Shown here: one piece after another, positions 1 through 64,000 of the stretch
Position numbering within the stretch: the first letter of the stretch is position 1
How the letters are laid out: every line of letters begins with the position of its first letter
Virus record (IMG/VR): IMGVR_UViG_3300036546_000248
Length of the DNA stretch: 64,000 nt
Source: a virus
Lineage: Duplodnaviria; Caudoviricetes
Strand: one strand, 5' to 3'
Program-made: the position numbers and the translations under genes
The notes under the pieces: generated by a model
Seen by the model: only the letters and a program-made list of their open reading frames with translations
The model's database searches: none
What the model was told of the DNA's origin: nothing

Positions 1-18
1 CGCTGAATCTTCATGTAG

Positions 19-26
19 GTAATATA
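19..26 (-). promoter_or_regulatory. phiKZ-type early promoter motif TATATTAC
   Basis: GTAATATA on + (TATATTAC on -) just past the stop of ORF 30..317; matches the phiKZ early promoter consensus as recalled; a second copy with identical AGGTAATATAGGT context lies at 1130..1137. Confidence 0.6.
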
Positions 27-29
27 GGT

Positions 30-317
30 CTATGTTTCTTTTGAATCTGATTGTGCTTGGGGTCGTATTACCTCCACGGTTCGAAGGATGCGAGGTCTTT
101 GAAGGATAACCTTTAAGCGACCTTGGGGATCACGGTACAACAAGCTGGCATCGTGTGCCAGTAGGATGCGACCATCGGAGAGGGTATATCGTACGTTACG
201 AATCGAACGTTTGGACACCCCGTAACGTTGAGGCTCCACTCCTGTCACGATCGCACCCAAGATCGGAAGGTAGTCGTTTACTTGTAGCTTGAAGAGGTCA
301 ACGTTTAGGTTTTGCAT
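30..317 (-). CDS. hypothetical protein (95 aa)
   Basis: ORF overlapping the end of the upstream co-directional gene; no recognisable motif. Confidence 0.7.
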   Translation of the reverse strand: MQNLNVDLFKLQVNDYLPILGAIVTGVEPQRYGVSKRSIRNVRYTLSDGRILLAHDASLLYRDPQGRLKVILQRPRILRTVEVIRPQAQSDSKET

Positions 318-1072
318 TTAGCCCCCTTCTTGGTAGGGATTTTAACCGGTACCTGTTCGGGCGGATCAATAGGCAGTTTATCATCAGGGATTTCTGAAAC
401 CTCGCTGACAGTACCTTTGAACATAGCACGAATGTTGGGGTGTAGGCTATTTATCAACACCTCTGGATCAACGGGAGTATCGAAGTGCTTGATCTCCCGA
501 TCCAACACCCACTCTCGTTTCTCCTCGTTATAGACAGCTTCAATGTAGGACCCGTCGCTGGAGCTAGGGTCAACTGTTGAGGCCATCCGAAAGAGCAGGA
601 CAGGGTCGGTTTGAAAGATGTTCTTACTGGCATCGAAATAAAAGCTCCCACTCCCGCAGGCTTTCACTTTCCGGTTGGCAGGGCTCTTGTGAAAGATTCG
701 TTCGTTAATGAACAGTCTCACACAGTCACCGGTTTCCAGACACAGTAGAAATGTGGAGGGTGTGGGCAAACCAACGATTTTGTAGATCATCTCCTCGCTA
801 CCCGAGAAGGAGTCCAGAAATTGTTCTAAAGGACACTGTAGTCGCTGCATGAACTCACCAAAGGCTTTCATGCCTGACGTAGTGCCTGCTGCCCCCATGA
901 GTTGGATTTGTCGACAACTGTCCCAGAAGAAACCTGGACCAAAGGTTTCTAACTTGGTCGTTCGATCGTTTACGAGATCGGTGTCGCCTTTGACCCCCAC
1001 GAAGCCCTTTTGTCGAATCGATGCACGGGTGTCGGCAATGATGCGATCACCCAGATAAACTACTGTGGTCAT
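305..1072 (-). CDS. HslV/proteasome-beta-like Ntn peptidase
   Basis: N-terminus MTTVVY..IIADTR (Thr1 nucleophile after Met removal) and GSGS motif (ACGSGS). Confidence 0.65.
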   Translation of the reverse strand: MTTVVYLGDRIIADTRASIRQKGFVGVKGDTDLVNDRTTKLETFGPGFFWDSCRQIQLMGAAGTTSGMKAFGEFMQRLQCPLEQFLDSFSGSEEMIYKIVGLPTPSTFLLCLETGDCVRLFINERIFHKSPANRKVKACGSGSFYFDASKNIFQTDPVLLFRMASTVDPSSSDGSYIEAVYNEEKREWVLDREIKHFDTPVDPEVLINSLHPNIRAMFKGTVSEVSEIPDDKLPIDPPEQVPVKIPTKKGAKCKT

Positions 1073-1129
1073 GGTCTGACTCGCTTAGAGTTTGATAGTG
1101 TAGGAGATGAGCTTCATCTATTCGAATAG

Positions 1130-1137
1130 GTAATATA
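1130..1137 (-). promoter_or_regulatory. phiKZ-type early promoter TATATTAC with upstream AT-rich TTTAAA
   Basis: minus strand reads AAAATATATTTAAACCTATATTACC, about 60 nt upstream of the 305..1072 start. Confidence 0.7.
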
Positions 1138-1157
1138 GGTTTAAATATATTTTCGAT

Positions 1158-1186
1158 GACGGCATATACCCGCCCGTAGGCGGGTA
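1158..1186 (-). terminator. GC hairpin followed by TATGCCGTC on - strand
   Basis: TACCCGCC-CGTA-GGCGGGTA stem-loop right after the stop of 1191..1907; GACGGCATA on its left. Confidence 0.65.
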
Positions 1187-1190
1187 CAGG

Positions 1191-1907
1191 TTACCAATGG
1201 GCACTCGGCGGCTCTTGGTAGGAAAGCATGTCGGCGTGTAGGACCTTGATGCCTTTGTACTCCGAACTGCTGAGCTGTCGGACATTCTGGGCGTCTTCGG
1301 TATCCCACTCTTTCATCGACCGAGTAAAGGTCATGATCCAATAACCTTCCGTCAGGGTCAGTCCTTTGAAAGCACGAACTTCGCAGCCTCGATTGACTTC
1401 GAACACCACCTCCACTTCCCAGATGCTGTTGCCTTTAAGAACGTTCTGGGTACTGACAGTGCGGTAGAAGAACTTACCGATTACCTTGGCAGGGTAGCTC
1501 CACTTCTTAGCCGTGTAGGGCACCAACCAGCGCTCATCGCTGATGCGTACATCGTTAAGAAGCTTCTTCTTAGGCAGAAGGCTGATTTCACTTTCAAACC
1601 CATAGATGTACCACCCACCCCTCCAACCATCGTCTACATCGTTATCGAGGAACTCGTTGATGTCGTTCTGGTAGCCCAAGATACAACCAATGATCGTAGG
1701 TGCGGTCGAAATACGCGGAACCGTGCGGTCTTCTTTCTGTGCAGTGCGACGCGTCAGCGAAGGAACGAACTGCTTGATCTTAGGGTCGAGTGAGATGTGG
1801 TAAAGCCACCGCTGACCCAGTTCGCTGGGGGATACGATCGTGACGTTCTCAGCGACTCCGTTGTTAAAGTTGGAGAGGTATTTCTCCATCAATTCTTTAT
1901 CATTCAT
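1191..1907 (-). CDS. conserved phiKZ-like protein, probably virion-associated
   Basis: 238-aa ORF directly downstream of the prohead protease; shares the C-terminal PPSAxW motif with it. Confidence 0.7.
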   Translation of the reverse strand: MNDKELMEKYLSNFNNGVAENVTIVSPSELGQRWLYHISLDPKIKQFVPSLTRRTAQKEDRTVPRISTAPTIIGCILGYQNDINEFLDNDVDDGWRGGWYIYGFESEISLLPKKKLLNDVRISDERWLVPYTAKKWSYPAKVIGKFFYRTVSTQNVLKGNSIWEVEVVFEVNRGCEVRAFKGLTLTEGYWIMTFTRSMKEWDTEDAQNVRQLSSSEYKGIKVLHADMLSYQEPPSAHW

Positions 1908-2003
1908 TTCAGTTTACCGTAGCAGGCGGGTAAGTGGAATCATAGATATCCCTTGTTCAACGGGGCATAACAAAGCTGCTGGCGAACCAGCAGCTTTGCA
2001 TAC

Positions 2004-2765
2004 TTACCAGCGAGCGCTTGGGGGCAGTACCAGATCGGAACCGACCTTCTTCTTCCAACCGAAGTCGACGAAGATGGTTTTGCAGATCTCGTTAACCGAC
2101 TCCATGCCTACACCCTTGGCTTCACCCAGACTCTCCACCATCTGACGACTGAAAACCGCATCGTCAAACGATTCCAGAGAAGGCGAGTGCCACTTCTTGG
2201 CAACCGCGATACCCGGCTCATTCACGTAGTCCCACGTGATGATGGAACGGATGTGCTTAACCAGACGACCCCCTTCAACCCGATCGTCAGTCAGACTGCG
2301 AACCGAGAAGCAGACGTTTTCATCCTTGCTCTCCAAAGAGGCACGAAGGAATTCGCCTTTAGGACCACTGGGTTTAACGCGACCCACAACAGCAACCACG
2401 CGATTGCCGTCTTTGTCTTTGACCGCGTTCTGTTCCAGACGCACATCTTTGAAGTGACAACAGACGTTGTCTTCGTAGATGGTCGACACCCGTTGGAGGA
2501 AGCTCGACATGTTCTGGTTGGGGTCTTTCTTCGGGTGACCGTATTCACCGCGACAAGCCCCAGTTTCAATCCGACGCATCAGAGTCGAAGACGCTTCGAA
2601 CAATGAACGCGCCGTAGACAGCGGGTAGAAAGCTCCACCGCTGTTGTAGCAGTCCAACCCACCCAGCACCAGTTCGTAGTAGCCATCGCTGTCAGCCGAA
2701 AGCTTACCCGTCTTATTGGTGCCGACTAGGGCGGTACAGCCATAGACTACCCGTTCTGTAGACAT
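2004..2765 (-). CDS. prohead (head maturation) protease, phiKZ gp175-like
   Basis: motifs RGEYGHP, VCCHF, FSVRS, TWDYVNEPGI; synteny upstream of the vRNAP genes. Confidence 0.9.
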   Translation of the reverse strand: MSTERVVYGCTALVGTNKTGKLSADSDGYYELVLGGLDCYNSGGAFYPLSTARSLFEASSTLMRRIETGACRGEYGHPKKDPNQNMSSFLQRVSTIYEDNVCCHFKDVRLEQNAVKDKDGNRVVAVVGRVKPSGPKGEFLRASLESKDENVCFSVRSLTDDRVEGGRLVKHIRSIITWDYVNEPGIAVAKKWHSPSLESFDDAVFSRQMVESLGEAKGVGMESVNEICKTIFVDFGWKKKVGSDLVLPPSARW

Positions 2766-2769
2766 ACCC

Positions 2770-3495
2770 TTACCTTCTTAAGAGTCCTTCGATCGGCTCG
2801 ACCGTTTCTGTCGGATTCACCAAAGCAGAGGTGAGGCCTTCTTCCCAGTACGCACCGATCAGTTTTGCTGTGGTGTTACTCGCCCCGTAGGTGACACTAC
2901 GCAACGGGATAAACGTCGGAACCTGAGTCCCCAGATCCTGCCGATCATTCAGCTGGTGGCGGAAGTACTTGGTACGGTCTTTCTCCGAACGACTGATTGC
3001 TGCCATGATCATTTCGATCACCGCAAAGTTAGCACCCACCGAAACACCCGCATGGTGAGGCGCACTCTCAAACAGACGACCCATGTCTTCGTAACCCATA
3101 AACCAAGGAACGTTCCCCTTGGCCATGATCTCCGAGTAGATCAAATAGATGAAGGTGTCGGCCTTCACCAGTTCCGTACTGGAGATAACGGTGCTACCCG
3201 GATCGAAAACGAACTCCAGGTACTCGTCTTCTCCAACCTTAACGGTGTTTGTCACCGTGGGTTCGATGCGCATCATGGCCATGGCGGAGGAGACCCCATA
3301 GTACTGGTCATCCACCACAATGGCAAAGAGACCACAGATGTTAGTCTCGTTGCCCAACACAGCCAATTGTTGCTCGGCGAAACGGGCCGGGATGTAGATT
3401 TTCACCCCTTTGATCGCAACGACCGACCCGTCCTCGAGTTCCTTCAATGCAGCATGAACCTTCGAAGCGTCGCGTGTCAGCTTTTTAGGGTCCAT
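2770..3495 (-). CDS. conserved virion structural protein (phiKZ gp176-like position)
   Basis: 241-aa ORF tightly packed between the protease and the next structural gene; synteny. Confidence 0.7.
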   Translation of the reverse strand: MDPKKLTRDASKVHAALKELEDGSVVAIKGVKIYIPARFAEQQLAVLGNETNICGLFAIVVDDQYYGVSSAMAMMRIEPTVTNTVKVGEDEYLEFVFDPGSTVISSTELVKADTFIYLIYSEIMAKGNVPWFMGYEDMGRLFESAPHHAGVSVGANFAVIEMIMAAISRSEKDRTKYFRHQLNDRQDLGTQVPTFIPLRSVTYGASNTTAKLIGAYWEEGLTSALVNPTETVEPIEGLLRR

Positions 3496-3507
3496 AACGT
3501 TCTCGTG

Positions 3508-4950
3508 TTACGCCGAAGCGTCGACTTTGATCAGTTGTGTCAGCCAGTCGGCCACCACTTCCATTGCGCCGAAGAAGGCTGCTTCACGCACCGGAAGATC
3601 CGGATGAGCTTCACAGGCACTGTCGATGGCAACCAGGATGTCGAAGGCCATGGTGTGTGGGTAGATCACACTGCACACGGTCTTACGGACCGAGTAGTAC
3701 AGGTTTTCTTTCTGCCACCCATTCGGAAGGTTACGCATGTAGTCGTTCAGGACCGACAGGTACTTCTTGCGATCGACCAGCAGTTCGTCTTCCGGCAGCT
3801 GAAGGATCTCTTGTTCCACAGCCTTGTTCAACCCCACCAGGGTGTGGTTGTCCAGTTGCAGACGGCGCTCGCTTTGCAGCAGGCGCTGTTGGCGAGCCCA
3901 CGCATTTACGTACGCTTCTTTGCGCTCAAGCAGCAGGTTGTAGTTGCTCAGGCGATCGGTACAGAATGCACCGAAGAGTACATCCGGCGAACCGCCTTCT
4001 TGCAGCCACTTGTTGTACACGTCACCGTTGACTTCGATCACCACAGGGGTGATGCCGAGGTCGCTGACTTGATGCTGAGACCAACTGGAGACCAGTGTCT
4101 TGTTCTTGGCAGCTGCTTCGCGGCGCTCGATCTGACGACACAGAGCACGACCAGCTTGTGCCATGATTGCGGTGATGTATTCCTTGTACTGCTCAGGGGT
4201 GGTCTTCACACCTTCCGGAATGTTGTCCACCAGTTTCTGGGCAATCAGGAATACCAGCAGCGGTTGGTTCGGGCTGACCCGCAGGTAGTTCAGATACGTC
4301 AGAATGGTCGGAACGTAGTCCTCACTCTCCGTTACGAACAGACGGCGATACAGGTCGCTCAGGGTGCCGGGTTCCAGCGTACGAACCAGATCCATCAGCT
4401 CTTCATCGAAGCGCGTGAGACCGGTACTGATCAGCTCGAACTCGTTCTCCACGGTCGGCATCGGTACCTTGATGGACAGGCGAATGTCGTTGACAGCCGT
4501 TTCGGTGAAACGCTCCACCATCCCGGTCAGGTAGTGGCTCGACCACACCTTGTGGTAGTGAAGTGGGGTAATGCTGATCGCACCAGCATCAACCGCCTGC
4601 TTGTTGGAAACGTACTCTTGAGTCGCCTCCAGAACACGCTTGACCATCGGGTTGACCTTGTTCTGGGTCAGGTCGAGGTTGAAGTTGACAGTCTTCTCGA
4701 CCACATCAACAATCTCGTCCATCACGAGGTCGTGTTCACAGATACCCTGTTGGTTCTTGTACAGCGAACCCGAGAGCAGGCGATTCTCGAAGTCCAGACC
4801 AATCAAACCCCCTTGGTCAGGCATCGGGATGCTACCGGCACTGATCAGCGTCGCCAGCGGCGAGCTTTCAACAGGCGCCAAAGCGACATTGGCATTAGCC
4901 AACTTATCAGCCAGCGCAACTACGCTGTTGAGTGTGTTTTGACGAATCAT
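3508..4950 (-). CDS. conserved virion structural protein (phiKZ gp177-like position)
   Basis: 480-aa ORF with strong codon bias in the protease-vRNAP operon. Confidence 0.7.
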   Translation of the reverse strand: MIRQNTLNSVVALADKLANANVALAPVESSPLATLISAGSIPMPDQGGLIGLDFENRLLSGSLYKNQQGICEHDLVMDEIVDVVEKTVNFNLDLTQNKVNPMVKRVLEATQEYVSNKQAVDAGAISITPLHYHKVWSSHYLTGMVERFTETAVNDIRLSIKVPMPTVENEFELISTGLTRFDEELMDLVRTLEPGTLSDLYRRLFVTESEDYVPTILTYLNYLRVSPNQPLLVFLIAQKLVDNIPEGVKTTPEQYKEYITAIMAQAGRALCRQIERREAAAKNKTLVSSWSQHQVSDLGITPVVIEVNGDVYNKWLQEGGSPDVLFGAFCTDRLSNYNLLLERKEAYVNAWARQQRLLQSERRLQLDNHTLVGLNKAVEQEILQLPEDELLVDRKKYLSVLNDYMRNLPNGWQKENLYYSVRKTVCSVIYPHTMAFDILVAIDSACEAHPDLPVREAAFFGAMEVVADWLTQLIKVDASA

Positions 4951-5144
4951 TAGACCACCCCGTGTTTCTTGGTCAGTTTGCGTTGAATGACAGCGACCAA
5001 GGCACCCTTGGTAGCACCGTCGTTTTGCAGCTGACCATCGATGTGGTTGGAGACTGCATTGCCGGCAATGCGACGCATGATGGCTGCACCCAGCTCGGCG
5101 GCATTGGCGAGCACCGTGGCGTTTTGCTCGAATTTCTTACTCAT
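4950..5144 (-). CDS. small hypothetical protein (64 aa)
   Basis: stop overlaps the start of the downstream gene; upstream GGAAGG RBS. Confidence 0.65.
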   Translation of the reverse strand: MSKKFEQNATVLANAAELGAAIMRRIAGNAVSNHIDGQLQNDGATKGALVAVIQRKLTKKHGVV

Positions 5145-5178
5145 GGGAAGACCTTCCGTTTACTAAAAGGGAGGGGCT

Positions 5179-8100
5179 TTACGCCCCTCGATAAACCTTG
5201 ACGGCTTGTTTGGCAATCACCTTCAACAGGGTGGTGGTGGTACCGATCAAATCCGGCGACAACACGATACGGTTGCTGATACTGGTGTATCCGAAGATGG
5301 CATCCAGATCTTCACCGGACTCCGTGCGGTTCTCACCCGACATCACGCGCCCAAAGATGGTTTTCATTTGGTTGGCGAACACGCCCTTGTCACCGACCCC
5401 GGTCCCGATGTTCGAAGTGATATACACCCGTATCGCCATCGAATCCAAGTTCAGGGGATTACCCCCAATACGCAGTGAACTGTCCACTTGGCCGGTCAGA
5501 ACGGTTTTGTTCATCCCCTTGGCAAACTTAGCACGTGCTTTGTCTGCAGCCACGGCAACCGTCCGAATGGATTCGGACATGTCCTCCAGATCGCCGTTAT
5601 AGAAGACCTCGACCTTTTCGACTAGCCCTTCGTACTTGGCTCTAGGGGTTTGTGACCCCAACAGACGCAAGGTATCGATAGAGTTTTCATCAAACAGTTC
5701 GTTGTCCGCCGTCACGGCATCTTCAATCGTACATAAAATATCGTCCGCTTCAAGCTTTTGCCCAACTTTGACCAGAGAATGGAGCTTCTGATCAAAGGTG
5801 ACCACGATATCTCGTACCTTGGTGATCTTGGTACCCAGCTTGTTAGCCAAGCGCTCAGAGATCACAGAGGAGTCTTCCAGCGTGTCAGTCGATTCCAGCA
5901 ATGCCGTCTTTGCCAAGATCCCCGTCTTCATCAACAGGAATTTCGGATTCAACGGGTCGATTTGGAAATAGTTGGTGTTGTAGGCAATGGGTTCACCTAC
6001 CTTGAACTTATCGCCCGCTTTCAGTGGAGTGACCACATTGTGCGGGAACATGGTTCCGGCCACCGTACCAAACCGACGTCCTAACTGGATGCTTTTGGAA
6101 GTACCGTTCTTGTACGCGATGGTGATAGCCTCATCAGTCACCTGTACCACGGTCCCATCATCTTTAGCCGTTGTGGCGTAGAGATCATCCACTCGGTGAG
6201 CAACCATCTGCTCATAACCTGTCCGCACCATCGCAGGCTCGTAACCCTCCGAGAACATCGTCGAGTGATACTGAATCCCAACGAAGTTAACCCGCTTCGG
6301 ATCGTCTCGGTCGGAACCGGGAGAGATCAAGGCGGCTGTACTGAACAGTGTAGCGGGGCTGTCGTTTTTCGGATCGTAACGGTTGCTGGTACCCCGTAGC
6401 GATTTGAAGTTTGGATCAGCCGACAGGAACGTGTTGATTGCTACGTCCCCGGAGTCTACTGTCGCTTCAGAAATTACCCCCATGTCGTTGCGGTGATAAA
6501 TACGGCTTTTCTTAACCATCGAGCGACGGCTACGACCACCCGTACCTCCCATGGTAACGGCTTCTTGTTCACGCAAACATTCAATCGGATTGGATTCCTC
6601 CACCATCCCTTTTGAGGGGTCTTCTTGAATGGCTTGCCAGATTGCATTAGGTGGCATCTCGATCTTGTTGTTCGAGGCGCCGCGCCGTGCTTGGTGAGTC
6701 CGTATCGAACGCACCATTTCGGTGTAGACCGCTCCAGCAATACGCTCGTAACCCTTGATGCGCATGAACTCCATGTCCGTCTCTGCAGGCGACCAGTCAG
6801 TCGTCAACAGTTCAGTGGCACGAACCACCAACCCAATCCAATCGGTGGGTTCTTGCATTTCCACCAACAGGTCATGGGTGATCGGATCAATGAACATGTC
6901 TTTCAACAGGTCCAGTTCACGCAGGTAACGAATACCAATGCCATTAGCTTCCAAGACGTTCAGGTACACGTCCTTGCGGTCGAAGTCGTAAACGTTGTAA
7001 TTGCGGATGGTCTTGTGGTAGCTGTTAAAACCTGCCATAACCAATGCGACCAAGCGATCATCACGGTGGAAGACCAGGTTCTCATCAGCAAAGCGCACCA
7101 CATATTCCCCATCGGTCAATTTCAACCGATCCCCCACCTGAACACGGCGATAGGCCGAAGGCTTTAAGGCCTTGATCAGCTTCTCCAAGCCCAAGTAGTA
7201 ACCGAGTACCAGACCGATTGGAATCTCTTTGTTGTACACCTTAAGCTCAGCCACTTCGATAGGAGCTTTGCTAGTGTCCAACCCAATCAACTCCTCGATG
7301 CTCTCGATCGGTTGAGGTCCGCGGTTCTTCAACACAAACAACATGTTGCTCGGGTCAACATAGACAACATCCGACCCTTGCTTGCCGATAGGAGTCAATC
7401 CCTTGGCTTCAGGGCGGTTGACCGCCTTCTCACCAAAGTTCTCCATCAGTTTGCTGTAGTCGAAGAAGAAGTCAATCCCCTTAACCGTAAAGCTGCGGAA
7501 CTTGTGGGCCAACAGACTGTAAAGCTTAGGTGTCTTGTTGAGCGGGTTAAAGACGTTGGTGGGTTTGAGGTTTGTGACGCGATTGTCCTTACTATCCAAC
7601 CCGATCGCCATGATCTGGTTACACAACCAACCTGGGTAGTTGTGTACGGCTTTCTCAGACCGCGAGATAAAGCTCTTGCCGTAGTAGCTGGTCAGTGCCA
7701 CCCGATTCGGCAACACTTTACGGATGGGCATGTCGCCACGTTGTTTACGCAGGTGGTAACGCACCCCGTTAGCGAAGTATGTACCATCTTCGTGGATCTT
7801 CGGAACGCGGAAACGAATGGTGCTACCCACACCCGTCACAGGCGCCAGTTTGATGGCGTGAATTTCGTAATGGTTCATTACGTCTTCCACAGTCTCGACA
7901 TTATAGTCGGCCACCACCACCCCTGCGTTCTGTACGGACATCACCGAGTTCACGATGTCTTTGGGCAACACCTCCTGCACATAACGCGAATCGAATTCGA
8001 ACAGCGTCGACTTCAACATGCGTTCATCAAACACCTCAGCGTTCTTCGGCATCTTGGGTGGATTGGAGATCTTAAGGACCTCAGGTTCCAACCGCATTAC

Positions 8101-9498
8101 GTCTTCGAGTGTACCTTTTCCACCGTAGGGGTTAGGGAGCGTTTTGTACGTACTGGCCAAACGTTCAGCACGCTTGTATTCAGCACCGGACAACAACCCA
8201 GCATCGGCCATCTCGTTGGCCTTATCCATAATCCCTTTTTCAACATCCCGTGGGGCTCCGGTGACTTTGACCAGTTCCACAGGCGCTTCTTCGGCGAAAG
8301 CTACTTCTTCTTTGACCTGCTCAATGACTTCCAAACCTTCGAGTTCTTTCTCAATTTGGGCATCATCCAACTCGGCCTGACGGATCAGATCGTAGTCTTC
8401 TTTAAGGAGTTCGGCCAACTCGTCTTCGAAGTTGAGGTCGGAGGTGTTTTCGCTGACAGGATCGCCCTTGACTACCACCAGCTCAGGCTTGGTTGTTTTG
8501 CCCTTAACATCAAGGTCGTCTTGTTGCTTACGACGCCCATCACTGATACGAGTCGGACCGTCATCGTCCTCGTCATCGGGCAAGATAACCTCTTCCTCTT
8601 CCTCGCTTTCCTCAACCTCCTCTTCAAGGTCAACAATCGACCGCGATTCGATGAGGTGCATCAGGCCACGCAGGAAACGCTTTTGCAAAGCAAACGAATC
8701 CAACCCCTCGGCCGTCCCTTCCTCGACATTAGCGGTTTTGCGCCAAGCATTCAACATGCCGATGTTGATGCAGAACCAACGGTCCTTATAAAGGAAAAGA
8801 AGATTCAGGCGGTCCAGGTTTTTAAGCTGGAGCCTCGACATTGGCGATTCACTGCGGTATTCACCCAACCACGTCCAGATGTCCAAGACGTCCAGCGATT
8901 CGTTGGTTGGAAACTTCTCTAGCGTATTGCGCACAATGCTTTTTTCAGCACGGCGCAGCGCCGAGATCGAAGGCAGTACTTCCGGCAACACCACCTTCAG
9001 AAAGAGATGACGCTCTGGGAATTGAGCCGCTACCTCATTGAGCTTGTCCCACATGGTGTGGCGAATGTTCGCCCACTTGTAATAGGAGGCAAAGAAGTTG
9101 GCGGTGTAGCGCTTCACAAACTGCAACGGAGCAAAGTTCTCCACGACCAAAATCCGTGGGTTCGACATCACCGTTTCAGGATTCAGCAGGGGACGTATCT
9201 TGCCGCGGTTGGCACGCTGGTAGTCACGTAGATGTTTATCAGCCGACCACACCACAGGTTTCGGATTACCGATCTCGCTGCGCAGTTGAGTGATGTGATC
9301 AACGTAGACGATGCGTTCAGCCGCCTTGACCAACGGATCATCTTTACCGATACCAATGCTGGTACTGTCTTCGGGGAGGTAACCCAACACTGCCCCACGG
9401 GGCAAGGCCAGATTCACCACGCTGTGGGTTTCGGGGGCAGTCAAGGCAACCAATCGACGAATACCGCGTCGACGGTACCAAGCAGGATAAAGAAGCAT
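5179..9498 (-). CDS. virion RNA polymerase beta subunit, N-terminal part (phiKZ gp178-like)
   Basis: beta-like motifs (RIYHRNDMG, DRDDPKRVNF, TGVGDKGVFANQMK); 1439 aa with an acidic linker. Confidence 0.92.
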   Translation of the reverse strand: MLLYPAWYRRRGIRRLVALTAPETHSVVNLALPRGAVLGYLPEDSTSIGIGKDDPLVKAAERIVYVDHITQLRSEIGNPKPVVWSADKHLRDYQRANRGKIRPLLNPETVMSNPRILVVENFAPLQFVKRYTANFFASYYKWANIRHTMWDKLNEVAAQFPERHLFLKVVLPEVLPSISALRRAEKSIVRNTLEKFPTNESLDVLDIWTWLGEYRSESPMSRLQLKNLDRLNLLFLYKDRWFCINIGMLNAWRKTANVEEGTAEGLDSFALQKRFLRGLMHLIESRSIVDLEEEVEESEEEEEVILPDDEDDDGPTRISDGRRKQQDDLDVKGKTTKPELVVVKGDPVSENTSDLNFEDELAELLKEDYDLIRQAELDDAQIEKELEGLEVIEQVKEEVAFAEEAPVELVKVTGAPRDVEKGIMDKANEMADAGLLSGAEYKRAERLASTYKTLPNPYGGKGTLEDVMRLEPEVLKISNPPKMPKNAEVFDERMLKSTLFEFDSRYVQEVLPKDIVNSVMSVQNAGVVVADYNVETVEDVMNHYEIHAIKLAPVTGVGSTIRFRVPKIHEDGTYFANGVRYHLRKQRGDMPIRKVLPNRVALTSYYGKSFISRSEKAVHNYPGWLCNQIMAIGLDSKDNRVTNLKPTNVFNPLNKTPKLYSLLAHKFRSFTVKGIDFFFDYSKLMENFGEKAVNRPEAKGLTPIGKQGSDVVYVDPSNMLFVLKNRGPQPIESIEELIGLDTSKAPIEVAELKVYNKEIPIGLVLGYYLGLEKLIKALKPSAYRRVQVGDRLKLTDGEYVVRFADENLVFHRDDRLVALVMAGFNSYHKTIRNYNVYDFDRKDVYLNVLEANGIGIRYLRELDLLKDMFIDPITHDLLVEMQEPTDWIGLVVRATELLTTDWSPAETDMEFMRIKGYERIAGAVYTEMVRSIRTHQARRGASNNKIEMPPNAIWQAIQEDPSKGMVEESNPIECLREQEAVTMGGTGGRSRRSMVKKSRIYHRNDMGVISEATVDSGDVAINTFLSADPNFKSLRGTSNRYDPKNDSPATLFSTAALISPGSDRDDPKRVNFVGIQYHSTMFSEGYEPAMVRTGYEQMVAHRVDDLYATTAKDDGTVVQVTDEAITIAYKNGTSKSIQLGRRFGTVAGTMFPHNVVTPLKAGDKFKVGEPIAYNTNYFQIDPLNPKFLLMKTGILAKTALLESTDTLEDSSVISERLANKLGTKITKVRDIVVTFDQKLHSLVKVGQKLEADDILCTIEDAVTADNELFDENSIDTLRLLGSQTPRAKYEGLVEKVEVFYNGDLEDMSESIRTVAVAADKARAKFAKGMNKTVLTGQVDSSLRIGGNPLNLDSMAIRVYITSNIGTGVGDKGVFANQMKTIFGRVMSGENRTESGEDLDAIFGYTSISNRIVLSPDLIGTTTTLLKVIAKQAVKVYRGA

Positions 9499-9546
9499 GG
9501 GTTAAGTCCTTAATGTCAAAAACAGGAAAGGGGAAAACGGACGACC

Positions 9547-11178
9547 TTAGTCGCCCGTCATGTTCTTCAACACCAACGTGATAGTGTCAACATCACACCC
9601 GGCTTTGAACCCCCCACGAGGATCGAGGTAAGCCGCCGTGCTATCGAGATAACGGTCCAGCTCAGCAATGGCCTCGTCGCTGTACACGATGGTGGCAGAA
9701 GCGGTGTCACCGTCGTAGTCGGCTGCAAGACCGGCCAATCGACTGGGGTGGATCACTTGAGAATCCACAAAGGCTTCAGGTTTACGGGTAGGGAACTCCA
9801 AGGCTTTAAATTCTTCACCTTTGAGTTGCCAGTCATCACCCAACTCGTAACGCACCTCACCGACGATGGTCGTTTTACAGTACACATGCGAAGGATAGGT
9901 CGAGCCAATACCGGCTACCGGATAACGCGTGACGATCGCCTTTAGCGTGTTCCAACGACGATACCCGCAAAGGTAGAACAGATGGACGTACGTCAATGGT
10001 TCTACGTACTGACGATCCAAGTGTTCAGGGAGTTCACGGATGTCACCGAAGATCTTAAACGTTTTGTCAGGACCGATGTAAATCAGACCCAAATAACGTC
10101 CTTCAATCTTGATGGGTTTAAAACGGATGTTGGGGTTACGAAAGCCTTCCACCAACTTTTCCAGTCCTTCGACGGTGACCCACTTGTCACGAACGTCCAA
10201 GGGGAGGTCAACGATGTCTTGTTGCAGGGTCTTGGGGTCGATCAAACGAGCACTGGTACCAGACCCGCCTACACCAAAGACCTCACCCAACCAACCATTA
10301 CGCAGTTGGTAGATGGTGACCGGCAGTGCCCCTTTCATCACTTGGAACAAGCCAATGATGCTGTCGTTAAATCCGGGAGCATTTTCAGCATCCAGATCGG
10401 CGACCGAGGTGTCCATTGCCGAGATTACGTTACGTGTCCCGTTGAAGACGCGCCGACTGCCAAACTTCTCCTGAAAGAAGCCTTTCTTGCCCGTAATCAT
10501 TTGTGAGATCGTGTCGTAGATCTCATTGAAACTTTGTTGTATGGATTTACGACTGTTGTCAAAAATGGGGGACAACTCAGCCCCTTCGGCACTGACCAGT
10601 ACCTTAGAAGCACCCAAGATCTTGCGATAGATGTCATTGATCTCGTCTTGGGTACCCCGACCCGATGCATCGATGACAAAGTCACGCAAACCGGCAGGCA
10701 ACACCAGGATCTTATTGATCGTGGCCACCTTGCGGTATTTCTCGATCATCTTGATTCGTTCGGTTCGAATCGGTGACTTCGAATCTTTGAATTTGATTTT
10801 GTGCCAGTGGGTTAAAAAGAATGCGTAGCCTGTTTCGCCATCCAGTTCAGTGGCGGCTTCAAAGTCAGCTTCTTGGGCATTCCAGGTGGCATAACGCGTA
10901 CCGGACATGATGTCACGGTACAAGGCTTTGAGTTGACACAGAGCACGAAAGATCGTGGGGTGGAAGACCGTCACTACAGCGTCGATGTAACCAAAACGCT
11001 GGTCGCGCAGCTCGTCACCGACCCGCCCGAAAGTTTGGACACTGAACAACCCGTCCTCGTGGAAATTGCCACTGATGCCATCGTAGATGTCAGGGGATTT
11101 CACTGGGCGAATCTTGGCCAACTTTTCCGGCGTCAGCTCCATGATGGAGACGTTAAAAGGAATGGAACTATTTTTCAC
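9547..11178 (-). CDS. virion RNA polymerase beta-prime subunit, N-terminal/catalytic part (phiKZ gp180-like)
   Basis: catalytic ADYDGD (NADFDGD equivalent); EDGLFSVQTFG and KKGFFQEKFGSRRV motifs. Confidence 0.93.
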   Translation of the reverse strand: MKNSSIPFNVSIMELTPEKLAKIRPVKSPDIYDGISGNFHEDGLFSVQTFGRVGDELRDQRFGYIDAVVTVFHPTIFRALCQLKALYRDIMSGTRYATWNAQEADFEAATELDGETGYAFFLTHWHKIKFKDSKSPIRTERIKMIEKYRKVATINKILVLPAGLRDFVIDASGRGTQDEINDIYRKILGASKVLVSAEGAELSPIFDNSRKSIQQSFNEIYDTISQMITGKKGFFQEKFGSRRVFNGTRNVISAMDTSVADLDAENAPGFNDSIIGLFQVMKGALPVTIYQLRNGWLGEVFGVGGSGTSARLIDPKTLQQDIVDLPLDVRDKWVTVEGLEKLVEGFRNPNIRFKPIKIEGRYLGLIYIGPDKTFKIFGDIRELPEHLDRQYVEPLTYVHLFYLCGYRRWNTLKAIVTRYPVAGIGSTYPSHVYCKTTIVGEVRYELGDDWQLKGEEFKALEFPTRKPEAFVDSQVIHPSRLAGLAADYDGDTASATIVYSDEAIAELDRYLDSTAAYLDPRGGFKAGCDVDTITLVLKNMTGD

Positions 11179-11233
11179 GGTGACCGCTCCGAAAATGATA
11201 TGATCAATTTAAACCCTGAGAGTGGAGTCCAGC

Positions 11234-14200
11234 ATGGCTAAGGACAAGGACCTCGATTTCGACGATGATTTCGACGATTTCGACTTCGGGGCAGATGGCG
11301 ATTTTGGTACGCCTCCGCCTACCGATGATAGAAAACCTATCACCAAGGTCGCGACCTCCTTCCTAGGGGGTGTGGCTGATGAATTCACCAACCCAACCAC
11401 CGTTAAGCGCCTCACTCTGGAGTCCCTGCCGGACGGCTATTCAAAAGCCGACAATCTGCTGGGAGAAGTAGCGGGAGCTGGACGTGATCTATACAATACC
11501 ACCATTACCGAACTGAAACCGGTAATCAATGACGCCAAGCGTGTAGCACGGCGTGCATTGCCTGGGGTGAAGAATCTTCTGCCTGAAAAGCTGGCCAAAA
11601 AGCTTGAAAAGTTAACCGAGGACGACCAAGCAGGTGGGCTTAATGCCCAACAGTCTCGTGAAGCGGCTGTTCAGTCTGAGGTGGCCAGTGTCTTCGGTGC
11701 GGTGGCCGAACAGGACCAAGAAGACCGCATTATCGATAAAGCCGAAAAGGCTCGGGAGAAGGTTGAAGATCGTAAGAAGTTCAAACTGGAAATTGATGCA
11801 TTATCATCGATCCACAGTGGGATCTCTCGCTTAGTCACGTACCAAGACCAAGTCACTGCCAAGTACCAGCGCAAGTCGTTGGAGTTGGCGTACCTGCAAT
11901 ACTACACCTTAAAAGACACCTTCGAGTTGCATAGGGCAGCCACCCGTGAAACCAAAACACAACTCGACGTCATCGCTAAAAACACGGCGTTGCCGGAATA
12001 CCAGAAGACGACGTTGGGTGAGGCAGCCGGTCAGCATTTCCGTGACCGTTTGTTGAGCGCCACACAGGCTCGGGTGAAAGATGTTGCTGGGAAGTATTTT
12101 GGTAAGTACAAAGACAACCTGGTTAAGAATGTCAAGGGCCATCTGAGCAACTTCAAGGAAGGGGCATTAGGTGCATTGTCGGGCGCTGAAATGGCGATCG
12201 ACATGCAAGAACAGATGGAAGAAATGGGTGAGCGTTCTGACCCCTACAAGGCAGGCGGTCGAATGGCCGGCTCCGTGGCAGGGAATTGGGTGGGTGGTAA
12301 GCTTGCCAAACTCCTCAAGCCTATTTTGGGCGACATGGATAAAGTCAAACGGGGTGGGGCTTACTTAGAATACGGGGTGGATAACTTCCCCGGATTGGTC
12401 GAACAGTTGGTCCGTAGCGATAAAGGCGAGAACACAAAGTTTGAGTGGGTCAACAACGCCGTTCGGTGGCTGAAAGAACAAGCTCCTAATGAGTTGGACG
12501 ATCCGCTACTTGACAGTAAAAAGGAAACTGACCTGACTAAGGCGAACGATGCGGTGGCATTCAGTCACGCAGCACGTAAGTCTTTGACAGACATCATTCC
12601 AGGCTTCCTGTCTCGTATTCACCATGAGTTGGCTATCATCCGTACGGGTGATCCAACCATCGCTCGGATTGATTACGATCTGCGTGACGGTTCATTCCGT
12701 GACACCGGATCAATCACCAAGAACCTCGTAGGGTCTTTGTTCTCTAAAGACAACTTCGAGAAAACACACGAAAGTACCGATGCTTTGATCAACGACCTGA
12801 CCGGAGGAGACGATAGCAAACTGTCTCCCGAGGCCCGCAAAGCATTGAAACGACGGATGATCTCCGAAGCTTCACGGTTAACAGGTCACTATGATGCCAA
12901 GAAGTTTTATGACGTTGACGGGTGGGATGAAGAAGGGCTGTCTGATGAAGACCGCATCGCCTTGTCCGACCTCTTCCTTGATTCTAAGGATGACATCCTA
13001 AAGCAGAATGCGCAATCTAAAAAGTTCCACCAGATCCGCGATTACCTCAACAACCCGGCCGATGCCGTTAAAGCGTTGTCGATGCAAGCGGGTGCGTTGG
13101 AACATATGCGTCGGGCGGGCTTAGTGACAGGGGAGAATGAAGACCGCAAGGTTAACTTCGACCGTATCACCGAGATGCTCGTCCAAGGAGGCTTTGGTGA
13201 TAAATTTGATCAAGCAGATGGCGATCCTCGTATCGCTTCTAATCTGTTTGGTCCTGTTGGCCCTGGTGGAGGGAACTCTGGCAGTGGTTTCAATTCCTCT
13301 GGCAGTAATCGGAGCACTACTCCAAAGTCTGCGGCCGAAATAAAGGCGAAGGTGGAAGAGTGTGTTTGTGGTGATGAGTTTGATCGTCTGATCCAAGCTG
13401 TTAAAGAAGGAAACGATCGCCTGGTGGCTGAAATCACCAAGTCTCACACCGAGAATGCACAACAGGCCGAACAGATTGCGCTGTTGGCCGGAATCTACGA
13501 ATACATGCAGTCAGGCCAGATGATGGTCTTCTCGGTAGACGGAACAGGTATGTTCCAGTCCATGAAGGATCGCATGGGTCGTGGGTTCAAAGGGTTGAAA
13601 AACCGCTTTAAAGGACTTAAAGATAATCGGTTGGTTAAAGGGGCGGGTAACCTGTTCGGCATGGCTAAGACGGGTGTGATGAACACCATTAAGTCACCGA
13701 TGTGGGCCGCTAACAAAGCCAAAGAAGGATTGAAGGCTGTTTGGAATAAAGCCACCGGTAAGTTCAACGACATCAAGGAACTTTATGTCCGAGGTGAGTT
13801 TGCAGCTAAACTGACTAAGGCAAAGTTAGATGCTAAGGAGTACTATGATGCCAAGACCGGCGAGCTGATCGAGAAGTGGGAGGATATCAAAGGTCCTGTT
13901 AAAGACAAGGCTGGAGAAATCGTTCTGTCTGCTGAAGACCTTGCCAAAGGGCTGTGGACCAACCATGGTAAACCGTGGAAGGAAAGCTTCTTTAAACGTG
14001 TTGGCAATGCTTGGCTCGGTGCTAAATCCTTGGCTAAGAAGCCGGGTGATCTGATCAAGGGTGTGTATCAAGGACTTAAGAGCTTTGGTAAGTCTGTTCG
14101 TGATGCGTTTAACAAACCGCGCGACATCTACATCCCTGGTCGTGAAGACCCAGTAATCCTTGCTTCGGTGATGCAAGCCGGTGGTTACCGCAATGCCGAT

Positions 14201-17200
14201 GGCAGTCCGATCAACAAGTGGACTGACATTAAAGGAACGGTATACGACCTTGAGGGCAACGTGGTGGTGTCGTTGGAGCTATTGGCCAAAGGCATGATGG
14301 ATTCGGCGGGTGAGAAACTCGAGTTGGCACGTGGCTTCTTGGGTACAGCAGTAGATGCTGCTAAGAAGTGGGGTGGTCGTGCTATCGACGGCGCTAAGCG
14401 TTTGGGTCGTGGTGCACTGAACATGGCTAAGGGTATCGGCGGCTTCCTCAAAGGAGGCTTTAAAGGTATCAGTAGTAAGTTCGGTAAGGGTGGCGGTTCG
14501 TCCGAGATGATGGAAGTGATCGGCGAATACCAAATCCTGTTGCTCGAAGAAATTCGGGATGGGGTACGTGACCTTAAGCCCAAGCGAGTCAAAGGCGATC
14601 TCAACGGCGACGGTACGCGTGACGGTTCTTGGGAAGCAATTCAAGCAAAGCGTCAAGCAACGCGAGATGCGAAGAAAAAGGACAAGCCAGAACCGAAAGA
14701 GAAGAAGGAAAAGAAAAGCGGTCTGATGGGGTTGTTGACTACTGCGGTTGGATTGTTAGCAGGCATCCCTGCAACGCTCTCCAACGGTATCAGTAAGTTG
14801 GGCGAGATCCTCGCTCAGAAAGCAATGCTCAAAGGGGCGGCTGATGTATTGAGTAGCGGTGCTGATCTGCCTGACGGTCGTCGTCGACCAGGTCGTGGTG
14901 GTAAGCTCGGTCGTTTTGCACGCGGTGCTTGGACGGCTGCTAAGACGGTTGGTCGAGTTGGTTTGCATGCGGGTCGCTTTGCCCTGATGGGTGGCGGTGC
15001 CATGTTGGGTGGTTTGGCCAGTGGTGCAGCAGCGGTAGGTTCGGCGGTGTTGGGTGCTTTGAGTGCACCGGTTGTCTTGGGTGCTGCGGCCGTGGCTGCT
15101 GTGGGCTTTGGAGCATGGTGGTTGTATAAACGTCACAAGCGTAATCAACGAGGTGGTTTGCTGAAATTGCGTATGGCGCAATACGGTTTTGCCATCGATG
15201 ACCATGACAACATCGACAAACTTCTTGCGTTCGAAGACTTGGTGAAACCTGCAGTCAAGTCGCGAGGAGGAGAGCCACTGATTGACTTCCAAATGTTGGA
15301 GGTTGAGAAGATCCGCGAAATGTTCAATATTAAGGAAGATGACCAAGACGGCTTCCAACGATTCGCTCGTTGGTGTGATACCCGGTTCACACCGGTGTAC
15401 CTGTCTCATGATGCAGCAACGAAGAAATTCTCCCCCACCGGTAAGATGGAAGAGAACGATGAGAAGCTGTCTGTTGAGGACAAGCTGAAGTATCTCGAAG
15501 TGGTTAAGCTACCCAGCGACGACGCTTACGAGTTCTTGGATCACCCAATGGAAGATGGTCGTCTGGCCATGAGTACCGATCAGATCCAAGCGATCTTCAC
15601 CGAACTCAAAAACGAGTACGAGAAAGAGGTGGGTCAAAATGCTAAACCTGAAGCAGCAGCAGCCGGCGGTGCAGCGGCAGCAGCAGCGGCTACAGGGGCA
15701 GCGAAGGAGGAACCGGGTTTCTTGGCCAAAGCTTTCAATTCGGCCAAAGACACGGCGATGACCATCCTCAAGTATCATCCCATGGTGATGTTGTCAAACG
15801 TTGCTACTAAAGCGGCTGAGAAGATTGTAGGGTTGGGTAAATCGTTGTTTGAATGGGTCAAAGGAAAGTTCTTTACGGACGAGTACAAAGTCCCGCCCAT
15901 CCTCAATCGTGAAATCGATCCACTGACCAGTATTCGTTATCGCCTCTACGGTTTGTCAGTGATGGAGTACGCCAAAGCCGTTCCGCTCTCGCGGTTGGAA
16001 GAGGCGCTGATCAAGGACATCGGTTACAGCGGTAAAGGTCAGGCTAAGTGGGACGGTGATGCCAAGTCGCTGTTTAAACAAGTCGGAGGATTGTTTGTAA
16101 CCAACACCGAATCTGAAGAAGTCATGAAGATGTGGTGTGCCTGGTTCACCAAACGTTTCTTACCAGTATTCCTGTCGTTCTTGACAGCAGTACGTGGGTT
16201 TGCTAAGAATGGTAACCCGTTCGAAGCTTACGAGCGATTCTCGGCGCCACAATCGCTTGAGATTGCTCGCTTCATGGCCCGTGCCGTCAGTAACCCTGAC
16301 GATAAGCCAGAAGAGCAGGTCTCGGTTTGGATGATTGCAGACATCCCTTACGATAAACACGAACCTAACATGGACCCTGCGTCGATCACGCCATTCTTGG
16401 CAATGCTTGAAGACGATGCCCGTGTAGCCATTCTCGCTGAGAAGCGTAATGCAAACAAAGGTACCACAGGTGCTCCAACCAGTGCACAAACCACCGGCGG
16501 TAACGCTAACCTTGCTGCTGCACGTGCGGTAAACAACCCGAATGCCACCTACGCATCACCACTCCAACGGGCGATGTACAGCTCTGCACCCGTGTCAACG
16601 GAAGTGGGGCGAACGGGCGGCGGGATGCGTGTGGCTGCGATGGAAGCGCAGGGTGGTGTGTGGTCTACGTTGCCGGGTGTAGCAGGTCCAGAAGGACAAT
16701 GGTCGTCGTATAAAGACTTGATTCTGGCAGCCTCTAAAATGGCGGGTGTTGACCCAGGGTTGATGGCCACCATGGCGGGGGTAGAGTCTACTTTCCGTGG
16801 TCGTGTATCGGCGGCTGTAGGCAGTGCCAAAGGCCTGTACCAGTTCATGCCCGATACCTGGAAAGAGATGCTTAAGAAGTACGGGAAGAAGTACGGTCTC
16901 CCTGAAGATGCCGACATTCTTGATCCGCGTGCAAACGCGTTGATGGGTGCTGAGTATCTGAAGGAAAACGCCAGGGGTATTAAACAATCCTTCGGTCGCG
17001 AGGCTACCGACATCGACCTGTATCTGTCGCACTTCTTAGGACCTGGCGATGTGAAGAAATTCCTCAACGCCAACCCGAATGAAATTGCGGCTAAAGTCTT
17101 GCCGGCGCCAGCTAAGTACAATGAAGGGATTTTCTTTAGCAAGGATGGTAAAGCGCGTACGATTGCACAGGTGCATGCTGAAGTCGATTCTAGGATGTCT

Positions 17201-18421
17201 AACTGGCGGAAAACGGCCGGTCAAGATGCGAGGGAAGCAGCCGGAATGGGTCCGCTGGAAACGTTGGCTTCAACACCAATGTTGCCAGGGATTACGTCAC
17301 CGACCTCGATGGGTGGTGAACAAGCACCCACTGTCCTTCAATCCGTGACCACGGTTCCAAGTGCCTCTACCCCTGCGGCTAATCAACAGGGTCCGATCGG
17401 TATCTTGAAACCTGACCAAGGAACAGCGGTACCGGGTCCTGTAGGTGGTTATACTGCGGGTCCGAAGCCGGTGAACCCCACCGTCAATGCGACACAAGCC
17501 AAGGATGCAGGTCAGGTCATGTTGATGCGTGAGGCATCGCAAGATGACGGTACGTATGGCATCCTGACTCTTCCGGATGGTTCGACTTTCCACACACTGG
17601 AACTCCCGTGGCTTAACAATGAAACGGGTAAGTCCTGTATCCCACCGGGTACGTACAAAGCGGAAATGCGCGATTCGCCGAAGTTCGGTCCGGTCTATGA
17701 AGTCAAAGGTGTACCTAACCGGTCAGCGATCCTGATCCATGCGGGTAACACAGCAGGCAACGTAGACCGGGGTCTGAAATCGGACGTCCAAGGCTGTATC
17801 CTACTGGGTCTGAGTCGTGGTCGTATCAGCAACCAAAGTGCGGTACTTGAAAGTAAACCTGCGTTGGCATCATTCATGCAGAAGATGGGCGGTCGTCCAT
17901 TCACGCTGAATATCGTAGGGGCTGCTCAAGACACCAGCCAAGCACCTGTTCCAACCGAAACTGTAACACCTGTGACAGCACCTGTGGTAGCACCCGGACT
18001 GAAGCCTGCGGGCAGCGTTCCTGGTGTCTCACTGAATGCTACGATGGAAGTTCCTAACCTGCTAGCACCACCGTCTCCGGCTAATGTTACACCAGAGTCG
18101 GTAGTTGAGAAACAGCGTCAAAATGCTCAGCAGGCAGCGAACACCCAGCGTCAATCGACTGAGGTGTCCAAGAAGACCCAAGCCAATACTGCAGCCGTTG
18201 AAACTTTGATGAATCAGCAGCTTCAGGTGCAAATGTCTATGGATGCAAGCCTTAAGAACATTGACGTCGGAATCCAACAGCTGGCACAAACGATGAGCGG
18301 GTTCGGTCAAGGCCAACAGCCTGAAGCTAAACCTTCGACGTCGTCGCCAACACCCAAGCGTGCTGAAGCCACCAAGGCCACGCTCGCTCCTGTTCGGTTC
18401 CATCGTCGCAACAGTGGTTAA
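11234..18421 (+). CDS. giant tail protein / tape-measure-like with SLT lytic transglycosylase and DUF5675/YkuD-like domain (phiKZ gp181-like)
   Basis: about 2395 aa; SLT motifs GVDPGLMATMAGVES, AKGLYQFMPDTW, YLSHFLG at ~16710-17200; ILIHAGN..GCILLG at ~17510-17915; start placed at ATG 11234 behind a GGAG RBS. Confidence 0.88.
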   Translation: MAKDKDLDFDDDFDDFDFGADGDFGTPPPTDDRKPITKVATSFLGGVADEFTNPTTVKRLTLESLPDGYSKADNLLGEVAGAGRDLYNTTITELKPVINDAKRVARRALPGVKNLLPEKLAKKLEKLTEDDQAGGLNAQQSREAAVQSEVASVFGAVAEQDQEDRIIDKAEKAREKVEDRKKFKLEIDALSSIHSGISRLVTYQDQVTAKYQRKSLELAYLQYYTLKDTFELHRAATRETKTQLDVIAKNTALPEYQKTTLGEAAGQHFRDRLLSATQARVKDVAGKYFGKYKDNLVKNVKGHLSNFKEGALGALSGAEMAIDMQEQMEEMGERSDPYKAGGRMAGSVAGNWVGGKLAKLLKPILGDMDKVKRGGAYLEYGVDNFPGLVEQLVRSDKGENTKFEWVNNAVRWLKEQAPNELDDPLLDSKKETDLTKANDAVAFSHAARKSLTDIIPGFLSRIHHELAIIRTGDPTIARIDYDLRDGSFRDTGSITKNLVGSLFSKDNFEKTHESTDALINDLTGGDDSKLSPEARKALKRRMISEASRLTGHYDAKKFYDVDGWDEEGLSDEDRIALSDLFLDSKDDILKQNAQSKKFHQIRDYLNNPADAVKALSMQAGALEHMRRAGLVTGENEDRKVNFDRITEMLVQGGFGDKFDQADGDPRIASNLFGPVGPGGGNSGSGFNSSGSNRSTTPKSAAEIKAKVEECVCGDEFDRLIQAVKEGNDRLVAEITKSHTENAQQAEQIALLAGIYEYMQSGQMMVFSVDGTGMFQSMKDRMGRGFKGLKNRFKGLKDNRLVKGAGNLFGMAKTGVMNTIKSPMWAANKAKEGLKAVWNKATGKFNDIKELYVRGEFAAKLTKAKLDAKEYYDAKTGELIEKWEDIKGPVKDKAGEIVLSAEDLAKGLWTNHGKPWKESFFKRVGNAWLGAKSLAKKPGDLIKGVYQGLKSFGKSVRDAFNKPRDIYIPGREDPVILASVMQAGGYRNADGSPINKWTDIKGTVYDLEGNVVVSLELLAKGMMDSAGEKLELARGFLGTAVDAAKKWGGRAIDGAKRLGRGALNMAKGIGGFLKGGFKGISSKFGKGGGSSEMMEVIGEYQILLLEEIRDGVRDLKPKRVKGDLNGDGTRDGSWEAIQAKRQATRDAKKKDKPEPKEKKEKKSGLMGLLTTAVGLLAGIPATLSNGISKLGEILAQKAMLKGAADVLSSGADLPDGRRRPGRGGKLGRFARGAWTAAKTVGRVGLHAGRFALMGGGAMLGGLASGAAAVGSAVLGALSAPVVLGAAAVAAVGFGAWWLYKRHKRNQRGGLLKLRMAQYGFAIDDHDNIDKLLAFEDLVKPAVKSRGGEPLIDFQMLEVEKIREMFNIKEDDQDGFQRFARWCDTRFTPVYLSHDAATKKFSPTGKMEENDEKLSVEDKLKYLEVVKLPSDDAYEFLDHPMEDGRLAMSTDQIQAIFTELKNEYEKEVGQNAKPEAAAAGGAAAAAAATGAAKEEPGFLAKAFNSAKDTAMTILKYHPMVMLSNVATKAAEKIVGLGKSLFEWVKGKFFTDEYKVPPILNREIDPLTSIRYRLYGLSVMEYAKAVPLSRLEEALIKDIGYSGKGQAKWDGDAKSLFKQVGGLFVTNTESEEVMKMWCAWFTKRFLPVFLSFLTAVRGFAKNGNPFEAYERFSAPQSLEIARFMARAVSNPDDKPEEQVSVWMIADIPYDKHEPNMDPASITPFLAMLEDDARVAILAEKRNANKGTTGAPTSAQTTGGNANLAAARAVNNPNATYASPLQRAMYSSAPVSTEVGRTGGGMRVAAMEAQGGVWSTLPGVAGPEGQWSSYKDLILAASKMAGVDPGLMATMAGVESTFRGRVSAAVGSAKGLYQFMPDTWKEMLKKYGKKYGLPEDADILDPRANALMGAEYLKENARGIKQSFGREATDIDLYLSHFLGPGDVKKFLNANPNEIAAKVLPAPAKYNEGIFFSKDGKARTIAQVHAEVDSRMSNWRKTAGQDAREAAGMGPLETLASTPMLPGITSPTSMGGEQAPTVLQSVTTVPSASTPAANQQGPIGILKPDQGTAVPGPVGGYTAGPKPVNPTVNATQAKDAGQVMLMREASQDDGTYGILTLPDGSTFHTLELPWLNNETGKSCIPPGTYKAEMRDSPKFGPVYEVKGVPNRSAILIHAGNTAGNVDRGLKSDVQGCILLGLSRGRISNQSAVLESKPALASFMQKMGGRPFTLNIVGAAQDTSQAPVPTETVTPVTAPVVAPGLKPAGSVPGVSLNATMEVPNLLAPPSPANVTPESVVEKQRQNAQQAANTQRQSTEVSKKTQANTAAVETLMNQQLQVQMSMDASLKNIDVGIQQLAQTMSGFGQGQQPEAKPSTSSPTPKRAEATKATLAPVRFHRRNSG

Positions 18422-18429
18422 CGGAAGTC

Positions 18430-18470
18430 TGGAGGGGAGGCGACTCCCCTCCATTCTTTTTTCTTTTTTA
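18430..18470 (+). terminator. canonical intrinsic terminator
   Basis: TGGAGGGGAG-GCGA-CTCCCCTCCA followed by a long T-tract. Confidence 0.85.
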
Positions 18471-18485
18471 GGTTGAGGTAAGTGT

Positions 18486-20468
18486 ATGTCGACTTCTCCT
18501 TTGCGTGACGTGGACTGGGTTCGACAGTCGTTCATGCTCCCCAAGCGCACGATCTCCAATTCGGATGCCCTGCGCCGCACATTGAGTGATGCACGGTTCA
18601 AATTTACCGACACCACCTTGGGGGGTAGTTTTGCGATTAACCCACCCTATCAATTCACACGCTTTGCTGATATTCCCGTACCCAGTCTCTTTGCCGGTTC
18701 GGCAGGACTTGGTCGCTACTACAGCGAAGCCATTGAGGACAACGCCCAGCTCATCCACATGCGCTTTGGTGTTCCTCAGTTCAACTCGTTGTTGAACTAC
18801 TTCTTCAATTTCTTCAACCCACAAGCTGCGCGTATGGCGCGTACGGGTCGAAGCTACGATCTGGCCTTCTCTTTAGGTAAGATCACAGGGACACTGTTCC
18901 CACTCCCGATTCAACTGTTCACCGCAGCAGGCGCTGCATTGAATTTTCTGATGGGGCGTGATACCTCGAAGTATTACTACCTCAAACCCACCATGCCGCT
19001 TTACTGGAACGCAGTGAACACCATTGCCAACGGTATCGCCGTGAACATGGGTCTGGTGCCACGCATCATGTCTAAAGCGGAGAAGTCCACTGTTAAAGGT
19101 GAACCTGAATACACCGCTGAGATTGGTCGTCGTTATCAACGTTTGAATCCTGAAGTCTGGCATGAAAGTGGCGAGATTGATATCTACTCACTGGCCTCTC
19201 GCGCACAACGCATTGCAAACGAACAACGTCGTGAGTTGAATAAGGCGTTGGAGACTGGGGAGAGTGCTGAAGCCGTTCAAGCCAAGATTCAATCGATGGT
19301 GGATGCTGGTCGATACACCGACACTAAACGTGCCTTCCAGTCCTACGAGGATTACCTCAAGTCGTGGCATTCGCTTAACGACCGGACTGAACAAGAAGAC
19401 GACGGTAGCGTGGACGTCATTGGTAAGAAAATGACGTTCAAAGAAAAGACCTTGAAGTTCTTCGAGGCTGAGTATGAAGACGGTACCCAGTTCGTTACCT
19501 TCCATGTGGAACACACAGGGACGGTATCGGAATCGTTCAGCAACAGTGCCACCGAACCTGAGATCTCCAGTAAGTTGAATGGGTTGTCTTCGGGTGCTCG
19601 TCAGGCACGCTTCAGCTCGGCGGACGGTCAAACAGGGATTGGCTTCATCGACGACATGTTGAAGATGGGTGGAGCGTTCATTGAAGGCATTGCCACCGCG
19701 GTGAACCTACAAGGGTTGCTCGCCTTCTCAGGTTCTGCAATTGCTGACATCCCCAAGATGTGGGACAGTTCTTCTGCGGACCTTCCGAAGTCGGACTACC
19801 AGATCAAATTGCGCACACCCTACGGAAATGATTACAGTCGTTTTACGGACCTGTTCATCCCGTTGAGTATGTTGTTGGCAGGTAGCCTTCCTATCTCCAC
19901 AGGTAAGCAATCCTACACCAGCCCGTTTCTCTGCGAGGTCTATGACAAAGGGCGTACACAAACCCGTTTGGGTATGATTCAGAATCTCCAGGTTAGTCGG
20001 GGTGAAGGTAACCTAGGTTGGACTCGTGACATGAAACCTTTGGGTATCAACGTCAGTTTCAGTGTGATGGATTTGTCTTCAATCATGCACATGCCGATCA
20101 CCGCAGGTTTCGATCTGAGTGATGCGGTGGAACTGGCCGGTGCTGCAGGGTTGGCTGCAAGGGCTGCTAACGCGACCAGCGTGGGTGGCGTTATTGGGCG
20201 TGCAGGTGGGGCATTGGGTCTGGCGGCAGGTACTGACTTTGCTAAGGGGTTTTTCGATTCGGACACAGTCTATTCGGATTACTTGGCAACGTTGGCGAGC
20301 CTGTCACTGACCGAGCAAGTGTACACCATGCAAAAACTGCGGATCAACATGACCCGTCAATTCAGCTCGATGAATACTTGGTTCTCGGCCTCTCACTTCA
20401 CCAACTGGGTGATGGGTAGTGCACCAGCACGTTTGATCTCGGCTAAAGCGGTCGGTATGAGTATGTGA
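18486..20468 (+). CDS. virion structural protein (phiKZ gp182-like, tail/baseplate)
   Basis: 660-aa ORF directly after the gp181-like gene; synteny. Confidence 0.75.
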   Translation: MSTSPLRDVDWVRQSFMLPKRTISNSDALRRTLSDARFKFTDTTLGGSFAINPPYQFTRFADIPVPSLFAGSAGLGRYYSEAIEDNAQLIHMRFGVPQFNSLLNYFFNFFNPQAARMARTGRSYDLAFSLGKITGTLFPLPIQLFTAAGAALNFLMGRDTSKYYYLKPTMPLYWNAVNTIANGIAVNMGLVPRIMSKAEKSTVKGEPEYTAEIGRRYQRLNPEVWHESGEIDIYSLASRAQRIANEQRRELNKALETGESAEAVQAKIQSMVDAGRYTDTKRAFQSYEDYLKSWHSLNDRTEQEDDGSVDVIGKKMTFKEKTLKFFEAEYEDGTQFVTFHVEHTGTVSESFSNSATEPEISSKLNGLSSGARQARFSSADGQTGIGFIDDMLKMGGAFIEGIATAVNLQGLLAFSGSAIADIPKMWDSSSADLPKSDYQIKLRTPYGNDYSRFTDLFIPLSMLLAGSLPISTGKQSYTSPFLCEVYDKGRTQTRLGMIQNLQVSRGEGNLGWTRDMKPLGINVSFSVMDLSSIMHMPITAGFDLSDAVELAGAAGLAARAANATSVGGVIGRAGGALGLAAGTDFAKGFFDSDTVYSDYLATLASLSLTEQVYTMQKLRINMTRQFSSMNTWFSASHFTNWVMGSAPARLISAKAVGMSM

Positions 20469-20512
20469 CGGCATACAGGGCGGGTCACCCCGCCCTGTAC
20501 GTTTTATGCCGT
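20467..20512. terminator. bidirectional hairpin with GACGGCATA / TATGCCGT arms
   Basis: ACAGGGCGGG-TCAC-CCCGCCCTGT between convergent genes; both stop codons overlap the outer arms. Confidence 0.75.
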
Positions 20513-21516
20513 TAAACCGCTACGCGAGGATGGTCTTTCTTATACAGATTAACCAAGTTCTCACTCCGGTACATGGGGGCAACCATCACAGCCAACTGCC
20601 AACGAGGATCACTTCCCAACAGGGTCTTTGCAGCCTTAGAGGCGTAGGCAAATGGGGCCAAGTCTACAATCGATTCACCGTGACGTACATACCGGTCCCA
20701 AGACGAGTTAATCCGATTGAGGGTGTTGACCAGAACCGACAGCTCTTCAGCCCTTTTCTCAGGGGCATTACGACTAGGTGATTTATAGAAGGTCAGGATT
20801 TGTCGCGTGGCATCTGGAACTTGAGCCAAGACTCCACCTACACCGATCTTATCGATGATCTGATTCAACAAGGGTAGGTTACTCTGGGCAATGGTCACTC
20901 GCACATTCAACGAATACGAGCGCCGGATAATCTCCTCGTCTCGCGCCGAGTTGAGAATACCTGGAATCAAATCAGTCAGTCCTGACTCGATAGCAAACTC
21001 GAGTACGGTACTGAAGGTCGCTACTTCTGTGGCCAGATCAAACAACTCGAAAAGGTCTGTTTGTCCACTGATCCGCTTGAGCAGATCCGACGCCCCTTTC
21101 AGAGTGTCGTAGTCTCCACGACTATAAGCACGTACACCCTCTTTACCCAAGACGAGCAAATCCTTGGTGGTGTTAGTAGAAACACCCAAAGATTCCATGG
21201 TCTTAAATAGCTTGCCTTGTACACCAGCCGTTAAAGACTTTGTAAGGCTCCCTCCGCCGAGTTTCTTGCCAATGCTAGTCAGGACATCAACTTTAGACAT
21301 CCGCCCAGCAGAGAGCTTCTCAAGGTCTTTTGTGATGGATTTCACTAACTGCGGCGAACGCTTAAGCTTATCCACTGCCCCTTCGGCAGTATTGACCAGT
21401 ACGTCGGGGATATTGTTGAGGGTTTCTTGTTTCTTTACCTTGTAGGCGTCAACCGTCAAGAGGTCATCAATGGGCCCCGATTCGAACAGTGACGTCAGTC
21501 TCTTTTTAGAAGCCAT
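20512..21516 (-). CDS. conserved phiKZ-like hypothetical/virion protein
   Basis: 334-aa ORF with RBS, convergent on the gp182-like gene. Confidence 0.7.
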   Translation of the reverse strand: MASKKRLTSLFESGPIDDLLTVDAYKVKKQETLNNIPDVLVNTAEGAVDKLKRSPQLVKSITKDLEKLSAGRMSKVDVLTSIGKKLGGGSLTKSLTAGVQGKLFKTMESLGVSTNTTKDLLVLGKEGVRAYSRGDYDTLKGASDLLKRISGQTDLFELFDLATEVATFSTVLEFAIESGLTDLIPGILNSARDEEIIRRSYSLNVRVTIAQSNLPLLNQIIDKIGVGGVLAQVPDATRQILTFYKSPSRNAPEKRAEELSVLVNTLNRINSSWDRYVRHGESIVDLAPFAYASKAAKTLLGSDPRWQLAVMVAPMYRSENLVNLYKKDHPRVAV

Positions 21517-21534
21517 TGTGGTCTCCGAAGGTCA

Positions 21535-21563
21535 AAAAAAAAAAAACAAGGGGCCGAAGCCCC
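21535..21563 (-). terminator. intrinsic terminator (minus strand)
   Basis: GGGGC-CGAA-GCCCC stem preceded on + by a poly-A run (U-tract on -). Confidence 0.7.
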
Positions 21564-21568
21564 TCATT

Positions 21569-21904
21569 TCACAGACAGGCCGTAGCCAAGTACTTACCCA
21601 AAGCTTGTATCTTCAGAAAGCCTTTTGCCGCCATCTGTTCCAACACGTCCTTAGCCGGGAAGACCACCTGAGGGAACGAGATAAAGTCGCCTTCTTGCAG
21701 GTCCGACACTTCGATCGAAGGCAGGTCCATTTTGATGGGGGCAAGCTTGATCGGGTACTCACGATAAACGTCGCCGTCCTTACGCCAGAATGACATATCC
21801 GAAGGACACAGCCTAGGGATGGCTTCCCCTACAGCAGCTGCGCGACAGTTCAGGTGTTCATGGATCTTCATTAACGTGTCCTTAAAGGTTGAACAGGTAC
21901 TCAT
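21569..21904 (-). CDS. hypothetical protein
   Basis: ORF between the endonuclease fusion and the terminator; true start may be internal (MKIHEH). Confidence 0.6.
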   Translation of the reverse strand: MSTCSTFKDTLMKIHEHLNCRAAAVGEAIPRLCPSDMSFWRKDGDVYREYPIKLAPIKMDLPSIEVSDLQEGDFISFPQVVFPAKDVLEQMAAKGFLKIQALGKYLATACL

Positions 21905-21908
21905 AGTA

Positions 21909-23066
21909 TCAACGGTCAGTGAGGAACTTACACACCGCCGTTAGATTGTCTGTGAAGTTGGAACGGTCCGGAATTACTTTACAGTTGTCGGGTTTACCGT
22001 AGTAGTAATAATGAACCAGTGGAAGGGTGTTAGTGATCACCAACTCATACAGCTTTGGGTTTTGGGTTATCTTGCAAATCCATCCAATGCGCATCAAACG
22101 ATCAAAGTCGGGGTTTTGGATGTAGTTCTTGTGATCAGCCTTTCCTTTCTTACGCGCTTCAAACCCTGAGAGTTGGGCATACTCATAATCAAGCATTCCC
22201 GTCTTCAAGAAGAAGTGTAAACCCTCGGCTGTATTGAAGTGTCCAAAGGCTGGGTGTTCAAACCCGATAGGTGAAGGGTTGGTTAACAAACGACCCAGCT
22301 CCGTGTGCCCTCGACTGTAGATGTTGATGTGATCAATTGAATCTGTACTTGGATGATAAACTCGAGGAGGTTCTATCACCGTTAACTCCTTTTCGACATA
22401 AAACCAATCTTGGTACTTAGGATCTTCAGAGACCAGTCTTCTCACAACTGACCTTTTCTCCATCCCAATAGCCATACTGGCACTTATTAAAGTTGGGTAC
22501 TCCACCCCTTGAATAGAGACGGGTTTACCACACGCCAAGCGACTAGCTCCATTTGCAGCCAATCGATGTTCTTCGGAAAAGGGACGACCTTTCATAGCCA
22601 CCGACATTTTTCGCCGCGTTTCGTCCGGTAGAGTCCTCCCTAGCTTCGCCGCCGCCAATTTAGAACGCCACTCTTCATCCATTATTCGACCTTTGTTGGC
22701 GGCCGACATTTTTGCCCGATGTTCTTCACTAAAAGACAAACCCTTCATGGGTGATCGAACATCCATGCAGAAGTTGAGTAATGATGGATTGTCTTTATTA
22801 ATGATAATTGTCGCTTGTTCAAGATCGTAAGCTTGATCTCGTCCAAAACAAGGAGTAGTTTCGAAATCCAATTGCGGGTTTTCGTTATATAGCTCTTGTA
22901 GCCTTTTATTGTGGTGACGTCTGTTCTTCAAATCCCATAAATGATCCATCTTCCGTTTGTTAAAGTTGGAAGTACTTCCAATATAGAAGTGACCAGTACT
23001 TGTGTGGGTTAGGACATACATCACACATTGGTCATTGAGTACCTCCGGTAACGGTGTCAGTTCCAT
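21909..23066 (-). CDS. GIY-YIG homing endonuclease (NUMOD3/NUMOD1 DNA-binding) fused to a conserved jumbo-phage C-terminal domain
   Basis: MYVL..TGHFYIGSTSNFNKRK; repeated FSEEHRAKMS-type NUMOD3 motifs; GKPVSIQGVEY; unrelated C-terminal domain HINIYSRGHTELGRLLTN; visibly AT-richer DNA in the nuclease part. Confidence 0.85.
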   Translation of the reverse strand: MELTPLPEVLNDQCVMYVLTHTSTGHFYIGSTSNFNKRKMDHLWDLKNRRHHNKRLQELYNENPQLDFETTPCFGRDQAYDLEQATIIINKDNPSLLNFCMDVRSPMKGLSFSEEHRAKMSAANKGRIMDEEWRSKLAAAKLGRTLPDETRRKMSVAMKGRPFSEEHRLAANGASRLACGKPVSIQGVEYPTLISASMAIGMEKRSVVRRLVSEDPKYQDWFYVEKELTVIEPPRVYHPSTDSIDHINIYSRGHTELGRLLTNPSPIGFEHPAFGHFNTAEGLHFFLKTGMLDYEYAQLSGFEARKKGKADHKNYIQNPDFDRLMRIGWICKITQNPKLYELVITNTLPLVHYYYYGKPDNCKVIPDRSNFTDNLTAVCKFLTDR

Positions 23067-23075
23067 AGGCTCTCC

Positions 23076-23534
23076 TCAGATCAGGTCGTAGTCGCGCTCG
23101 AGTGTGTTACGGGACAACATGAGAGGCCTCAACGTCTGGAGCCCAACATGTAGGTCAACCCCCATTCTTAGTACGTTGCGCAGGGTTTCCAAATCGGCCG
23201 GGCTATTGAATTCCACGTGGGTGTCGGGGAGGAGGTACTTGAGTAACAGTTCTGAGACGTCAAGGACACCGGCTTGATTCAGTTTGTGGACGAAGACCTT
23301 CACGCCATTGGTGTAGGCCAACAGAATAAATTGCGTCACATCCTGAGGACATTCAAACCGACACGAGTACGTCGTCATCGGGTGACTGAAGTTCATGTAC
23401 TGGTCAATCTGTGGGGAGCGGTTCATAGAACATTCGTCCTTTAAGGGCATATAGCGCAGGTTGCCCTGCGCTTGTTTGCTAGGAGGAGAGTTTATCACCA
23501 ATGCCGCTGCGTTTGATCTTCTCCAACTGCTCAT
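23076..23534 (-). CDS. hypothetical protein
   Basis: ORF with RFECPQDV..PDTHVEF..DLHVGLQTLRP; true start probably internal. Confidence 0.6.
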   Translation of the reverse strand: MSSWRRSNAAALVINSPPSKQAQGNLRYMPLKDECSMNRSPQIDQYMNFSHPMTTYSCRFECPQDVTQFILLAYTNGVKVFVHKLNQAGVLDVSELLLKYLLPDTHVEFNSPADLETLRNVLRMGVDLHVGLQTLRPLMLSRNTLERDYDLI

Positions 23535-24027
23535 TGAGGCGGTCGTTCTGAGGATCGATTACAGGGGCATTGATCATCTGGTAGGGGCTGGGTTTAAGGG
23601 GCTGTTGTCCAGGACGCCGGCGATAGATTGTCATGGGGAGGACAATCTTGTCTCGTTCAAACTCGATCTCGAGGGTCAACTTGGCAGAGATCGGATTTAT
23701 GAAGGACAAACCTTTCATAAACACGTTCCATGTCATGGTGTTTCGGGACAACTCTTTCGATAGGTTCCCGCGCGCGGACGACATGTCCTTGCCATTTTGC
23801 GGGATGCGGTTACGTGGATCTTCCAGATAACGAGGCATGCTGTTATTCCAGTCGATCACGCTAAACCGCGCTTCTCGCAAGATGGTGCGAAACGCTTTGC
23901 TTAAGACATCGCGCGCCTCATCTATCTTCTTGTCAGGGTCGTGGAGAATCTCCAGCATCTGACTGCGGTTTTCTCTGCCGTACATGAGGTATCTCCAAAA
24001 AGGCCAGGGTAAGTGCCTCGACTTCAC
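23479..24027 (-). CDS. conserved phiKZ-like hypothetical protein
   Basis: ORF in a co-directional run; true start probably internal. Confidence 0.65.
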   Translation of the reverse strand: MKSRHLPWPFWRYLMYGRENRSQMLEILHDPDKKIDEARDVLSKAFRTILREARFSVIDWNNSMPRYLEDPRNRIPQNGKDMSSARGNLSKELSRNTMTWNVFMKGLSFINPISAKLTLEIEFERDKIVLPMTIYRRRPGQQPLKPSPYQMINAPVIDPQNDRLNEQLEKIKRSGIGDKLSS

Positions 24028-24568
24028 CCATCAGGTGTGACAGCTGTCGATTGTAGTAATCGACACTACCCTGGCGCGTTATGCCGGCGCTGGTGAGACC
24101 TTTTTGAATAAACTCCAACTGTAGGATGATCGCATTGTATACCTCCAACGGTACAATTGGCGCATCGTCTGGAGTGACCAAATAGTCATCCAAAGTCACA
24201 CGCCTTAAGTTTAATGGGTTTTCTCGACTGCGTTGAATCTTCTCGGATACTGTCTCATTCGCCGAAATTTGCTTACTGGCTAAGTTGAGCAATCGAATCA
24301 ACTCGTAAGCGTTAGGGTGTGCGGTATTCAGATGGATGCGAATTCCAACGGCTACCACGTACCCCCTCAAGACATCCAGGTCCAGAAGACGCAGAAGCTT
24401 GAGGCAATAGACTACATTTCTATGAAGGTAGTCATTGTCTGTATGTTCCGAGCGAATGCGACTTACGGCCTCTTCCACAGTCTCTTTACGGAGACCGCCA
24501 AAGAGTTTTCGTAGGTACTGCTCGAAAACATAATATAGGTTTGTAATTTTTTTCAAGGAAACCACCAT
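23933..24568 (-). CDS. hypothetical protein
   Basis: long ORF; start uncertain, second Met (24568) chosen because of overlap with the divergent gene. Confidence 0.55.
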   Translation of the reverse strand: MVVSLKKITNLYYVFEQYLRKLFGGLRKETVEEAVSRIRSEHTDNDYLHRNVVYCLKLLRLLDLDVLRGYVVAVGIRIHLNTAHPNAYELIRLLNLASKQISANETVSEKIQRSRENPLNLRRVTLDDYLVTPDDAPIVPLEVYNAIILQLEFIQKGLTSAGITRQGSVDYYNRQLSHLMGEVEALTLAFLEIPHVRQRKPQSDAGDSPRP

Positions 24569-24977
24569 GTCCGAATTCAATTTGACCGATGACGACATTC
24601 TTCGTCTGACCCAGGGTCAACGCAAAAAGCTACTCGACCACTACACTGAAAAAGGTATACCCGGCTCGATTGAAGAGCAAGAGGCCTTGATGCGCCTACT
24701 GGCTGACATGGACCGCACGGCGCTGGGTAACAAGCGTGTCAAGACGGACGAGAAGCTAGCAGGTACTAACGAGTTGGTGGCTCAGGCCATCACCGATGTG
24801 ATCAAACATTTCGGTGGACAGAACCCGTTCGAGAACAACACCACAGGCGTGATCATTGACGCCATCCCAGAACCGGACACGAAGCTACTTCCAGCAGCCA
24901 ACCCAGTCCCTGGGGAAATGAACATTGGGATCGAGTCCCATGACTTCAATGACTTCGTCAAGAAGTTTGAAGACTAA
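24567..24977 (+). CDS. hypothetical protein (136 aa)
   Basis: AAGGAA RBS before ATG; followed by a hairpin. Confidence 0.75.
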   Translation: MSEFNLTDDDILRLTQGQRKKLLDHYTEKGIPGSIEEQEALMRLLADMDRTALGNKRVKTDEKLAGTNELVAQAITDVIKHFGGQNPFENNTTGVIIDAIPEPDTKLLPAANPVPGEMNIGIESHDFNDFVKKFED

Positions 24978-25008
24978 CATATCATCAGGTATTCAGTAAC
25001 GGTTTACT

Positions 25009-25046
25009 GACGGCATACAGGGCGGGGTGACCCGCCCTGTTTATGC
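25009..25046. terminator. bidirectional hairpin with GACGGCATA / TATGC arms
   Basis: ACAGGGCGGGGTGACCCGCCCTGT is the exact 24-bp reverse complement of the core at ~20475. Confidence 0.75.
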
Positions 25047-25781
25047 ACGCAACAAGCTGAAGAAGGCAGGAGGTAACAGTTGTAGGGAGATGTACACCGA
25101 CATCACCATCTCACTTACCGCAAAGGGATTAACCTCACCGAAGTGCTCAACTGTACGGTCTTCTTTGGTAATGACTCGGTCATGGCTGACAGCGGGTGCT
25201 AACAGATTGACTTCGGGAATCGCATGGGTGCGGAAGTTATCCTTCTGCGCCTCCATCCAACTCCAATAGTCGTACATCACCAATAGCGAAACCTCACGCT
25301 TGATCCACTGAGGGGTCAACTGTTCTGGTTTCATAAAGACCATCTTGACTTCAACCACATTGCCTGTGAGGATCTCACAGGCCTGTTGAATGGCGGCCAC
25401 CTCAAGCTCTTCGAGTTGATAAGGCCAGTAGTTAACCAAATACTGCGTACGTGACACGAAGGGTAGGTTAACTTGACTCACCACTAACGCTTCACTCAGT
25501 TCCTCTAAGATCCGAATGATGTTAGTGGGCCTTGCTGCTATCAAAGCTTGTTTGTCGCGCGCTTTCCACCACTGCTTAAATTGGCTATGGGTAACCAACC
25601 CTTGAGTCAACTCGGAGTAGTCGTCAGACTCACGGGTCCAATAGCCCTCCTGCATCAACATCGTGGCGGCTTCAGGCGAATGAATAGCGACTACCCCCAC
25701 CCGCGTATCCAACAAGCTGTCAAGGTCGATGTAGACCTTCTGATCGAACTCAGAGGGTGTTGAGGAAGTCTGGTTTGACAT
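25041..25781 (-). CDS. conserved phiKZ-like hypothetical protein with HAD-like DxD start
   Basis: YIDLDSLLDTR near the N-terminus; part of the operon with RNAP beta-C. Confidence 0.65.
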   Translation of the reverse strand: MSNQTSSTPSEFDQKVYIDLDSLLDTRVGVVAIHSPEAATMLMQEGYWTRESDDYSELTQGLVTHSQFKQWWKARDKQALIAARPTNIIRILEELSEALVVSQVNLPFVSRTQYLVNYWPYQLEELEVAAIQQACEILTGNVVEVKMVFMKPEQLTPQWIKREVSLLVMYDYWSWMEAQKDNFRTHAIPEVNLLAPAVSHDRVITKEDRTVEHFGEVNPFAVSEMVMSVYISLQLLPPAFFSLLRA

Positions 25782-26256
25782 ACTCGTCCCTACCTAGTGC
25801 GATCAACAGCACAACTGCGAACCACGGGTTATTGGTAATGAGAGGTTCTACTTCAGTCGGACCCACTACCCGCTCGTAATAGTCGGCGTCCAACGCCCCT
25901 TGTTCTTTGGTCACCACTTGGGCTGCAAACCGCAGCGCTTTAGCCACCTCGGTGTGAAAGTCGTGTTGAACATGAGTCAGCATCAACAACGTCACTTCAG
26001 TCACCATCTCCTGAACAACGCTTTCTTCACGAATCTCCTCCCACAAATCCTCGACGACATCGTCGGTGATAAAGAGTGGTTGGAAGTCCAGGCGCAATTT
26101 ACTTACGAACTGGAACACCTTAAGACGTTCTTCAAGCATTGTCTTGGTGGCAGTGTTCTGATCGGCCCGAATCGCAACGAGTCGATTGATGTAGCTGTTC
26201 ACCATGGCGTGGGTTTGTTGGCAGAGATGCGTAAAGTTTTCGTGCTGATTCATCAT
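25750..26256 (-). CDS. hypothetical protein
   Basis: overlap-coupled ORF downstream of RNAP beta-C. Confidence 0.7.
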   Translation of the reverse strand: MMNQHENFTHLCQQTHAMVNSYINRLVAIRADQNTATKTMLEERLKVFQFVSKLRLDFQPLFITDDVVEDLWEEIREESVVQEMVTEVTLLMLTHVQHDFHTEVAKALRFAAQVVTKEQGALDADYYERVVGPTEVEPLITNNPWFAVVLLIALGRDEYVKPDFLNTL

Positions 26257-26945
26257 TTATCCAACGTGTTGTCCAAGTGCATCGCTTTGAGTAAGGTACT
26301 AAGGGTCGTGACTGACTTCACCTTGGTACCTGCTTGACCCAAATGTTCGATCGAAGCCCCACCCGTCTCGTAGATGCTTCGGTTCATGGCGTTAAAGCCT
26401 TTGGCGTCACCGCCACGGAACTTAATCAGTTCGGTGATGGTGTAATCCAAGTTCTGGGCAAAAAGCACCTGTAGCTCCGGGAAGGAGATCTTCGAACCTT
26501 TAGAGGCTCCCGTGGGTTGTCCTGACAGGTCATCGACATGCTTGTTGTTCTCAGGAATCGAAACCTTCTTTTGGAGTAACTGTACTTGTCGACGCACCGG
26601 AAGATCAACCACCATATAACGAATGGGGGTGAGGTAGGTCATACCTGTGGTGGGGTCAGTCAGAACCAAGCGTTGGAAGAACTCGTGGTTCAGCTCTTTG
26701 GCAATCTTAAGGTTTCGCTCAAGATCCAAACGGTCTTTGGTCAGGTTTGGAGAGATGATAGACAGGTTGGCTTCACCACTCTCCAACTGTTGCATGAACT
26801 GATCGAATTGGCGATCAGACATAGCGGCAAACATTTCTTCATACCGGGCGCGATTAGGGCTACCCGGCAAGAGTTTGTCGATGTACTTCAAAATGAATTC
26901 TGTGGCGGCTTTGCGATTACCCATGACTTCTCCCCCGACTACCAA
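26253..26945 (-). CDS. virion RNA polymerase beta subunit, C-terminal part (phiKZ gp149-like)
   Basis: LSGQPTGASKGSKISFPELQVL aligns with the beta C-terminal QP..G...G.RFGEME region; start may be the internal MGNRK. Confidence 0.82.
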   Translation of the reverse strand: MVVGGEVMGNRKAATEFILKYIDKLLPGSPNRARYEEMFAAMSDRQFDQFMQQLESGEANLSIISPNLTKDRLDLERNLKIAKELNHEFFQRLVLTDPTTGMTYLTPIRYMVVDLPVRRQVQLLQKKVSIPENNKHVDDLSGQPTGASKGSKISFPELQVLFAQNLDYTITELIKFRGGDAKGFNAMNRSIYETGGASIEHLGQAGTKVKSVTTLSTLLKAMHLDNTLDK

Positions 26946-27391
26946 TCACAGACTACATCAAGCACCCCAATGCACAGGGATTTGGCCATACCCCGTACAG
27001 TCAAGTTCACAGGTTCGTTTAGCCCGTGGAACGAGATCAGGTGGGTGAGGTGCTTAAATTCGTACTCTAACTGTTGATAGTACTCTGCACTTAAAGGTGC
27101 GTGAAATATGTAAGCGGCTGATTTGGAAAATGCGATGTCCTGAACCAAACTGGACATACGCAACACCGTTGGTTGTGTTCCAATGAAACGAACGGCCACC
27201 CCCAAGCGCGGGTCGTCAGGGTCCCACCCTAAACTGGTCAATGCTGACAGCAGTGTATGGCGAAAGGACTGAGCATCCAAATTGGGGGTCGATGCAAAAA
27301 CACCAACCACCACAGAATCGTACAGACCTGTTGTCGCCATATTGACTTTGGCTGATGGTTGGGGAGCTATGCCCAATAGGAAGTCATCCAT
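26939..27391 (-). CDS. hypothetical protein
   Basis: ORF packed in the co-directional run. Confidence 0.65.
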   Translation of the reverse strand: MDDFLLGIAPQPSAKVNMATTGLYDSVVVGVFASTPNLDAQSFRHTLLSALTSLGWDPDDPRLGVAVRFIGTQPTVLRMSSLVQDIAFSKSAAYIFHAPLSAEYYQQLEYEFKHLTHLISFHGLNEPVNLTVRGMAKSLCIGVLDVVCDW

Positions 27392-27396
27392 TCGGA

Positions 27397-27663
27397 TTAC
27401 ACTCCGTGTCGGGCAAGCGTCGGAAAAACATGGCGTTCCAGATCACGCAACCAGAGCCCTACAGGACGTTGGTCGATCAGGTATTCGCGCTCTTTCTGAG
27501 TGTTGACTTCCAGTGAGCCGAGGTGGCAACGCAGAAAGCCGTTGATTTCAGCCTGTTGGGCTTGTGGAGTCTTTGCCGTACAGGTGAAGTTTTGACTGAA
27601 CTTTTGAGCGACCTCCGGACAGGAACGCTCCAGTCTCTCCAGCAATTTATTCATGGTACTCAT
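27397..27663 (-). CDS. hypothetical protein (88 aa)
   Basis: GAGGA RBS upstream on -; tightly packed. Confidence 0.7.
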   Translation of the reverse strand: MSTMNKLLERLERSCPEVAQKFSQNFTCTAKTPQAQQAEINGFLRCHLGSLEVNTQKEREYLIDQRPVGLWLRDLERHVFPTLARHGV

Positions 27664-27773
27664 CCTAGTTATCCTCGAATGAAGTTAGTGGGCTGTAAGG
27701 AAACAACCTTCGTATCATTACGAGTAGTGTTGGCATTTGTTCTATATGGTAGGTGATGCATTTAAAAAATAAC

Positions 27774-27804
27774 CGTCATACGCTCAGGCAGAAGCCTGAG
27801 CGTA
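27774..27804 (-). terminator. GC hairpin followed by TATGACG on - strand
   Basis: TACGCTCAGGC-AGAA-GCCTGAGCGTA with CGTCATA on its left. Confidence 0.65.
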
Positions 27805-27813
27805 GAGGACAGG

Positions 27814-27960
27814 TTAGTCGTGTCGGCGAGTAAGGCCCAAAGCGAGGCGCAACAGACTCATCAAACCAAACGATCGCCGCTTAAGGCGTTCAGCAGTAAA
27901 CGGATCAATCTGACGATCTTCGGTTACAATGTCCAAGGTGCGAAGCCCGAGTGGGCTCAT
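27814..27960 (-). CDS. small protein (48 aa) translationally coupled to uvsX; not in the ORF track
   Basis: ATG overlaps the uvsX stop (TGATG); MSPLGLRTLDIVTEDRQIDPFTAERLKRRSFGLMSLLRLALGLTRRHD*; ends 10 nt before the hairpin. Confidence 0.55.
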   Translation of the reverse strand: MSPLGLRTLDIVTEDRQIDPFTAERLKRRSFGLMSLLRLALGLTRRHD

Positions 27961-29348
27961 CATTTAAAACCCTCCGGACTGTACTCCCCTTTAGCCATGC
28001 GCAGGATGTCGAAGGTCGACAGGAACTTACGTGGATTCGAAGCTTCGTCCTCCTTGTAGATCCAGTAGCCCCGACTGTTCAGGATCTTCTTCCAGTCGTA
28101 ACCTTGCTCTTTGATCTTGGCGTACAGCTCAGCCGGTGCCATCATGTAGTCAATGGTTTGGCTGAACCCGAGAACATCCATCTGGCAGAGTTCGGAGGTG
28201 ATTTCTGCAGCCCGCTTTTGTTCGTAGGTTTCCACCAACTTACTGCGCACGGTGGTACGTTGCATCACCACTTCGGGGTTGATGTCGAAGTAGTAAGCGC
28301 GGTCGTGACCACCCAGACCAAACTTGTAGAACTTGCAGTAGTTGAATTCGGACAACGACGCCAGCAGACCATCACGCTGCGAATAGATCACTTCGAACGG
28401 CATCCCTGTAGGGCCAGACTTGGCCCGCAGGTTCTGCAACGTCAGCAGGTTGAGGTCGGTATCCCCCTTGAGGTTGTCATCAGAGTTCTCCGGGTACTCG
28501 GGTCCCTTGGTGGTGGCGTTCTGTAGTACCGAAACGCTATGGCAGTACCAGAGGTTGTTGGTGAGGAAGGTGAACTTCTCCGGAACGTTTTTGAAGACGT
28601 TCTTACCTTTAAGGAAGGCCAACTTCTTCGGGTCCGGGGCGTACGGGTCGAGTTGATGTTTGTCACCCACGTGAGCTGTGGTGATCACGAAGTTCGAGGC
28701 ACCAGCTGTCATGTTCGGCAACTGCATCAACATCTGCGTCTTGGCCGCCGCAGAGCGCAGAGCGTCGGTGTTGGCACCAGAGTCACCGATCTGGTTCTTG
28801 TCGTAGATACCTTCGACCGAGTCGGTGATGAACATACTGAGCGAATCGATCTCGAACAGGTGAGCCATCAGCGTTTGGATGTTGTTACCCTTGTTGTCCA
28901 CGAACGGCAGTGTCCGAGTCATGGACTTCGTTTCTTTACGCTTGGCGTTAGAGAAGTCGCGGAAACGATCGAACCACTTGTTACCCGAGATCATGGTCGA
29001 GTCGGTGAGGATCAGCTTACGCAGGTCCACCAAATCCAACCCTTGAAGTTCGGGGAACGTAGAGGCGAGGTGATACAGACGCTCCAACATCAGCGACACT
29101 TCGGTGTCGTAGAAGTTAGCAGGACTGCCGTAGCGCGCCAAGGCGCAAAGCATCATGTAGTGTGCAACAAGGGATTTACCCATGTTACCGCGACCCCCAA
29201 TCCCGGTAAACGGAGCAAGACCACCGTTAAGGATCATCTCACCGTTTTTACCTTCGTAGTATCGGCCGGTGGGGATGTCCATCAGACAGCCGAGGTTGAG
29301 GAAAGGGCGCAGACGTGGCGCTTGGTCAAAATAGTCAGAAAGTTCCAT
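27960..29348 (-). CDS. uvsX: UvsX/RecA-like recombinase (phiKZ gp152-like)
   Basis: Walker A GRGNMGKS, Walker B FEIDSLS; synteny with RNase H and RNAP beta-C. Confidence 0.85.
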   Translation of the reverse strand: MELSDYFDQAPRLRPFLNLGCLMDIPTGRYYEGKNGEMILNGGLAPFTGIGGRGNMGKSLVAHYMMLCALARYGSPANFYDTEVSLMLERLYHLASTFPELQGLDLVDLRKLILTDSTMISGNKWFDRFRDFSNAKRKETKSMTRTLPFVDNKGNNIQTLMAHLFEIDSLSMFITDSVEGIYDKNQIGDSGANTDALRSAAAKTQMLMQLPNMTAGASNFVITTAHVGDKHQLDPYAPDPKKLAFLKGKNVFKNVPEKFTFLTNNLWYCHSVSVLQNATTKGPEYPENSDDNLKGDTDLNLLTLQNLRAKSGPTGMPFEVIYSQRDGLLASLSEFNYCKFYKFGLGGHDRAYYFDINPEVVMQRTTVRSKLVETYEQKRAAEITSELCQMDVLGFSQTIDYMMAPAELYAKIKEQGYDWKKILNSRGYWIYKEDEASNPRKFLSTFDILRMAKGEYSPEGFK

Positions 29349-29460
29349 TCAAAATACTCGCTTGAACCGTGTTGGGTCGTGTTAAGTGTTGTTACTCACA
29401 TTGATATCCGAAAGATGTTTATTTTTATGACCCCACCTTCCCTATCACCTTGAGGTAGTT

Positions 29461-30276
29461 ATGGACTTTACCATTTCATTGGAACAACAGGCGTCTCTGT
29501 TGTCGATGGAGGCATTCAACGTCAAAGCGTCGATGCAAGCCGTCACTCGTGTTTTCCCTTCGTTTGCCCGTAACGTTCAGGACAAACTGAAAACCTTTCT
29601 GGCCACCGAACCTCCGATGATCCCGGCAGTAAAGCCCTTGAGCATGGCCAAACTCAAGAGCATCAATTTCGCCGCTCATCGCAAGACCCAAGTCTATGGA
29701 CCTTTGGGACTGAAGGTCACTTACGGTGAGTACCTCCACGCCCTCGATGCATCGATTGATGTGGTGACCCAACTCCAAGAAAAGCAGGTGGGTGCGCTCA
29801 CTCAATTTGCTAACGGCTTGTTGGCAGAACCAGGTCGCTTCAATAGCGCCCGTTCCGATAAGCCAGTCCTGCCGTTTGGGGAAGACACTATCGTTGAGTG
29901 CCGCAAGAAGATCGACAAGTGCGTGGATCGTGCCAGCACCCAATCGATTCACGAATACGGCAAGCTGTTTCGCAACAACACCGAAGTACACATCACCACG
30001 GAACAGGTCAACGGTATGATCGACCGCTACCTGCGCGTTAACCGTGAAGAGCTGATTCAATCGGTGGCTGATTGCGTGGACGTACTGGAACGCATGGCTG
30101 ATCGCCTGGAACACGACGATAGCTTCAAGCCTAACGGTGCAACGCTGTCTGCACTGACTCAAGGCATCCTCACCACCGCTAAACTGGTTGAGTTCTTTTC
30201 GGTCACAGGCTTCCTGCTTGCAGAAGTCGCCGGTTGTGTACAAGAGACCAATAAAGGCGTTGAGCGCTTGGCGTAA
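29461..30276 (+). CDS. virion head protein with putative protease-cleaved propeptide
   Basis: GAGG RBS; N-terminal SLE and SME-A motifs match the S/A/G-x-E specificity of phiKZ-type prohead proteases. Confidence 0.6.
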   Translation: MDFTISLEQQASLLSMEAFNVKASMQAVTRVFPSFARNVQDKLKTFLATEPPMIPAVKPLSMAKLKSINFAAHRKTQVYGPLGLKVTYGEYLHALDASIDVVTQLQEKQVGALTQFANGLLAEPGRFNSARSDKPVLPFGEDTIVECRKKIDKCVDRASTQSIHEYGKLFRNNTEVHITTEQVNGMIDRYLRVNREELIQSVADCVDVLERMADRLEHDDSFKPNGATLSALTQGILTTAKLVEFFSVTGFLLAEVAGCVQETNKGVERLA

Positions 30277-30335
30277 CGGGCATAAACACCTGACTACCCC
30301 ATCCCATCCAGGGAGGGGTAGTCAGCCTATGCCGC
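30277..30335. terminator. bidirectional hairpin with GGGCATA / TATGCCG arms
   Basis: CTGACTACCCC...GGGGTAGTCAG between convergent genes. Confidence 0.7.
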
Positions 30336-30340
30336 TTATA

Positions 30341-30748
30341 TCAAGCCGCTTGTAGGCGCGTGTGGTTAACCACGCCGCGAATGTCGTCGACCATGACCTC
30401 GTCGGTATCGTAACGCAACCATTGAGGGATATTGGCCACCAGCTTGTCGTAGGTACTTTCAGATGCAGTGTTGAGATCCACGCCCTCCAACTCAATACCC
30501 TCCCAAATCCGTTTGGACACCATCGCTGGAAATTCCAGCGCCTCAGGGCATGAAGCCAGACCCAGCGTAGCATTCAGACGCTCCAACTCATCCGGCGTTA
30601 TCGCTTTGAGATGACGCATCCCCGAGAACACACCGACCAACAACATCAGCTTCTTCCCGTAGCGCGGCAACCCGAAACGAAGAATCACGCCGAGTAGCCG
30701 GCGATTGCAGCGCTCGAGCTTCTCCGTTGCAGTTCCGATCAGGTTCAT
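30341..30748 (-). CDS. hypothetical protein
   Basis: 135-aa ORF downstream of RNase H. Confidence 0.7.
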   Translation of the reverse strand: MNLIGTATEKLERCNRRLLGVILRFGLPRYGKKLMLLVGVFSGMRHLKAITPDELERLNATLGLASCPEALEFPAMVSKRIWEGIELEGVDLNTASESTYDKLVANIPQWLRYDTDEVMVDDIRGVVNHTRLQAA

Positions 30749-30760
30749 GTATAGACCTAC

Positions 30761-32449
30761 TTAACCAGGTAGTAGACAAATGTTTGAATAAACACTCGCC
30801 CAGATGCCTGCGTCATCCACTGTTTCAATCACCACGCCATACCGGAAGGCCTGATCGCTTTCACGCCAGGTGACCACCGTTACAGTCGGCGATTGTTCCG
30901 CAATCCCAGACATCAGGTTACGGATACCGACGTCCAACCCAAAGGTGATCGGGATTTTAAATTCCCCGCTCTTAACCCCCGTGTCGTACGCTGCAACAAC
31001 GTCCATCTTTTTGACGGCATTGTTGATGCTCGGCAACAGTTTATTAACAGGCTTCTTGGCGGATTTATCCTCCGCGTAAAACATTGAGGTGATATCCGTC
31101 TTAACCAGCGGGATCGACTGCTCCAAATCCAAATGGTTTCGAAGCACCTCTTCGAGTGCAGAGAGGTTTTCAGCCAATCGGAACGCGGTCAACGGCGGAC
31201 GCAGCTCACGGGTCAGTAACACATCGTTTGCCGTACAAACGTCATTACGACCGAAGTTTGGAGTGTGAAGGAAGTTAGTACCGTTTTCCTGAATATCGGC
31301 GTAGTTCGTCGCACTCAGAATGTTGGACAACCGCCCCACGATGACGTTGCTGAACTCACCCTTGTCCAGTTCGTCTTGGTAAGTGGTCAAACGTTCCAAA
31401 ACAGGATCGCTTTCTTTGAAGTACAGTACCGCAAAACCTGCATCACTTACCTTCTTGCCAATGAATTCATCCTCAGTACCGTGGTCGCCCACGAAGTACA
31501 CCACACGATCGTCGGGGGATTTGAGAGGGCCACCCACATGCGTGTTGAAGTACCAGTACGGGTGATTCAAAAGCTTATTGTACGAAACTTTGTTCGTCCA
31601 ATACCCTTTGGCTTCGGTGATCTTGTGTTCATTGATCTCCAAACCCTTTCGGCCAGCAATGATGCAGCGTGAGGCTTGGGCATCGACGAGAGTGTTACCA
31701 AAATCGCCAGCATGACCCTGCACCCACTCCAGCTGTACATTGCACCCGTTTGCACGCAGTTGACGAGCGAGTTTCAATAGCTCGATCCACTCTTCCACGT
31801 TAGCCACAGGTTCACCGTCACGACGGCGCCAGCCTTGCGCTTCCCAGTTATCGCAGTACGTCAAACCCTTTATGACGTAGTTACTATCCGTCAACAACAA
31901 CAGATCTTTTACACCGTGCGCTATAGCATACCGCAGCGCATTCGTCGCTGCTGTCAATTCAGCGATGTTGTTGGTGCTGATTGGGATCAAACTACCGTAA
32001 CCATCCAGGTATTTCACCGGTGTCACTACTTGGATTTTGTCGATGGTCATCTGGGTACGAGGGAAGAAAGAACCCAAGCCTTCCATCGACTTCAATTCTT
32101 CATAGGTCGTCTTGTCATCGACATACCCCATGTTGGTCAGTACTGCTTGACACCCAGAGCCTTGTTTGGGTACGTCCAAGGTATAGAGATATCCATGAAC
32201 ACCCCAACCACCGATACCCCGAGACGGCTTACATCCCCCATCGCTATAAAAGACAGCGCCCAGATCACGACGCTCCATCGCCTCGATGGTTTTCTTGGCT
32301 ACGTCGAGTGGGTTGATGGGTTTTGAGAGATCCTGTCCACTCAGAGCTTCAGCCACGGTTGCTACAGCCGCCATGGCTTCAGGGGAAAGCTTGCCCTTGG
32401 TATGGGAACCAAACAATCCAGCATTTTTGATTTTAATAGTGTCAGTCAC
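30761..32449 (-). CDS. rnh: RNase HI with long C-terminal extension (phiKZ gp155-like)
   Basis: YSDGGC, TNNIAEL, LTDSNYVIKG, W..QGWRR.DG.PVAN, WVQGHAG..GN..D. Confidence 0.9.
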   Translation of the reverse strand: MTDTIKIKNAGLFGSHTKGKLSPEAMAAVATVAEALSGQDLSKPINPLDVAKKTIEAMERRDLGAVFYSDGGCKPSRGIGGWGVHGYLYTLDVPKQGSGCQAVLTNMGYVDDKTTYEELKSMEGLGSFFPRTQMTIDKIQVVTPVKYLDGYGSLIPISTNNIAELTAATNALRYAIAHGVKDLLLLTDSNYVIKGLTYCDNWEAQGWRRRDGEPVANVEEWIELLKLARQLRANGCNVQLEWVQGHAGDFGNTLVDAQASRCIIAGRKGLEINEHKITEAKGYWTNKVSYNKLLNHPYWYFNTHVGGPLKSPDDRVVYFVGDHGTEDEFIGKKVSDAGFAVLYFKESDPVLERLTTYQDELDKGEFSNVIVGRLSNILSATNYADIQENGTNFLHTPNFGRNDVCTANDVLLTRELRPPLTAFRLAENLSALEEVLRNHLDLEQSIPLVKTDITSMFYAEDKSAKKPVNKLLPSINNAVKKMDVVAAYDTGVKSGEFKIPITFGLDVGIRNLMSGIAEQSPTVTVVTWRESDQAFRYGVVIETVDDAGIWASVYSNICLLPG

Positions 32450-32502
32450 AGTCTTGGCCTTTTAGTCCGGTCTACTACTTCATAGCGCTTTGCTATAAGC
32501 TT

Positions 32503-32979
32503 TTACTGGACCGGTTTAGGGTAACCTAACCGATCACGCAACATCTCGATAGTGAGTCTCATCTCACCCAGACGCTCTTCACGCAATTGGATGGTTTTAT
32601 TGGCCTCAGCCAAATCAATCTCATACTGGTGGTTCTGTTGCTTAAGCTCAACCACCTCGATCCGAATGGCCGACAGCTCTTCGGTCAATTTTCGGTGATC
32701 GGCTTCCACCACCTCAAAACCTCGTTTAAGTTCACGAATCTTTTCTTGGTTGGCCATAAGCGTATCCAAGTGATCCAGATTTAGCATGAACAAAACGATA
32801 CACGCCAAGAACACACCCAGTACCGCTCGGTTGTGTATGATGGCTTCACGAAAGTCTTTGTTCTTGATAAAGACTTCCTTCAAAAACGGTAACAGCTTAA
32901 CCAGTAAGCCGAACAGCGCTACGATATTGGTCACAGACGGCTCCTTAAAAACTCGTAATACTATAGACAGCCCAGTCAC
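32503..32979 (-). CDS. membrane protein with C-terminal coiled coil
   Basis: hydrophobic segments NIVALFGLLVKLLPFL and AVLGVFLACIVLFML followed by heptad-rich sequence. Confidence 0.6.
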   Translation of the reverse strand: MTGLSIVLRVFKEPSVTNIVALFGLLVKLLPFLKEVFIKNKDFREAIIHNRAVLGVFLACIVLFMLNLDHLDTLMANQEKIRELKRGFEVVEADHRKLTEELSAIRIEVVELKQQNHQYEIDLAEANKTIQLREERLGEMRLTIEMLRDRLGYPKPVQ

Positions 32980-33008
32980 GGAACTCCCAGATAATTGAGG
33001 TAAATTCC

Positions 33009-34463
33009 ATGTATATTCTCAAAGGCTTTATGGTGATTTCACCACTGGCCGACAACACGGTGAACGTGATCGCACCGCTGGGGGAACTTTCCACCCAAAG
33101 CTACACGTACGCCAAAGAAAAAGGTCAGTACACCAATCCCAGTTACAAAGACGTTGTGCTCACAACCTTCCGTAGTAAATCGGTGGAAGAGGAAACTGAG
33201 ACCTTGGTGGTGGTACCCATCGTCCATCAAAACGCCGCGTTGCAGATCGGACAGTGGCTTTACACCAAAGCCGAACTGGGTGAGCTTAACAGCAATTACC
33301 AACGCTGTCAAGAACTACTTCAAGCGCAATTTGGCAACCTGGTCAGCAACATCAAAGTTGGCCAAATGCAAACTGACCGCACCCGTTGGCTACCCGAATG
33401 GGTCAGCTACACCCTCACCGGTAGCAACAACGAGGTTAAGTTCTGGTTCAGTGACGCGGCTTTCCAAGACCAGTACGACGAATACGAAATCGAATTCGTT
33501 CCTGCACTGGAACCTCTGGATAGTTTCTTCAACGATCCTCTCGTGGTTCAAGCGGCCTTGGCTGCACGCAGCATGACGGCGATCTTTAACCGGATCGAGG
33601 AAGTCAAGAACAAGCAACCTTATACCAGCTTGCTCAACCAGGAGTTCGAGTACCGTGGTGGTCCTATTGGTGAAAACCGACTGATGACCAATTGGACGGT
33701 GATGATTTGGGGTGTGGCGGGTAACAACCCGGACATCATCAAAGAAGAGCTGGCCGAGTATATCCTTGGTAACACCAAACACACCGAAGAAGAATGGATC
33801 AAGATCTTTCCTGACATCTTCACCAACACGGAATTCATCCTAATGCCATTCTGGGATCAGTATGCTATTCCAAACCGCACCATCGTAACTGGCATGTACT
33901 CGCCGAGTACGCACCTGCTGTCAGCCCTGTCTCTGGCTTACGCTGCTGTGAAAGGTAAGGGGTATTACCGGGAACACGTCCAGCAGAACCTGGTGCTGTC
34001 CTCGGTCTTGTACAAGTCGCTGGCCTTTGCTGCGGTAGGTGGACCCTACAACCGTGATGGCATTTATCGCCTTGACATGAAGTGGGAAGATTATCTGATC
34101 GTACCCACTACGTCGCCCGACTTTAACCGGATGGATATCAAAACGCAGGAATGGATCACGCTCTTTTACGAGATGTTGATCGTGGCTGAGAACGCCACAC
34201 CTACGTCGAGCATTCCGCGCGGCATGAGTCGTGTAATCCGCAATGGGGTAATGTACATCGCAGCAAGCTTTGAACGCGTACTGTATTTGGTGCTGACGCG
34301 GTACACGGTTCAGGAGATTGAAACCTCCCCCGAACGTTTCCCGTGGGTGCCTGAACGTGGGTTGATTCTGACTGACTCGACTGACACGTTGTACATGATC
34401 GACCAAGAGGAAAACCTCTTGTCTCGGATGGTAGTGACGAACGATCCGTTGGCATTAACATAA
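33009..34463 (+). CDS. conserved virion structural protein (phiKZ gp157-like position)
   Basis: 484-aa ORF divergent from the RNase H unit; synteny. Confidence 0.7.
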   Translation: MYILKGFMVISPLADNTVNVIAPLGELSTQSYTYAKEKGQYTNPSYKDVVLTTFRSKSVEEETETLVVVPIVHQNAALQIGQWLYTKAELGELNSNYQRCQELLQAQFGNLVSNIKVGQMQTDRTRWLPEWVSYTLTGSNNEVKFWFSDAAFQDQYDEYEIEFVPALEPLDSFFNDPLVVQAALAARSMTAIFNRIEEVKNKQPYTSLLNQEFEYRGGPIGENRLMTNWTVMIWGVAGNNPDIIKEELAEYILGNTKHTEEEWIKIFPDIFTNTEFILMPFWDQYAIPNRTIVTGMYSPSTHLLSALSLAYAAVKGKGYYREHVQQNLVLSSVLYKSLAFAAVGGPYNRDGIYRLDMKWEDYLIVPTTSPDFNRMDIKTQEWITLFYEMLIVAENATPTSSIPRGMSRVIRNGVMYIAASFERVLYLVLTRYTVQEIETSPERFPWVPERGLILTDSTDTLYMIDQEENLLSRMVVTNDPLALT

Positions 34464-34473
34464 AGCATTACAT

Positions 34474-34513
34474 CCCTCAGGGCCTTCGGGCCCTGAGGGG
34501 TGGTTTTATGTCC
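34474..34513 (+). terminator. GC hairpin followed by TTTTATGTCC
   Basis: CCCTCAGGGCC-TTCG-GGCCCTGAGGG. Confidence 0.75.
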
Positions 34514-34583
34514 AGACTTCGAGGTATAACCCTCCGTAATTCTATGAGAGAGGCCAAACTCTTATAACCACGAGGAACATGAC

Positions 34584-35951
34584 ATGTCTACCCTTCTCGA
34601 TCAACAAACCGAGGTACACGTTCAGCTCGGTAACGGCGCACCGGCATTTCTGCCTACTGCGATCGGTCAACACTACATCGACATCGCCAACCGCCGCGTT
34701 TACCAATCGGTAGGCATCAACTCTGTCGAAGACTGGTCGGTACCGCTGGCCAATATGGCTGACCTTGATGCTCTACCTAAGACCAAAGTCGACTTCGGTC
34801 TCGGTAACGTCGAAGACTACGGCGTTGCCAGCCAGTCTGAAGCCGAACTGGGTCAGGCCAATGACCGCTACATGACGCCTCTGCGTGTCACTCAGCTGCT
34901 CAATGCCCTGTTCATGCCGGTCCTCGACACCTTCATGGCTCGTCGCGACAACCCGCATCAGGTCACTGCTGAACAAGTCGGTGCACTGACTTCGGAAGCC
35001 ACCCAACTGCTGTTGGATGAGAAACTGGCTGAAGGCGACCTCGCCGGTTTGCTGCAAGCATTCTGGGCGGAAAAGGTCGGCAGTGCTCCGGAAACTCTGG
35101 ATACCATCCAAGAGATCTCTGCTGCGCTGCAAAACAACCCGGACGTTATCACTGTCCTGCAACAGTTGGTCAATGACAACGCCGCTGCGATTGGTGCGTT
35201 GGAAACTCGTGTTGATGGTATCGATGCTGAGATCACCCAAACGCAAGCAGACTTCGCCGCTGGCGTGCAGGCCGTTAACGACCGCGTTGATGCTGAAGCC
35301 CTGGCTCGCAACACTGCTGACCAAGCGCTTGATGACAAGATTGTTGAAGTCGACACGCGTCTGTCTGCCGGTAAGGTTGACGTAGGCGGTGACATCTCCA
35401 CCAACACTGTCACTCAAGGTGAAGGTGAAGCGGCTCAACAGGTTGCCCTGAGCGTTCTGATTGCTCAGCTTCAGGCGGGTATTTCTGAAGCAGGCGATGC
35501 CAGTGACCTCGAAGCACTACAGGCTGCATTCAATGCGTTTGTTGCGGCTAAAGCCACTGCCGCTGAAGTCATCGCCGGTCTGGATGATGAGAAATACACC
35601 ACTGCCATGGCAGTTAAAGGTGCTATTGACCAAGCCGTCGCCGAATTGGTGGGTACTGCTCCTGAAGCACTGGATACCATCCAAGAGCTGGCTGAAGCGC
35701 TACAGAACAACCCTGATGTGATCGCTGGTCTGGTTGACCAGATCGCTACTAAGGAAACGCCTGAAGGCGCACAAGCTAAAGCCGATGCCGCTCTGGTTGA
35801 AGCCAAAGCCTACGCCGACACCACTGCAGCTTCCAGCGTTGAAGCCGCTCAGCTGTACAGCGACAGCACCACCCAAGCCCTGATCGACGAACTCAACCGC
35901 CTGGCTGCTGAGATCGAAGGGTCTGGTACCGAAGAAGTACAGGCACAGTAA
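34584..35951 (+). CDS. Ala/acidic-rich fibre-like structural protein
   Basis: GLGNVEDYG, RRDNPHQVTAEQVG and two APE(T/A)LDTIQE...NNPD fibre motifs. Confidence 0.7.
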   Translation: MSTLLDQQTEVHVQLGNGAPAFLPTAIGQHYIDIANRRVYQSVGINSVEDWSVPLANMADLDALPKTKVDFGLGNVEDYGVASQSEAELGQANDRYMTPLRVTQLLNALFMPVLDTFMARRDNPHQVTAEQVGALTSEATQLLLDEKLAEGDLAGLLQAFWAEKVGSAPETLDTIQEISAALQNNPDVITVLQQLVNDNAAAIGALETRVDGIDAEITQTQADFAAGVQAVNDRVDAEALARNTADQALDDKIVEVDTRLSAGKVDVGGDISTNTVTQGEGEAAQQVALSVLIAQLQAGISEAGDASDLEALQAAFNAFVAAKATAAEVIAGLDDEKYTTAMAVKGAIDQAVAELVGTAPEALDTIQELAEALQNNPDVIAGLVDQIATKETPEGAQAKADAALVEAKAYADTTAASSVEAAQLYSDSTTQALIDELNRLAAEIEGSGTEEVQAQ

Positions 35952-36035
35952 CACCTGTACTTAAGTGAGCACTCTTAAGACCGTTCTTTTTAATCGGAAC
36001 GGTTTGTTTAATTCAGTCCATGGGGATGTAAAAAA

Positions 36036-38870
36036 ATGGCAATGTCTAATGCGGAACTCGAAGTTGCCCTGAAATCGGGTCTTCAACGCTTGGTTACCGC
36101 TCTGGCCAACAAAGTTGCGCCGGACTCTCTCTTACTCGAAGGCAAGTCTCTGGCTGAAATCACCAGCCTGATCCTCGCTGGTAAAGCCGCCACTGCAGGC
36201 ACAGCCGACAACGCACTGGCTGTAGGTGGTAAGGACCTCACCACGCTGGAAAGCGAGCGTAATGCTCAGCTGGTTGCTGCCATCGATGCCCTGCGTATCG
36301 AACTGGAAGGCGAAATCAGCAACGTCACAGCTGAATCCCTCGGTCTGGGTAACGTCGTTAATTACGGTATTGCCACCGAAGAAGAAGCTCTGGCTGGTGC
36401 CGTTGACAAATACGTCACTGCTGCTCTGGCAGTCAAGATCGCTCAGGTCAAGATCGACGAAATCGTTGGGGCAGCTCCAGAGACTCTGGACACCCTGGCT
36501 GAAATCGCCACGGCTCTGAAAAACGATCCGGACGTTATCAACACGCTGATGTCCAACATTGGCACTAACGCCACTGCGATCGAAGCGCTGGAAACTGCAA
36601 CTGCAGCGTTCGAAGCCAAGGTACTGAGCTACTTTGACGTTGACGGCAATGCCAACAACGCCAACCTGCTTGCTGGCAAGACTCTGGACGAAGTCCTGGC
36701 TCTGGCACGCGACGGCGTGGACATGTCCAATGTCGTTCTGAAGACCGACGACTTCAGTCAGTACATGGTCACTCTGACCGAAGGTGCTGAGGCCCAATCG
36801 ATCAAGCAAGTCTTTAATGATCTGGAGGCGGCTGACAAAGCTCAGGTTGCTGCAACTGAAGCGCTGGACGCCAAGGTTGAACAGAACGCCACTGCTACTA
36901 CTGAAGCCCTGGCCCTCAAGGCCAACCAAGCTGACGTAGACGCAGCCGTTGACGGCATCAACACTGCGCTGTCGACCAAGGTTGAAGTGGGTAGCAACAT
37001 CGCCACTAACACCCTCTTGGTTGGTGAAGGCGAAGGCGCTGCTGAAGTTGCTCTGTCGCAGATCATCGCTGACATCAATGCTGCAATCGCCGCTGGTGGT
37101 GCTGCATCGACTGAAGGTCTGGCTGACCTGCAAGCTGCTCTGGATGCGTTCATCGCAGCCAAGGCCACTGGCGAAGAAGCTATCGCTGGTACCGACGATG
37201 CCAAGTACATCACTGCGCTGGCCCTTAAAGCCGCACTGGATGCGCTGAACCTCGCTGGTAAACTCGACGTTGATGCCCAAGCCGTTGACTCGGCTAAGCT
37301 CGGCGGCAAGAGCTTGGAAGAAGTCATCGCTGACGCTCAAGCTGGCGTTGACATGTCGAACCTGGTCTTCAAGACCGACGACATGGGCCAATACTCCCTG
37401 GTTCTGGCCAGTGACGTAGAAGGCGAGCCGGTTCGTACCTTCAAGCAGATCCTCGACGCGTTCGAAGTGACGCTGGGTGAGAAAGCCACTGCTATTGATC
37501 TGGCTGCTGAAGTTGCAGCTCGTGAAGCACTGGACACTCGCCTGTCGGGTGAAATGGATGCTGTTGAGGCTCGGGCAACCGCGCTGGAAGACCGCGCCAC
37601 TGCGCTGGAATCCGACAAGCTCGACGCTACCGCGCAAGCTGTAGACTCGGCTAAGTTGGAAGGCAAGTCGATTGCTGACTTGACTGCCAGCGGTGAAGAA
37701 GCAGCTGCCGGTGTCATCACCGATAAGTTCATGACTCCCGGTACTGCCAAGGAAGCTTTCGATGCTCGTTGGGCTGAGAAAGTCGGTGCTGCGCCTGAGA
37801 CCCTCGATACGATCGAAGAGATCGCGTTGGCTCTGCGCAACAACCCAGATTCCCTGGCTGCAGTGGAAACCGTTGCCAAGCAGTACACCGATGCTGAAGT
37901 TCTGGCTGCCATTCAGCAGATCTCCGGCGAAGACATGGTTGCTGGCACCACGCTGGCTAGCCTGTACGCTCAGGTTCAAGCTCTGCAAACCTCCAAGCTG
38001 GACGCTACTGCGACTGCAGTAAACTCCGAGAAGCTCGGTGGCAAGAGCCTCATGGAAGTCATCGATTCGGCTATCCAGCCTGGTCGTCTGTTCTACCCGG
38101 TTGTCCATGTCAATGGTAGCCTGGAAGAAGACAACTACGTCATGCCGACTCCGGCTGATGTCTGGGCTCAGGTGAAGACCAACGCCGTTATGGAACAGGT
38201 CGACACCATCTACGCCGTGGGCGTCAAGCGTCTGCTGCCGGGTAACCTGCTGGCCCTGACCAATCAGGAAGGTATGACCCTGCGTGGTGCGGTGTCTGAG
38301 GCACAAGAAGGTCCTGGCTACGTTATCATGCGTGCCGGTATCGATGACACTGAGTGGACTGTGATCACTGACCCGATGCTGGGTTGCGTGGCTCGCCTGT
38401 CCAAGCACTGTGTCGTTGTCGGCGACAACACTGAGCGTTTCGTTCCGGGTCAGACGCTGTTCTACAACGGCTTCGAAGCTCTGAGCGAAAACGTGTACTA
38501 CGACTGGACGCTGATGGCGGACAAGGAGTGGGAAGTCGCTACCTTCACCGGTACTGACCTCGTGATCGACAGCGCTCGTTACCATCGCAGCGAAATCCGC
38601 ATTCAGTCCACCGGTCCGGTCACCGTGACGTTCGACGTCCCGACTGACCTGCCGTACGAGATGGAAGTGCGGTTCGTGAACCAGACTGGGGTCGAAGTGA
38701 CCTTCGCTGGTAGTAACGTGGTGTCGGTACCGCGTATGCAACAGTACACCCTGACTAAGGTCAACGGTGTGGTGCGTGCCGTACGTTACACCAACACCTC
38801 CGTTTCGTTGGCGGGTGATATGGATGAAGCGTTCTTCGTCAATCCGGATTACTCGGCACCTCAGGTCTAA
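36036..38870 (+). CDS. long Ala/acidic-rich fibre-like structural protein with internal repeats
   Basis: two APETLDT..EIA.AL.N.PD motifs, repeated AVDSAKL.GKS, duplicated GVDMSN.V.KTDD; beta-rich C-terminal domain. Confidence 0.72.
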   Translation: MAMSNAELEVALKSGLQRLVTALANKVAPDSLLLEGKSLAEITSLILAGKAATAGTADNALAVGGKDLTTLESERNAQLVAAIDALRIELEGEISNVTAESLGLGNVVNYGIATEEEALAGAVDKYVTAALAVKIAQVKIDEIVGAAPETLDTLAEIATALKNDPDVINTLMSNIGTNATAIEALETATAAFEAKVLSYFDVDGNANNANLLAGKTLDEVLALARDGVDMSNVVLKTDDFSQYMVTLTEGAEAQSIKQVFNDLEAADKAQVAATEALDAKVEQNATATTEALALKANQADVDAAVDGINTALSTKVEVGSNIATNTLLVGEGEGAAEVALSQIIADINAAIAAGGAASTEGLADLQAALDAFIAAKATGEEAIAGTDDAKYITALALKAALDALNLAGKLDVDAQAVDSAKLGGKSLEEVIADAQAGVDMSNLVFKTDDMGQYSLVLASDVEGEPVRTFKQILDAFEVTLGEKATAIDLAAEVAAREALDTRLSGEMDAVEARATALEDRATALESDKLDATAQAVDSAKLEGKSIADLTASGEEAAAGVITDKFMTPGTAKEAFDARWAEKVGAAPETLDTIEEIALALRNNPDSLAAVETVAKQYTDAEVLAAIQQISGEDMVAGTTLASLYAQVQALQTSKLDATATAVNSEKLGGKSLMEVIDSAIQPGRLFYPVVHVNGSLEEDNYVMPTPADVWAQVKTNAVMEQVDTIYAVGVKRLLPGNLLALTNQEGMTLRGAVSEAQEGPGYVIMRAGIDDTEWTVITDPMLGCVARLSKHCVVVGDNTERFVPGQTLFYNGFEALSENVYYDWTLMADKEWEVATFTGTDLVIDSARYHRSEIRIQSTGPVTVTFDVPTDLPYEMEVRFVNQTGVEVTFAGSNVVSVPRMQQYTLTKVNGVVRAVRYTNTSVSLAGDMDEAFFVNPDYSAPQV

Positions 38871-38881
38871 GTAACAATCGT

Positions 38882-38913
38882 GCAGCGAGGGGCAACCCTC
38901 GCTGTATGACGCC
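38882..38913 (+). terminator. GC hairpin followed by TATGACGCC
   Basis: GCAGCGAGGG-GCAA-CCCTCGCTGT. Confidence 0.7.
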
Positions 38914-38951
38914 TATTTAATGACAGTCGACTTCTTTTAAAAGGTTTAACC

Positions 38952-39569
38952 ATGGCCCGAATGACCCCACCGTTGCTTACAAAAGGGCGTTACACCCTGG
39001 TCAATCCGTTTGTGGCTGAGGACACCGTACTTTACACCTGTACGGCACTGCGTACTTTTGCTGAATGCGAAGTGGCGGGCGAAAACGTCTTACAGGACGT
39101 GTACCTCAAACACAACCTGACCGAACGTGAATACAACCGTGACTTGAATGCCGGTGCATTGTTGGTTACGTTGATGTCTGAGACTCAACCACCCATCTTT
39201 GTACCTGACACCTACATCGAGTCATACCCCAATCTCTCCGATGTCGTGTATAACCATGTGGTGTTAACCGTCTCCTTGGGATCAGTTCCAGATTTCCTGA
39301 ACTTCGATTTCCTCAAGGCGCAGATGGCTGCGCTGGTTTCCGATGTTATCGGTGTTACACCAGAAGTTAAGTTGGCGCGGGCAATCAGTAGCGGTATCGT
39401 CACCCCCGAACAACACGAAGCAATGGAAGTGGGGCGACAAGCAGCCATCAAGCTTCGTACCACCGATCGAGCAAAGAACGTAGAACTACAAAACAAGTGC
39501 ACCCGTCTGGAAGAGCAAAACAAGATTCTGGTCGAACTGCTTCAACAACACAACATCATTCCGATGTAA
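38952..39569 (+). CDS. conserved phiKZ-like hypothetical protein
   Basis: AAGG RBS; 205 aa; C-terminal coiled coil. Confidence 0.7.
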   Translation: MARMTPPLLTKGRYTLVNPFVAEDTVLYTCTALRTFAECEVAGENVLQDVYLKHNLTEREYNRDLNAGALLVTLMSETQPPIFVPDTYIESYPNLSDVVYNHVVLTVSLGSVPDFLNFDFLKAQMAALVSDVIGVTPEVKLARAISSGIVTPEQHEAMEVGRQAAIKLRTTDRAKNVELQNKCTRLEEQNKILVELLQQHNIIPM

Positions 39570-39570
39570 T

Positions 39571-39615
39571 GCGGCATACAGGGAGGCTTACGCCTCCCTG
39601 TAGCTGTTATGCTGC
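39571..39615. terminator. bidirectional hairpin with GCGGCATA / TATGCTGC arms
   Basis: ACAGGGAGGC-TTAC-GCCTCCCTGT between convergent genes. Confidence 0.75.
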
Positions 39616-40101
39616 ATAGGTAAACATGTAGATGGTTGCACGGTTGTCCAGCTGACGATCTACAATCAATAACTCTTCAAGATATTGACGGAACTCCAAT
39701 GGCCAACCTTCGAAATCGCGCAAGAACCGCCGCACTTCCAAAGAGCGACTTTGGATCTTCTTGACATTGAAGGGGAACAGGCTTTTGATTACCACCACAG
39801 CCATTGTTACTTGTAGGTCCGTAGTTTGGTCTTCTTCAAATTCCTGCATAAACAATTCAACCGTTACCCAAGCGCGTTCAAGCACTTGATACAGATGGTC
39901 ACGATTGCTACAAGCAGCCAACACATAAGCTGCGAACTCTTCGCCCAAGACTGTAACCAACAAACGCAACCGAGTACGGGTGAATTCGTCAACCGCCGCT
40001 GCCTTAAGCGAAGGGTTTACAGAAAGCACGCGATTGGCTTGCATCGATTGGGCGTCAGCTTGAGTCACTAAACGCCGCATAAATTTCATGACAACTCCCA
40101 C
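39607..40101 (-). CDS. hypothetical protein
   Basis: ORF in a co-directional run downstream of sbcC. Confidence 0.65.
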   Translation of the reverse strand: MGVVMKFMRRLVTQADAQSMQANRVLSVNPSLKAAAVDEFTRTRLRLLVTVLGEEFAAYVLAACSNRDHLYQVLERAWVTVELFMQEFEEDQTTDLQVTMAVVVIKSLFPFNVKKIQSRSLEVRRFLRDFEGWPLEFRQYLEELLIVDRQLDNRATIYMFTYAA

Positions 40102-40424
40102 TTAAGGTCTGCCGGTTCGTAACGTTGGAAGCTACCGTAGCCCCCCTGCTCAAACTGAAACGCAGGTTTACCCAGAGCATCGAGGGCGTGTCCTAACTTG
40201 CCGTCATATAAGCACAGCGCGAAGGAATCCCACGCGCTGTGTTCACACGGTATAATCGGACCTGCGTTTTTGACCCAGTTGAACAGGTAGGCATGAAGTA
40301 GGCAGGCTTGGGGTGCACCGACCACCTGCCCACGAACATCGATAGGTAGATAGAACAGTACTTCCCCACTGAGCAACTCTCGACCGGTGAGTCGGAAGTT
40401 GACAAACTCCTTTACCACACTCAT
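40086..40424 (-). CDS. hypothetical protein
   Basis: 112-aa ORF in the same run. Confidence 0.65.
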   Translation of the reverse strand: MSVVKEFVNFRLTGRELLSGEVLFYLPIDVRGQVVGAPQACLLHAYLFNWVKNAGPIIPCEHSAWDSFALCLYDGKLGHALDALGKPAFQFEQGGYGSFQRYEPADLKWELS

Positions 40425-40439
40425 GCGCTACCCCGACCC

Positions 40440-41009
40440 TTACTCGTCGTCTTCCTTCTCTTCCTCTTCCTCTTCTTCGGATTCGGACTCTTCCTCCTCC
40501 TGTTCTTCTTCCTGCTCTTCCTCTTCCTCCTGTTCTTCTTCCTGTTCACCGCCTTCGGCGCCGCCAGTAGGCTCTGCGTCTTCTTCGGTGTCAGTGTTGG
40601 TCAGGTCAGCAGGGTCGGTACCGTCATCGTTTTCACCGCCTTCATTCGGCAGACCTGCGTCGGCTTCGTTGGCACCACCGATGATCACACCTGGCTTCGG
40701 GTTGTTGTCGTCTTCACTCAACACCAAGGCACCGGCCTTCTGGGAGATTTCCAGATGTTCGACGAACTTCTTCTTCGCCTCCCCTACCTCGGTAGGATCG
40801 CCGATACCGGTCAGGACGACACCGCGATCACGCAGCAGTTCGATGACGGCGAGCAGGTCGTTCATCTTGGCGACGATCGTCTGGTGTGAAGGTTTCTCGG
40901 TCTTCGGGTCGATCGACTGCAGACTGAAACGGTTGCCTTTGGAAAAAGCAACGGAGAGTTCAGCTGCTTCTTCAGCAGCGGTTTGCACCAAGTTCTCAAT
41001 GAGGTTCAT
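40440..41009 (-). CDS. protein with MazG-like helical N-domain and very acidic C-terminal tail
   Basis: AEEAAEL..AFSK..RF..MNDLLAVIELL resembles the MazG EExxE..D pattern; terminal EEEQEEEEEQEEEQEEEESESEEEEEEEKEDDE. Confidence 0.6.
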   Translation of the reverse strand: MNLIENLVQTAAEEAAELSVAFSKGNRFSLQSIDPKTEKPSHQTIVAKMNDLLAVIELLRDRGVVLTGIGDPTEVGEAKKKFVEHLEISQKAGALVLSEDDNNPKPGVIIGGANEADAGLPNEGGENDDGTDPADLTNTDTEEDAEPTGGAEGGEQEEEQEEEEEQEEEQEEEESESEEEEEEEKEDDE

Positions 41010-41059
41010 GAGTTAACACCTTTGATTTAATGAAAGGGACACAAGACCATGTCATAACA

Positions 41060-43528
41060 TCAGGCCATGGTCACGTGTTGATTATGTCTCATGGGTACGG
41101 TGATATTGGCAGCATCCATAACCAACACCTCAGCGTTCGTAAACGAACCGTGTGATGAGGCATAGTGACTAATCATAAATACTTGGCTAAAACCTTTCGT
41201 TTCCACAAGGTCTTTAACGAAGTTCATGACGTTCGTCCGATGACGTTCATCAAACGAATGACCCAGTTCGTCCAAGTACAACGGGTAGTCTGTTAGGCGC
41301 AAATAGAACATCACGATCAGCTTAAAGGCAAAATCAATGATCTCACATTGGCCTGTTGATCCCTTAGCCACATCCGGTACCCGGTTAGCTTCTGATTTAA
41401 CATGAATCGGGAATTTGTAATCCAACTCCCCAGATTCCAGCCCACACGGTACAATGTTGAGGTCGTATTCCCACACATTCCCAATCAATGTATTCATGTG
41501 GTCAGTAAAGGCTTTGATGAATCCAATCAACTGTTCAGCAATCAAGCCATCCACAGGGGACAAGATCTTCGCCAGAATTTTGTACGTCTCCCACTTTTTA
41601 TTGGTGAGTTCATGGTCCAACATCAGGTCGTTGATTAAACCTTCAACCGCATGCTTTTCTGCAATCTTAGATTTGAGTACACCCAATCGTGCTTGATGGG
41701 CTTGGATCACCCGATCGATTCCGTTGTTACGGTACTCCACCACAAGGTCTTCATAAGCTGCCAACTTCTCCCCATGAAGCACTTGGAGACGCTGTCCAAC
41801 CTCAGTGACGGTGTGGGCGTCACGTAGCGCACGAGTCAACGACATATGACTGGCTTTAGCTTCTACCAACTCCTCTGTCAACAACGAGATCTTCTGCTCA
41901 GTCTCATTAATGTGGGCCGACAAACTTTCAAAGCCGGTAGCCGACTCCATTGCCTTCAAAGCCAACTCGAGCTTTTTAAGACGTTGATCGTATTCAGCCA
42001 ACTCCACCCAATGTTTGACGTCTTCGGTAAAGATACCGTAGTCCCTGATCCAGCGTTTGGGATTGTCATGGATGGCTTCAGCTTCGATCATTCGATCCCA
42101 AAGAGGTTTCAAACTACGGAAGCTGTTAACCAACCCTTTAAAACGTGTGATGTAACTACTAAAGGTTTCGGCTTCAGTGAGGTACGTTTCGTTGACTTCC
42201 AACTCTTTCTGAAAATCAGCAACCTTAATCCGAGCCTTAGCAATGAAGTCTTCAATCATGCCCTTACGATCATCGGCATTGTCGGGGTACCAACGATGCT
42301 TACAGCTCGGACATTCTTGTTGACACACACCGTTTAGATGCTCGAGTTTGATCTCCTCACGACTGATCCGGTTATTGAGGTTAGCGATGTTCTCTTTGAG
42401 TTCTCGTGTAGCCTCACGGGTACGAGTCACCTGATCGCGGTTAAAACGCATCCCGACGTTATCAGGGATCTCTTGAACGATGGACATGAACTCTTCACGT
42501 GCTTGGTCCAACGCCGTCAACGTTCCGAAGGCATCGCTCTGACCATCCCACTGATATTCACGAATCTTCTGTCGAACCTCGAGGGACTTGTCATGAAGTT
42601 CGTGGATCTCTTGTCGAGCAGCGTCCACATCGGTTACACCCGACTGCTGAACCGTGTGTTGGAGCTTGAGTAGATCATCCAGACTGTTGCTGGTGTGACT
42701 AATCGACATCTCCAGACCTTGCACCCGATAGCGTGCTTTATCCACGGCCTCAGACAAGGCCTCTAAAGAGCCGTAGCGCTTGATGACAGAGTCGTTCTGC
42801 CGTAGTTCCAATACCTCACGGGCCAAGGCTTCTTCTTGTCGTGCCAGCTCTTCTAGGCGGTTACGGGAGCCTTGAGGTGGACGGCCAAACCGGGACATGT
42901 ACAACAGGTCCAACTCGTCATTCAACAGCGCCAGTTCATCTTCATCGTCCTCACTAACCCCCAGACTCTTGAGCTTGAGAGTTTCATCCGTGAGGCGATT
43001 TGCTACGTGTTTCACCGCACCTTGATGGTCACGCGCTGCGCTGGCCAACTTTTTATGCGTTGCAAGGGCATAACTGAAATCGGTATCGCAGAGTTTGGTC
43101 AACCAGTCCCGCCGCTTAGTGAAGCTCATGGTGGTGAACTTCTCATTACCCACTAACAAATCGTGGATATCGGAGGTGTAGCTGAAATGTGATTCCACCA
43201 GTTCTTTTTGAATGGTGATCGTGCCGCCTCGATTGAGTTCCTCAGAACCGTCAATCAGAAACGAGTGCCGAGCACTACCGCCTGCGAAGTTGGAGGTGAG
43301 TTCATAAATCTTACCGTTGTGGAGCCACTTGCTGTACTTGCGACCCCCTTTAACGTAATCGGCAGGATTCGCCGGAAGAGGGGAAGCTTCGTAAACAACA
43401 GAACTCTTACCACTCCCGTTAGTCCCCAGAATGATTTGGTAGACGTCGGTGGGTGTATAACGGAATTGTTTGATGTTGTTCAGCATCAGGCGACGATAGC
43501 CGTCCAAGTGCAATTCTAAGAGTTTCAT
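41060..43528 (-). CDS. sbcC: SbcC/Rad50-like ATPase (phiKZ gp165-like)
   Basis: Walker A GTNGSGKSS, coiled coils, zinc hook CPSC, signature GSTGQ, Walker B LYLDE, H-loop ISH. Confidence 0.9.
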   Translation of the reverse strand: MKLLELHLDGYRRLMLNNIKQFRYTPTDVYQIILGTNGSGKSSVVYEASPLPANPADYVKGGRKYSKWLHNGKIYELTSNFAGGSARHSFLIDGSEELNRGGTITIQKELVESHFSYTSDIHDLLVGNEKFTTMSFTKRRDWLTKLCDTDFSYALATHKKLASAARDHQGAVKHVANRLTDETLKLKSLGVSEDDEDELALLNDELDLLYMSRFGRPPQGSRNRLEELARQEEALAREVLELRQNDSVIKRYGSLEALSEAVDKARYRVQGLEMSISHTSNSLDDLLKLQHTVQQSGVTDVDAARQEIHELHDKSLEVRQKIREYQWDGQSDAFGTLTALDQAREEFMSIVQEIPDNVGMRFNRDQVTRTREATRELKENIANLNNRISREEIKLEHLNGVCQQECPSCKHRWYPDNADDRKGMIEDFIAKARIKVADFQKELEVNETYLTEAETFSSYITRFKGLVNSFRSLKPLWDRMIEAEAIHDNPKRWIRDYGIFTEDVKHWVELAEYDQRLKKLELALKAMESATGFESLSAHINETEQKISLLTEELVEAKASHMSLTRALRDAHTVTEVGQRLQVLHGEKLAAYEDLVVEYRNNGIDRVIQAHQARLGVLKSKIAEKHAVEGLINDLMLDHELTNKKWETYKILAKILSPVDGLIAEQLIGFIKAFTDHMNTLIGNVWEYDLNIVPCGLESGELDYKFPIHVKSEANRVPDVAKGSTGQCEIIDFAFKLIVMFYLRLTDYPLYLDELGHSFDERHRTNVMNFVKDLVETKGFSQVFMISHYASSHGSFTNAEVLVMDAANITVPMRHNQHVTMA

Positions 43529-43566
43529 AACAAGCTTCCAAGGTTCCTTACATAGTTTATGAGCCG

Positions 43567-44355
43567 TTGATAGTTTTTTATAGGTGCCTTATGCAAGCCT
43601 CATGCTTTCAAAATGTTGCACTCGGCATCGTGGCCGAGAATAAAGCAATGAAGGATGCTTCGGGTAAGTTTAACCGAACCATTCTCGTCACAGACATTGA
43701 ATCCCTTAACATGACCAACGGGGAAATTCGTTCTAACCCCGAACAGTTGGAGTCATCAGGTGTAGATGCCACCGGGAAGGTCTATAACAGCGCTGTGGTG
43801 GTCGATCAGGTCATTGAGGCAACGTGGGTGCCCTTTCTCAGCAATCGTCTAACAGCGCCCGACGTACGCCGTGGTGAGCGAGTACGCCTTTGGCGCAGTG
43901 GTGATGCTGACAAGTACTACTGGTCCACAATGGGGTTGGATGAGAACCTGCGTAAGCTTGAGACAGTGATCTTCGCATTCAGTGGAACTCAGGATGAGTC
44001 TCAAACGGAACTCGACCTTGAGAACTGCTATTACTTCGAAGTCTCAACCCACAACAAAACCATTACGCTCCAAACCTCAGCTAGTAATGGAGAACCCTTT
44101 CGCTATACCGCCCAAATCAATGCGGCAGAAGGCGCGCTCCTTATTGAAGATGACGTCGGTAACTCCTTTGAGCTTGACAGTACTGAAAACCGTCTAACCT
44201 TGGAAAATGCTGATGACTCCAAGGTTGAACTGAACCGAGGGAAAATTGCCATTGTCGCTAACGAAGAAGTCTCCCTCACGGTGGGTGGTACCAAACAAGT
44301 TTGGAAGCCTAATATCACCACCCTGAAGACGCCTAAGTTTGCAGGAGGTAGTTAA
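43567..44355 (+). CDS. baseplate central spike protein (phiKZ gp164-like)
   Basis: OB-like N-domain plus beta-helix-type repeats; directly followed by a PAAR gene. Confidence 0.72.
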   Translation: MIVFYRCLMQASCFQNVALGIVAENKAMKDASGKFNRTILVTDIESLNMTNGEIRSNPEQLESSGVDATGKVYNSAVVVDQVIEATWVPFLSNRLTAPDVRRGERVRLWRSGDADKYYWSTMGLDENLRKLETVIFAFSGTQDESQTELDLENCYYFEVSTHNKTITLQTSASNGEPFRYTAQINAAEGALLIEDDVGNSFELDSTENRLTLENADDSKVELNRGKIAIVANEEVSLTVGGTKQVWKPNITTLKTPKFAGGS

Positions 44356-44618
44356 TGCCCGGTATCACAGTAAAAGGTTTGGATAGTGCTGGTGGGACTC
44401 AGTTAGCAGGAGGACAAAGTGCATTCACCGTCAATGGGCAAGCTGTTGTTGTAAAAGGCGATCCAGTAGCCGGTCATGGCAATGCACCCCATAGCGGTCC
44501 AGTCATGGCTGAAGGTTCGAGTTGGATGACTTGGGACGGTATCCCCGTTGTACGTGCAGGTCACAAGGCCACCTGTGGTCACGCAGCAACCGGACAGAGT
44601 AATTGGGAGATCGATTAA
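44355..44618 (+). CDS. PAAR-domain spike tip protein
   Basis: VNGQAVVVKGDPVAGH..PH, GIPVVRAGHKATCGH. Confidence 0.85.
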   Translation: MPGITVKGLDSAGGTQLAGGQSAFTVNGQAVVVKGDPVAGHGNAPHSGPVMAEGSSWMTWDGIPVVRAGHKATCGHAATGQSNWEID

Positions 44619-44619
44619 T

Positions 44620-44649
44620 GCGGCGGGGGAAACCCCGCTGTATGCCGCC
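44620..44649 (+). terminator. GC hairpin followed by TATGCCGCC
   Basis: GCGGCGGGG-GAAA-CCCCGCTGT. Confidence 0.7.
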
Positions 44650-44687
44650 AGAAATGATATGAAGACCCACACACAGAGTATCCTTGG

Positions 44688-45332
44688 ATGAAAATCAAGA
44701 CGTCTAATATCTGGCGCATCCCTAACGCCTTGAGATTTAAGCAACAAAACATGTGGAAACAAGCAATGCAAGTGTTTGCCAAGCAAGGTGGTCGTTGGGT
44801 CAAAACGGCTGATTACAACCCTGCTTTGTTTTTTGACACCTATTGCAATACCACTAACAGTAATGTAAACAGCTATGCCTACGACACTATTTGGAAGGGG
44901 AATTTTGTTGTAGAGGCGGGTGACACATTCGAGTTTGAAATGTACGCCACCACACCGATGGCCACTTTGGACATTGACTTTGGTGTTGATAAACTGCGAC
45001 ATCTTCCCGTGGTGGACCAAAATGGTAAACGTATCCACGCTGCTGAATTGGTGTGGGAACAAGTTAACCGTTGGCATCACCGCGTCTTTAACTTAGACCC
45101 TATCGTAGGTTACGTTGGTACAACTGCAGCCTGTGCCATTGAAGACGACCAACCCGGTTGGCGACACCTATTCGCCCGCAATGCGTACATCAAAAATCGT
45201 TTTGGTCAAATCAAAGTCGATTTCTTACGGGACGTAGGTTTCTTTGCACCTCACGAGCCTTGGCCGGGTGGTGGTTATGCCAACTACTCTTTCCAAACCA
45301 AAAGTTTGGTTAGTTCTGCTAACTTTGATTAA
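44688..45332 (+). CDS. putative tail-associated beta-sandwich protein, paralog 1
   Basis: Trp-repeat N-terminus; shares DQNG, PIVG and EDD motifs with 45345..46031. Confidence 0.65.
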   Translation: MKIKTSNIWRIPNALRFKQQNMWKQAMQVFAKQGGRWVKTADYNPALFFDTYCNTTNSNVNSYAYDTIWKGNFVVEAGDTFEFEMYATTPMATLDIDFGVDKLRHLPVVDQNGKRIHAAELVWEQVNRWHHRVFNLDPIVGYVGTTAACAIEDDQPGWRHLFARNAYIKNRFGQIKVDFLRDVGFFAPHEPWPGGGYANYSFQTKSLVSSANFD

Positions 45333-45344
45333 GAGGTCTTTACC

Positions 45345-46031
45345 ATGAGAATTAAAGCCGGGTCTGGTTGGCGTGACCCGAAACAGGTGGCTGTTAAGAC
45401 CGATGCTGTTTGGAAGGAGGCTTCTGAGGTCCATCACAAACAAGGAAATGGTAAGTGGTTGAAGGTGTATGACAAAGCTCCAGTTTTCCGTTTCATCGCA
45501 AACAGTGGTGGTAACGTCGCAGTCAATCCTTGTATTTATGATCGCTTCTGGGGCGGCAACTACATTGTCCAACCGGGAGACTATCTGGAATACGAGATGT
45601 GTATTGGGGTAGGCGTTCAATATCCGGCAATCGAGCTGGTTTTCACAGGACACCCTGCCGCACCACGTGCAGCCTTCTACACCTTGGCAATGAGGGGTTA
45701 TACCGTACCTTCAGATCAAAACGGACATCTGGCCCATGCGGGAACTCACGGTATGTGGAAATCTGGTGTGTGGCATTACCGTAAGATAGGGTTAGGTCCG
45801 ATAGTTGGGACCGATGTCATTGCAGCGCTGGCTGTGTTCGAGGATGACAGTGGTGGCCGCAAAGAATCTTACTACCGACGGGTTTCGATCAAGAGTTTGA
45901 ACGGTACAGTTAAAGTCAATCTCTTCAGTAACGCGCTGGGTGTTCCTCAAGCTGATCCGTGGTACAACCCTGGTGATTTGCGTGACTACACCTACGTGGT
46001 TAAGGACGTTATAGGACCTTACAATCCGTAA
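45345..46031 (+). CDS. putative tail-associated beta-sandwich protein, paralog 2
   Basis: tandem paralog of 44688..45332; GAGG RBS. Confidence 0.65.
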   Translation: MRIKAGSGWRDPKQVAVKTDAVWKEASEVHHKQGNGKWLKVYDKAPVFRFIANSGGNVAVNPCIYDRFWGGNYIVQPGDYLEYEMCIGVGVQYPAIELVFTGHPAAPRAAFYTLAMRGYTVPSDQNGHLAHAGTHGMWKSGVWHYRKIGLGPIVGTDVIAALAVFEDDSGGRKESYYRRVSIKSLNGTVKVNLFSNALGVPQADPWYNPGDLRDYTYVVKDVIGPYNP

Positions 46032-46076
46032 CGGGCATAAAACAGGACAGGGGTAACCCTGTCCTGTATGCCGTCA
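46032..46076. terminator. bidirectional hairpin with GGGCATA / TATGCCGTCA arms
   Basis: ACAGGACAGGG-GTAA-CCCTGTCCTGT between convergent genes. Confidence 0.75.
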
Positions 46077-47333
46077 ATCGAAAACCGCAGCGCCAATCAA
46101 CCATTGAAACGCCATCGAATAGCGATCAGGTTCCGAACTGTACTTGGTGTCATCAAACGAGTTTTCTGTGAACAGTGACGTGGTCTCGTGATTGTAGGTT
46201 GGTCGTAGGTTCTCCTTACCTTTAATCACACACCGATCCATCTCAGTGATTTCCCACGTGTCGTACAACATCCCCTTTTTATACAGCACAGGTAAACCTG
46301 CTGGGGACTGCGTCAGATAGACGCCGGGTGTACGAGTACGTTCCACAGGTCGCTGACTCACCATCACGTCCGGATTGTCAACCAAGACAATAAAGGAGTT
46401 CGAAAGAGTCAACAGCGCTTTAAGGACGTCGTCACTGAACAGTTCTTCATTGGCCACCTGAACGTAGGTACCGTTCTTACGCGTCATGTGTGCGTGAAGC
46501 GTACTAAGGTCCATCCGCTTGAGCAACTCGAAGTACCGGGACTCCCACCCAAAATTACCCAGATCAACCTTGAAGCAGTTGTTGCCCAAGTAGCTAAAGA
46601 TCGACCCCAGTGAATGCAAAAACCCACCAACCGAGATCATCGGAAACATTTGTTCCACGTTGTACTCGCTCGGCACTTTGATGACGCAAAGATCGCTGAG
46701 ATTGGATTGACCTGACATCCCAGCGATCATGTCTTCGGTGATGGGTACTACTTTGAGTTTTCCGACTTTCTCAAAGCTCAGAATGCCAAGGTGGTTGTCG
46801 TTGTACAGCCGATTGCTGATACCCGCATCAATCACTTGAATCTCTTCATCCACCCCACGCATGGCTAAGTGGACCAAGTTATTCACGGTTACCAGACAGT
46901 AGTCCAAGAACCGTTGAGCAGTCACCCCTTCCTTATACATGCGAACGTCGTCTTTTTCAGACTTAGGCATTTGGACGCTAGGGTGAGCGGTTCGATGACA
47001 CAGGTCCATTTTCCAACCAGCTTGGATGGCGTCCTTATATTTGACGTACTCCACCTTAAGCTTCAGTGATTTCTCAGTCACTGGGAGTGAGGCCTGACCG
47101 AGCCCTGCCAACCACTGAGTGATGGTAGTGGTGTTGCTCTGTTGAGCAAAACGCTCAGCTACATCATCACAATCCAGTGTCAATTCCCCCTCGTAGTAGG
47201 GGTTTGTCAACACCAGATAGCATTTGGTGTAGAGTGAGGCGATTTGTCGTACAGGTACATCTGTTTCAGACGACTCAAACCAACTCCCCGTCCGACCACG
47301 TGTTTTGGCAATTACTTTTACTAGGGTGTACAT
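46074..47333 (-). CDS. conserved phiKZ-like virion structural protein
   Basis: start reassigned to MYTLVK (47333) behind an AGAGG RBS; divergent from the tail-fibre genes. Confidence 0.7.
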   Translation of the reverse strand: MYTLVKVIAKTRGRTGSWFESSETDVPVRQIASLYTKCYLVLTNPYYEGELTLDCDDVAERFAQQSNTTTITQWLAGLGQASLPVTEKSLKLKVEYVKYKDAIQAGWKMDLCHRTAHPSVQMPKSEKDDVRMYKEGVTAQRFLDYCLVTVNNLVHLAMRGVDEEIQVIDAGISNRLYNDNHLGILSFEKVGKLKVVPITEDMIAGMSGQSNLSDLCVIKVPSEYNVEQMFPMISVGGFLHSLGSIFSYLGNNCFKVDLGNFGWESRYFELLKRMDLSTLHAHMTRKNGTYVQVANEELFSDDVLKALLTLSNSFIVLVDNPDVMVSQRPVERTRTPGVYLTQSPAGLPVLYKKGMLYDTWEITEMDRCVIKGKENLRPTYNHETTSLFTENSFDDTKYSSEPDRYSMAFQWLIGAAVFD

Positions 47334-47463
47334 AGTGGTTCCTCTTTCGAAAACCTGTGCCTGCCCGGACTTGAGGGGGGCTTGCCAATGATATGGTGTG
47401 TAATAATTTACTCTCTGTTTAGGGAGCAACTATACCATTCGTTTAAATTCTGGAGAGCGCGGA

Positions 47464-49974
47464 ATGTCGCAGACCTACGTTTATCCATTCGACCCGACGG
47501 GCTCGTTGACTTCCAACGTGATCCCTAATGAACGGCATGTGCTGTCTGGGGTAACGGATCGTGAATTCAATTTCATCGTTCCCAAATTTGCACCGTTCTT
47601 TCGCAACAACTTGCGTATCCGTCATCTCGGCCTGGGTCGCGATTTGGTGGAAGGGGTGGATTACCACCTCACGCACTGGTTCCATGCAGCCTCCCACGGT
47701 GTGGGTCGTCCTGTTTATGGCTCTATCACTTTTATCGACCGTAGCCTGACGGGCGTAGTCGAACTCCGCTACCAGACCATCGGTGGGGACTGGGTGTATG
47801 ATGAGGGCACTGTCCTCGAACTGATGGCTAACCGCTTGATGAACCCACGCATCACTACGTGGGAACAAGTAGTGGACTTGCCTTTCCAGTTCCCGGTCAT
47901 CGACCACGAATGGGATCTGGATGACCTCACTGGCGCCAAAGAAGTCGTTGAAAAACTCGAAGGTATCACCGCTGCGATTAACGCGGCTAACGATGCCAAC
48001 GGTACTTCTCACGTGGGTGACACCAACAACCCACACCGCGTCACCAAGCTACAAGTCGGTCTGGGGTTGGTTGAAAACTATCCAATGGCCAACATTGCTG
48101 AAGCCACCGCCGGTTTGAGCAATGAGCTGTATATGACCCCGGTTCGGGTGCGTAACTTCGTTGAGAACTACGTCAACCCACTGTTTGAAACTCACACACT
48201 GCGTAACGATAACCCTCACGGGGTGACGAAGACGCAAGTGGGTCTGGGTAATGTGCAGAACTATGGCGTAGCCACTGCTGAACAAACCGTCGCAGGAACG
48301 TCCAACACCCTGTACGTAACGCCTGTCGCCGTGAAGGCAACACTTGATGCCAACGTGTTTCCTGTCATTACCGCCCACACCAACCGTAAGGATAATCCGC
48401 ACGGCGTAACTAAAGCACAGGTTGGTCTGAATCTGGTTGAAAACCTACCTCTAGCCAATCAAGCAGAAGCCATTGCCGGTAGTCGCAACGACCGCTATAT
48501 GACCCCATTGACGACTTACCAGATGGTCAGTCAGTACGTGGGAGAGGGGATGAACAACCACATCTCCAATCTGGACAACCCACACCGAGTGACTAAGGGT
48601 CAAGTAGGACTGGGTAACGTTCTGAACTACGGTGTTGCAACCGATACGGAAATGGTTGTTGGTACGGCGGATAACCTGTATACCACTCCGAAAGGCGTGC
48701 GGGCTGCTATTGAAGAAATCGCACTGTCCACGTATCGCGATCACACCAACGATGGTAACAACCCACACGGTACTACCAAAGCGCACGTGGGGTTGGGTAA
48801 TGTCGATAACTACCCCACCGCCACCCGCGCCGAAGCAGTGGCCGGTACTGCTACTAACCGATTCATGACTCCCGCAACCACTCAAGCGATGCTTGAGAAC
48901 ATTGTAGGAGATTCGGTAGGTAGTCACGTGAGTCGTCAAGACAACCCTCACCAGGTCACGAAAGCACAGGTTGGTTTGGGTAGCGTTGACAACTTCGCAA
49001 CAGCCAGTCAAGTCGAAGCAATGGAGGGCACTTCTGAGACGTTGTTCATGACGCCTTACACCACGCTATTGGTTTCTCAAGGTGCTGCACGTGCGTTGGT
49101 TAAAGAACACAGTGATCGTAAGGACAACCCACACGGCGTAACTGCCGCTCAATTGGGTGCGGTGACGACTGAAGACCTGGCAACCCGACTGTTGGGTTAT
49201 ATGACCAACGGTAGTAAAGCCGATGACTCGGCTAAGCTTAACGGGTACACCTACGAGCAAATCATGGCGTCGGTGTCTGGTGGTCAGGCCGATGACACCT
49301 TGCGTTTTGGTGGCTATAATGTCGAGGAACTGCGCGATCTCTATGCTCCGTACTACGCCCCTTTGGCTACCAAGCTGGAAGGGAAGTCGCTGAGTGAAGT
49401 GGCAGAGTATGCGGGTAGTTTTGCTTTGGCAGCCCCGGTCCTTCAAAAAGCCCCTTACAACTCTCCGGATGCGTCGGTTGGTGGTTGGACCAAATTGTTC
49501 GAGACCACTCAAACTCAGTTCAGCTTTTTGCTTTCAATTACAGGTGTGGAAAACGACAGACGGGTTGAAAGTTCGTTTGTGAGTTTCTACGACACCGAAA
49601 TGGATACGGATAATGATAAACTTCTGCAACGCTTCTTTGTTGCTGGACGCTATCATCCCCATGAGGTGTATGTTAAGCGACTGGGGGGTGTGTACTCGGT
49701 TTGGGTGAAACACAATTCGGTGAAGGTGGGCCATATCAGTTGCGTCATCTCCGGAGTAGACCGTGTTGACGATATAGTTGTCGTGACAGAGAGCTACGAT
49801 GAAGAGCCGGTCTGGGAAGACTTCGACCCAATGTACGAAGTCTTGTTGGACTCCTGTTCTGAGTCGGTGGACACTTTGATGACACTGTCCTCAGTGGAGC
49901 AATTGATCCAACTTCGTCTTGATGAACTTGCCGCAGAAATGCGAGCTGAAGCACAAGCATCCATCGCCGACTGA
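47464..49974 (+). CDS. tail fibre protein with seven 61-aa NPH repeats
   Basis: N-terminal YPFDPTG..N.I.NE.H domain; repeats NPHxVTKxQVGLGNV.NY...YxTP. Confidence 0.8.
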   Translation: MSQTYVYPFDPTGSLTSNVIPNERHVLSGVTDREFNFIVPKFAPFFRNNLRIRHLGLGRDLVEGVDYHLTHWFHAASHGVGRPVYGSITFIDRSLTGVVELRYQTIGGDWVYDEGTVLELMANRLMNPRITTWEQVVDLPFQFPVIDHEWDLDDLTGAKEVVEKLEGITAAINAANDANGTSHVGDTNNPHRVTKLQVGLGLVENYPMANIAEATAGLSNELYMTPVRVRNFVENYVNPLFETHTLRNDNPHGVTKTQVGLGNVQNYGVATAEQTVAGTSNTLYVTPVAVKATLDANVFPVITAHTNRKDNPHGVTKAQVGLNLVENLPLANQAEAIAGSRNDRYMTPLTTYQMVSQYVGEGMNNHISNLDNPHRVTKGQVGLGNVLNYGVATDTEMVVGTADNLYTTPKGVRAAIEEIALSTYRDHTNDGNNPHGTTKAHVGLGNVDNYPTATRAEAVAGTATNRFMTPATTQAMLENIVGDSVGSHVSRQDNPHQVTKAQVGLGSVDNFATASQVEAMEGTSETLFMTPYTTLLVSQGAARALVKEHSDRKDNPHGVTAAQLGAVTTEDLATRLLGYMTNGSKADDSAKLNGYTYEQIMASVSGGQADDTLRFGGYNVEELRDLYAPYYAPLATKLEGKSLSEVAEYAGSFALAAPVLQKAPYNSPDASVGGWTKLFETTQTQFSFLLSITGVENDRRVESSFVSFYDTEMDTDNDKLLQRFFVAGRYHPHEVYVKRLGGVYSVWVKHNSVKVGHISCVISGVDRVDDIVVVTESYDEEPVWEDFDPMYEVLLDSCSESVDTLMTLSSVEQLIQLRLDELAAEMRAEAQASIAD

Positions 49975-49985
49975 ATAACCACCTA

Positions 49986-50012
49986 GGTTGTGGTAGATAG
50001 CCTACCACAACC
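49986..50012 (+). terminator. intergenic hairpin
   Basis: GGTTGTGGTAG-ATAGC-CTACCACAACC between the two fibre genes; weak U-tract. Confidence 0.5.
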
Positions 50013-50030
50013 CTTTCGGAGTAACTCGTT

Positions 50031-51854
50031 ATGTCATCAACATTGACACGGGGTCTTATTCTTAAGTACCCCATTGACCCAACAGCCGTCAACCCCAACA
50101 ACAAAATTGTAGGGGAGGTACACGACTTGGGTGTCGGTATCAACCGAGCCATCGTCCCTAACTACAGCGCCTTCTACAGTGAGTCGTTAGTGGTGCGGGT
50201 CGAGGACCGTGTTGATCCACTGGTGCCTAATGAGCACTACATTGCAGCACAGCTTCACGCTGACGCCACCGCCAGTTTGAACCGTGAGGTTTGTATGGCG
50301 GTTGTGATCAAGGATCAGAACGTCATGGGTAAAATCACCCTCGAATACCAAACGGTAGGGGGTGATTTCAGTGTTTCGGTTGACGCGCTACGCCGAGCAA
50401 TCGAAGACGAAGATCTGGATGAACGTACTGTCAGTTGGGGTGACATCATTGCCCGACCCAGTGCTTATCCACCTGCACCACACCTTCACGACATCGGTGA
50501 CCTTTATGGTTTCGAATACGTCGTAGAGGCTCTGGAAGCTTTGCGGGCAGCCATTCTGATTGGTGACGAAGCCACTCACGAAGAGATTCGTCAGTGGGTG
50601 CGATATGAAGACAGTCTGTTACGAGACAGCATTGCTGAAACCAATGCCAATCTCAACACCCACGTTCGCGACCAATCCAATCCACACGCGGTAACTAAAG
50701 CACAGGTGGGTTTGGGTAATGTCTTGAACTACGGGGTGGCTCAAACTGCCGACATGGTTGCAGCGACCAGCAATGCGCTGTACACCACACCAATCCGTGT
50801 TCGTGATGCTATCAACGAACACGCCATCAAACCGTTGAACGCTCACATTGCCCGTACGGATAACCCGCACGCGGTAACTAAAGCACAGGTTGGTTTGGGA
50901 TTGGTGGCCAACTACAACGTAGCATCTCAGGCCGACATGATCGCCGGTACGTCGCCTTCGTTGTACACGACACCGATTCTGGTCAAACAAGCCATCGATG
51001 AACATGCACTCAAACCACTTAATGCTCACACTGCTCGGGTGGATAACCCACATGGTGTAACCAAAGCACAAGTCGGATTGGGTAATGTCTTGAACTATGG
51101 CGTGGCTAGCGAAGCGCAGGCCCGTGCGGGCACCAGTGATTCGCTGTACATGACGGCATTGAAGACCGCACAAGCCATCAACGAACAAGCGTTGGTACCG
51201 CTCAATGCTCACACTGCTCGGGTGGATAACCCGCATGGTGTAACCAAAGCCCAGGTAGGGCTTGATAGCGTGGATAATTTCGCAACAGCAACTGAGGCAG
51301 AGGCTCGTACCGGGACGGTTAACAACCGCTTCATGACACCGTTGCGTACCGCACAAGCGATTGCTACCCAAGCACTGACGCCACTTAATGCCCACATTGC
51401 GCGAGCAGACAACCCTCACGGGGTGACTAAAGCACAGGTAGGCTTGGGTAATGTGCAGAACTACAGTGTGGCCACTCAAGCGTTGGCAGAAGGTGCGACC
51501 GATAACGGTACATATATGACACCGTTGCGTACAGGTCAGGCTATCAACAATTTGGCAGTCGTGCCTTTGAACGCACACATCAACCGCAGCGATAACCCGC
51601 ACAGTGTAACCAAAGTACAAGTGGGTCTTGGAAGCATTCCAAACTCAATTACCAACTCACGCGGTACGGACAGTAACGCTTCGTTGTTGACCGCAAAAGG
51701 GATGTTTGATCACGTGAACTCGGGTGATCACGATGGACGGTACGCTCCGAAGAACACCGCAGGCGTTGACTGTAGCGTTCATTGGAACGGATCGGGTGTG
51801 TATATCTGGGGTGGTGGTACTTGGCGACAGGTTTGGCCGGCTCAGTGGCAATGA
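50031..51854 (+). CDS. tail fibre protein with six NPH repeats
   Basis: N-terminal YPIDPT..N.I..E.H domain shared with 47464..49974; 61-aa repeats; short C-terminus GVYIWGGGTWRQVW. Confidence 0.8.
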   Translation: MSSTLTRGLILKYPIDPTAVNPNNKIVGEVHDLGVGINRAIVPNYSAFYSESLVVRVEDRVDPLVPNEHYIAAQLHADATASLNREVCMAVVIKDQNVMGKITLEYQTVGGDFSVSVDALRRAIEDEDLDERTVSWGDIIARPSAYPPAPHLHDIGDLYGFEYVVEALEALRAAILIGDEATHEEIRQWVRYEDSLLRDSIAETNANLNTHVRDQSNPHAVTKAQVGLGNVLNYGVAQTADMVAATSNALYTTPIRVRDAINEHAIKPLNAHIARTDNPHAVTKAQVGLGLVANYNVASQADMIAGTSPSLYTTPILVKQAIDEHALKPLNAHTARVDNPHGVTKAQVGLGNVLNYGVASEAQARAGTSDSLYMTALKTAQAINEQALVPLNAHTARVDNPHGVTKAQVGLDSVDNFATATEAEARTGTVNNRFMTPLRTAQAIATQALTPLNAHIARADNPHGVTKAQVGLGNVQNYSVATQALAEGATDNGTYMTPLRTGQAINNLAVVPLNAHINRSDNPHSVTKVQVGLGSIPNSITNSRGTDSNASLLTAKGMFDHVNSGDHDGRYAPKNTAGVDCSVHWNGSGVYIWGGGTWRQVWPAQWQ

Positions 51855-51872
51855 TCATGAAGTAAGTATGGG

Positions 51873-51903
51873 CGGTCGGGGCAACCCGACCGTTTATGCT
51901 GAC
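51873..51903 (+). terminator. GC hairpin followed by TTTATGCTGAC
   Basis: CGGTCGGG-GCAA-CCCGACCG at the left border of the radical SAM cluster. Confidence 0.7.
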
Positions 51904-51950
51904 AGAATTTGACAATTCTATAGTCAGCAGAACTTTGAGGACATCCCCTA

Positions 51951-52445
51951 ATGTTTAATCAAATTCCCGATCTGGTACAAGAGTACATCGACCTGTGTCT
52001 GGCCTCCGACTATGCTAAGACCGAAGAAGTGGTCCGCATGGTACCTATGCCCAACCGGGACGAGCGTGTGACGTCTGAGCGTTGCCACCTTTTGACTCAC
52101 CCTCAAACCACCATGAAGATCGAGCGCTTCGAAGACTTCTGTCCTGAAGCTCGTGCTCTATGTGATTATTTTGCTGCCTTGTACAATCACAAAGGCCCTG
52201 TGACAGCACACATCTTTAACAGCCCCAAAGACGGCTTCACTTTTGTAGAACACCTCGATCCCGACGATGTGGTGATCTATACAGTCTTTGGCACCAAGAC
52301 AATGGTAATTGATGGCAAACCCGTTCGGATTGCTGCCGGTGAACACGTCTACATGAAAGCCAACACACCTCACTACGCCACCAATGAAGAAGCTTCGGTG
52401 ATGATCAGCATTGGTCTTGAGAAATGGGTAAGGGACAAACTATGA
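51951..52445 (+). CDS. JmjC/cupin-like Fe(II)/2OG oxygenase
   Basis: F..HLD.DDV.I..V.G.K...H facial-triad pattern; GAGG RBS; stop overlaps the next ATG. Confidence 0.65.
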   Translation: MFNQIPDLVQEYIDLCLASDYAKTEEVVRMVPMPNRDERVTSERCHLLTHPQTTMKIERFEDFCPEARALCDYFAALYNHKGPVTAHIFNSPKDGFTFVEHLDPDDVVIYTVFGTKTMVIDGKPVRIAAGEHVYMKANTPHYATNEEASVMISIGLEKWVRDKL

Positions 52446-53488
52446 GCTACAAGACGCTCTACATCAAAACCACCGGCTCATGTAACCTTGATTGCAAACA
52501 CTGTTTCACCGGCGGTAAGGGTGGTGACAAAACCCATTTCAATCCCGAGAAAACAGCACAATGGGTCAAAGACTACATTGAAGCTACCCCAGATGCGGTA
52601 AACTATCACCTCGAATTGCACGGTGGGGAACCCTTCTTGGTACCGGTAGCCAAACTCAAGCAGTTTGTCGACCACTTCAAAGACAACCCCAAAATCACCA
52701 TCGGGGCCAACACCAACCTGACGTACAAGTTGACAGATGAGATCTTAGACTTCATCCAGACTTACTTGGGTAGTTCGATTGGAACCAGTTGGGACCCGTG
52801 GATTCGTTGGGCCAATGACAAACAGTACCAACTGTGGCTCAACAACATGAAACGCCTGCGGTCACTGAACGTCAGTCTCTACACGATCGTATCGGTCTCT
52901 AAGAGAATGACGGAACAGACGCCAGATTGGTTACTCGATCAATTGGCAACGACCGGGGCGACCACAGTGTCACTTGAACGTTTAACGCTCTCAGGCAACG
53001 CCGAGCGCAATCCGGACGTTTTCCCAGACAACGAAGCCCAAGACTATTGGTATTTGGAATTGGTAAAGCGGTATCGGGAACGCAAAGCGGACCTACCGTA
53101 CAACATCCGTACGTTGGATACCCTGATTGAGAAAGTCAATCTTGGGATTGTCAAGACCGATACCAACTGTCGCAACTGTGAGCAGAACTTGGTAACGATC
53201 AACTCCAACGGCACTTTGGGTGGCTGTCCTAACGTGGCCAGTGAACACAAACATGCGACCCTTGATGACTCCGTCCAAACCTTCTTGGTTTCCGATGGAC
53301 GTGTCAATGAGATCGTCAAAGAACTCAACTTCAACGACCCGTGTTACTACTGCGACGTGTTCGACATCTGCGGTGGTGACTGTCATCGTCTGCCTTGGCA
53401 GGGTGACCGGTGCGGTGGGCTTAAGCACACATTACGCTACCTGTCGGGTCGAGTTACAGACTCCAACATCATTTTGAAGGTACGTTAA
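52442..53488 (+). CDS. radical SAM/SPASM protein 1
   Basis: CNLDCKHC, HGGEPF, C-terminal CRNC..GCP..CYYC..ICGGDC; start at ATGA overlap with the cupin stop. Confidence 0.92.
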   Translation: MSYKTLYIKTTGSCNLDCKHCFTGGKGGDKTHFNPEKTAQWVKDYIEATPDAVNYHLELHGGEPFLVPVAKLKQFVDHFKDNPKITIGANTNLTYKLTDEILDFIQTYLGSSIGTSWDPWIRWANDKQYQLWLNNMKRLRSLNVSLYTIVSVSKRMTEQTPDWLLDQLATTGATTVSLERLTLSGNAERNPDVFPDNEAQDYWYLELVKRYRERKADLPYNIRTLDTLIEKVNLGIVKTDTNCRNCEQNLVTINSNGTLGGCPNVASEHKHATLDDSVQTFLVSDGRVNEIVKELNFNDPCYYCDVFDICGGDCHRLPWQGDRCGGLKHTLRYLSGRVTDSNIILKVR

Positions 53489-53489
53489 T

Positions 53490-54029
53490 ATGGCACGTAA
53501 TTTGGAAGCGGCTTGGACGGTGAACCGAGTCAACGCGCTGATTCGAGATCCGATCAACGCCAGAATTGCTTACGGCACCAACAACCCCCCACACGCCAAT
53601 ACGCCCAGTAGCTGGTTTGGGGGTACGACGGAAGGTTTGGGGGCGTTGGCGGTAGACAGTAACGTTCAAGGTACTGCCGGCGCTGCAAAGTTAAACAATA
53701 TGATCCGCAACTACACTCGGTTGTTTAATCGCATCTGTCGTAAGCGCATGATCATCTACTACAATAACAACGGTTCTTTGCAAGTATGGAGTGATGTGAC
53801 CGGTATCGGTAACTTCGCTACAGGGGTGGCCGCATCAGCAATCGCTTCCCCTGCGACAGAATTTAGCGCAGGGTCTAACATCCAAGAGGCGGCTCTTAAC
53901 AGTCATCTCAACTCGATGTATACTTCATGGTGGAACAACGCCGGCAACACCACTGTGGAAACCTTGACTTACACCGTTTGTCACACCTCGTGCCATTCGA
54001 ACTGTAACTGTAACCGTGGTCGGAGATAA
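53490..54029 (+). CDS. Asn/Ala/Gly-rich protein with C-terminal CHTSCHSNCNCNRGRR; candidate radical SAM substrate
   Basis: 179-aa ORF starting 1 nt after the rSAM1 stop; all four closely spaced Cys are in the last 16 residues. Confidence 0.7.
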   Translation: MARNLEAAWTVNRVNALIRDPINARIAYGTNNPPHANTPSSWFGGTTEGLGALAVDSNVQGTAGAAKLNNMIRNYTRLFNRICRKRMIIYYNNNGSLQVWSDVTGIGNFATGVAASAIASPATEFSAGSNIQEAALNSHLNSMYTSWWNNAGNTTVETLTYTVCHTSCHSNCNCNRGRR

Positions 54030-54033
54030 TTAG

Positions 54034-54741
54034 ATGACTACCCCTGTCGTTGTAATTGAAACAACAGCCCCGATACCCGTCGAACTACTCCGTCGTAAGT
54101 ACACCGAAAACATCCGCTTTGTGATCGACTACTCCACCAGTCGTTTCAAAGGTCGGACGCTGATTAACTTCCTCAATAACGTGGGGATTGAATGTCAGCT
54201 CAAACTCGACAACAACCAAGAATCCTTGGACTTGGTCTCGGCGTACCTCAACCATCCAGCCGTGGTAGATATCCCAGATCTTAACGACGTGGTGATGAAC
54301 CTCATGTTGGCTTTGGTTGGTGAGGAAAACTACTTGGCCTTCGAACCCGAAATGTTCCAAAAGTTCGTCGCTGATAATGAAGCCATTCTTAAAACGTGGT
54401 TTCGTCGTGTGGGCTCGATTGGACTATTTCCGTTCTATGTAAACAAAACCGTAGAGCGCAGCTTCATCGAACAGTTCCCTGTGGACGAGGATGCCTCGTT
54501 GCCTGGCTTGAGCTTTGTGCAATTGATGCGTCATCCGCTCTGGCCACTGTTGGTCAGTCACATTCCACAATCGGCATGGTGCGTTAACCCGACGTTCTTT
54601 AACGAGTACATCTTTGCTGGTATGAACTTGATGTACTACTTCTCCAATCCTGACAACCCGCTTTGTATGGCCGCCATCACCCGTGATGAAGACCTGAATG
54701 AGACGCTCTTAACAGCGCTCAATGAAGCCGGGGAGGAATAG
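54034..54741 (+). CDS. hypothetical protein in the radical SAM cluster
   Basis: tightly packed 235-aa ORF; no recognised motif. Confidence 0.8.
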   Translation: MTTPVVVIETTAPIPVELLRRKYTENIRFVIDYSTSRFKGRTLINFLNNVGIECQLKLDNNQESLDLVSAYLNHPAVVDIPDLNDVVMNLMLALVGEENYLAFEPEMFQKFVADNEAILKTWFRRVGSIGLFPFYVNKTVERSFIEQFPVDEDASLPGLSFVQLMRHPLWPLLVSHIPQSAWCVNPTFFNEYIFAGMNLMYYFSNPDNPLCMAAITRDEDLNETLLTALNEAGEE

Positions 54742-54744
54742 ACC

Positions 54745-55809
54745 ATGCTACACGTATTTGGCGACCTATACGTCGAAACTGAGTTCCGCGCCTACCCGAC
54801 CGACAACCAGATCAATATCTCGATGAACACGGGGTTTGAGAAGGTTGCGCACCCGTTCGTTGAAAACGAAGGCAAGCAGTTTGGTTGGGCATTGAGCTTG
54901 GATGAATTCAGTAGTGAGAGTTTCTACGAACTTCTACGTGCCGCCGTTGACTCTGAACGTAAGGTAATGATTTACGTTGATTCAGAAACCTATGTTCGCT
55001 TCTACGCAGCTCTTCTCAAAGCGTTGCTACCCGGCATCACCGAGGAAATGTTCAAACAGTTCTTCATCTGCATTAAGGCAACTTACGACCACTCCACCGT
55101 CAGCTTCTATGACAGTGTGATGGACCATTCGTTGGCCCTCAAGATCAATCGGGAATTGGTTGAACGTTATTGGACGTTTGAAGATCCTGAGATCGTCACT
55201 GCACTGCGCCGTCTTATCAACAGCGATCCCGACAAGATCTCTCTTGAGTGGCGAGTGATGAAGTTGTTCGGAACCGGTTACGTAGGTAAGGTGGCCAAGA
55301 CCATCCAAAACATCATGCGCCGTACGGCAATCAGTAACAGTCACGACGCCATGGAAGATTGGGGGCGGGTGATCGTCGATCCTACGCGTTGGTCGGTCTC
55401 CGGGTGTACGGCAGACGGCTTGCTTGAAGCCGACTCCACATTCCAGGCCTGTGTCAATTTTGGCAATTTGTCTGACCCCGACTTGCGTATCCCAGGGGCG
55501 ATGAAAAAGAAAGCCAGTCGAGCCTATTTGGTGGAGCTACTCACCAACATCGAGAAAGTGTTGGTGGATACTGGTGATCTTGCTTCTGCCAACCGCAGTG
55601 CCAATCTGCGCAAAGCGTTGGAGGACGAGTCTGATATGTCAGACCCAGAGAATCTCAAGCGACGCATTCGCATGTTGTTCGATGGTGGTCCCGCCACTTT
55701 CCGCCTCGCCAACCTGGATGCTGCCAAGTACAACGAGAACTTGATCCGCACCGTCATTCGTCTGCCTGAAGACCTCATCAAGGACTTGTTGAAAGGAGCC
55801 GCCTGGTGA
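54745..55809 (+). CDS. hypothetical protein in the radical SAM cluster
   Basis: 354-aa ORF with GGAGG RBS; stop overlaps the rSAM2 start. Confidence 0.8.
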   Translation: MLHVFGDLYVETEFRAYPTDNQINISMNTGFEKVAHPFVENEGKQFGWALSLDEFSSESFYELLRAAVDSERKVMIYVDSETYVRFYAALLKALLPGITEEMFKQFFICIKATYDHSTVSFYDSVMDHSLALKINRELVERYWTFEDPEIVTALRRLINSDPDKISLEWRVMKLFGTGYVGKVAKTIQNIMRRTAISNSHDAMEDWGRVIVDPTRWSVSGCTADGLLEADSTFQACVNFGNLSDPDLRIPGAMKKKASRAYLVELLTNIEKVLVDTGDLASANRSANLRKALEDESDMSDPENLKRRIRMLFDGGPATFRLANLDAAKYNENLIRTVIRLPEDLIKDLLKGAAW

Positions 55810-56804
55810 ATAACCTCATCCCTATCGTCGACGTACTAGCAGACAAAAAAGGAGAACAGAAGGAAGCTCATTTGATCCTGTTTGAGTACTGTAATCTTCG
55901 GTGTAGTTTCTGTCACCAAGACCACGACTCGAAGGTGGGGATGTCGGCCGACGCCATGTGGGAGAAGGTGTATGCATTGTTTGCAAACACCAACCCCAGT
56001 GACCCGTACGTGGTGAACATCACCGGTGGGGAGTTGTTCTTGGATGAATATCCGGACGACTACTTCGACGTTTACTACGGGATCGCACGTCGGATCTTCG
56101 AACACTACGATGACGTGGTGGTGGTTTTTGGGGCGAACTTGGTGTACGAGAACATTGAACGGGTGGTGCGGTTGCTTGAGCAGCTTAAACCACACGGTAA
56201 AGTACAGCTTGCCACCTCGTATGACCCAGCCGGCCGTTTTGACCGAGAGTCGTTCATGCTTTTCATGCACAACTTAACGCAAGTTAAGGAGTACGTAGAG
56301 ACCGTGAACGTCGTGATCACTCGACAGAACATCGAAACCATTTTGGCTGGGAGAGAAACCGCTACGCTTGACTGGTTGTGTGATAACTTCCAAGTGTTCT
56401 TCGACCACTATATCCCCAGCGCACAGTTCGAACGTATCCAGCCTTCTGAAGATCAGATTGGTAAACTTTACCTGTACCTGAACGAACATCACCCTAATTC
56501 CTATCCACTGATCAGTTGGAAAGAGAATTACCGTAACGTGACCACGTGTCGCTCTACGAAGATCGTAAACAAGGACGGGGTAGTTACAACCTGTTGGTCT
56601 GAAGCGGGTAAAGATGCAGTCTTGGATGAGCAGGCCGGATTGCTGGCGAAGAATGCGGCTGAGGAGCGTTTTCTTGAGCACTACGAGTGTTTCTCGTGTG
56701 AGTACTATCAACGGTGCGGGTTACGGTGTTTCTTGCATCACAGCTTCGTTGAGGGTACTACGAGCGAGTGTCAGATAAAAGAAATGTTCCGCAAGATCCT
56801 GTAA
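55806..56804 (+). CDS. radical SAM protein 2 with C-terminal Cys cluster
   Basis: CNLRCSFC, TGGELF, C-terminal CFSC...RCGLRC; GTG start in a GTGA overlap. Confidence 0.9.
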   Translation: MNNLIPIVDVLADKKGEQKEAHLILFEYCNLRCSFCHQDHDSKVGMSADAMWEKVYALFANTNPSDPYVVNITGGELFLDEYPDDYFDVYYGIARRIFEHYDDVVVVFGANLVYENIERVVRLLEQLKPHGKVQLATSYDPAGRFDRESFMLFMHNLTQVKEYVETVNVVITRQNIETILAGRETATLDWLCDNFQVFFDHYIPSAQFERIQPSEDQIGKLYLYLNEHHPNSYPLISWKENYRNVTTCRSTKIVNKDGVVTTCWSEAGKDAVLDEQAGLLAKNAAEERFLEHYECFSCEYYQRCGLRCFLHHSFVEGTTSECQIKEMFRKIL

Positions 56805-56806
56805 GT

Positions 56807-56858
56807 GACGGCATAACGGACCGGGGGAAACCCTGGTCCGAAATGTCTGTTATGTCCG
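56807..56858 (+). terminator. GC hairpin with GACGGCATA / TATGTCCG arms inside the cluster
   Basis: CGGACCGGGG-GAAA-CCCTGGTCCG. Confidence 0.7.
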
Positions 56859-56909
56859 ATCATTATTTACCAGCAGTCGAGATGGTATAATAAAACTTAG
56901 GAGTCTGTC

Positions 56910-58004
56910 ATGGATCTCATAATCAAAGGCACTTCAAAATGTAACTACCGTTGTACTTTCTGTAGCTCCACAGTGCTGTCCGATGACCATAACGATGTGT
57001 TGGATATTGCATACATCGATCGCTTCGTACAGCGCTTTGCAGACACGTTAAACACGGTGATTGTCAACGGTGGTGACCCGTTAATGCTTCCCGTACAGTA
57101 CTACTGGGACATTCTGGACATTCTGGCCAAATACAACTGTGAAGCCAAACTCTCGTTCACCAGTAACCTCTGGGCGTTCTATAAAAAGCCTGATCTGTGG
57201 ACCGACTTGTTTCGCCACCCACAAGTAGGTGTGATCACCTCATTCCAGTATGGTGACAAGCGCCTTAAGGGCGACCGCACACCGTTTACCGAAGCTGAGT
57301 TCTGGGCTATCTCAGATCTGTTTTTGGACCGCGTTGGTTATCGACCTGAGTTCATTGCCGTCATTGACCAAGACAATGAACACACCGTCTTGCAAACGGT
57401 TGAGTTGGCCAAAGCTATGGGGGTGGAATGTAAGATCAACCACGTCCTAGCCTCAGGACCTGAAGTCAACAAGCAGGGTGTGGTGATGGGGAGTGCAAAG
57501 AACTTCTTCACCCAAGCCGACATCTACGAACATTACATTCAGATCATCGAGGCAGGCTTAGGGGAGTGGGAGTACAACTGCAAGCAACTGACAAAGAAGT
57601 TGCGTGGCGGTCACACCACCTGCCCTTTAAGTCGTAGTTGTGATGCCGGTATACGCACACTCCAACCAGACGGCTCCTACTACAGCTGTGGCGCGTTTGG
57701 TGACGACCGCACCCATCGTATAGACTTCGATCAGGAAATGGCTTCAGCGGCCTTACAGACGCCTTTACAGGACGATCCTGACCTCGATACAATGAAGCTT
57801 GCGTGTTATGCTTGTCCGATGTTCGAAATCTGCAATGGGTGCCGCAAAACCATTGCCGACACTAAGAGGTTTGGGTTACAAGAACACCAGTGTCGCAAGA
57901 TGAAATCCCTAGCCCCCAAGATCATCGAACTCAACGGTTTGGTTGGTGTGTTAGAGCCGACCCCGTATGAAGACGAAAGTCTTGAGCTAATCTTTAAAGG
58001 ATGA
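56910..58004 (+). CDS. radical SAM/SPASM protein 3
   Basis: CNYRCTFC, NGGDPL, CPLSRSC..YSC..CYAC..EICNGC. Confidence 0.92.
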   Translation: MDLIIKGTSKCNYRCTFCSSTVLSDDHNDVLDIAYIDRFVQRFADTLNTVIVNGGDPLMLPVQYYWDILDILAKYNCEAKLSFTSNLWAFYKKPDLWTDLFRHPQVGVITSFQYGDKRLKGDRTPFTEAEFWAISDLFLDRVGYRPEFIAVIDQDNEHTVLQTVELAKAMGVECKINHVLASGPEVNKQGVVMGSAKNFFTQADIYEHYIQIIEAGLGEWEYNCKQLTKKLRGGHTTCPLSRSCDAGIRTLQPDGSYYSCGAFGDDRTHRIDFDQEMASAALQTPLQDDPDLDTMKLACYACPMFEICNGCRKTIADTKRFGLQEHQCRKMKSLAPKIIELNGLVGVLEPTPYEDESLELIFKG

Positions 58005-58007
58005 CCT

Positions 58008-58955
58008 ATGAATTCTCAAAATCCTGAACTGACGATTTCCCTGAATCCATGGTATTATTGTAACCTTGCGTGCGACTTCTGTTATCTGACACCTGAGCAG
58101 TTAAACGACAAACAAAAAATCGACCCCGACGTTTTGGCTCGGCGGTTAGATGAAGTGCTCGAAGCCGGCTATGACATCACCCACGTCGACTTGTATGGGG
58201 GTGAACCGAGCCTGTTACCCAAAGCGTATATGGATGAGTTGAAGCTCACCCTGTTCTCCCGTGGCGTGACGGACATTGTAGTCCACACCAACCTGACGGC
58301 TATTAACGACATCGTACTTGATGAAGACTATGAGTTGTCTGTCTCGTATGACTTCACCTCACGCGAGAAGCACGACCTGGTGTTCAACAACATGTTGTCA
58401 CTGGAGCGTCGGTACAACGTGTTGACCTTGGCCTCGCGTACATTACTGGATACCTTAAGTGCCGATGAGTTTGTCCGCACCTTTAACCTGTTAACTAACG
58501 CACGGTTCATCGAGATCAAACCGTACTCGACCAACCAAGCCAATCAACAAAACGTTCAGTTCGATGAATTCGAACAATTGGTTTATGGGGTAATCAACCA
58601 CCCTGATCGTTTGTTTGAGTTTGAAAACCAGCGCCTTATCGAAACAGCGTTGTCAGGTGAGCGTAACGCGTTTAGTGACGATCACTTGTATATCACCCCA
58701 AGGGGTGAGTTTGCAGTGCTGGACTTTGACCTGAATGACAATGAGTATTTCAGGCCAATGGCATCGCTTGACGAATACCACCGTTGGTGCGAAAACGAAA
58801 AGCGTAAAGTCAACACCAACAGCATCTGCAATAGCTGCCAGTTCAAAGGCCATTGTCTGTCTGAGCACCTACGAGACGTGAAGTCTTTGGAGCGCTCCTG
58901 CAATGGATTTCACAACCTACTCGTAAGGTATCAACGCGATGTTTGTTCAACATAG
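58008..58955 (+). CDS. radical SAM protein 4 with C-terminal Cys cluster
   Basis: CNLACDFC, YGGEPS, CNSCQFKGHC..SC. Confidence 0.9.
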   Translation: MNSQNPELTISLNPWYYCNLACDFCYLTPEQLNDKQKIDPDVLARRLDEVLEAGYDITHVDLYGGEPSLLPKAYMDELKLTLFSRGVTDIVVHTNLTAINDIVLDEDYELSVSYDFTSREKHDLVFNNMLSLERRYNVLTLASRTLLDTLSADEFVRTFNLLTNARFIEIKPYSTNQANQQNVQFDEFEQLVYGVINHPDRLFEFENQRLIETALSGERNAFSDDHLYITPRGEFAVLDFDLNDNEYFRPMASLDEYHRWCENEKRKVNTNSICNSCQFKGHCLSEHLRDVKSLERSCNGFHNLLVRYQRDVCST

Positions 58956-59964
58956 ACAACGTCTTGAAATCACTCTGGACATGTTTCGTGGCTGTGCTCA
59001 CAGCTGTAGTGGATGTATGGTTGATCGTACACTTGGTGGTGCGGTCGACGACTTAGTGCCGTTACAAGCACTGTTGCAGGAAATGGTTGCAGCTGGCTTT
59101 GTGGCCTTCGACGTAGGGATTGGTCCTACTGACTTTATGTCAGCTGATAACGTTGATGAGCTGATGTATCACCCGGTGTTTCAAGAGATCGCTCAGATGT
59201 TTGAGCAGGTCACTTTTCAAACCGCACTGTTGGATAAGAACTTCGACAACTACACTGAGATGTGTCGGATAGTCGATGAAACCTGTCCGGGCAAAGCGAT
59301 TCGTTTTTTGATTCCAGGTGCACCGGATTTTTTCAAGACGCGAAAGTTCGGCGACATGGTGGTGAAGAAACTCAACCATGTCAAGAGCACTCTGAAGTCT
59401 GCGTACTTGAACGAAGCAGGTTTTGTGATCAATTGTACTCGAGATACTGTGGGTGAGCAATTTGATACATCTTTACATCGTATGTTCGATGTTGAGTTTC
59501 CTGTCGACAAAGACGACATCCTGAACATCCCGTACGGACGTAGTAAAAGTATCGACATCATGCTTGGGCAGAACGTGAAAACAATCAGTCACCGCATCAG
59601 TCAGTACTACACAACCTTGGATGTAGACAACGAGCGTTTCCGTAATCCTGATCGTCATGAAGACACAGGAACCATGCAGAACCTACTCTACACCGACGGA
59701 AAGTTGTATTGGGTACCGTTCTTAAAGGATGACTTCGCTTTTTTGAATGATGCTTTCGTGATCCCAAGACCATGGACCATGGATGCGGTTCTCACAGCGC
59801 GTACGGCGGCTATACAGAAGAGCTTGGACTTCCTACAAGGTACTGAATGTCTGAGTTGTCCGTTGTTGCCCAGTTGTTCTGAGAAAGGCATCACCACCAT
59901 CATGCGTATGTTGTCAGTACGTGACTGTATTGTGGGAGATGAGCATGTTCGTAGCCCAGAGTGA
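58939..59964 (+). CDS. divergent radical SAM-like protein 5
   Basis: CAHSCSGC near the N-terminus, GPTD in place of GGE, C-terminal CLSCPLLPSC..C. Confidence 0.7.
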   Translation: MFVQHRQRLEITLDMFRGCAHSCSGCMVDRTLGGAVDDLVPLQALLQEMVAAGFVAFDVGIGPTDFMSADNVDELMYHPVFQEIAQMFEQVTFQTALLDKNFDNYTEMCRIVDETCPGKAIRFLIPGAPDFFKTRKFGDMVVKKLNHVKSTLKSAYLNEAGFVINCTRDTVGEQFDTSLHRMFDVEFPVDKDDILNIPYGRSKSIDIMLGQNVKTISHRISQYYTTLDVDNERFRNPDRHEDTGTMQNLLYTDGKLYWVPFLKDDFAFLNDAFVIPRPWTMDAVLTARTAAIQKSLDFLQGTECLSCPLLPSCSEKGITTIMRMLSVRDCIVGDEHVRSPE

Positions 59965-60985
59965 TGAGGCCTTTAACATCCAGCTGGAGATTTTAAAGGA
60001 CTGCGGTTATTCGTGTCAGGACTGTGCCATCGACAAAAGCAAAACCAGTGATTACATGCGAGTCGGGGATGATGACTTGTTAATCCGAGCGGCCGACGAG
60101 TTTAAGGACCACGGCTTTCGGTTACATGAATTTACCCTAGGTCCAACTGACATCATCTCCTCAAAGTCCGGTTTGGGGATCTTTGATCGCTACGTCGTGA
60201 AGGAATTGACGCAGCGTTATGATTCACTCACTGTGTCCTTGGCGTTGTTGTTTGATCGTCAGTTAGTGGAGTTGGCACGCACAGTTGATCGTGTGATGCG
60301 GGGCAAGAAGTTTCGACTGATTGTCCCACTCACCATTCGTAATGCCCACAACGAGAAGTTCTTGAACCTGATTCGTCAGCGGATTAAAGTCATCAAGGAC
60401 AACTTGTTTGAGACTGATTTTTATATGGTCTATATCGGCATTAATATGGTCAACGCTTCGGCTGAAGCATTTAACTTCGACAACAACAAACTGGTTCACG
60501 ATCTGGATGTTGGGGTTCACCAGACGGTGGAGTACAACTTCCCTCATTCCCGAATGGGGTTAGAACAACACCGTGCGGCGTTCTTAAACGACCTTCAAGC
60601 GTTTATTAACGGTCTACACGAAACAGTAGACCGTGACGCTAACTACAACCGGTTTCTGGTTCCTAATATCAAAGACAGCATTGAGACCATCTACTACCAA
60701 GGTGATCTTTATTATGTCCCAAGCTTAATCGAAAAGTTCCCGTTGTTCGAACCTACGTTTAAGTTAGCCAGACCCTACTCGATGTCAAGCGTCTTACAAT
60801 TTAAGTACGACCTCTACACCGAGAACCTGTTGGAGTATAGCGACAAGCAACCCTGTTCCGATTGTTGTTTTGTTGATGAGTGTGCCCGTGGTGACATACA
60901 TGTCATCATGCGTAAACTTAACCACAATCAATGTTTACTTGACATGAAAAACAGGTGGGATCAACCTACCCCAAGGATTCGTTAG
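59945..60985 (+). CDS. divergent radical SAM-like protein 6
   Basis: CGYSCQDC, GPTD, C-terminal CSDCCFVDEC..C; paralog of protein 5; start placed at MFVAQ. Confidence 0.7.
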   Translation: MFVAQSDEAFNIQLEILKDCGYSCQDCAIDKSKTSDYMRVGDDDLLIRAADEFKDHGFRLHEFTLGPTDIISSKSGLGIFDRYVVKELTQRYDSLTVSLALLFDRQLVELARTVDRVMRGKKFRLIVPLTIRNAHNEKFLNLIRQRIKVIKDNLFETDFYMVYIGINMVNASAEAFNFDNNKLVHDLDVGVHQTVEYNFPHSRMGLEQHRAAFLNDLQAFINGLHETVDRDANYNRFLVPNIKDSIETIYYQGDLYYVPSLIEKFPLFEPTFKLARPYSMSSVLQFKYDLYTENLLEYSDKQPCSDCCFVDECARGDIHVIMRKLNHNQCLLDMKNRWDQPTPRIR

Positions 60986-61435
60986 ATGTCCACTCAACCC
61001 CCTTATAAAGAATATCAGTACCTGTATCGGGAGCTGGTAGAAGAACACGACGATGCGATCGACAAAGTTCCATCCGTTGTGACAGAAAACACCCTCGAGG
61101 AAAAACTACGAGGGGCTATGGCGTACTTTGAAGCACAAAGCTTTCCCATTATCTATCCTGGCAAAAGCTATGGGGTGGCTGTGGTGTACGCCTATCACAT
61201 CTTGCGTGATTACAACATTCCAGTACTTGAGACGTTAAACGAGTCGGACTTGTTCTTAGGTGAGGACCCCTACTTTGTGGTCTATCAGGACGATCCTGAA
61301 ACTTATGACCGGTTACTGGAAAAACTCCAACCCCTAGGTGACATTACCGAGTTAGGCTGGGCGAAGCAAACCAGCGAGTACTATCGTTTGGAATGTACCG
61401 CCGAGGGCTTGGCTGAAGTCATGGCGCGAGGTTAA
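60986..61435 (+). CDS. hypothetical protein in the radical SAM cluster
   Basis: 149-aa acidic, Tyr-rich ORF abutting rSAM6. Confidence 0.8.
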   Translation: MSTQPPYKEYQYLYRELVEEHDDAIDKVPSVVTENTLEEKLRGAMAYFEAQSFPIIYPGKSYGVAVVYAYHILRDYNIPVLETLNESDLFLGEDPYFVVYQDDPETYDRLLEKLQPLGDITELGWAKQTSEYYRLECTAEGLAEVMARG

Positions 61436-61436
61436 G

Positions 61437-61997
61437 GTGAATACATATATCAATCCTTGGAACATCGTTGTTGGCCGTATCAATGTAGCTGACCAGTTTG
61501 ACATGAAAGAATTCTACGATGAAGTCTTTCTGCTTCAAGCTATGGCCGGACAAGAAGACCCCTCTCAAGAACGTTTGGACCCTGAGCTACTACCGACCCT
61601 GATGAACATGCGCGATAACGTCGTCACACCGGCTGTAGTACAGTACGCTCAAGATGTTTGGGAGTACACGATCCCGAAGATCGAAGTTGAGACCAATGCC
61701 AAGTGGATTCCAGAAGGTGAGGGTTTGTTTCCTCATTACCACGCTGGTAGTTGTCTGTCCGCTATCTGCTATCCTCAAGACTCTGAGTCGGGGATTAACT
61801 TCTTTGATCCTCGTGGACATGCCTGTCGAGGGTATCCAAAAGAGATTCGTGATCGGTTCTTTGCGGCATGGAAAGTCTCACCCAGAGCTGGCGACATCTA
61901 CATCTTTCCAAGTTACATACAGCACAGTGTTTCTTATGTAAAAGAAGACGTACGGCTGTCTTTGCTTCACGAATACTACCTGCGTGAAAACGTATAA
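61437..61997 (+). CDS. Fe(II)/2OG oxygenase (TIGR02466/PF13759-like) A
   Basis: PHYH..S.LS.I.YP, F.DPRG, P.AGDIYIFPSYIQHSV, RLSL. Confidence 0.8.
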   Translation: MNTYINPWNIVVGRINVADQFDMKEFYDEVFLLQAMAGQEDPSQERLDPELLPTLMNMRDNVVTPAVVQYAQDVWEYTIPKIEVETNAKWIPEGEGLFPHYHAGSCLSAICYPQDSESGINFFDPRGHACRGYPKEIRDRFFAAWKVSPRAGDIYIFPSYIQHSVSYVKEDVRLSLLHEYYLRENV

Positions 61998-62017
61998 CTC
62001 ATAAGGAAAAATTCAAC

Positions 62018-62572
62018 ATGCAAATGCAACTCCTCACTCCTTGGGCTATTCAGATCGGTCGCGTCAATTTGAAAGAACTCATCGATGCTGACGCCATCGC
62101 CACTGAGATCCACACCCTACACCTGGTTTCGCCACGAGAGTCCACCATTCCGTATGAAGTCAACGAGCAAGAGTTTCCAGTGATCTGTGCGGCCCGCGAC
62201 ACGGTAATCGAAAAAGCCGTACGCGAATTCATTGTTAAGGTTTTTGCCCACTCTCCAAAGAACCTCAAAATCGATACCTTCGGTAAAGCATTCGAGAAAT
62301 ACGAAGGGCTAGATGCCCATCTTCACGGTAACAGTAACGTGACCACGGTGTACTATCCGTACGCCAGTGATAGTGGCATTCGCTTTTTCGATCCTCGGGG
62401 CAATGCCTCTCGCGGCTATCCACGAAGCATTCGCGATAGCCATTTCGGGGAGTTGTACATTCAACCCGAAGCCGGCGATCTGTTGATCGTACCGAGTTAC
62501 GTACAGCACAGTGTGGCCCACGCTACTGAAGATGTACGTCTCTCGTTGGTCAATGATTTCTTCTTCGATTGA
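62018..62572 (+). CDS. Fe(II)/2OG oxygenase (TIGR02466/PF13759-like) B
   Basis: AHLH..S.VT.VYYP, F.DPRG, P.AGDLLIVPSYVQHSV, RLSL; tandem paralog of A. Confidence 0.8.
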   Translation: MQMQLLTPWAIQIGRVNLKELIDADAIATEIHTLHLVSPRESTIPYEVNEQEFPVICAARDTVIEKAVREFIVKVFAHSPKNLKIDTFGKAFEKYEGLDAHLHGNSNVTTVYYPYASDSGIRFFDPRGNASRGYPRSIRDSHFGELYIQPEAGDLLIVPSYVQHSVAHATEDVRLSLVNDFFFD

Positions 62573-62582
62573 CTATTATCCC

Positions 62583-62617
62583 AGGGAGGCTTCGGCCTCC
62601 CTAGGCTTTTATGCCCG
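62583..62617 (+). terminator. GC hairpin followed by TTTTATGCCCG
   Basis: AGGGAGGC-TTCG-GCCTCCCT at the right border of the cluster. Confidence 0.75.
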
Positions 62618-62648
62618 GTATCTTATGAGACTGTGAGGAGGTCCCTTT

Positions 62649-63149
62649 ATGAAACTTAAGTTTAATGGGGTGTGGAAACAAAGTTTACTGAGGATTAAAC
62701 ACCTCGGTGCTTGGCGCTCACCTTACAGAACCATGATAAAGCGCAATGGTGTGTGGAAAGACGATCACCTAAGAGGGATGTTGAACAGTCTGTATAACGG
62801 CACGGTTAACGTAGGTTCCTCAGTTGGTTGGGACTACACCGCGTATGGATGGTTGGTTAATGGCTTTGGTACAACCAACAGCAACACCACCAAGTTCGTA
62901 AACAAGGTAGGAGCAATTATCACGGGAACCAAGCCCTACTATAACTCACCACCTTTTCAATGGTTGGAGATGGCTGTAGAGGGAGATTTGATGGGGGTGG
63001 CTAATCAGATTGGCGATATCACAGTAAATGGTATCGCTGGTCGGTTGGTGAGTATCAGTAACGGTAATAGTGCAGGTGCCAGTACCTTTATTGGTTGGGT
63101 GTTTGATCAACCCCTTCCTACTTCTGGACAATGGATCATCAATACTTAA
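62649..63149 (+). CDS. putative tail-associated protein with Trp-repeat N-terminus
   Basis: MKLKFNGVWKQ..KHLGAWRS..KRNGVWKD resembles the N-termini of 44688 and 45345; Gly/Asn-rich beta C-domain. Confidence 0.6.
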   Translation: MKLKFNGVWKQSLLRIKHLGAWRSPYRTMIKRNGVWKDDHLRGMLNSLYNGTVNVGSSVGWDYTAYGWLVNGFGTTNSNTTKFVNKVGAIITGTKPYYNSPPFQWLEMAVEGDLMGVANQIGDITVNGIAGRLVSISNGNSAGASTFIGWVFDQPLPTSGQWIINT

Positions 63150-63164
63150 CGTGGAGAAACAAGA

Positions 63165-63875
63165 ATGTCTGTAACTAAAGAAACCTTGAAAGACCTGCAA
63201 CGCAACATGAAAGCGTTGGGTTTTTACACCGGTCTGATTGATGGTTCGTGGGGACCGCTGTCACACGGCGCTTTCACCAATGCACGCCGGTCGGTGGTCG
63301 GTAAGAAGACTGTGCCGGAAGGGATGACTCCGCTGCTCTTTGCTTACTGTAAAGCAACGGCGTGGTCAACTAAGGTCAGTGATCGTTTCGTCAAGCGTGT
63401 GAATGAGATCGCGACACTGCTCCAACTGGGCACGCAAGGTCCGGATCAGCTGATGGCCTGTATGGCGTTCGAGACTGGAGAAACTTTCAGCCCTTCGATC
63501 AAGAACGGCGCCGGTGCACCTTACTACGGCCTGATCCAGTTTGGTGCTGCTGCGGCTAAGGACGTAGGAACGACTACTGAGAAGCTCGTGAAGATGTCTG
63601 CCGAAGAACAGCTCGAGTACGTTTACAAGTTCTTCAAACCGTATACCGGTAAGATCAAAACCACGAGTGACATTTATTTACGCATCCTCTATCCGGTAGC
63701 CGTTGGCAAACCCGAGGATTACGTACTCTTCGTCGAAGGGAAGGGCAAAGCCTATATCCAGAATCGGGGACTTGATGCCAATAAGGACGGCAAAATCACG
63801 AAGGGTGAGGCAGCAGCCAAAGTAGAACAAAAGTTGGTATTGGGTCTACACCCAAGGAACCTTCGGGTAAAATAA
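63165..63875 (+). CDS. endolysin: peptidoglycan-binding domain plus lysozyme-fold catalytic domain
   Basis: LQRNMKALGFYTG.IDG.WG..S (PG_binding_1); LMACMAFET..FSP..YYGLIQF; Y..N.GLD.NKDG.IT..E. Confidence 0.8.
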   Translation: MSVTKETLKDLQRNMKALGFYTGLIDGSWGPLSHGAFTNARRSVVGKKTVPEGMTPLLFAYCKATAWSTKVSDRFVKRVNEIATLLQLGTQGPDQLMACMAFETGETFSPSIKNGAGAPYYGLIQFGAAAAKDVGTTTEKLVKMSAEEQLEYVYKFFKPYTGKIKTTSDIYLRILYPVAVGKPEDYVLFVEGKGKAYIQNRGLDANKDGKITKGEAAAKVEQKLVLGLHPRNLRVK

Positions 63876-63922
63876 AAAAAAAAAATAAGCTAAGACCTAC
63901 ACGGGGCCAAAGCCCCGTGTAG
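63876..63922 (-). terminator. intrinsic terminator (minus strand, possibly bidirectional)
   Basis: CTACACGGGGC-CAAA-GCCCCGTGTAG preceded on + by a poly-A run. Confidence 0.75.
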
Positions 63923-63927
63923 TGTTC

Positions 63928-64000
63928 TTATGTTGCTTCATTGGCCGATTGCTTTGTTAGGTAATCTATAGCCTCTTCTGGAGACATTCCTTTCAACAGT
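63928..64000 (-). CDS. 3' end of a gene truncated by the window edge
   Basis: open frame LLKGMSPEEAIDYLTKQSANEAT* ending just before the terminator. Confidence 0.55.
   Translation of the reverse strand, partial: LLKGMSPEEAIDYLTKQSANEAT

Follow-up and report, generated by a model that had tools for sequence, protein, structure and literature searches.

The block at positions 51951-62572 of the window, by which we mean the whole analysed stretch of 64,000 nt (IMGVR_UViG_3300036546_000248, a Caudoviricetes jumbo phage), is best read from its sequence as a copy of a widespread and self-contained maturation cassette, whose substrate would be one of its own products, the 179-aa protein o3, probably a fibre-associated or host-contact component. 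We hold this reading as a whole to be somewhat better than an even bet. The cassette itself is conserved and widespread, and is neither specific to phages nor an insertion peculiar to this genome. The preliminary description of this DNA knew of no characterised system of such composition, and our literature search likewise found no published description of the cassette.

Gene content and boundaries of the block

Overall, 13 ORFs are confirmed in the block, all on the plus strand and as tightly coupled as had been described: adjacent ORFs overlap or are separated by 1-20 nt, with the sole exception of a 105-nt gap (56805-56909). They encode six proteins with a CxxxCxxC motif, one cupin, two PF13759 oxygenases, three unknowns (o4, o5 and o11) and o3. 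The three hairpins reported earlier are each read directly at their places on the plus strand. The one at 51873..51898, whose loop is GCAA and whose tail is T-rich, separates the cassette from the fibre gene; that at 56817..56838 occupies the sole sizeable intergenic gap and divides the cassette into two units, and at this junction related contigs carry up to 2.2 kb of additional DNA. The GC-rich hairpin at 62583..62612, which combines a T run with a TTCG loop, forms a terminator-like block end. As a class, terminator-like sites show no enrichment in the region (12 found vs 11 expected).

Upstream of the block are two genes for tail-fibre-like virion proteins of 836 and 607 aa (47464..51854, plus strand; phrog_2163 and several tail-fibre phrogs), which always precede the cassette within its phage group; in RSL2, the homologue bears the annotation of a virion structural protein. 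Shortly downstream, a lysozyme/baseplate-hub-like protein is encoded. In the location given by the preliminary description, between tail-fibre and lysis genes, the word "inserted" is misleading, because about 30 related contigs hold the cassette in the same place.

The CxxxCxxC motif of the SAM-binding [4Fe-4S] cluster is read near the N-terminus in the translations of o2, o6, o7, o8, o9 and o10, the six proteins previously called radical SAM, and in each case 26-31 orthologues retain it along with a C-terminal Cx2Cx5C motif. Four of the six are secure radical SAM enzymes at the family level, with the Pfam Radical_SAM model (PF04055; gathering score 29.5 bits) as reference. These are rSAM1-4, of SPASM type. 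The first, o2 (rSAM1, 354 aa, 52424..53488), has eight C-terminal Cys including the full motif Cx2Cx5Cx3C for auxiliary [4Fe-4S] clusters, passes Fer4_12 and reaches 29.4 bits, 0.1 below the Radical_SAM cut-off. The same full motif is present in o6 (rSAM2, 332 aa, 55806..56804; phrog_1802, 2e-37), which scores 21.5 bits, under the cut-off, while o7 (rSAM3, 364 aa, 56910..58004), with Cx2Cx5Cx2C, passes with 36.9 bits and is the best conserved enzyme, being 49-52% identical to the Bdellovibrionota copies. The fourth, o8 (rSAM4, 315 aa, 58008..58955; 39.4 bits, above the cut-off), has a shorter auxiliary cluster of Cx2Cx5C with one distal Cys, as do o9 (rSAM5, 341 aa, 58939..59964) and o10 (rSAM6, 354 aa, 59921..60985; phrog_31457). 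The latter two have no HMM match in the Pfam search, and are probably divergent "GPTD"-type radical SAM enzymes, as suggested by their motifs and by a language-model lead, in which the closest ESM Atlas clusters of o9 are radical SAM/SPASM (score 0.94). The Cys at positions 19, 23, 26, 304, 307, 313 and 330 of o9 are invariant, and the o9/o10 profile matches the rSAM1 profile at an E of 0.012 only.

The best matches of these enzymes are protein or peptide maturases (anSME, YhhB, AmcB, PapB, DarE and CteB), and MoaA and NirJ appear as weak matches in the NCBIfam search. For o2, anSME, YhhB, AmcB and PapB head the NCBIfam matches, each far under cut-off, and a PDB profile search also gives anSME (2.5e-9). 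Of the SPASM/twitch models (TIGR04085, PF13186), TIGR04085 scores 24.7 and 17.5 bits in the block, under its cut-off of 27. The similarity therefore supports enzymes resembling protein- or peptide-modifying SPASM maturases and not nucleotide or cofactor enzymes, the outcome on which the earlier proposal of a protein-modification pathway depended. Since all NCBIfam matches lie far under the family cut-offs, those of the RiPP equivalogs included, known reactions cannot be transferred.

Among the remaining proteins, o1 (164 aa, 51951..52445) is a cupin or JmjC-like Fe(II) oxygenase. Its cupin assignment holds (Cupin_2, PF07883: 3.6e-8, 33.5 bits vs a cut-off of 27.2), while the JmjC half of the earlier label falls just short (JmjC_2, PF08007: 20.4 bits vs 22). 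The facial triad HxD...H (H101, D103, H141) is conserved across 31 orthologues, and o1 is absent from the bacterial loci examined. The two oxygenases formerly described as TIGR02466-like are better assigned to PF13759 (2OG-FeII_Oxy_5), as TIGR02466 stays under its cut-off (25.9 and 24.6 bits vs 62.5): o12 (61437..61997), of Fe(II)/2OG type with conserved H100, H102, H163 and R173, scores 44 bits and o13 (62018..62572) 41 bits vs a cut-off of 27. The core protein o4 (235 aa, 54034..54741; phrog_20767) is conserved in the phage and bacterial versions, and its AF2 model (pLDDT 91) has no structural match found. For o5 (354 aa, 54745..55809), searches of Pfam, phrog and NCBIfam give no family match, and relatedness to the radical SAM enzymes is not detectable; its bacterial counterpart is one family across four loci, one member of which is a BLAST match to o5. 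The core protein o11 (149 aa, 60986..61435; phrog_20737, 3e-29) is present in the bacterial loci.

Distribution of the cassette and the o3 tail

The jumbo-phage survey shows the fibre genes followed by an identical gene order in 30 IMG/VR jumbo-phage contigs, and likewise in pPa_SNUABM_DT01, RSL2-like and Atu_ph07-like phages. In three unrelated phage contexts the cassette lies downstream of fibre or giant virion genes, and in RSL2-type phages it encloses a dihydrofolate reductase gene. The core cassette, with o3 but without the oxygenases, is found in chromosomes of Bdellovibrionota, the predatory Bdellovibrio-type bacteria, with a patchy occurrence in 12 of 401 genomes. The pathway is therefore not dedicated to phages, contrary to what had been proposed. 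The Bdellovibrionota core adjoins SMC, LolA, LspA and DinG, and in the loci compared no conserved neighbour lies outside the core, so that the substrate must be encoded inside the cassette.

The most likely substrate is o3 (53490..54029, plus strand), and this is where the earlier idea of modification of a virion or tail protein has to be altered: the enzymes are maturase-like, but their likeliest target is the cassette's own product, whose link to the virion is indirect. The Cys/His-rich tail noticed earlier on one ORF belongs to o3 and is encoded at 53979-54026. According to the AF2 model (pLDDT 85), o3 would consist of a folded alpha/beta domain of about 160 aa and a flexible C-terminal tail, which lies outside the domain with low confidence. 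In the o3 family (702 clusters at 50% identity), the tail has the pattern of a hydrophobic residue, three Cys-His-x-Ser/Asn units and Arg-Gly-Arg-Arg; of the 150 representatives listed, 94 have RGRR at their end, and three CH units occur in most. C164, H165, C168, H169, C172 and G177 are invariant in the tail, compared with one invariant residue only in the body, showing that the tail is conserved far more than the body. The number of repeats varies from 2 to >13, with expansion to at least 13 units in some phages (L014, L031 and P0123), which by analogy resembles multi-core precursors. Within the 64-kb window the tail motif is unique to o3. In each of the 29 IMG/VR loci reaching beyond rSAM1, the o3 gene comes after it, as it does in pPa_SNUABM_DT01, RSL2 and Atu_ph07.

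A link of o3 to fibres or virions is suggested indirectly, by the fibre-gene neighbourhood in three phage lineages and by two family members, P0159 (L034 11068-12015) and P0197, in which a Peptidase_S74 domain (PF13884; 44.8 and 39 bits vs a cut-off of 22) lies directly behind the repeats. This intramolecular chaperone domain, C-terminal and with a Ser-Asp-x-Arg-x-Lys cleavage motif in such proteins, is a hallmark of trimeric fibres and spikes. The fusions are a hint about the o3 family and do not make the o3 of the window a member of that type: the latter has no Peptidase_S74 domain, and its fold gives no match to fibre proteins, which counts against the fibre part of the reading. So does the RSL2 record, where ORF057 and ORF065 are marked virion structural and the o3 homologue ORF068 is without such a mark.

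From these data we infer a kind of chemistry, a trimeric state and a host-contact role for o3 as follows. The SPASM-type rSAM1-4 and the divergent, twitch-like rSAM5-6 would use 5'-deoxyadenosyl radicals to take hydrogen from residues of the o3 tail, and so put covalent changes on it, most plausibly thioether or carbon-carbon crosslinks, or oxidation of Cys or Ser. In the phage versions, oxygen-dependent tailoring, such as hydroxylation of His or Arg, may come from the cupin and both PF13759 oxygenases, and o4, o5 and o11 would be accessory proteins that may help to present the substrate. Once mature, o3 is probably trimeric and would act late in infection as a fibre-associated or other host-contact component, while in predatory Bdellovibrionota it may serve prey contact. 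Radical SAM action on whole proteins has precedents in HxsA (PMC13128918) and CrpA (PMC13692751). Six enzymes for about 12 residues are unusually many, and the Cys/His repeat might simply bind metal, with no need of a covalent change; both points count against this reading.

Comparison with known systems

The closest known systems are the HXS defence system and CrpA/CrpC. [quoted passage not shown] It is like the cassette in having several radical SAM enzymes (one of SPASM type), small accessory proteins, His-x-Ser-type repeats rich in basic residues and a whole-protein substrate. However, HXS has two radical SAM enzymes compared with six here, and the cassette repeats are C-H-x-S at the extreme C-terminus, ending in RGRR. 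The HXS effector also has a peptidoglycan-binding domain and periplasmic export, whereas Pfam and NCBIfam searches find no domain in o3, peptidoglycan-binding included, and visual inspection of o3 and its bacterial homologues reveals no signal peptide. HXS is a defence island, unlike the cassette, which occurs in phages, in a structural-gene context, and in predatory bacteria. In Methanococcus voltae, the SPASM enzyme of CrpA/CrpC puts ranthionine crosslinks on a Cys-rich protein (PMC13692751). The targeting of cysteines in a full-size protein encoded adjacently, as proposed for o3, is shared with the cassette, but CrpA/CrpC is archaeal, with one enzyme and another substrate family, and the likeness is one of generic SPASM similarity.

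By sequence, rSAM1 and rSAM3 match anSME best (PDB 4K36-4K39), although against the equivalog TIGR03942 they score 57.8 (o2) and 39.7 bits (o7) vs a cut-off of 349. In its protein target, anSME acts on Cys or Ser within a motif that has Ser-Arg at its end, loosely like the last C-H-x-S-R unit of o3; yet no sulfatase gene is present here, and the Pro/Ala found in a sulfatase signature is missing from the o3 motif. PapB and CteB/SCIFF (PDB 5WGG), which mature ranthipeptides and sactipeptides, together with TIGR04115, share with the cassette the SPASM type; they crosslink evenly spaced Cys of ribosomal peptides, and their C-x3 spacing recurs in o3. The scores are again low (PapB, NF047865: o2, 48.4 bits vs 340; SCIFF maturase, TIGR03974: o8, 18.6 vs 425; CXXX-repeat maturase, TIGR04115: o6, 16.9 vs 350), and for TIGR04115 the likeness is limited to the C-x3 spacing of the substrate. 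PapB/CteB-type systems have one enzyme and, as substrate, a short peptide that carries a leader, in contrast to the folded 180-aa protein and many paralogous enzymes of the cassette. In setting, the cassette is like the host recognition cluster of pelagimyophages and cyanomyophages, in which large phages carry radical SAM cassettes of unknown function amid their tail-fibre genes (Zaragoza-Solas et al. 2020, PMC7029224); that cluster is hypervariable and rich in glycosyltransferases, whereas the cassette is syntenic, sugar-free and built around the o3 family.

Alternative readings

An HXS-like conflict system, in which the matured o3 would be a non-virion effector against competitors or host defences, for example by superinfection exclusion or by nucleic acid binding through its basic His/Arg tail, is unlikely, though of the alternatives it has the most in its favour. 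The C-H-x-S spacing and basic end resemble the HxsA repeats, the patchy occurrence in Bdellovibrionota is like that of defence islands, and the HxsB and HxsC models give weak matches (HxsB: o2, 30.4 bits vs a cut-off of 370; HxsC: o7, 25.7 and o6, 19.0 bits vs 267.9). However, the NCBIfam search finds no HxsD homologue in the block, PADLOC reports nothing beyond a generic radical SAM core, and the lack of a signal peptide and of any Pfam domain in o3 also tells against it. The cassette moreover holds a fixed position in the late structural region of all related phages, not that of a variable accessory island, and the Peptidase_S74 fusions favour fibre-type assembly. Slightly less probable still is a small-molecule, glycan or cofactor pathway with a non-protein product, where o3 would serve as carrier or scaffold, or be a neighbour without relation to the pathway. 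Such a pathway could have o4, o5 and o11 as enzymes; some SPASM/twitch enzymes, such as MoaA and NirJ, take small molecules as substrates, and the fibre-adjacent radical SAM cassettes of pelagimyophages adjoin glycosyltransferases (PMC7029224). Yet transferase, ligase and sugar- or nucleotide-activating genes are absent from the block and from its bacterial versions, the top matches are protein or peptide maturases, and the conservation of the o3 tail and the expansion of its repeats would be left unexplained.

We consider it improbable that the Cys/His repeats of o3 ligate a metal or iron-sulfur centre built or inserted by some of the radical SAM enzymes, as with NifB and HydG/HydE. Cys and His, invariant here, are well-known ligands of metals, cofactor assembly typically employs several radical SAM enzymes, and iron is bound via His repeats at phage fibre tips, as in T4 gp37; nevertheless, similarity to NifB, HydG or HydE did not stand out in the NCBIfam search, genes for metal transport or scaffolds are absent, and the range of repeat numbers is more in keeping with a peptide motif than with a defined cluster. 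Least of all do we expect the radical SAM enzymes and Fe(II)/2OG oxygenases to act on phage DNA or RNA. Phage thymidine hypermodification reportedly involves radical SAM enzymes (PMC8989533), 2OG oxygenases include nucleic acid enzymes, and the dihydrofolate reductase gene lies inside the cassette of RSL2-type phages. Against this, the block has no nucleotide-pathway genes, in agreement with the preliminary description, and no kinase, transferase or hydroxymethylase genes are found with it; the SPASM-type similarity is to protein maturases, the core is chromosomal in bacteria without phage DNA, and its linkage with o3 is strict.

Composition of the gene block

On the whole, the preliminary description of the block stands. 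Translation of window 51951-62572 gives 13 plus-strand ORFs (o1 to o13), with neighbours overlapping or 1-20 nt apart except at one 105-nt gap, and six of them (o2, o6, o7, o8, o9 and o10, hereafter rSAM1 to rSAM6) carry an N-terminal CxxxCxxC motif plus a C-terminal Cys cluster. The three hairpins reported at the ends of the block and inside it are also present, and hairpin-type sites as a class do not exceed the frequency given by shuffled sequence.

All six proteins had been described as radical SAM proteins, which holds firmly for four of them. The Pfam Radical_SAM cut-off is exceeded by o7 and o8, while o2 falls short of it by 0.1 bit yet passes Fer4_12, o6 is sub-threshold, and o9 and o10 have no match; o2, o6, o7 and o8 all match phrog_1802 strongly (5e-36 to 3e-58). 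The remaining two, o9 and o10, form a divergent pair with G-P-T-D in place of the usual GGE motif. Among 19 aligned sequences of this pair the CxxxCxxC motif and four C-terminal cysteines are invariant, their profile aligns with that of rSAM1 in the cluster loop only (E 0.012), and every one of the closest ESM Atlas clusters is radical SAM/SPASM (score 0.94). Based on the HMM scores, the phrog_1802 matches, the o9/o10 motifs and the Atlas lead, we count four secure radical SAM enzymes and two probable ones (o9 and o10). Since both cysteine motifs are kept in every one of the six families (26-31 orthologues each), all six enzymes appear functional. The ESM Atlas record of o9 (58939-59964) begins at residue 27, the CxxxCxxC motif having been cut off by the gene caller, so automatic annotation may give too low a count for genes of this kind.

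The cupin/JmjC-like protein and the two oxygenases are borne out as well: o1 matches Cupin_2 (3.6e-8), with JmjC_2 slightly below the cut-off and a conserved triad of H101, D103 and H141, and o12 and o13 score above the PF13759 cut-off and keep three histidines and one arginine. For o4, o5 and o11 only phrogs without an assigned function are found. The o4 fold has no informative match in PDB, the wide VIA search (best Z 4.6) or AFDB, and the ESM Atlas scores of o4 and o11 (0.81-0.83) are uninformative. That o5 might be a degenerate radical SAM enzyme is rejected, hhalign giving no match. PADLOC returns nothing beyond generic viperin-core matches to the radical SAM N-termini.

When the radical SAM proteins are searched by HMM and by profile against solved structures, along the lines proposed, the best matches are protein or peptide maturases. 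In NCBIfam, where all matches are far under cut-off, the top match of both rSAM1 and rSAM3 is anaerobic sulfatase maturase, followed for rSAM1 by YhhB and AmcB (cyclophane formers), PapB (ranthipeptide maturase) and DarE; among solved structures the rSAM1 profile finds anSME (2.5e-9), ChlB, 8VPO and CteB. These relatives act on proteins or ribosomal peptides, and the cassette holds no nucleotide, sugar or ligase gene, as already noted for the nucleotide pathways. At the level of the family, and short of the specific reaction, such matches support protein modification as the probable activity.

Occurrence in phages and predatory bacteria

No near-identical DNA is found among phage records. The block, described earlier as inserted, is no private insertion: tblastn searches with rSAM1 and with rSAM3, run separately, retrieve the same 15 phage records, and the annotated records of these phages have a common gene order. 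They fall into three groups, namely Pseudomonas phage pPa_SNUABM_DT01, the Ralstonia and Burkholderia phages of the RSL2, RSF1, FLC and S13 group, and the Agrobacterium and Sinorhizobium phages Atu_ph07 and Phosso, which are 470-490 kb and unrelated to the other groups. The proposed survey of co-occurrence gives the same picture, with the same string in 30 IMG/VR contigs, many of 220-277 kb: two fibre genes, cupin, rSAM1, o3, o4, o5, rSAM2 to rSAM6, o11 and at least one oxygenase. RSL2-type phages have, between two of the radical SAM genes in their cassette, a dihydrofolate reductase gene (20039-20575 of locus L002; RSL2 ORF073) that the window and its IMG/VR relatives lack. The rSAM2-rSAM3 junction is an insertion hot spot, with 105 nt and a hairpin in the window (56805-56909) and as much as 2.2 kb in contigs related to it; the ORFs held by the inserts of L022 (14437-16697) and L013 (14372-15943), of which the longest runs on the opposite strand, match no Pfam family.

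The literature search found no paper giving the cassette a function, so that, as far as found, nothing is published on it, in agreement with the statement that no characterised system has this composition. In the FLC6, RP12/RP31 and S13 papers such genes appear as annotation entries only. The radical SAM genes of RP12/RP31 (PMC5468394) form a separate cluster, with other sizes and an MgoB-like gene, and are missed by the rSAM1 and rSAM3 tblastn searches; a cyanophage radical SAM gene (PMC12801897) is unrelated. Radical SAM cassettes amid fibre genes have been noted without explanation in pelagimyophages (PMC7029224).

The cassette is common to phages and predatory bacteria. By scanning one genome per prokaryotic species we find seven loci, six of them in Bdellovibrionota MAGs (Bdellovibrio, Pseudobdellovibrionaceae, Bacteriovoracia and Bacteriovoracaceae), two of these on contigs 2.4 and 2.8 Mb long. 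The bacterial loci contain rSAM1, in some cases as two copies, and an o3 whose tail is the same, besides o4, rSAM2, rSAM3, rSAM4, an rSAM5/6-like gene and o11; their rSAM3 is 49-52% identical to that of the phage. They also have a gene family with an o5-like member, and no cupin or oxygenase is seen in them. In one locus (L046) SMC, LolA, signal peptidase II and a DinG-type helicase, all of them housekeeping genes, flank the cassette, and the bacterial loci have no conserved genes in common outside the cassette. In a profile search the o3 family is present in 12 of 401 sampled Bdellovibrionota genomes. The dedicated phage pathway for protein modification proposed earlier thus keeps its protein maturation, as judged from the enzyme class, and loses its restriction to phages.

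The Cys-His-tailed protein and its probable role

The expected target had been a virion or tail protein, which can now be sharpened. Since the bacterial version is self-contained and without a phage tail, the substrate must be inside the cassette, and it is mainly for this reason that we prefer o3, a 179-aa protein (53490-54029), to a separate tail protein. All its homologues share one ending, in which three C-H-x-(S/N) units (CH units) stand between a hydrophobic residue and R-G-R-R. In a 25-sequence alignment the tail Cys and His and G177 are invariant, and the body of 160 aa has one invariant residue and about 30-40% identity. The third tail His is kept in at least 90% of aligned homologues; in the window o3 itself C-N-C-N (54003-54014) replaces the third C-H-x-S unit, with an extra Cys gained. 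Exhaustive HMMER searching gives 702 clusters at 50% identity with E <=1e-3 (305 with E <=1e-10), and among the 150 representatives listed most have three CH units, with 94 ending in RGRR and 22 in RSRR. Some phages (L014, L031 and P0123) have many extra CH units with N-V-P-V-like spacers between them, resembling multi-core ribosomal precursors. No other ORF of the 64-kb window has the tail motif. The most likely target of the cassette is its own Cys-His-tailed protein o3.

AlphaFold2 predicts for o3 a confident alpha/beta domain (pLDDT 85, pTM 0.80) from which the tail protrudes with low confidence. Outside the family the fold has no informative match in Foldseek PDB, the wide VIA search (best Z 4.2), AFDB clusters or BFVD; among predicted structures it is met in uncharacterised proteins only, which are close family members and three larger myovirus proteins. 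The latter (A0A8S5USJ7, A0A8S5USV2 and A0A8S5USJ8 of Myoviridae sp. ctijX18 in BFVD) have 504-660 aa and Foldseek E of about 1e-4, so the o3 domain, as predicted, also occurs inside larger phage proteins. A predicted complex of rSAM1, o3, three 4Fe-4S clusters and SAM scores 0.02 and is used as evidence in neither direction.

In three separate settings the cassette comes directly 3' of genes for fibres or giant virion proteins: after fibre genes in the phiKZ-related group, where two tail-fibre-like virion proteins precede it in the window; after gp180, a virion protein of roughly 4450 aa, in Atu_ph07; and in a marine phage-like contig (L047, 614-10030) with a fibre-like ORF, a 2859-aa ORF, two short o3-type genes in tandem and a radical SAM gene. 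The Peptidase_S74 domain drives tail fibres and spikes to fold as trimers and afterwards cuts itself off. In P0159 (in locus L034) and P0197 the chain extends past the CH repeats through a short Gly/Asp/Pro linker and a Ser-Asp-x-Arg-Leu-Lys site into this domain ('chaperone of endosialidase'), which scores above the Pfam cut-off, and another o3 subgroup stops about where S74 cleavage would end the chain, its tails closing with G-D-G-P-G-x-G-G-G. Taken together, the fibre-gene settings, S74 fusions and cleaved-like tails suggest that the o3 family provides small trimeric components of fibre type, with the CH repeat as C-terminal tip, and o3 is probably a host-contact component. The window o3 has no S74 domain, and its homologue in the RSL2 record is not marked as a virion protein. 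In L034 and L035, the phage contigs encoding the S74-fused members, BLAST detects rSAM1, o3, o4 and rSAM3 only, plus one oxygenase in L035, which may be near the minimal set. The contig L047 is binned as Rhodobacteraceae; its tandem CH-tail genes, next to the radical SAM gene, encode 137 and 140 aa, and the bin has two further pairs of this kind on other contigs.

The strongest rival is that mature o3 has a conflict role like that of the HXS antiphage system, in which a pair of radical SAM enzymes, together with one small partner, matures HxsA via His-x-Ser repeats, with an undefined +8 Da, and mature HxsA binds DNA in the periplasm (PMC13128918). As read from the genes, the cassette is alike in outline to HXS and also to CrpA/CrpC, where CrpC puts ranthionine crosslinks on Cys-rich CrpA (PMC13692751); however, its enzymes do not reach the HxsB and HxsC cut-offs, it differs from both systems in enzyme number, substrate family and genomic setting, and no export signal is seen in o3. 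The fixed position of the cassette in the structural region and the S74 fusions argue against an HXS-like role. A small-molecule or glycan pathway would lack an activating or transferring enzyme and would leave the o3 tail unexplained, and modification of nucleic acid is unlikely in view of the enzyme class and the chromosomal copies in bacteria. The Cys/His tail could also hold a metallocentre, which could coexist with crosslinking. Returning to o3 at the host contact, we regard as tentative, and rather doubtful in its full extent, the proposal of a mobile 'predation cassette' of jumbo phages and Bdellovibrionota, whose up to six radical SAM enzymes would make the invariant (Cys-His-x-Ser)3-RGRR end of a carrier protein into a previously unseen, multiply crosslinked, probably metal-binding tip on a trimeric host-contact structure. 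If true, the cassette would stand for a new class of RiPP-like chemistry at the protein level, with a part in the attack on Gram-negative cells.

Relevance and environmental traces

Most work on radical SAM maturation has dealt with short peptides, and substrates that are whole proteins are just beginning to appear, with HxsA (PMC13128918) and CrpA (PMC13692751), both in 2026. The present cassette would be a large and evolutionarily successful whole-protein case, with 702 substrate clusters, up to six dedicated enzymes and a tail motif conserved like an active site. It adjoins the host-recognition genes of jumbo phages under development for biocontrol (Ralstonia, Burkholderia and Agrobacterium) and therapy (Pseudomonas). 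Solving it could reveal new Cys/His enzyme chemistry and a hidden feature of Gram-negative contact by large phages, perhaps also by bacterial predators, and it is directly testable because its carriers pPa_SNUABM_DT01, RSL2/RSF1, FLC6, S13 and Atu_ph07 are cultivable.

Two genes downstream of the cassette, a 236-aa protein (63165-63875) matches the baseplate-hub/lysozyme families phrog_4928 (5e-70) and phrog_196 (1e-37), and its homologue in pPa_SNUABM_DT01 is annotated as transglycosylase; the product may be a tail-associated lysin instead of an endolysin. A weak thiovarsolin match (E 0.0011, under cut-off) of the fibre protein upstream is dismissed. Wastewater metatranscriptome contigs from three studies cover pieces of 47000-64000 at 99-100% identity, where bins without contigs carry no meaning; since DNA carry-over is possible in such libraries, transcription of the cassette is at most weakly hinted at. 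For 52424-56804, 79-100% of the words sampled are present in DNA runs of metagenomes from shale gas, subsurface, soil, wastewater and sludge.

Follow-up and report, generated by a model that had tools for sequence, protein, structure and literature searches.

A Repeated Cys-His Tail on a Jumbo-Phage Protein Encoded Beside Radical SAM Enzymes and Oxygenases: A Candidate for Radical Maturation of a Virion Component

Introduction

Radical SAM/SPASM enzymes are known as maturases of small peptides that are secreted and of a few cellular proteins. SPASM is a C-terminal Cys motif that holds extra Fe-S clusters, and radical SAM (rSAM) enzymes require a reductant and Fe-S assembly. There are also systems in which a peptide or protein serves as a scaffold on which a small molecule is built: PQQ from PqqA, mycofactocin from MftA, and the pearlins. 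Phage proteins, in turn, include metal-binding spike and fibre tips, with His or His/Cys sites in T4 gp37, P2 gpV and PAAR proteins. We know of no virus particle that is matured by radical SAM/SPASM enzymes.

His-x-X motifs are proven substrates of the rSAM triceptide synthases HaaB (motif HAA), HtkB (HTK), and YhhB (HNR) (PMC11499958). Here, we describe a phage protein that ends in repeated Cys-His units and whose gene is part of a cassette of rSAM and oxygenase genes. The cassette comprises more than 10 genes and is conserved in large phages, over more than 150 sequence clusters; the literature that we found on it consists of mere “radical SAM” gene listings.

Results

The Gene and Its Product

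The window is the whole stretch of DNA that was analysed, 64,000 nucleotides from a virus of the Caudoviricetes (IMG/VR record IMGVR_UViG_3300036546_000248), and the features discussed here are collected in Table 1. An earlier note on this DNA had pointed out a 179-aa ORF lying 1 nt past a radical SAM gene, which was borne out: the rSAM1 ORF ends at 53488 and, 1 nt further on, the ORF of the CH-tail protein (P0001) occupies 53490-54029 on the + strand, where translation gives the C-terminal residues ...TYTVCHTSCHSNCNCNRGRR, the C-terminus of the protein being CHTSCHSNCNCNRGRR. The most frequent residues are Asn (25), Ala (22), Thr (17), Ser (14), and Gly (14). The Cys residues are at positions 83, 164, 168, 172, and 174, and the His residues at positions 35, 139, 165, and 169. 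A six-frame scan of the window for the CH..CH motif gave a single match, i.e., the tail of this protein.

Table 1. Features of the cassette and its surroundings in the window
Feature	Coordinates	Strand	Remarks
Fibre-like virion protein 1, directly 5′ of cassette	47464..49974	+	PHROG 2163 and 13857, virion structural or tail protein
Fibre-like virion protein 2, directly 5′ of cassette	50031..51854	+	PHROG 2163 and 13857
JmjC-like cupin Fe(II)/2OG oxygenase	51951..52445	+	Pfam Cupin_2 and JmjC_2
rSAM1, radical SAM/SPASM enzyme, proposed first maturase	52424..53488	+	Pfam Radical_SAM and Fer4_12
CH-tail protein (P0001) gene	53490..54029	+	179 aa; ATG start, frame open throughout
Tail core CHTS-CHSN-CNCN-RGRR	53979..54026	+	clade variant of (C-H-x-[S/N])x3-R-[G/S]-R-R, at the exact C-terminus
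p235, 235-aa protein of no assigned function	54034..54741	+	ortholog of Atu_ph07 gp169, BLASTP E=1e-17
p354, protein of no assigned function	54745..55809	+	phiKZ-like subset and some others; outside universal core
rSAM2, SPASM-type radical SAM	55806..56804	+	widespread core; conserved Cys C248, C263, C295, C298, C304, C308, C322
rSAM3	56910..58004	+	most conserved cassette enzyme, retained even in reduced variants
rSAM4, radical SAM	58008..58955	+	widespread core
rSAM5, putative divergent paralog	58939..59964	+	no Pfam family; mainly phiKZ-like subset
rSAM6, putative divergent paralog	59921..60985	+	no Pfam family; mainly phiKZ-like subset
p149, small protein of no assigned function	60986..61435	+	frequent in cassette
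2OG-Fe(II) oxygenase (PF13759), copy 1	61437..61997	+	
2OG-Fe(II) oxygenase (PF13759), copy 2	62018..62572	+	
Terminator-like hairpin	62583..62602	+	8 pairs, 6 GC; ends co-directional block

Conservation of the Tail

The family set consists of 155 sequences, namely the query clade and 150 representatives at 50% identity (154 representatives by another count). The ending C-H-x-x-C-H-x-x-C-H-x-x-R-x-R-R is present in 123 of the 155, and in these canonical tails the Cys, the first two His, and the Arg are each found in 123/123. The mean frequency of the top residue in the family alignment is 0.78 for the tail and 0.36 for the body. Judged from the aligned sequences, the recurrence of the CH-tail in the family is far beyond chance. 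The Cys/His-rich tail of the earlier note stands, whereas its CxxxCxxxCxC spacing is not the conserved unit: the unit of the family is (C-H-x-[S/N])x3 followed by R-[G/S]-R-R, and the fourth Cys (C174) is a peculiarity of the clade P0001–P0005, as is the change of the third His to Asn. Given this change, that His is not strictly required. The aromatic-x-X units that P0001 retains are HTS and HSN.

Variation inside a repeat is confined to the middle residue, and repeats 1 and 2 have Ser or Asn at His+2 in at least 97% of cases. A variable middle residue together with a fixed Ser/Asn at His+2 is the pattern of an aromatic-x-X cyclophane motif. At position +2 of the last repeat (n=123), there are Gly in 50, Ser in 31, Asn in 14, Cys in 7, Ala in 6, and Thr in 5 tails. 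The number of repeats differs among members, being 2, 3, 4 or 13; the core unit has been duplicated in some of them, and the repeated blocks of P0022, which has 13 CHxx units, resemble multi-core RiPP precursors. A search of Pfam and NCBIfam with five family members, at E up to 10, matched no precursor family, and in the longer members (257–436 aa), PHROGs showed no domain of fibre or baseplate type joined to the tail module.

Predicted Fold

The AF2 model of the protein (pLDDT 87.8, pTM 0.82) predicts an alpha/beta body (residues 1–164) and a flexible C-terminal tail, for which the block means of pLDDT are 73 and 54. The folded domain agrees with the “protein-sized carrier” of the earlier note, and a tail as flexible as predicted would be accessible to enzymes. 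Searches with the model gave no match in the PDB (Foldseek, E up to 0.001), a top Z of 4.3 in a wide VIA-align search, unnamed family members only among AFDB clusters, family members only in BFVD, and TM values all below 0.32 in an ESM Atlas shape search; no resemblance to ferredoxin, flavodoxin or IscU/NifU was seen in any fold search. As none of these searches gave a named fold, no function can be assigned to the protein on the basis of its fold. The rows for the phage Milano / Mu baseplate and TssK (Z 2.5–3.6) were too weak to use.

Gene Context and Distribution

The earlier note had tied the tail to rSAM genes, and had held that homologs commonly occurring without rSAM neighbours would speak against it. 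In 92/93 loci, the gene immediately 5′ of the tail gene is an ortholog of rSAM1, and all 15 phage-database records that bear rSAM1 have the tail gene adjacent, which supports the link; the refuting circumstance named in the note did not arise. On the 3′ side, an ortholog of p235 follows in 90/93 loci. The spacing between rSAM1 and the tail gene is 1 nt here, with small gaps or overlaps at other loci. The cassette often adjoins fibre-like genes, and the order rSAM1–tail gene–p235 holds even where there is no adjacent fibre gene.

The cassette is present in two unrelated jumbo-phage backbones (phiKZ-like and Atu_ph07/Phosso), and in cellular genomes it was found on two MAG contigs only. A megablast of the cassette against the phage collection gave no match, and a scan of IMG/VR with a narrow five-sequence alignment returned nothing, whereas a broader alignment returned 151 relatives. 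Ralstonia phage RP31, for which virion MS data exist, was considered as an informant and set aside: the four-rSAM cluster that fills this slot is a different one, the CH..CH motif is missing, and its ORF070 is no homolog of the tail protein (hhalign probability 1.6%), so that the RP31 proteome cannot inform on the latter.

The Cassette Enzymes

The CxxxCxxC motif of rSAM1 (C20/C24/C27) and its GGE (residues 67–69) have been kept in at least 93% of 81 orthologs, and its SPASM set (C252-x10-G263-x4-C268, C307-x2-C310-x5-C316-x3-C320 and C330, plus C249) in at least 97% of them. The best NCBIfam matches of rSAM1 are all SPASM enzymes that modify proteins or peptides (anSME, YhhB, AmcB, PapB, and DarE), and the best match of rSAM3 is likewise anSME; the cassette rSAMs score far under the curated cut-offs of every characterised maturase family in NCBIfam. 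rSAM3 matches its L097 ortholog with a phmmer E of 1.9e-146. In the cupin, H101-x-D103...H141 is invariant and K116 is 98% conserved (59 orthologs). The AF2 model of p235 (pLDDT 91.4) has no fold match in the PDB, the best Z being 4.3 over 54 residues only, and the prediction of a complex between p235 and the CH-tail protein scored 0.00, a value which carries no verdict either way.

The type of oxygenase follows the end of the tail. The JmjC-like cupin is present at 82/86 loci with RxRR tails vs 0/5 loci without RxRR, a covariation that comprises two or three independent lineages only. In the lineage ending in ...GDGPGxGGGV, a gene of the prolyl-hydroxylase type (PF13640) fills the slot of the cupin. 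It can be predicted from such natural variants which tail segment each enzyme would recognise, namely RxRR for the JmjC-like cupin and GPG for the prolyl-hydroxylase type.

A Distant Ortholog in Virions

The gp170 protein of Atu_ph07 carries the tail and is a distant ortholog of P0001 (Foldseek E=2.8e-4, 14% identity); its computed mass, 31,894 Da, equals the entry in the published table, and digestion with trypsin would leave a peptide of 30 residues with three Cys. In purified Atu_ph07 virions, gp170 was detected with 8 unique peptides (35% coverage) and was most abundant in band 1, the top band of the gel, despite its 31.9 kDa, while the neighbouring cupin, rSAMs, and gp169 are absent from the virion list (PMC6102473 Table S5). 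The preparation was PEG-purified, and the list includes some non-structural proteins (PMC6102473). The loading buffer as described contained no reductant, so the band-1 signal could be due to air-formed disulfides, which would imply free thiols. The virion association proposed in the earlier note is supported for this distant ortholog only (PMC6102473 Table S5); a search for virion proteomes of closer relatives of the phage in the window found none.

Discussion

The conserved tail, the constant rSAM neighbour, and the distant relative found in virions suggest that the CH-tail protein is probably a protein of the virus particle that is matured by radical chemistry. We infer that the tail is modified, and likewise which residues are concerned and where in the particle the protein would be placed; the reading we favour, with some confidence, is that of a virion protein with a tail that the co-encoded cassette modifies. 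In such a scheme, rSAM1, as a SPASM-type enzyme with two auxiliary Fe-S clusters, would act on the Cys-His repeats, probably alongside rSAM3, which is retained almost everywhere, and, in the majority of lineages, rSAM2 and rSAM4 as well. The outcome would likely be intramolecular crosslinks from His-C2 to the C-beta of the Ser or Asn two residues on, as in triceptides; alternatively or additionally, Cys thioethers of the ranthipeptide kind could be formed. The JmjC-like cupin may act on the Arg-rich end, probably by hydroxylation of Arg, the PF13759 oxygenases could add further oxidations, and the matured protein would become part of the particle, in the vicinity of the fibre or baseplate. More tentatively, it is quite possible that in two or more unrelated jumbo-phage lineages a dedicated radical-SAM/oxygenase cassette matures a component of the particle: the (Cys-His-x-Ser)n-RxRR tail of a small protein would receive crosslinks (possibly even between proteins) or a metal-bearing structure, and the protein would afterwards be incorporated in the tail apparatus.

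Three Cys and three His in 12 residues are a classic ligand set, and a structural protein could simply bind metal through an unmodified tail (Zn, Fe, Cu or a small Fe-S cluster), much as phage spike and fibre tips do through their His/Cys sites, with the rSAMs and oxygenases serving other targets, e.g., fibre proteins or a small molecule. We regard this as unlikely. A set of ligands leaves unexplained why the Ser/Asn at His+2 is as strongly conserved as the ligands themselves, and why the oxygenase type shifts with the residues after the repeats; 2, 3, 4 or 13 repeats suit a repeated core better than a fixed site, and the tail is predicted to be flexible rather than part of a metal-organised fold. 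The fibre-like genes that often adjoin the cassette could encode the real substrates, but the tail gene is locked between rSAM1 and p235 (in at least 90/93 loci) even without an adjacent fibre gene. The presence of the distant ortholog in virions accords with a metal site on a structural protein, and the anomalous migration of gp170 to band 1 without reductant fits free, oxidisable thiols.

It has also been considered that the protein is a scaffold whose C-terminal residues the enzymes turn into a small molecule or cofactor, to be cleaved off later. Like that of MftA, the motif forms the very C-terminus, one short peptide is served by many redox enzymes, the carrier is protein-sized, and the invariant partner p235 has no assigned function. 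Yet neither a peptidase nor an enzyme that forms amide bonds is among the conserved cassette members, the invariant RxRR would need to be cut away or belong to the product, and the ortholog is found in virions while the enzymes are not; we consider a scaffold very improbable.

It seems very improbable that the protein is an accessory of the enzymes (an Fe-S carrier or dedicated electron donor for the rSAMs) and not their substrate. The rSAMs' need for reductant and Fe-S assembly would call for such a partner, C-x3-C-x3-C with adjacent His could hold a cluster, and the gene is tightly coupled to rSAM1, but the fold searches gave no likeness to ferredoxin, flavodoxin or IscU/NifU, presence in virions without the enzymes is unexpected of a cofactor carrier, and neither the variants with 13 repeats nor the covariation of RxRR with the cupin would be explained. 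Attachment of heme c (CxxxCH) was dropped, as the protein lacks the context of a signal peptide and belongs to a cytoplasmic family confined to phages, and as the link to rSAMs would be left unexplained.

If the more tentative reading, with a dedicated cassette in unrelated jumbo-phage lineages, is true, it would mark the first case in which a virion protein is matured post-translationally by radical SAM enzymes, and would define a new class of protein-sized RiPP-like substrate. A modified tail would make the folded carrier with a C-terminal repeat core a new substrate class, the crosslink chemistry on the Cys-His-x-Ser unit would probably be new, and why the assembly of jumbo-phage particles needs oxygen-sensitive radical chemistry would become a new question. 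The system is testable in the culturable phages pPa_SNUABM_DT01, RSL2/RSF1, FLC6/FLC8, and Atu_ph07.

Comparison with Known Systems

As in triceptides, aromatic-x-X motifs, here H-x-[S/N], recur in the tail, the third residue being conserved while the one before it varies, and a SPASM rSAM is encoded alongside. YhhB is the second-best NCBIfam match of rSAM1 (E=1.4e-15, nearly the whole protein covered); with 57.1 bits for YhhB (cut-off 445), 53.7 for AmcB (425), and 41.2 for FxsB (370), rSAM1 is, by sequence comparison, kin to characterised cyclophane synthases at superfamily level only. Unlike in triceptides, the carrier of the tail is a 179-aa folded phage protein and not a short leader-core peptide, an invariant Cys precedes each motif, and the system is phage-encoded, with four to six rSAMs and a product that apparently stays on the virion protein.

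Targets of the ranthipeptide/SCIFF and CXXX-repeat kind (PapB/freyrasin, CteB, TIGR04115) share with the tail a Cys at every fourth residue, a C-terminal location, and SPASM rSAMs alongside. rSAM1 matches PapB in NCBIfam with E=7.5e-13, at a score far under the cut-offs of the PapB and ScfB models. In contrast to CX3D or SCIFF, there is no acidic or Thr acceptor and no match to a precursor model, and the precursors are short (about 45 aa) compared with 179 aa including a folded body. Canonical SPASM has seven Cys, whereas rSAM1 has eight conserved C-terminal Cys. The CXXX-repeat target family PF27846 came up as a weak lead in an Atlas feature search (score 0.78); the tail protein had no Pfam match at E up to 10, in a Pfam set that possibly lacks PF27846, and rSAM2 scored 16.9 bits against TIGR04115 (cut-off 350).

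The anaerobic sulfatase-maturing enzyme, anSME, is an rSAM/SPASM enzyme whose target, a Cys or Ser, is located in a folded protein and not in a peptide. It is the best NCBIfam match of rSAM1 (TIGR03942, E=9.4e-16, 57.8 bits, cut-off 349), residues 14–322 aligning with model positions 4–326 of 363. The Arg at Cys+4 of the last repeat corresponds to that in C-x-P-x-R; in contrast, position +2 is mostly Gly, Ser or Asn and not Pro or Ala, there are three repeats instead of a single site, and P0001 has no sulfatase fold in PDB Foldseek or VIA-align searches.

The His-Xaa-Ser system of Haft (HxsA with the rSAMs HxsB and HxsC) also has H-x-S repeats beside paired rSAMs. rSAM1, rSAM2, and rSAM3 match HxsB/HxsC weakly (HxsB 30.4 bits, cut-off 370; HxsC 19–25.7, cut-off 267.9), and the tail differs in its interleaved Cys and RxRR end, in being phage-only, and in having no HxsA-type precursor match in NCBIfam. 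The earlier note had invoked SCIFF/ranthipeptide and His-Xaa-Ser maturation; the models of these families, and those of the CXXX-repeat family as far as covered by the Pfam and NCBIfam sets searched, give no match to the tail protein or the rSAMs at their cut-offs.

Metal-binding spike and fibre tips resemble the CH-tail protein in their Cys/His-rich terminal segment, their association with the virion, and the position of the gene beside fibre or baseplate genes. They are, however, rigid trimeric beta-structures without dedicated enzymes, whereas the tail described here is predicted to be flexible and is locked to an rSAM cassette.

The C-terminal repeat and its family

The CH-tail protein, named for its C-terminal Cys-His repeat peptide, is encoded 1 nt beyond the stop codon of rSAM1, and the position, length and spacing recorded for this ORF in an earlier note all agree with the present analysis. 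Asn, Ala, Thr, Ser and Gly are abundant in the protein, Cys is found at positions 83, 164, 168, 172 and 174, and His at positions 35, 139, 165 and 169. Across all frames of the 64-kb window, the CH..CH string occurs only here.

A profile search of 1.84 billion representatives (E up to 1e-3) gave a family of 154 proteins, nearly all 170-205 aa long. The exact ending C-H-x-x-C-H-x-x-C-H-x-x-R-x-R-R is present in 123 of 155 sequences (query clade counted in). In these canonical tails, Cys is present in all three repeats (123/123), as is His in repeats 1 and 2 (123/123), with His in repeat 3 in 115/123. The residue following His varies (S, A, T, Y, N, D or G); the next residue is S in 106 and N in 14 tails in repeat 1, S in 68 and N in 48 in repeat 2, and S in 88, N in 22 and A in 12 in repeat 3. 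All three Arg of the R-x-R-R end are invariant, and in 70 of the 123 members Cys is confined to the tail. The body of the protein is weakly conserved whereas the tail is strongly conserved, i.e., the mean frequency of the top residue rises from 0.36 in residues 1-161 to 0.78 in residues 162-179. Given these residue counts and this difference in conservation, the motif is restated as (C-H-x-[S/N])n-R-x-R-R, in place of the CxxxCxxxCxC spacing claimed earlier from the window; the third unit of the window's own clade (P0001-P0005), C-N-C-N, is an exception to the family motif.

Family members differ in repeat number (2, 3 or 4), and P0022 stands out with 13 CHxx units, grouped into five blocks with N-V-P-V-like linkers between them and followed by a single AARGRR end; it resembles a multi-core form of the tail. 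No precursor family in Pfam or NCBIfam matched the CH-tail protein, its PHROGs entry (phrog_35144) is annotated 'unknown function', and the sole lead from an Atlas feature search, a weak one, was a CXXX-repeat rSAM target family (0.78).

Positions of features in the window and in the loci compared
Feature	Position	Strand	Remarks
CH-tail protein ORF	53490-54029	+	Window; ATG start; 179 aa; ends ...TYTVCHTSCHSNCNCNRGRR
rSAM1	52424-53488	+	Window; 354-aa radical SAM ORF, 5' of tail gene
p235	54034-54741	+	Window; 3' of tail gene
rSAM3	56910-58004	+	Window
Virion-type multisubunit RNA polymerase beta subunit	5179-9498		Window
Tail protein with transglycosylase domain			Window; 2399 aa
UvsX; SbcC-like ATPase			Window
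Baseplate assembly protein; several fibre-like proteins			Window
P0022, 13-unit family member	L008:10001-10684
PF13640 gene replacing cupin	L097:6317-6952, L098:2293-2928		Logan contigs
Side features of the lineage ending ...CHGS-I/L	L096:4638-6569, L096:7995-9090
Tryptophan-halogenase-like gene	L051:2832-4409		IMG/VR contig
RP31 cluster (L100)	AP017925, 76162-86742		Ralstonia phage

Gene neighbourhood and genome type

For each of 93 loci (80 from IMG/VR, two from the genome collection, the remainder from Logan, ENA and GenBank phages), ORFs were called and searched by phmmer with 15 cassette and fibre proteins of the window. In 92 of the 93 loci, the tail gene is immediately preceded by an rSAM1 ortholog, the exception being a 756-bp contig. 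In the reverse test, an rSAM1 ortholog was present in 15 phage-database records, among them those of Agrobacterium phage Atu_ph07 and Sinorhizobium phage Phosso, and in every one it adjoins the tail gene. The co-occurrence with rSAM genes proposed in the earlier note is thus borne out in both directions, and the homologs lacking rSAM neighbours, which it had raised as a counter-case, are not common among these loci.

On its downstream side, the tail gene has a p235 ortholog (235-aa protein) in 90/93 loci, which makes p235 nearly as constant a neighbour as rSAM1. The p235 model (pLDDT 91.4) comprises a mixed alpha/beta N-terminal part followed by a helical bundle; p235 had no PDB match and belongs to no family, and is a candidate recognition or chaperone factor. 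The widespread core of the cassette is a JmjC-like cupin, rSAM1, the CH-tail protein, p235, rSAM2, rSAM3 and rSAM4; p149 and a PF13759 oxygenase are often present too. A phiKZ-like subset has, in addition, two fibre-like genes, p354, rSAM5 and rSAM6.

The window derives from a phiKZ-like jumbo phage. Its block order (SbcC, baseplate, two fibre-like genes, cupin, rSAM, CH-tail protein, more rSAMs, oxygenases) is also that of Pseudomonas phage pPa_SNUABM_DT01, Ralstonia phages RSL2 and RsoM3USA, and metagenomic contigs; in the RSF1/FLC6/FLC8/SURPRISE13 group, as judged by similarity matches only, the tail gene adjoins the rSAM1 ortholog. In phage RP31, the same two fibre-like (YomR-like) genes are followed by a different cluster, which encodes four CxxxCxxC proteins and lacks a CH-tail gene; 5' of these four is ORF070 (125 aa), which ends ...RSHTHYSPDGSY. 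In phiKZ-related phages, the slot after the two fibre-like genes is apparently a hot spot for rSAM cassettes. For Atu_ph07, kinship with Rak2-like phages and homologs of T4 core proteins are reported (PMC6102473), so the phiKZ-like backbone is not shared. In non-phiKZ loci, the gene just 5' often, not always, has a tail-fibre-type C-terminal domain; in one contig, the cassette is immediately preceded by a tryptophan-halogenase-like gene (phrog_2928, E=1.7e-144).

A search of 185,579 prokaryotic species genomes yielded just two matching loci, on cassette-bearing MAG contigs (L092 and L093, labelled Bdellovibrio / Bdellovibrionaceae), which are probably phage contigs binned into MAGs. In both, rSAM1 is separated from the tail gene by an additional ORF of 337-340 aa, there is a second rSAM1 paralog, and no cupin was detectable.

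Cassette enzymes and the residues after the repeats

In 81 rSAM1 orthologs, the CxxxCxxC cysteines (C20, C24, C27) and GGE (67-69) are each kept in >=93%, and the SPASM set (C252-x10-G263-x4-C268, C307-x2-C310-x5-C316-x3-C320, C330, and C249) each in >=97%. The best NCBIfam matches, spanning nearly the whole protein and all far under the curated cut-offs, are anSME, the cyclophane synthases YhhB, AmcB and FxsB, PapB, and DarE/DynA. SPASM-like Cys sets are also kept in rSAM2 and rSAM3. The cupin matches JmjC_2 and has an invariant H-x-D...H and a Lys in 98%, which is an Fe(II)/2OG signature. By their motifs, the cassette enzymes look active and of a protein-modifying kind. By far the most conserved cassette protein is rSAM3, in which dozens of Tyr, Trp, Arg and Lys residues are invariant and GGD stands in for GGE; as it is retained even in the most reduced cassette variants, it may carry out the key step.

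The ending of the tail was compared with the upstream oxygenase in loci with space for an upstream gene. The JmjC-like cupin is present in 82/86 loci with RxRR tails, adjoining rSAM1 in 80 of the 82, and in 0/5 loci without RxRR (naive Fisher p 3e-6, inflated because the loci are related). Where tails end ...CHGDGPGxGGGV, a gene of PF13640 (2OG-FeII_Oxy_3), which we take to be the family of prolyl 4-hydroxylases, is at the exact cupin position; the cassette of this lineage is reduced to rSAM1, p235, p354, rSAM3 and a 356-aa oxygenase fusion. Where tails stop right after the third repeat (...CHGS-I/L), the cupin slot has an unrelated protein of 404-434 aa; in this lineage, a B12-binding radical SAM protein of 643 aa belongs to the cassette, after which comes a Peptidase_S74 (fibre chaperone-type) protein. 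The simplest reading would be that the residues after the repeats are the target of the oxygenase encoded 5' of rSAM1, which would make the tail an enzyme substrate; only two or three independent events stand behind this link.

Fold, and presence of an ortholog in virions

An AlphaFold2 model built on a 115-sequence alignment gave a confident alpha/beta domain (pLDDT 87.8, pTM 0.82), with three long helices, a long beta-hairpin and a C-terminal strand running into the tail, which is of low confidence (block means 73 and 54). Foldseek (E up to 0.001) found no similar PDB structure, and in a wide VIA-align search the best Z was just 4.3, with no solved structure alike; AFDB, ESM Atlas and BFVD gave unnamed phage relatives only, including Atu_ph07 gp170. 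Thus, the modelled body is a phage-specific domain, its fold class unassigned. Three uncharacterised proteins of 504-660 aa from Myoviridae sp. ctijX18 (BFVD A0A8S5USJ8, A0A8S5USJ7 and A0A8S5USV2) share the body fold (Foldseek E 7e-5 to 4e-4), which suggests that the domain is also present within larger proteins.

The ortholog gp170 (296 aa, ending ...DFCHSSCHASCHNSRSRR) is distant from the CH-tail protein (Foldseek E=2.8e-4, 14% identity); its computed mass, 31,894 Da, equals the listed 31.89 kDa. ESI-MS/MS of PEG-purified virions detected it through 8 unique peptides (35% coverage); it was spread over gel slices 1-9, with top abundance in slice 1, which otherwise contains proteins of 75-139 kDa; proteins of ~30 kDa peak in slices 7-8 (PMC6102473, Supplementary Table S5). 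Among proteins of <40 kDa with three or more peptides, gp170 alone peaks in slice 1. As the gel loading buffer is described without a reductant (PMC6102473), the high apparent mass could come from disulfide-linked multimers. The virion list lacks gp172 (cupin), gp171, gp168 and gp165 (rSAMs) and gp169 (p235 ortholog); it includes gp176 and gp177, encoded upstream, and some clearly non-structural proteins (PMC6102473).

Proposed maturation and comparison with known systems

An unmodified metal site in the tail would explain part of the data, as would a scaffold for a cleaved cofactor or an Fe-S or electron-transfer accessory; each of these misses the conserved Ser/Asn, the link between oxygenase and ending, or the virion finding. 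We propose instead that the CH-tail protein is a low-copy virion component, with a flexible C-terminal repeat peptide that would undergo maturation by the cassette ahead of assembly or in the course of it. Two options fit the sequence pattern best: three-residue cyclophanes joining His-C2 to C-beta of Ser/Asn, and ranthipeptide-like Cys thioethers. Possibly both occur, since there are four core rSAMs. A third option would be the anSME-like conversion of Cys to formylglycine. For the cupin, hydroxylation of an Arg in RxRR is the probable reaction.

In the literature on DT01, FLC6, SURPRISE13, RP12/RP31 and Atu_ph07, 'radical SAM' genes are just listed, or a role in DNA repair or metabolism is guessed, and the literature searched contained nothing relevant on phage-encoded SPASM or RiPP systems. 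The variable middle and conserved third residue of the tail units are typical of triceptide motifs, and HaaB, HtkB and YhhB are proven modifiers of His-x-X motifs (PMC11499958). Ranthipeptides have Cys thioethers, as proposed here for the tail Cys. What is new lies not in the enzyme class, which is familiar, but in the type of substrate, the motif, the viral setting and the probable destination within the particle.
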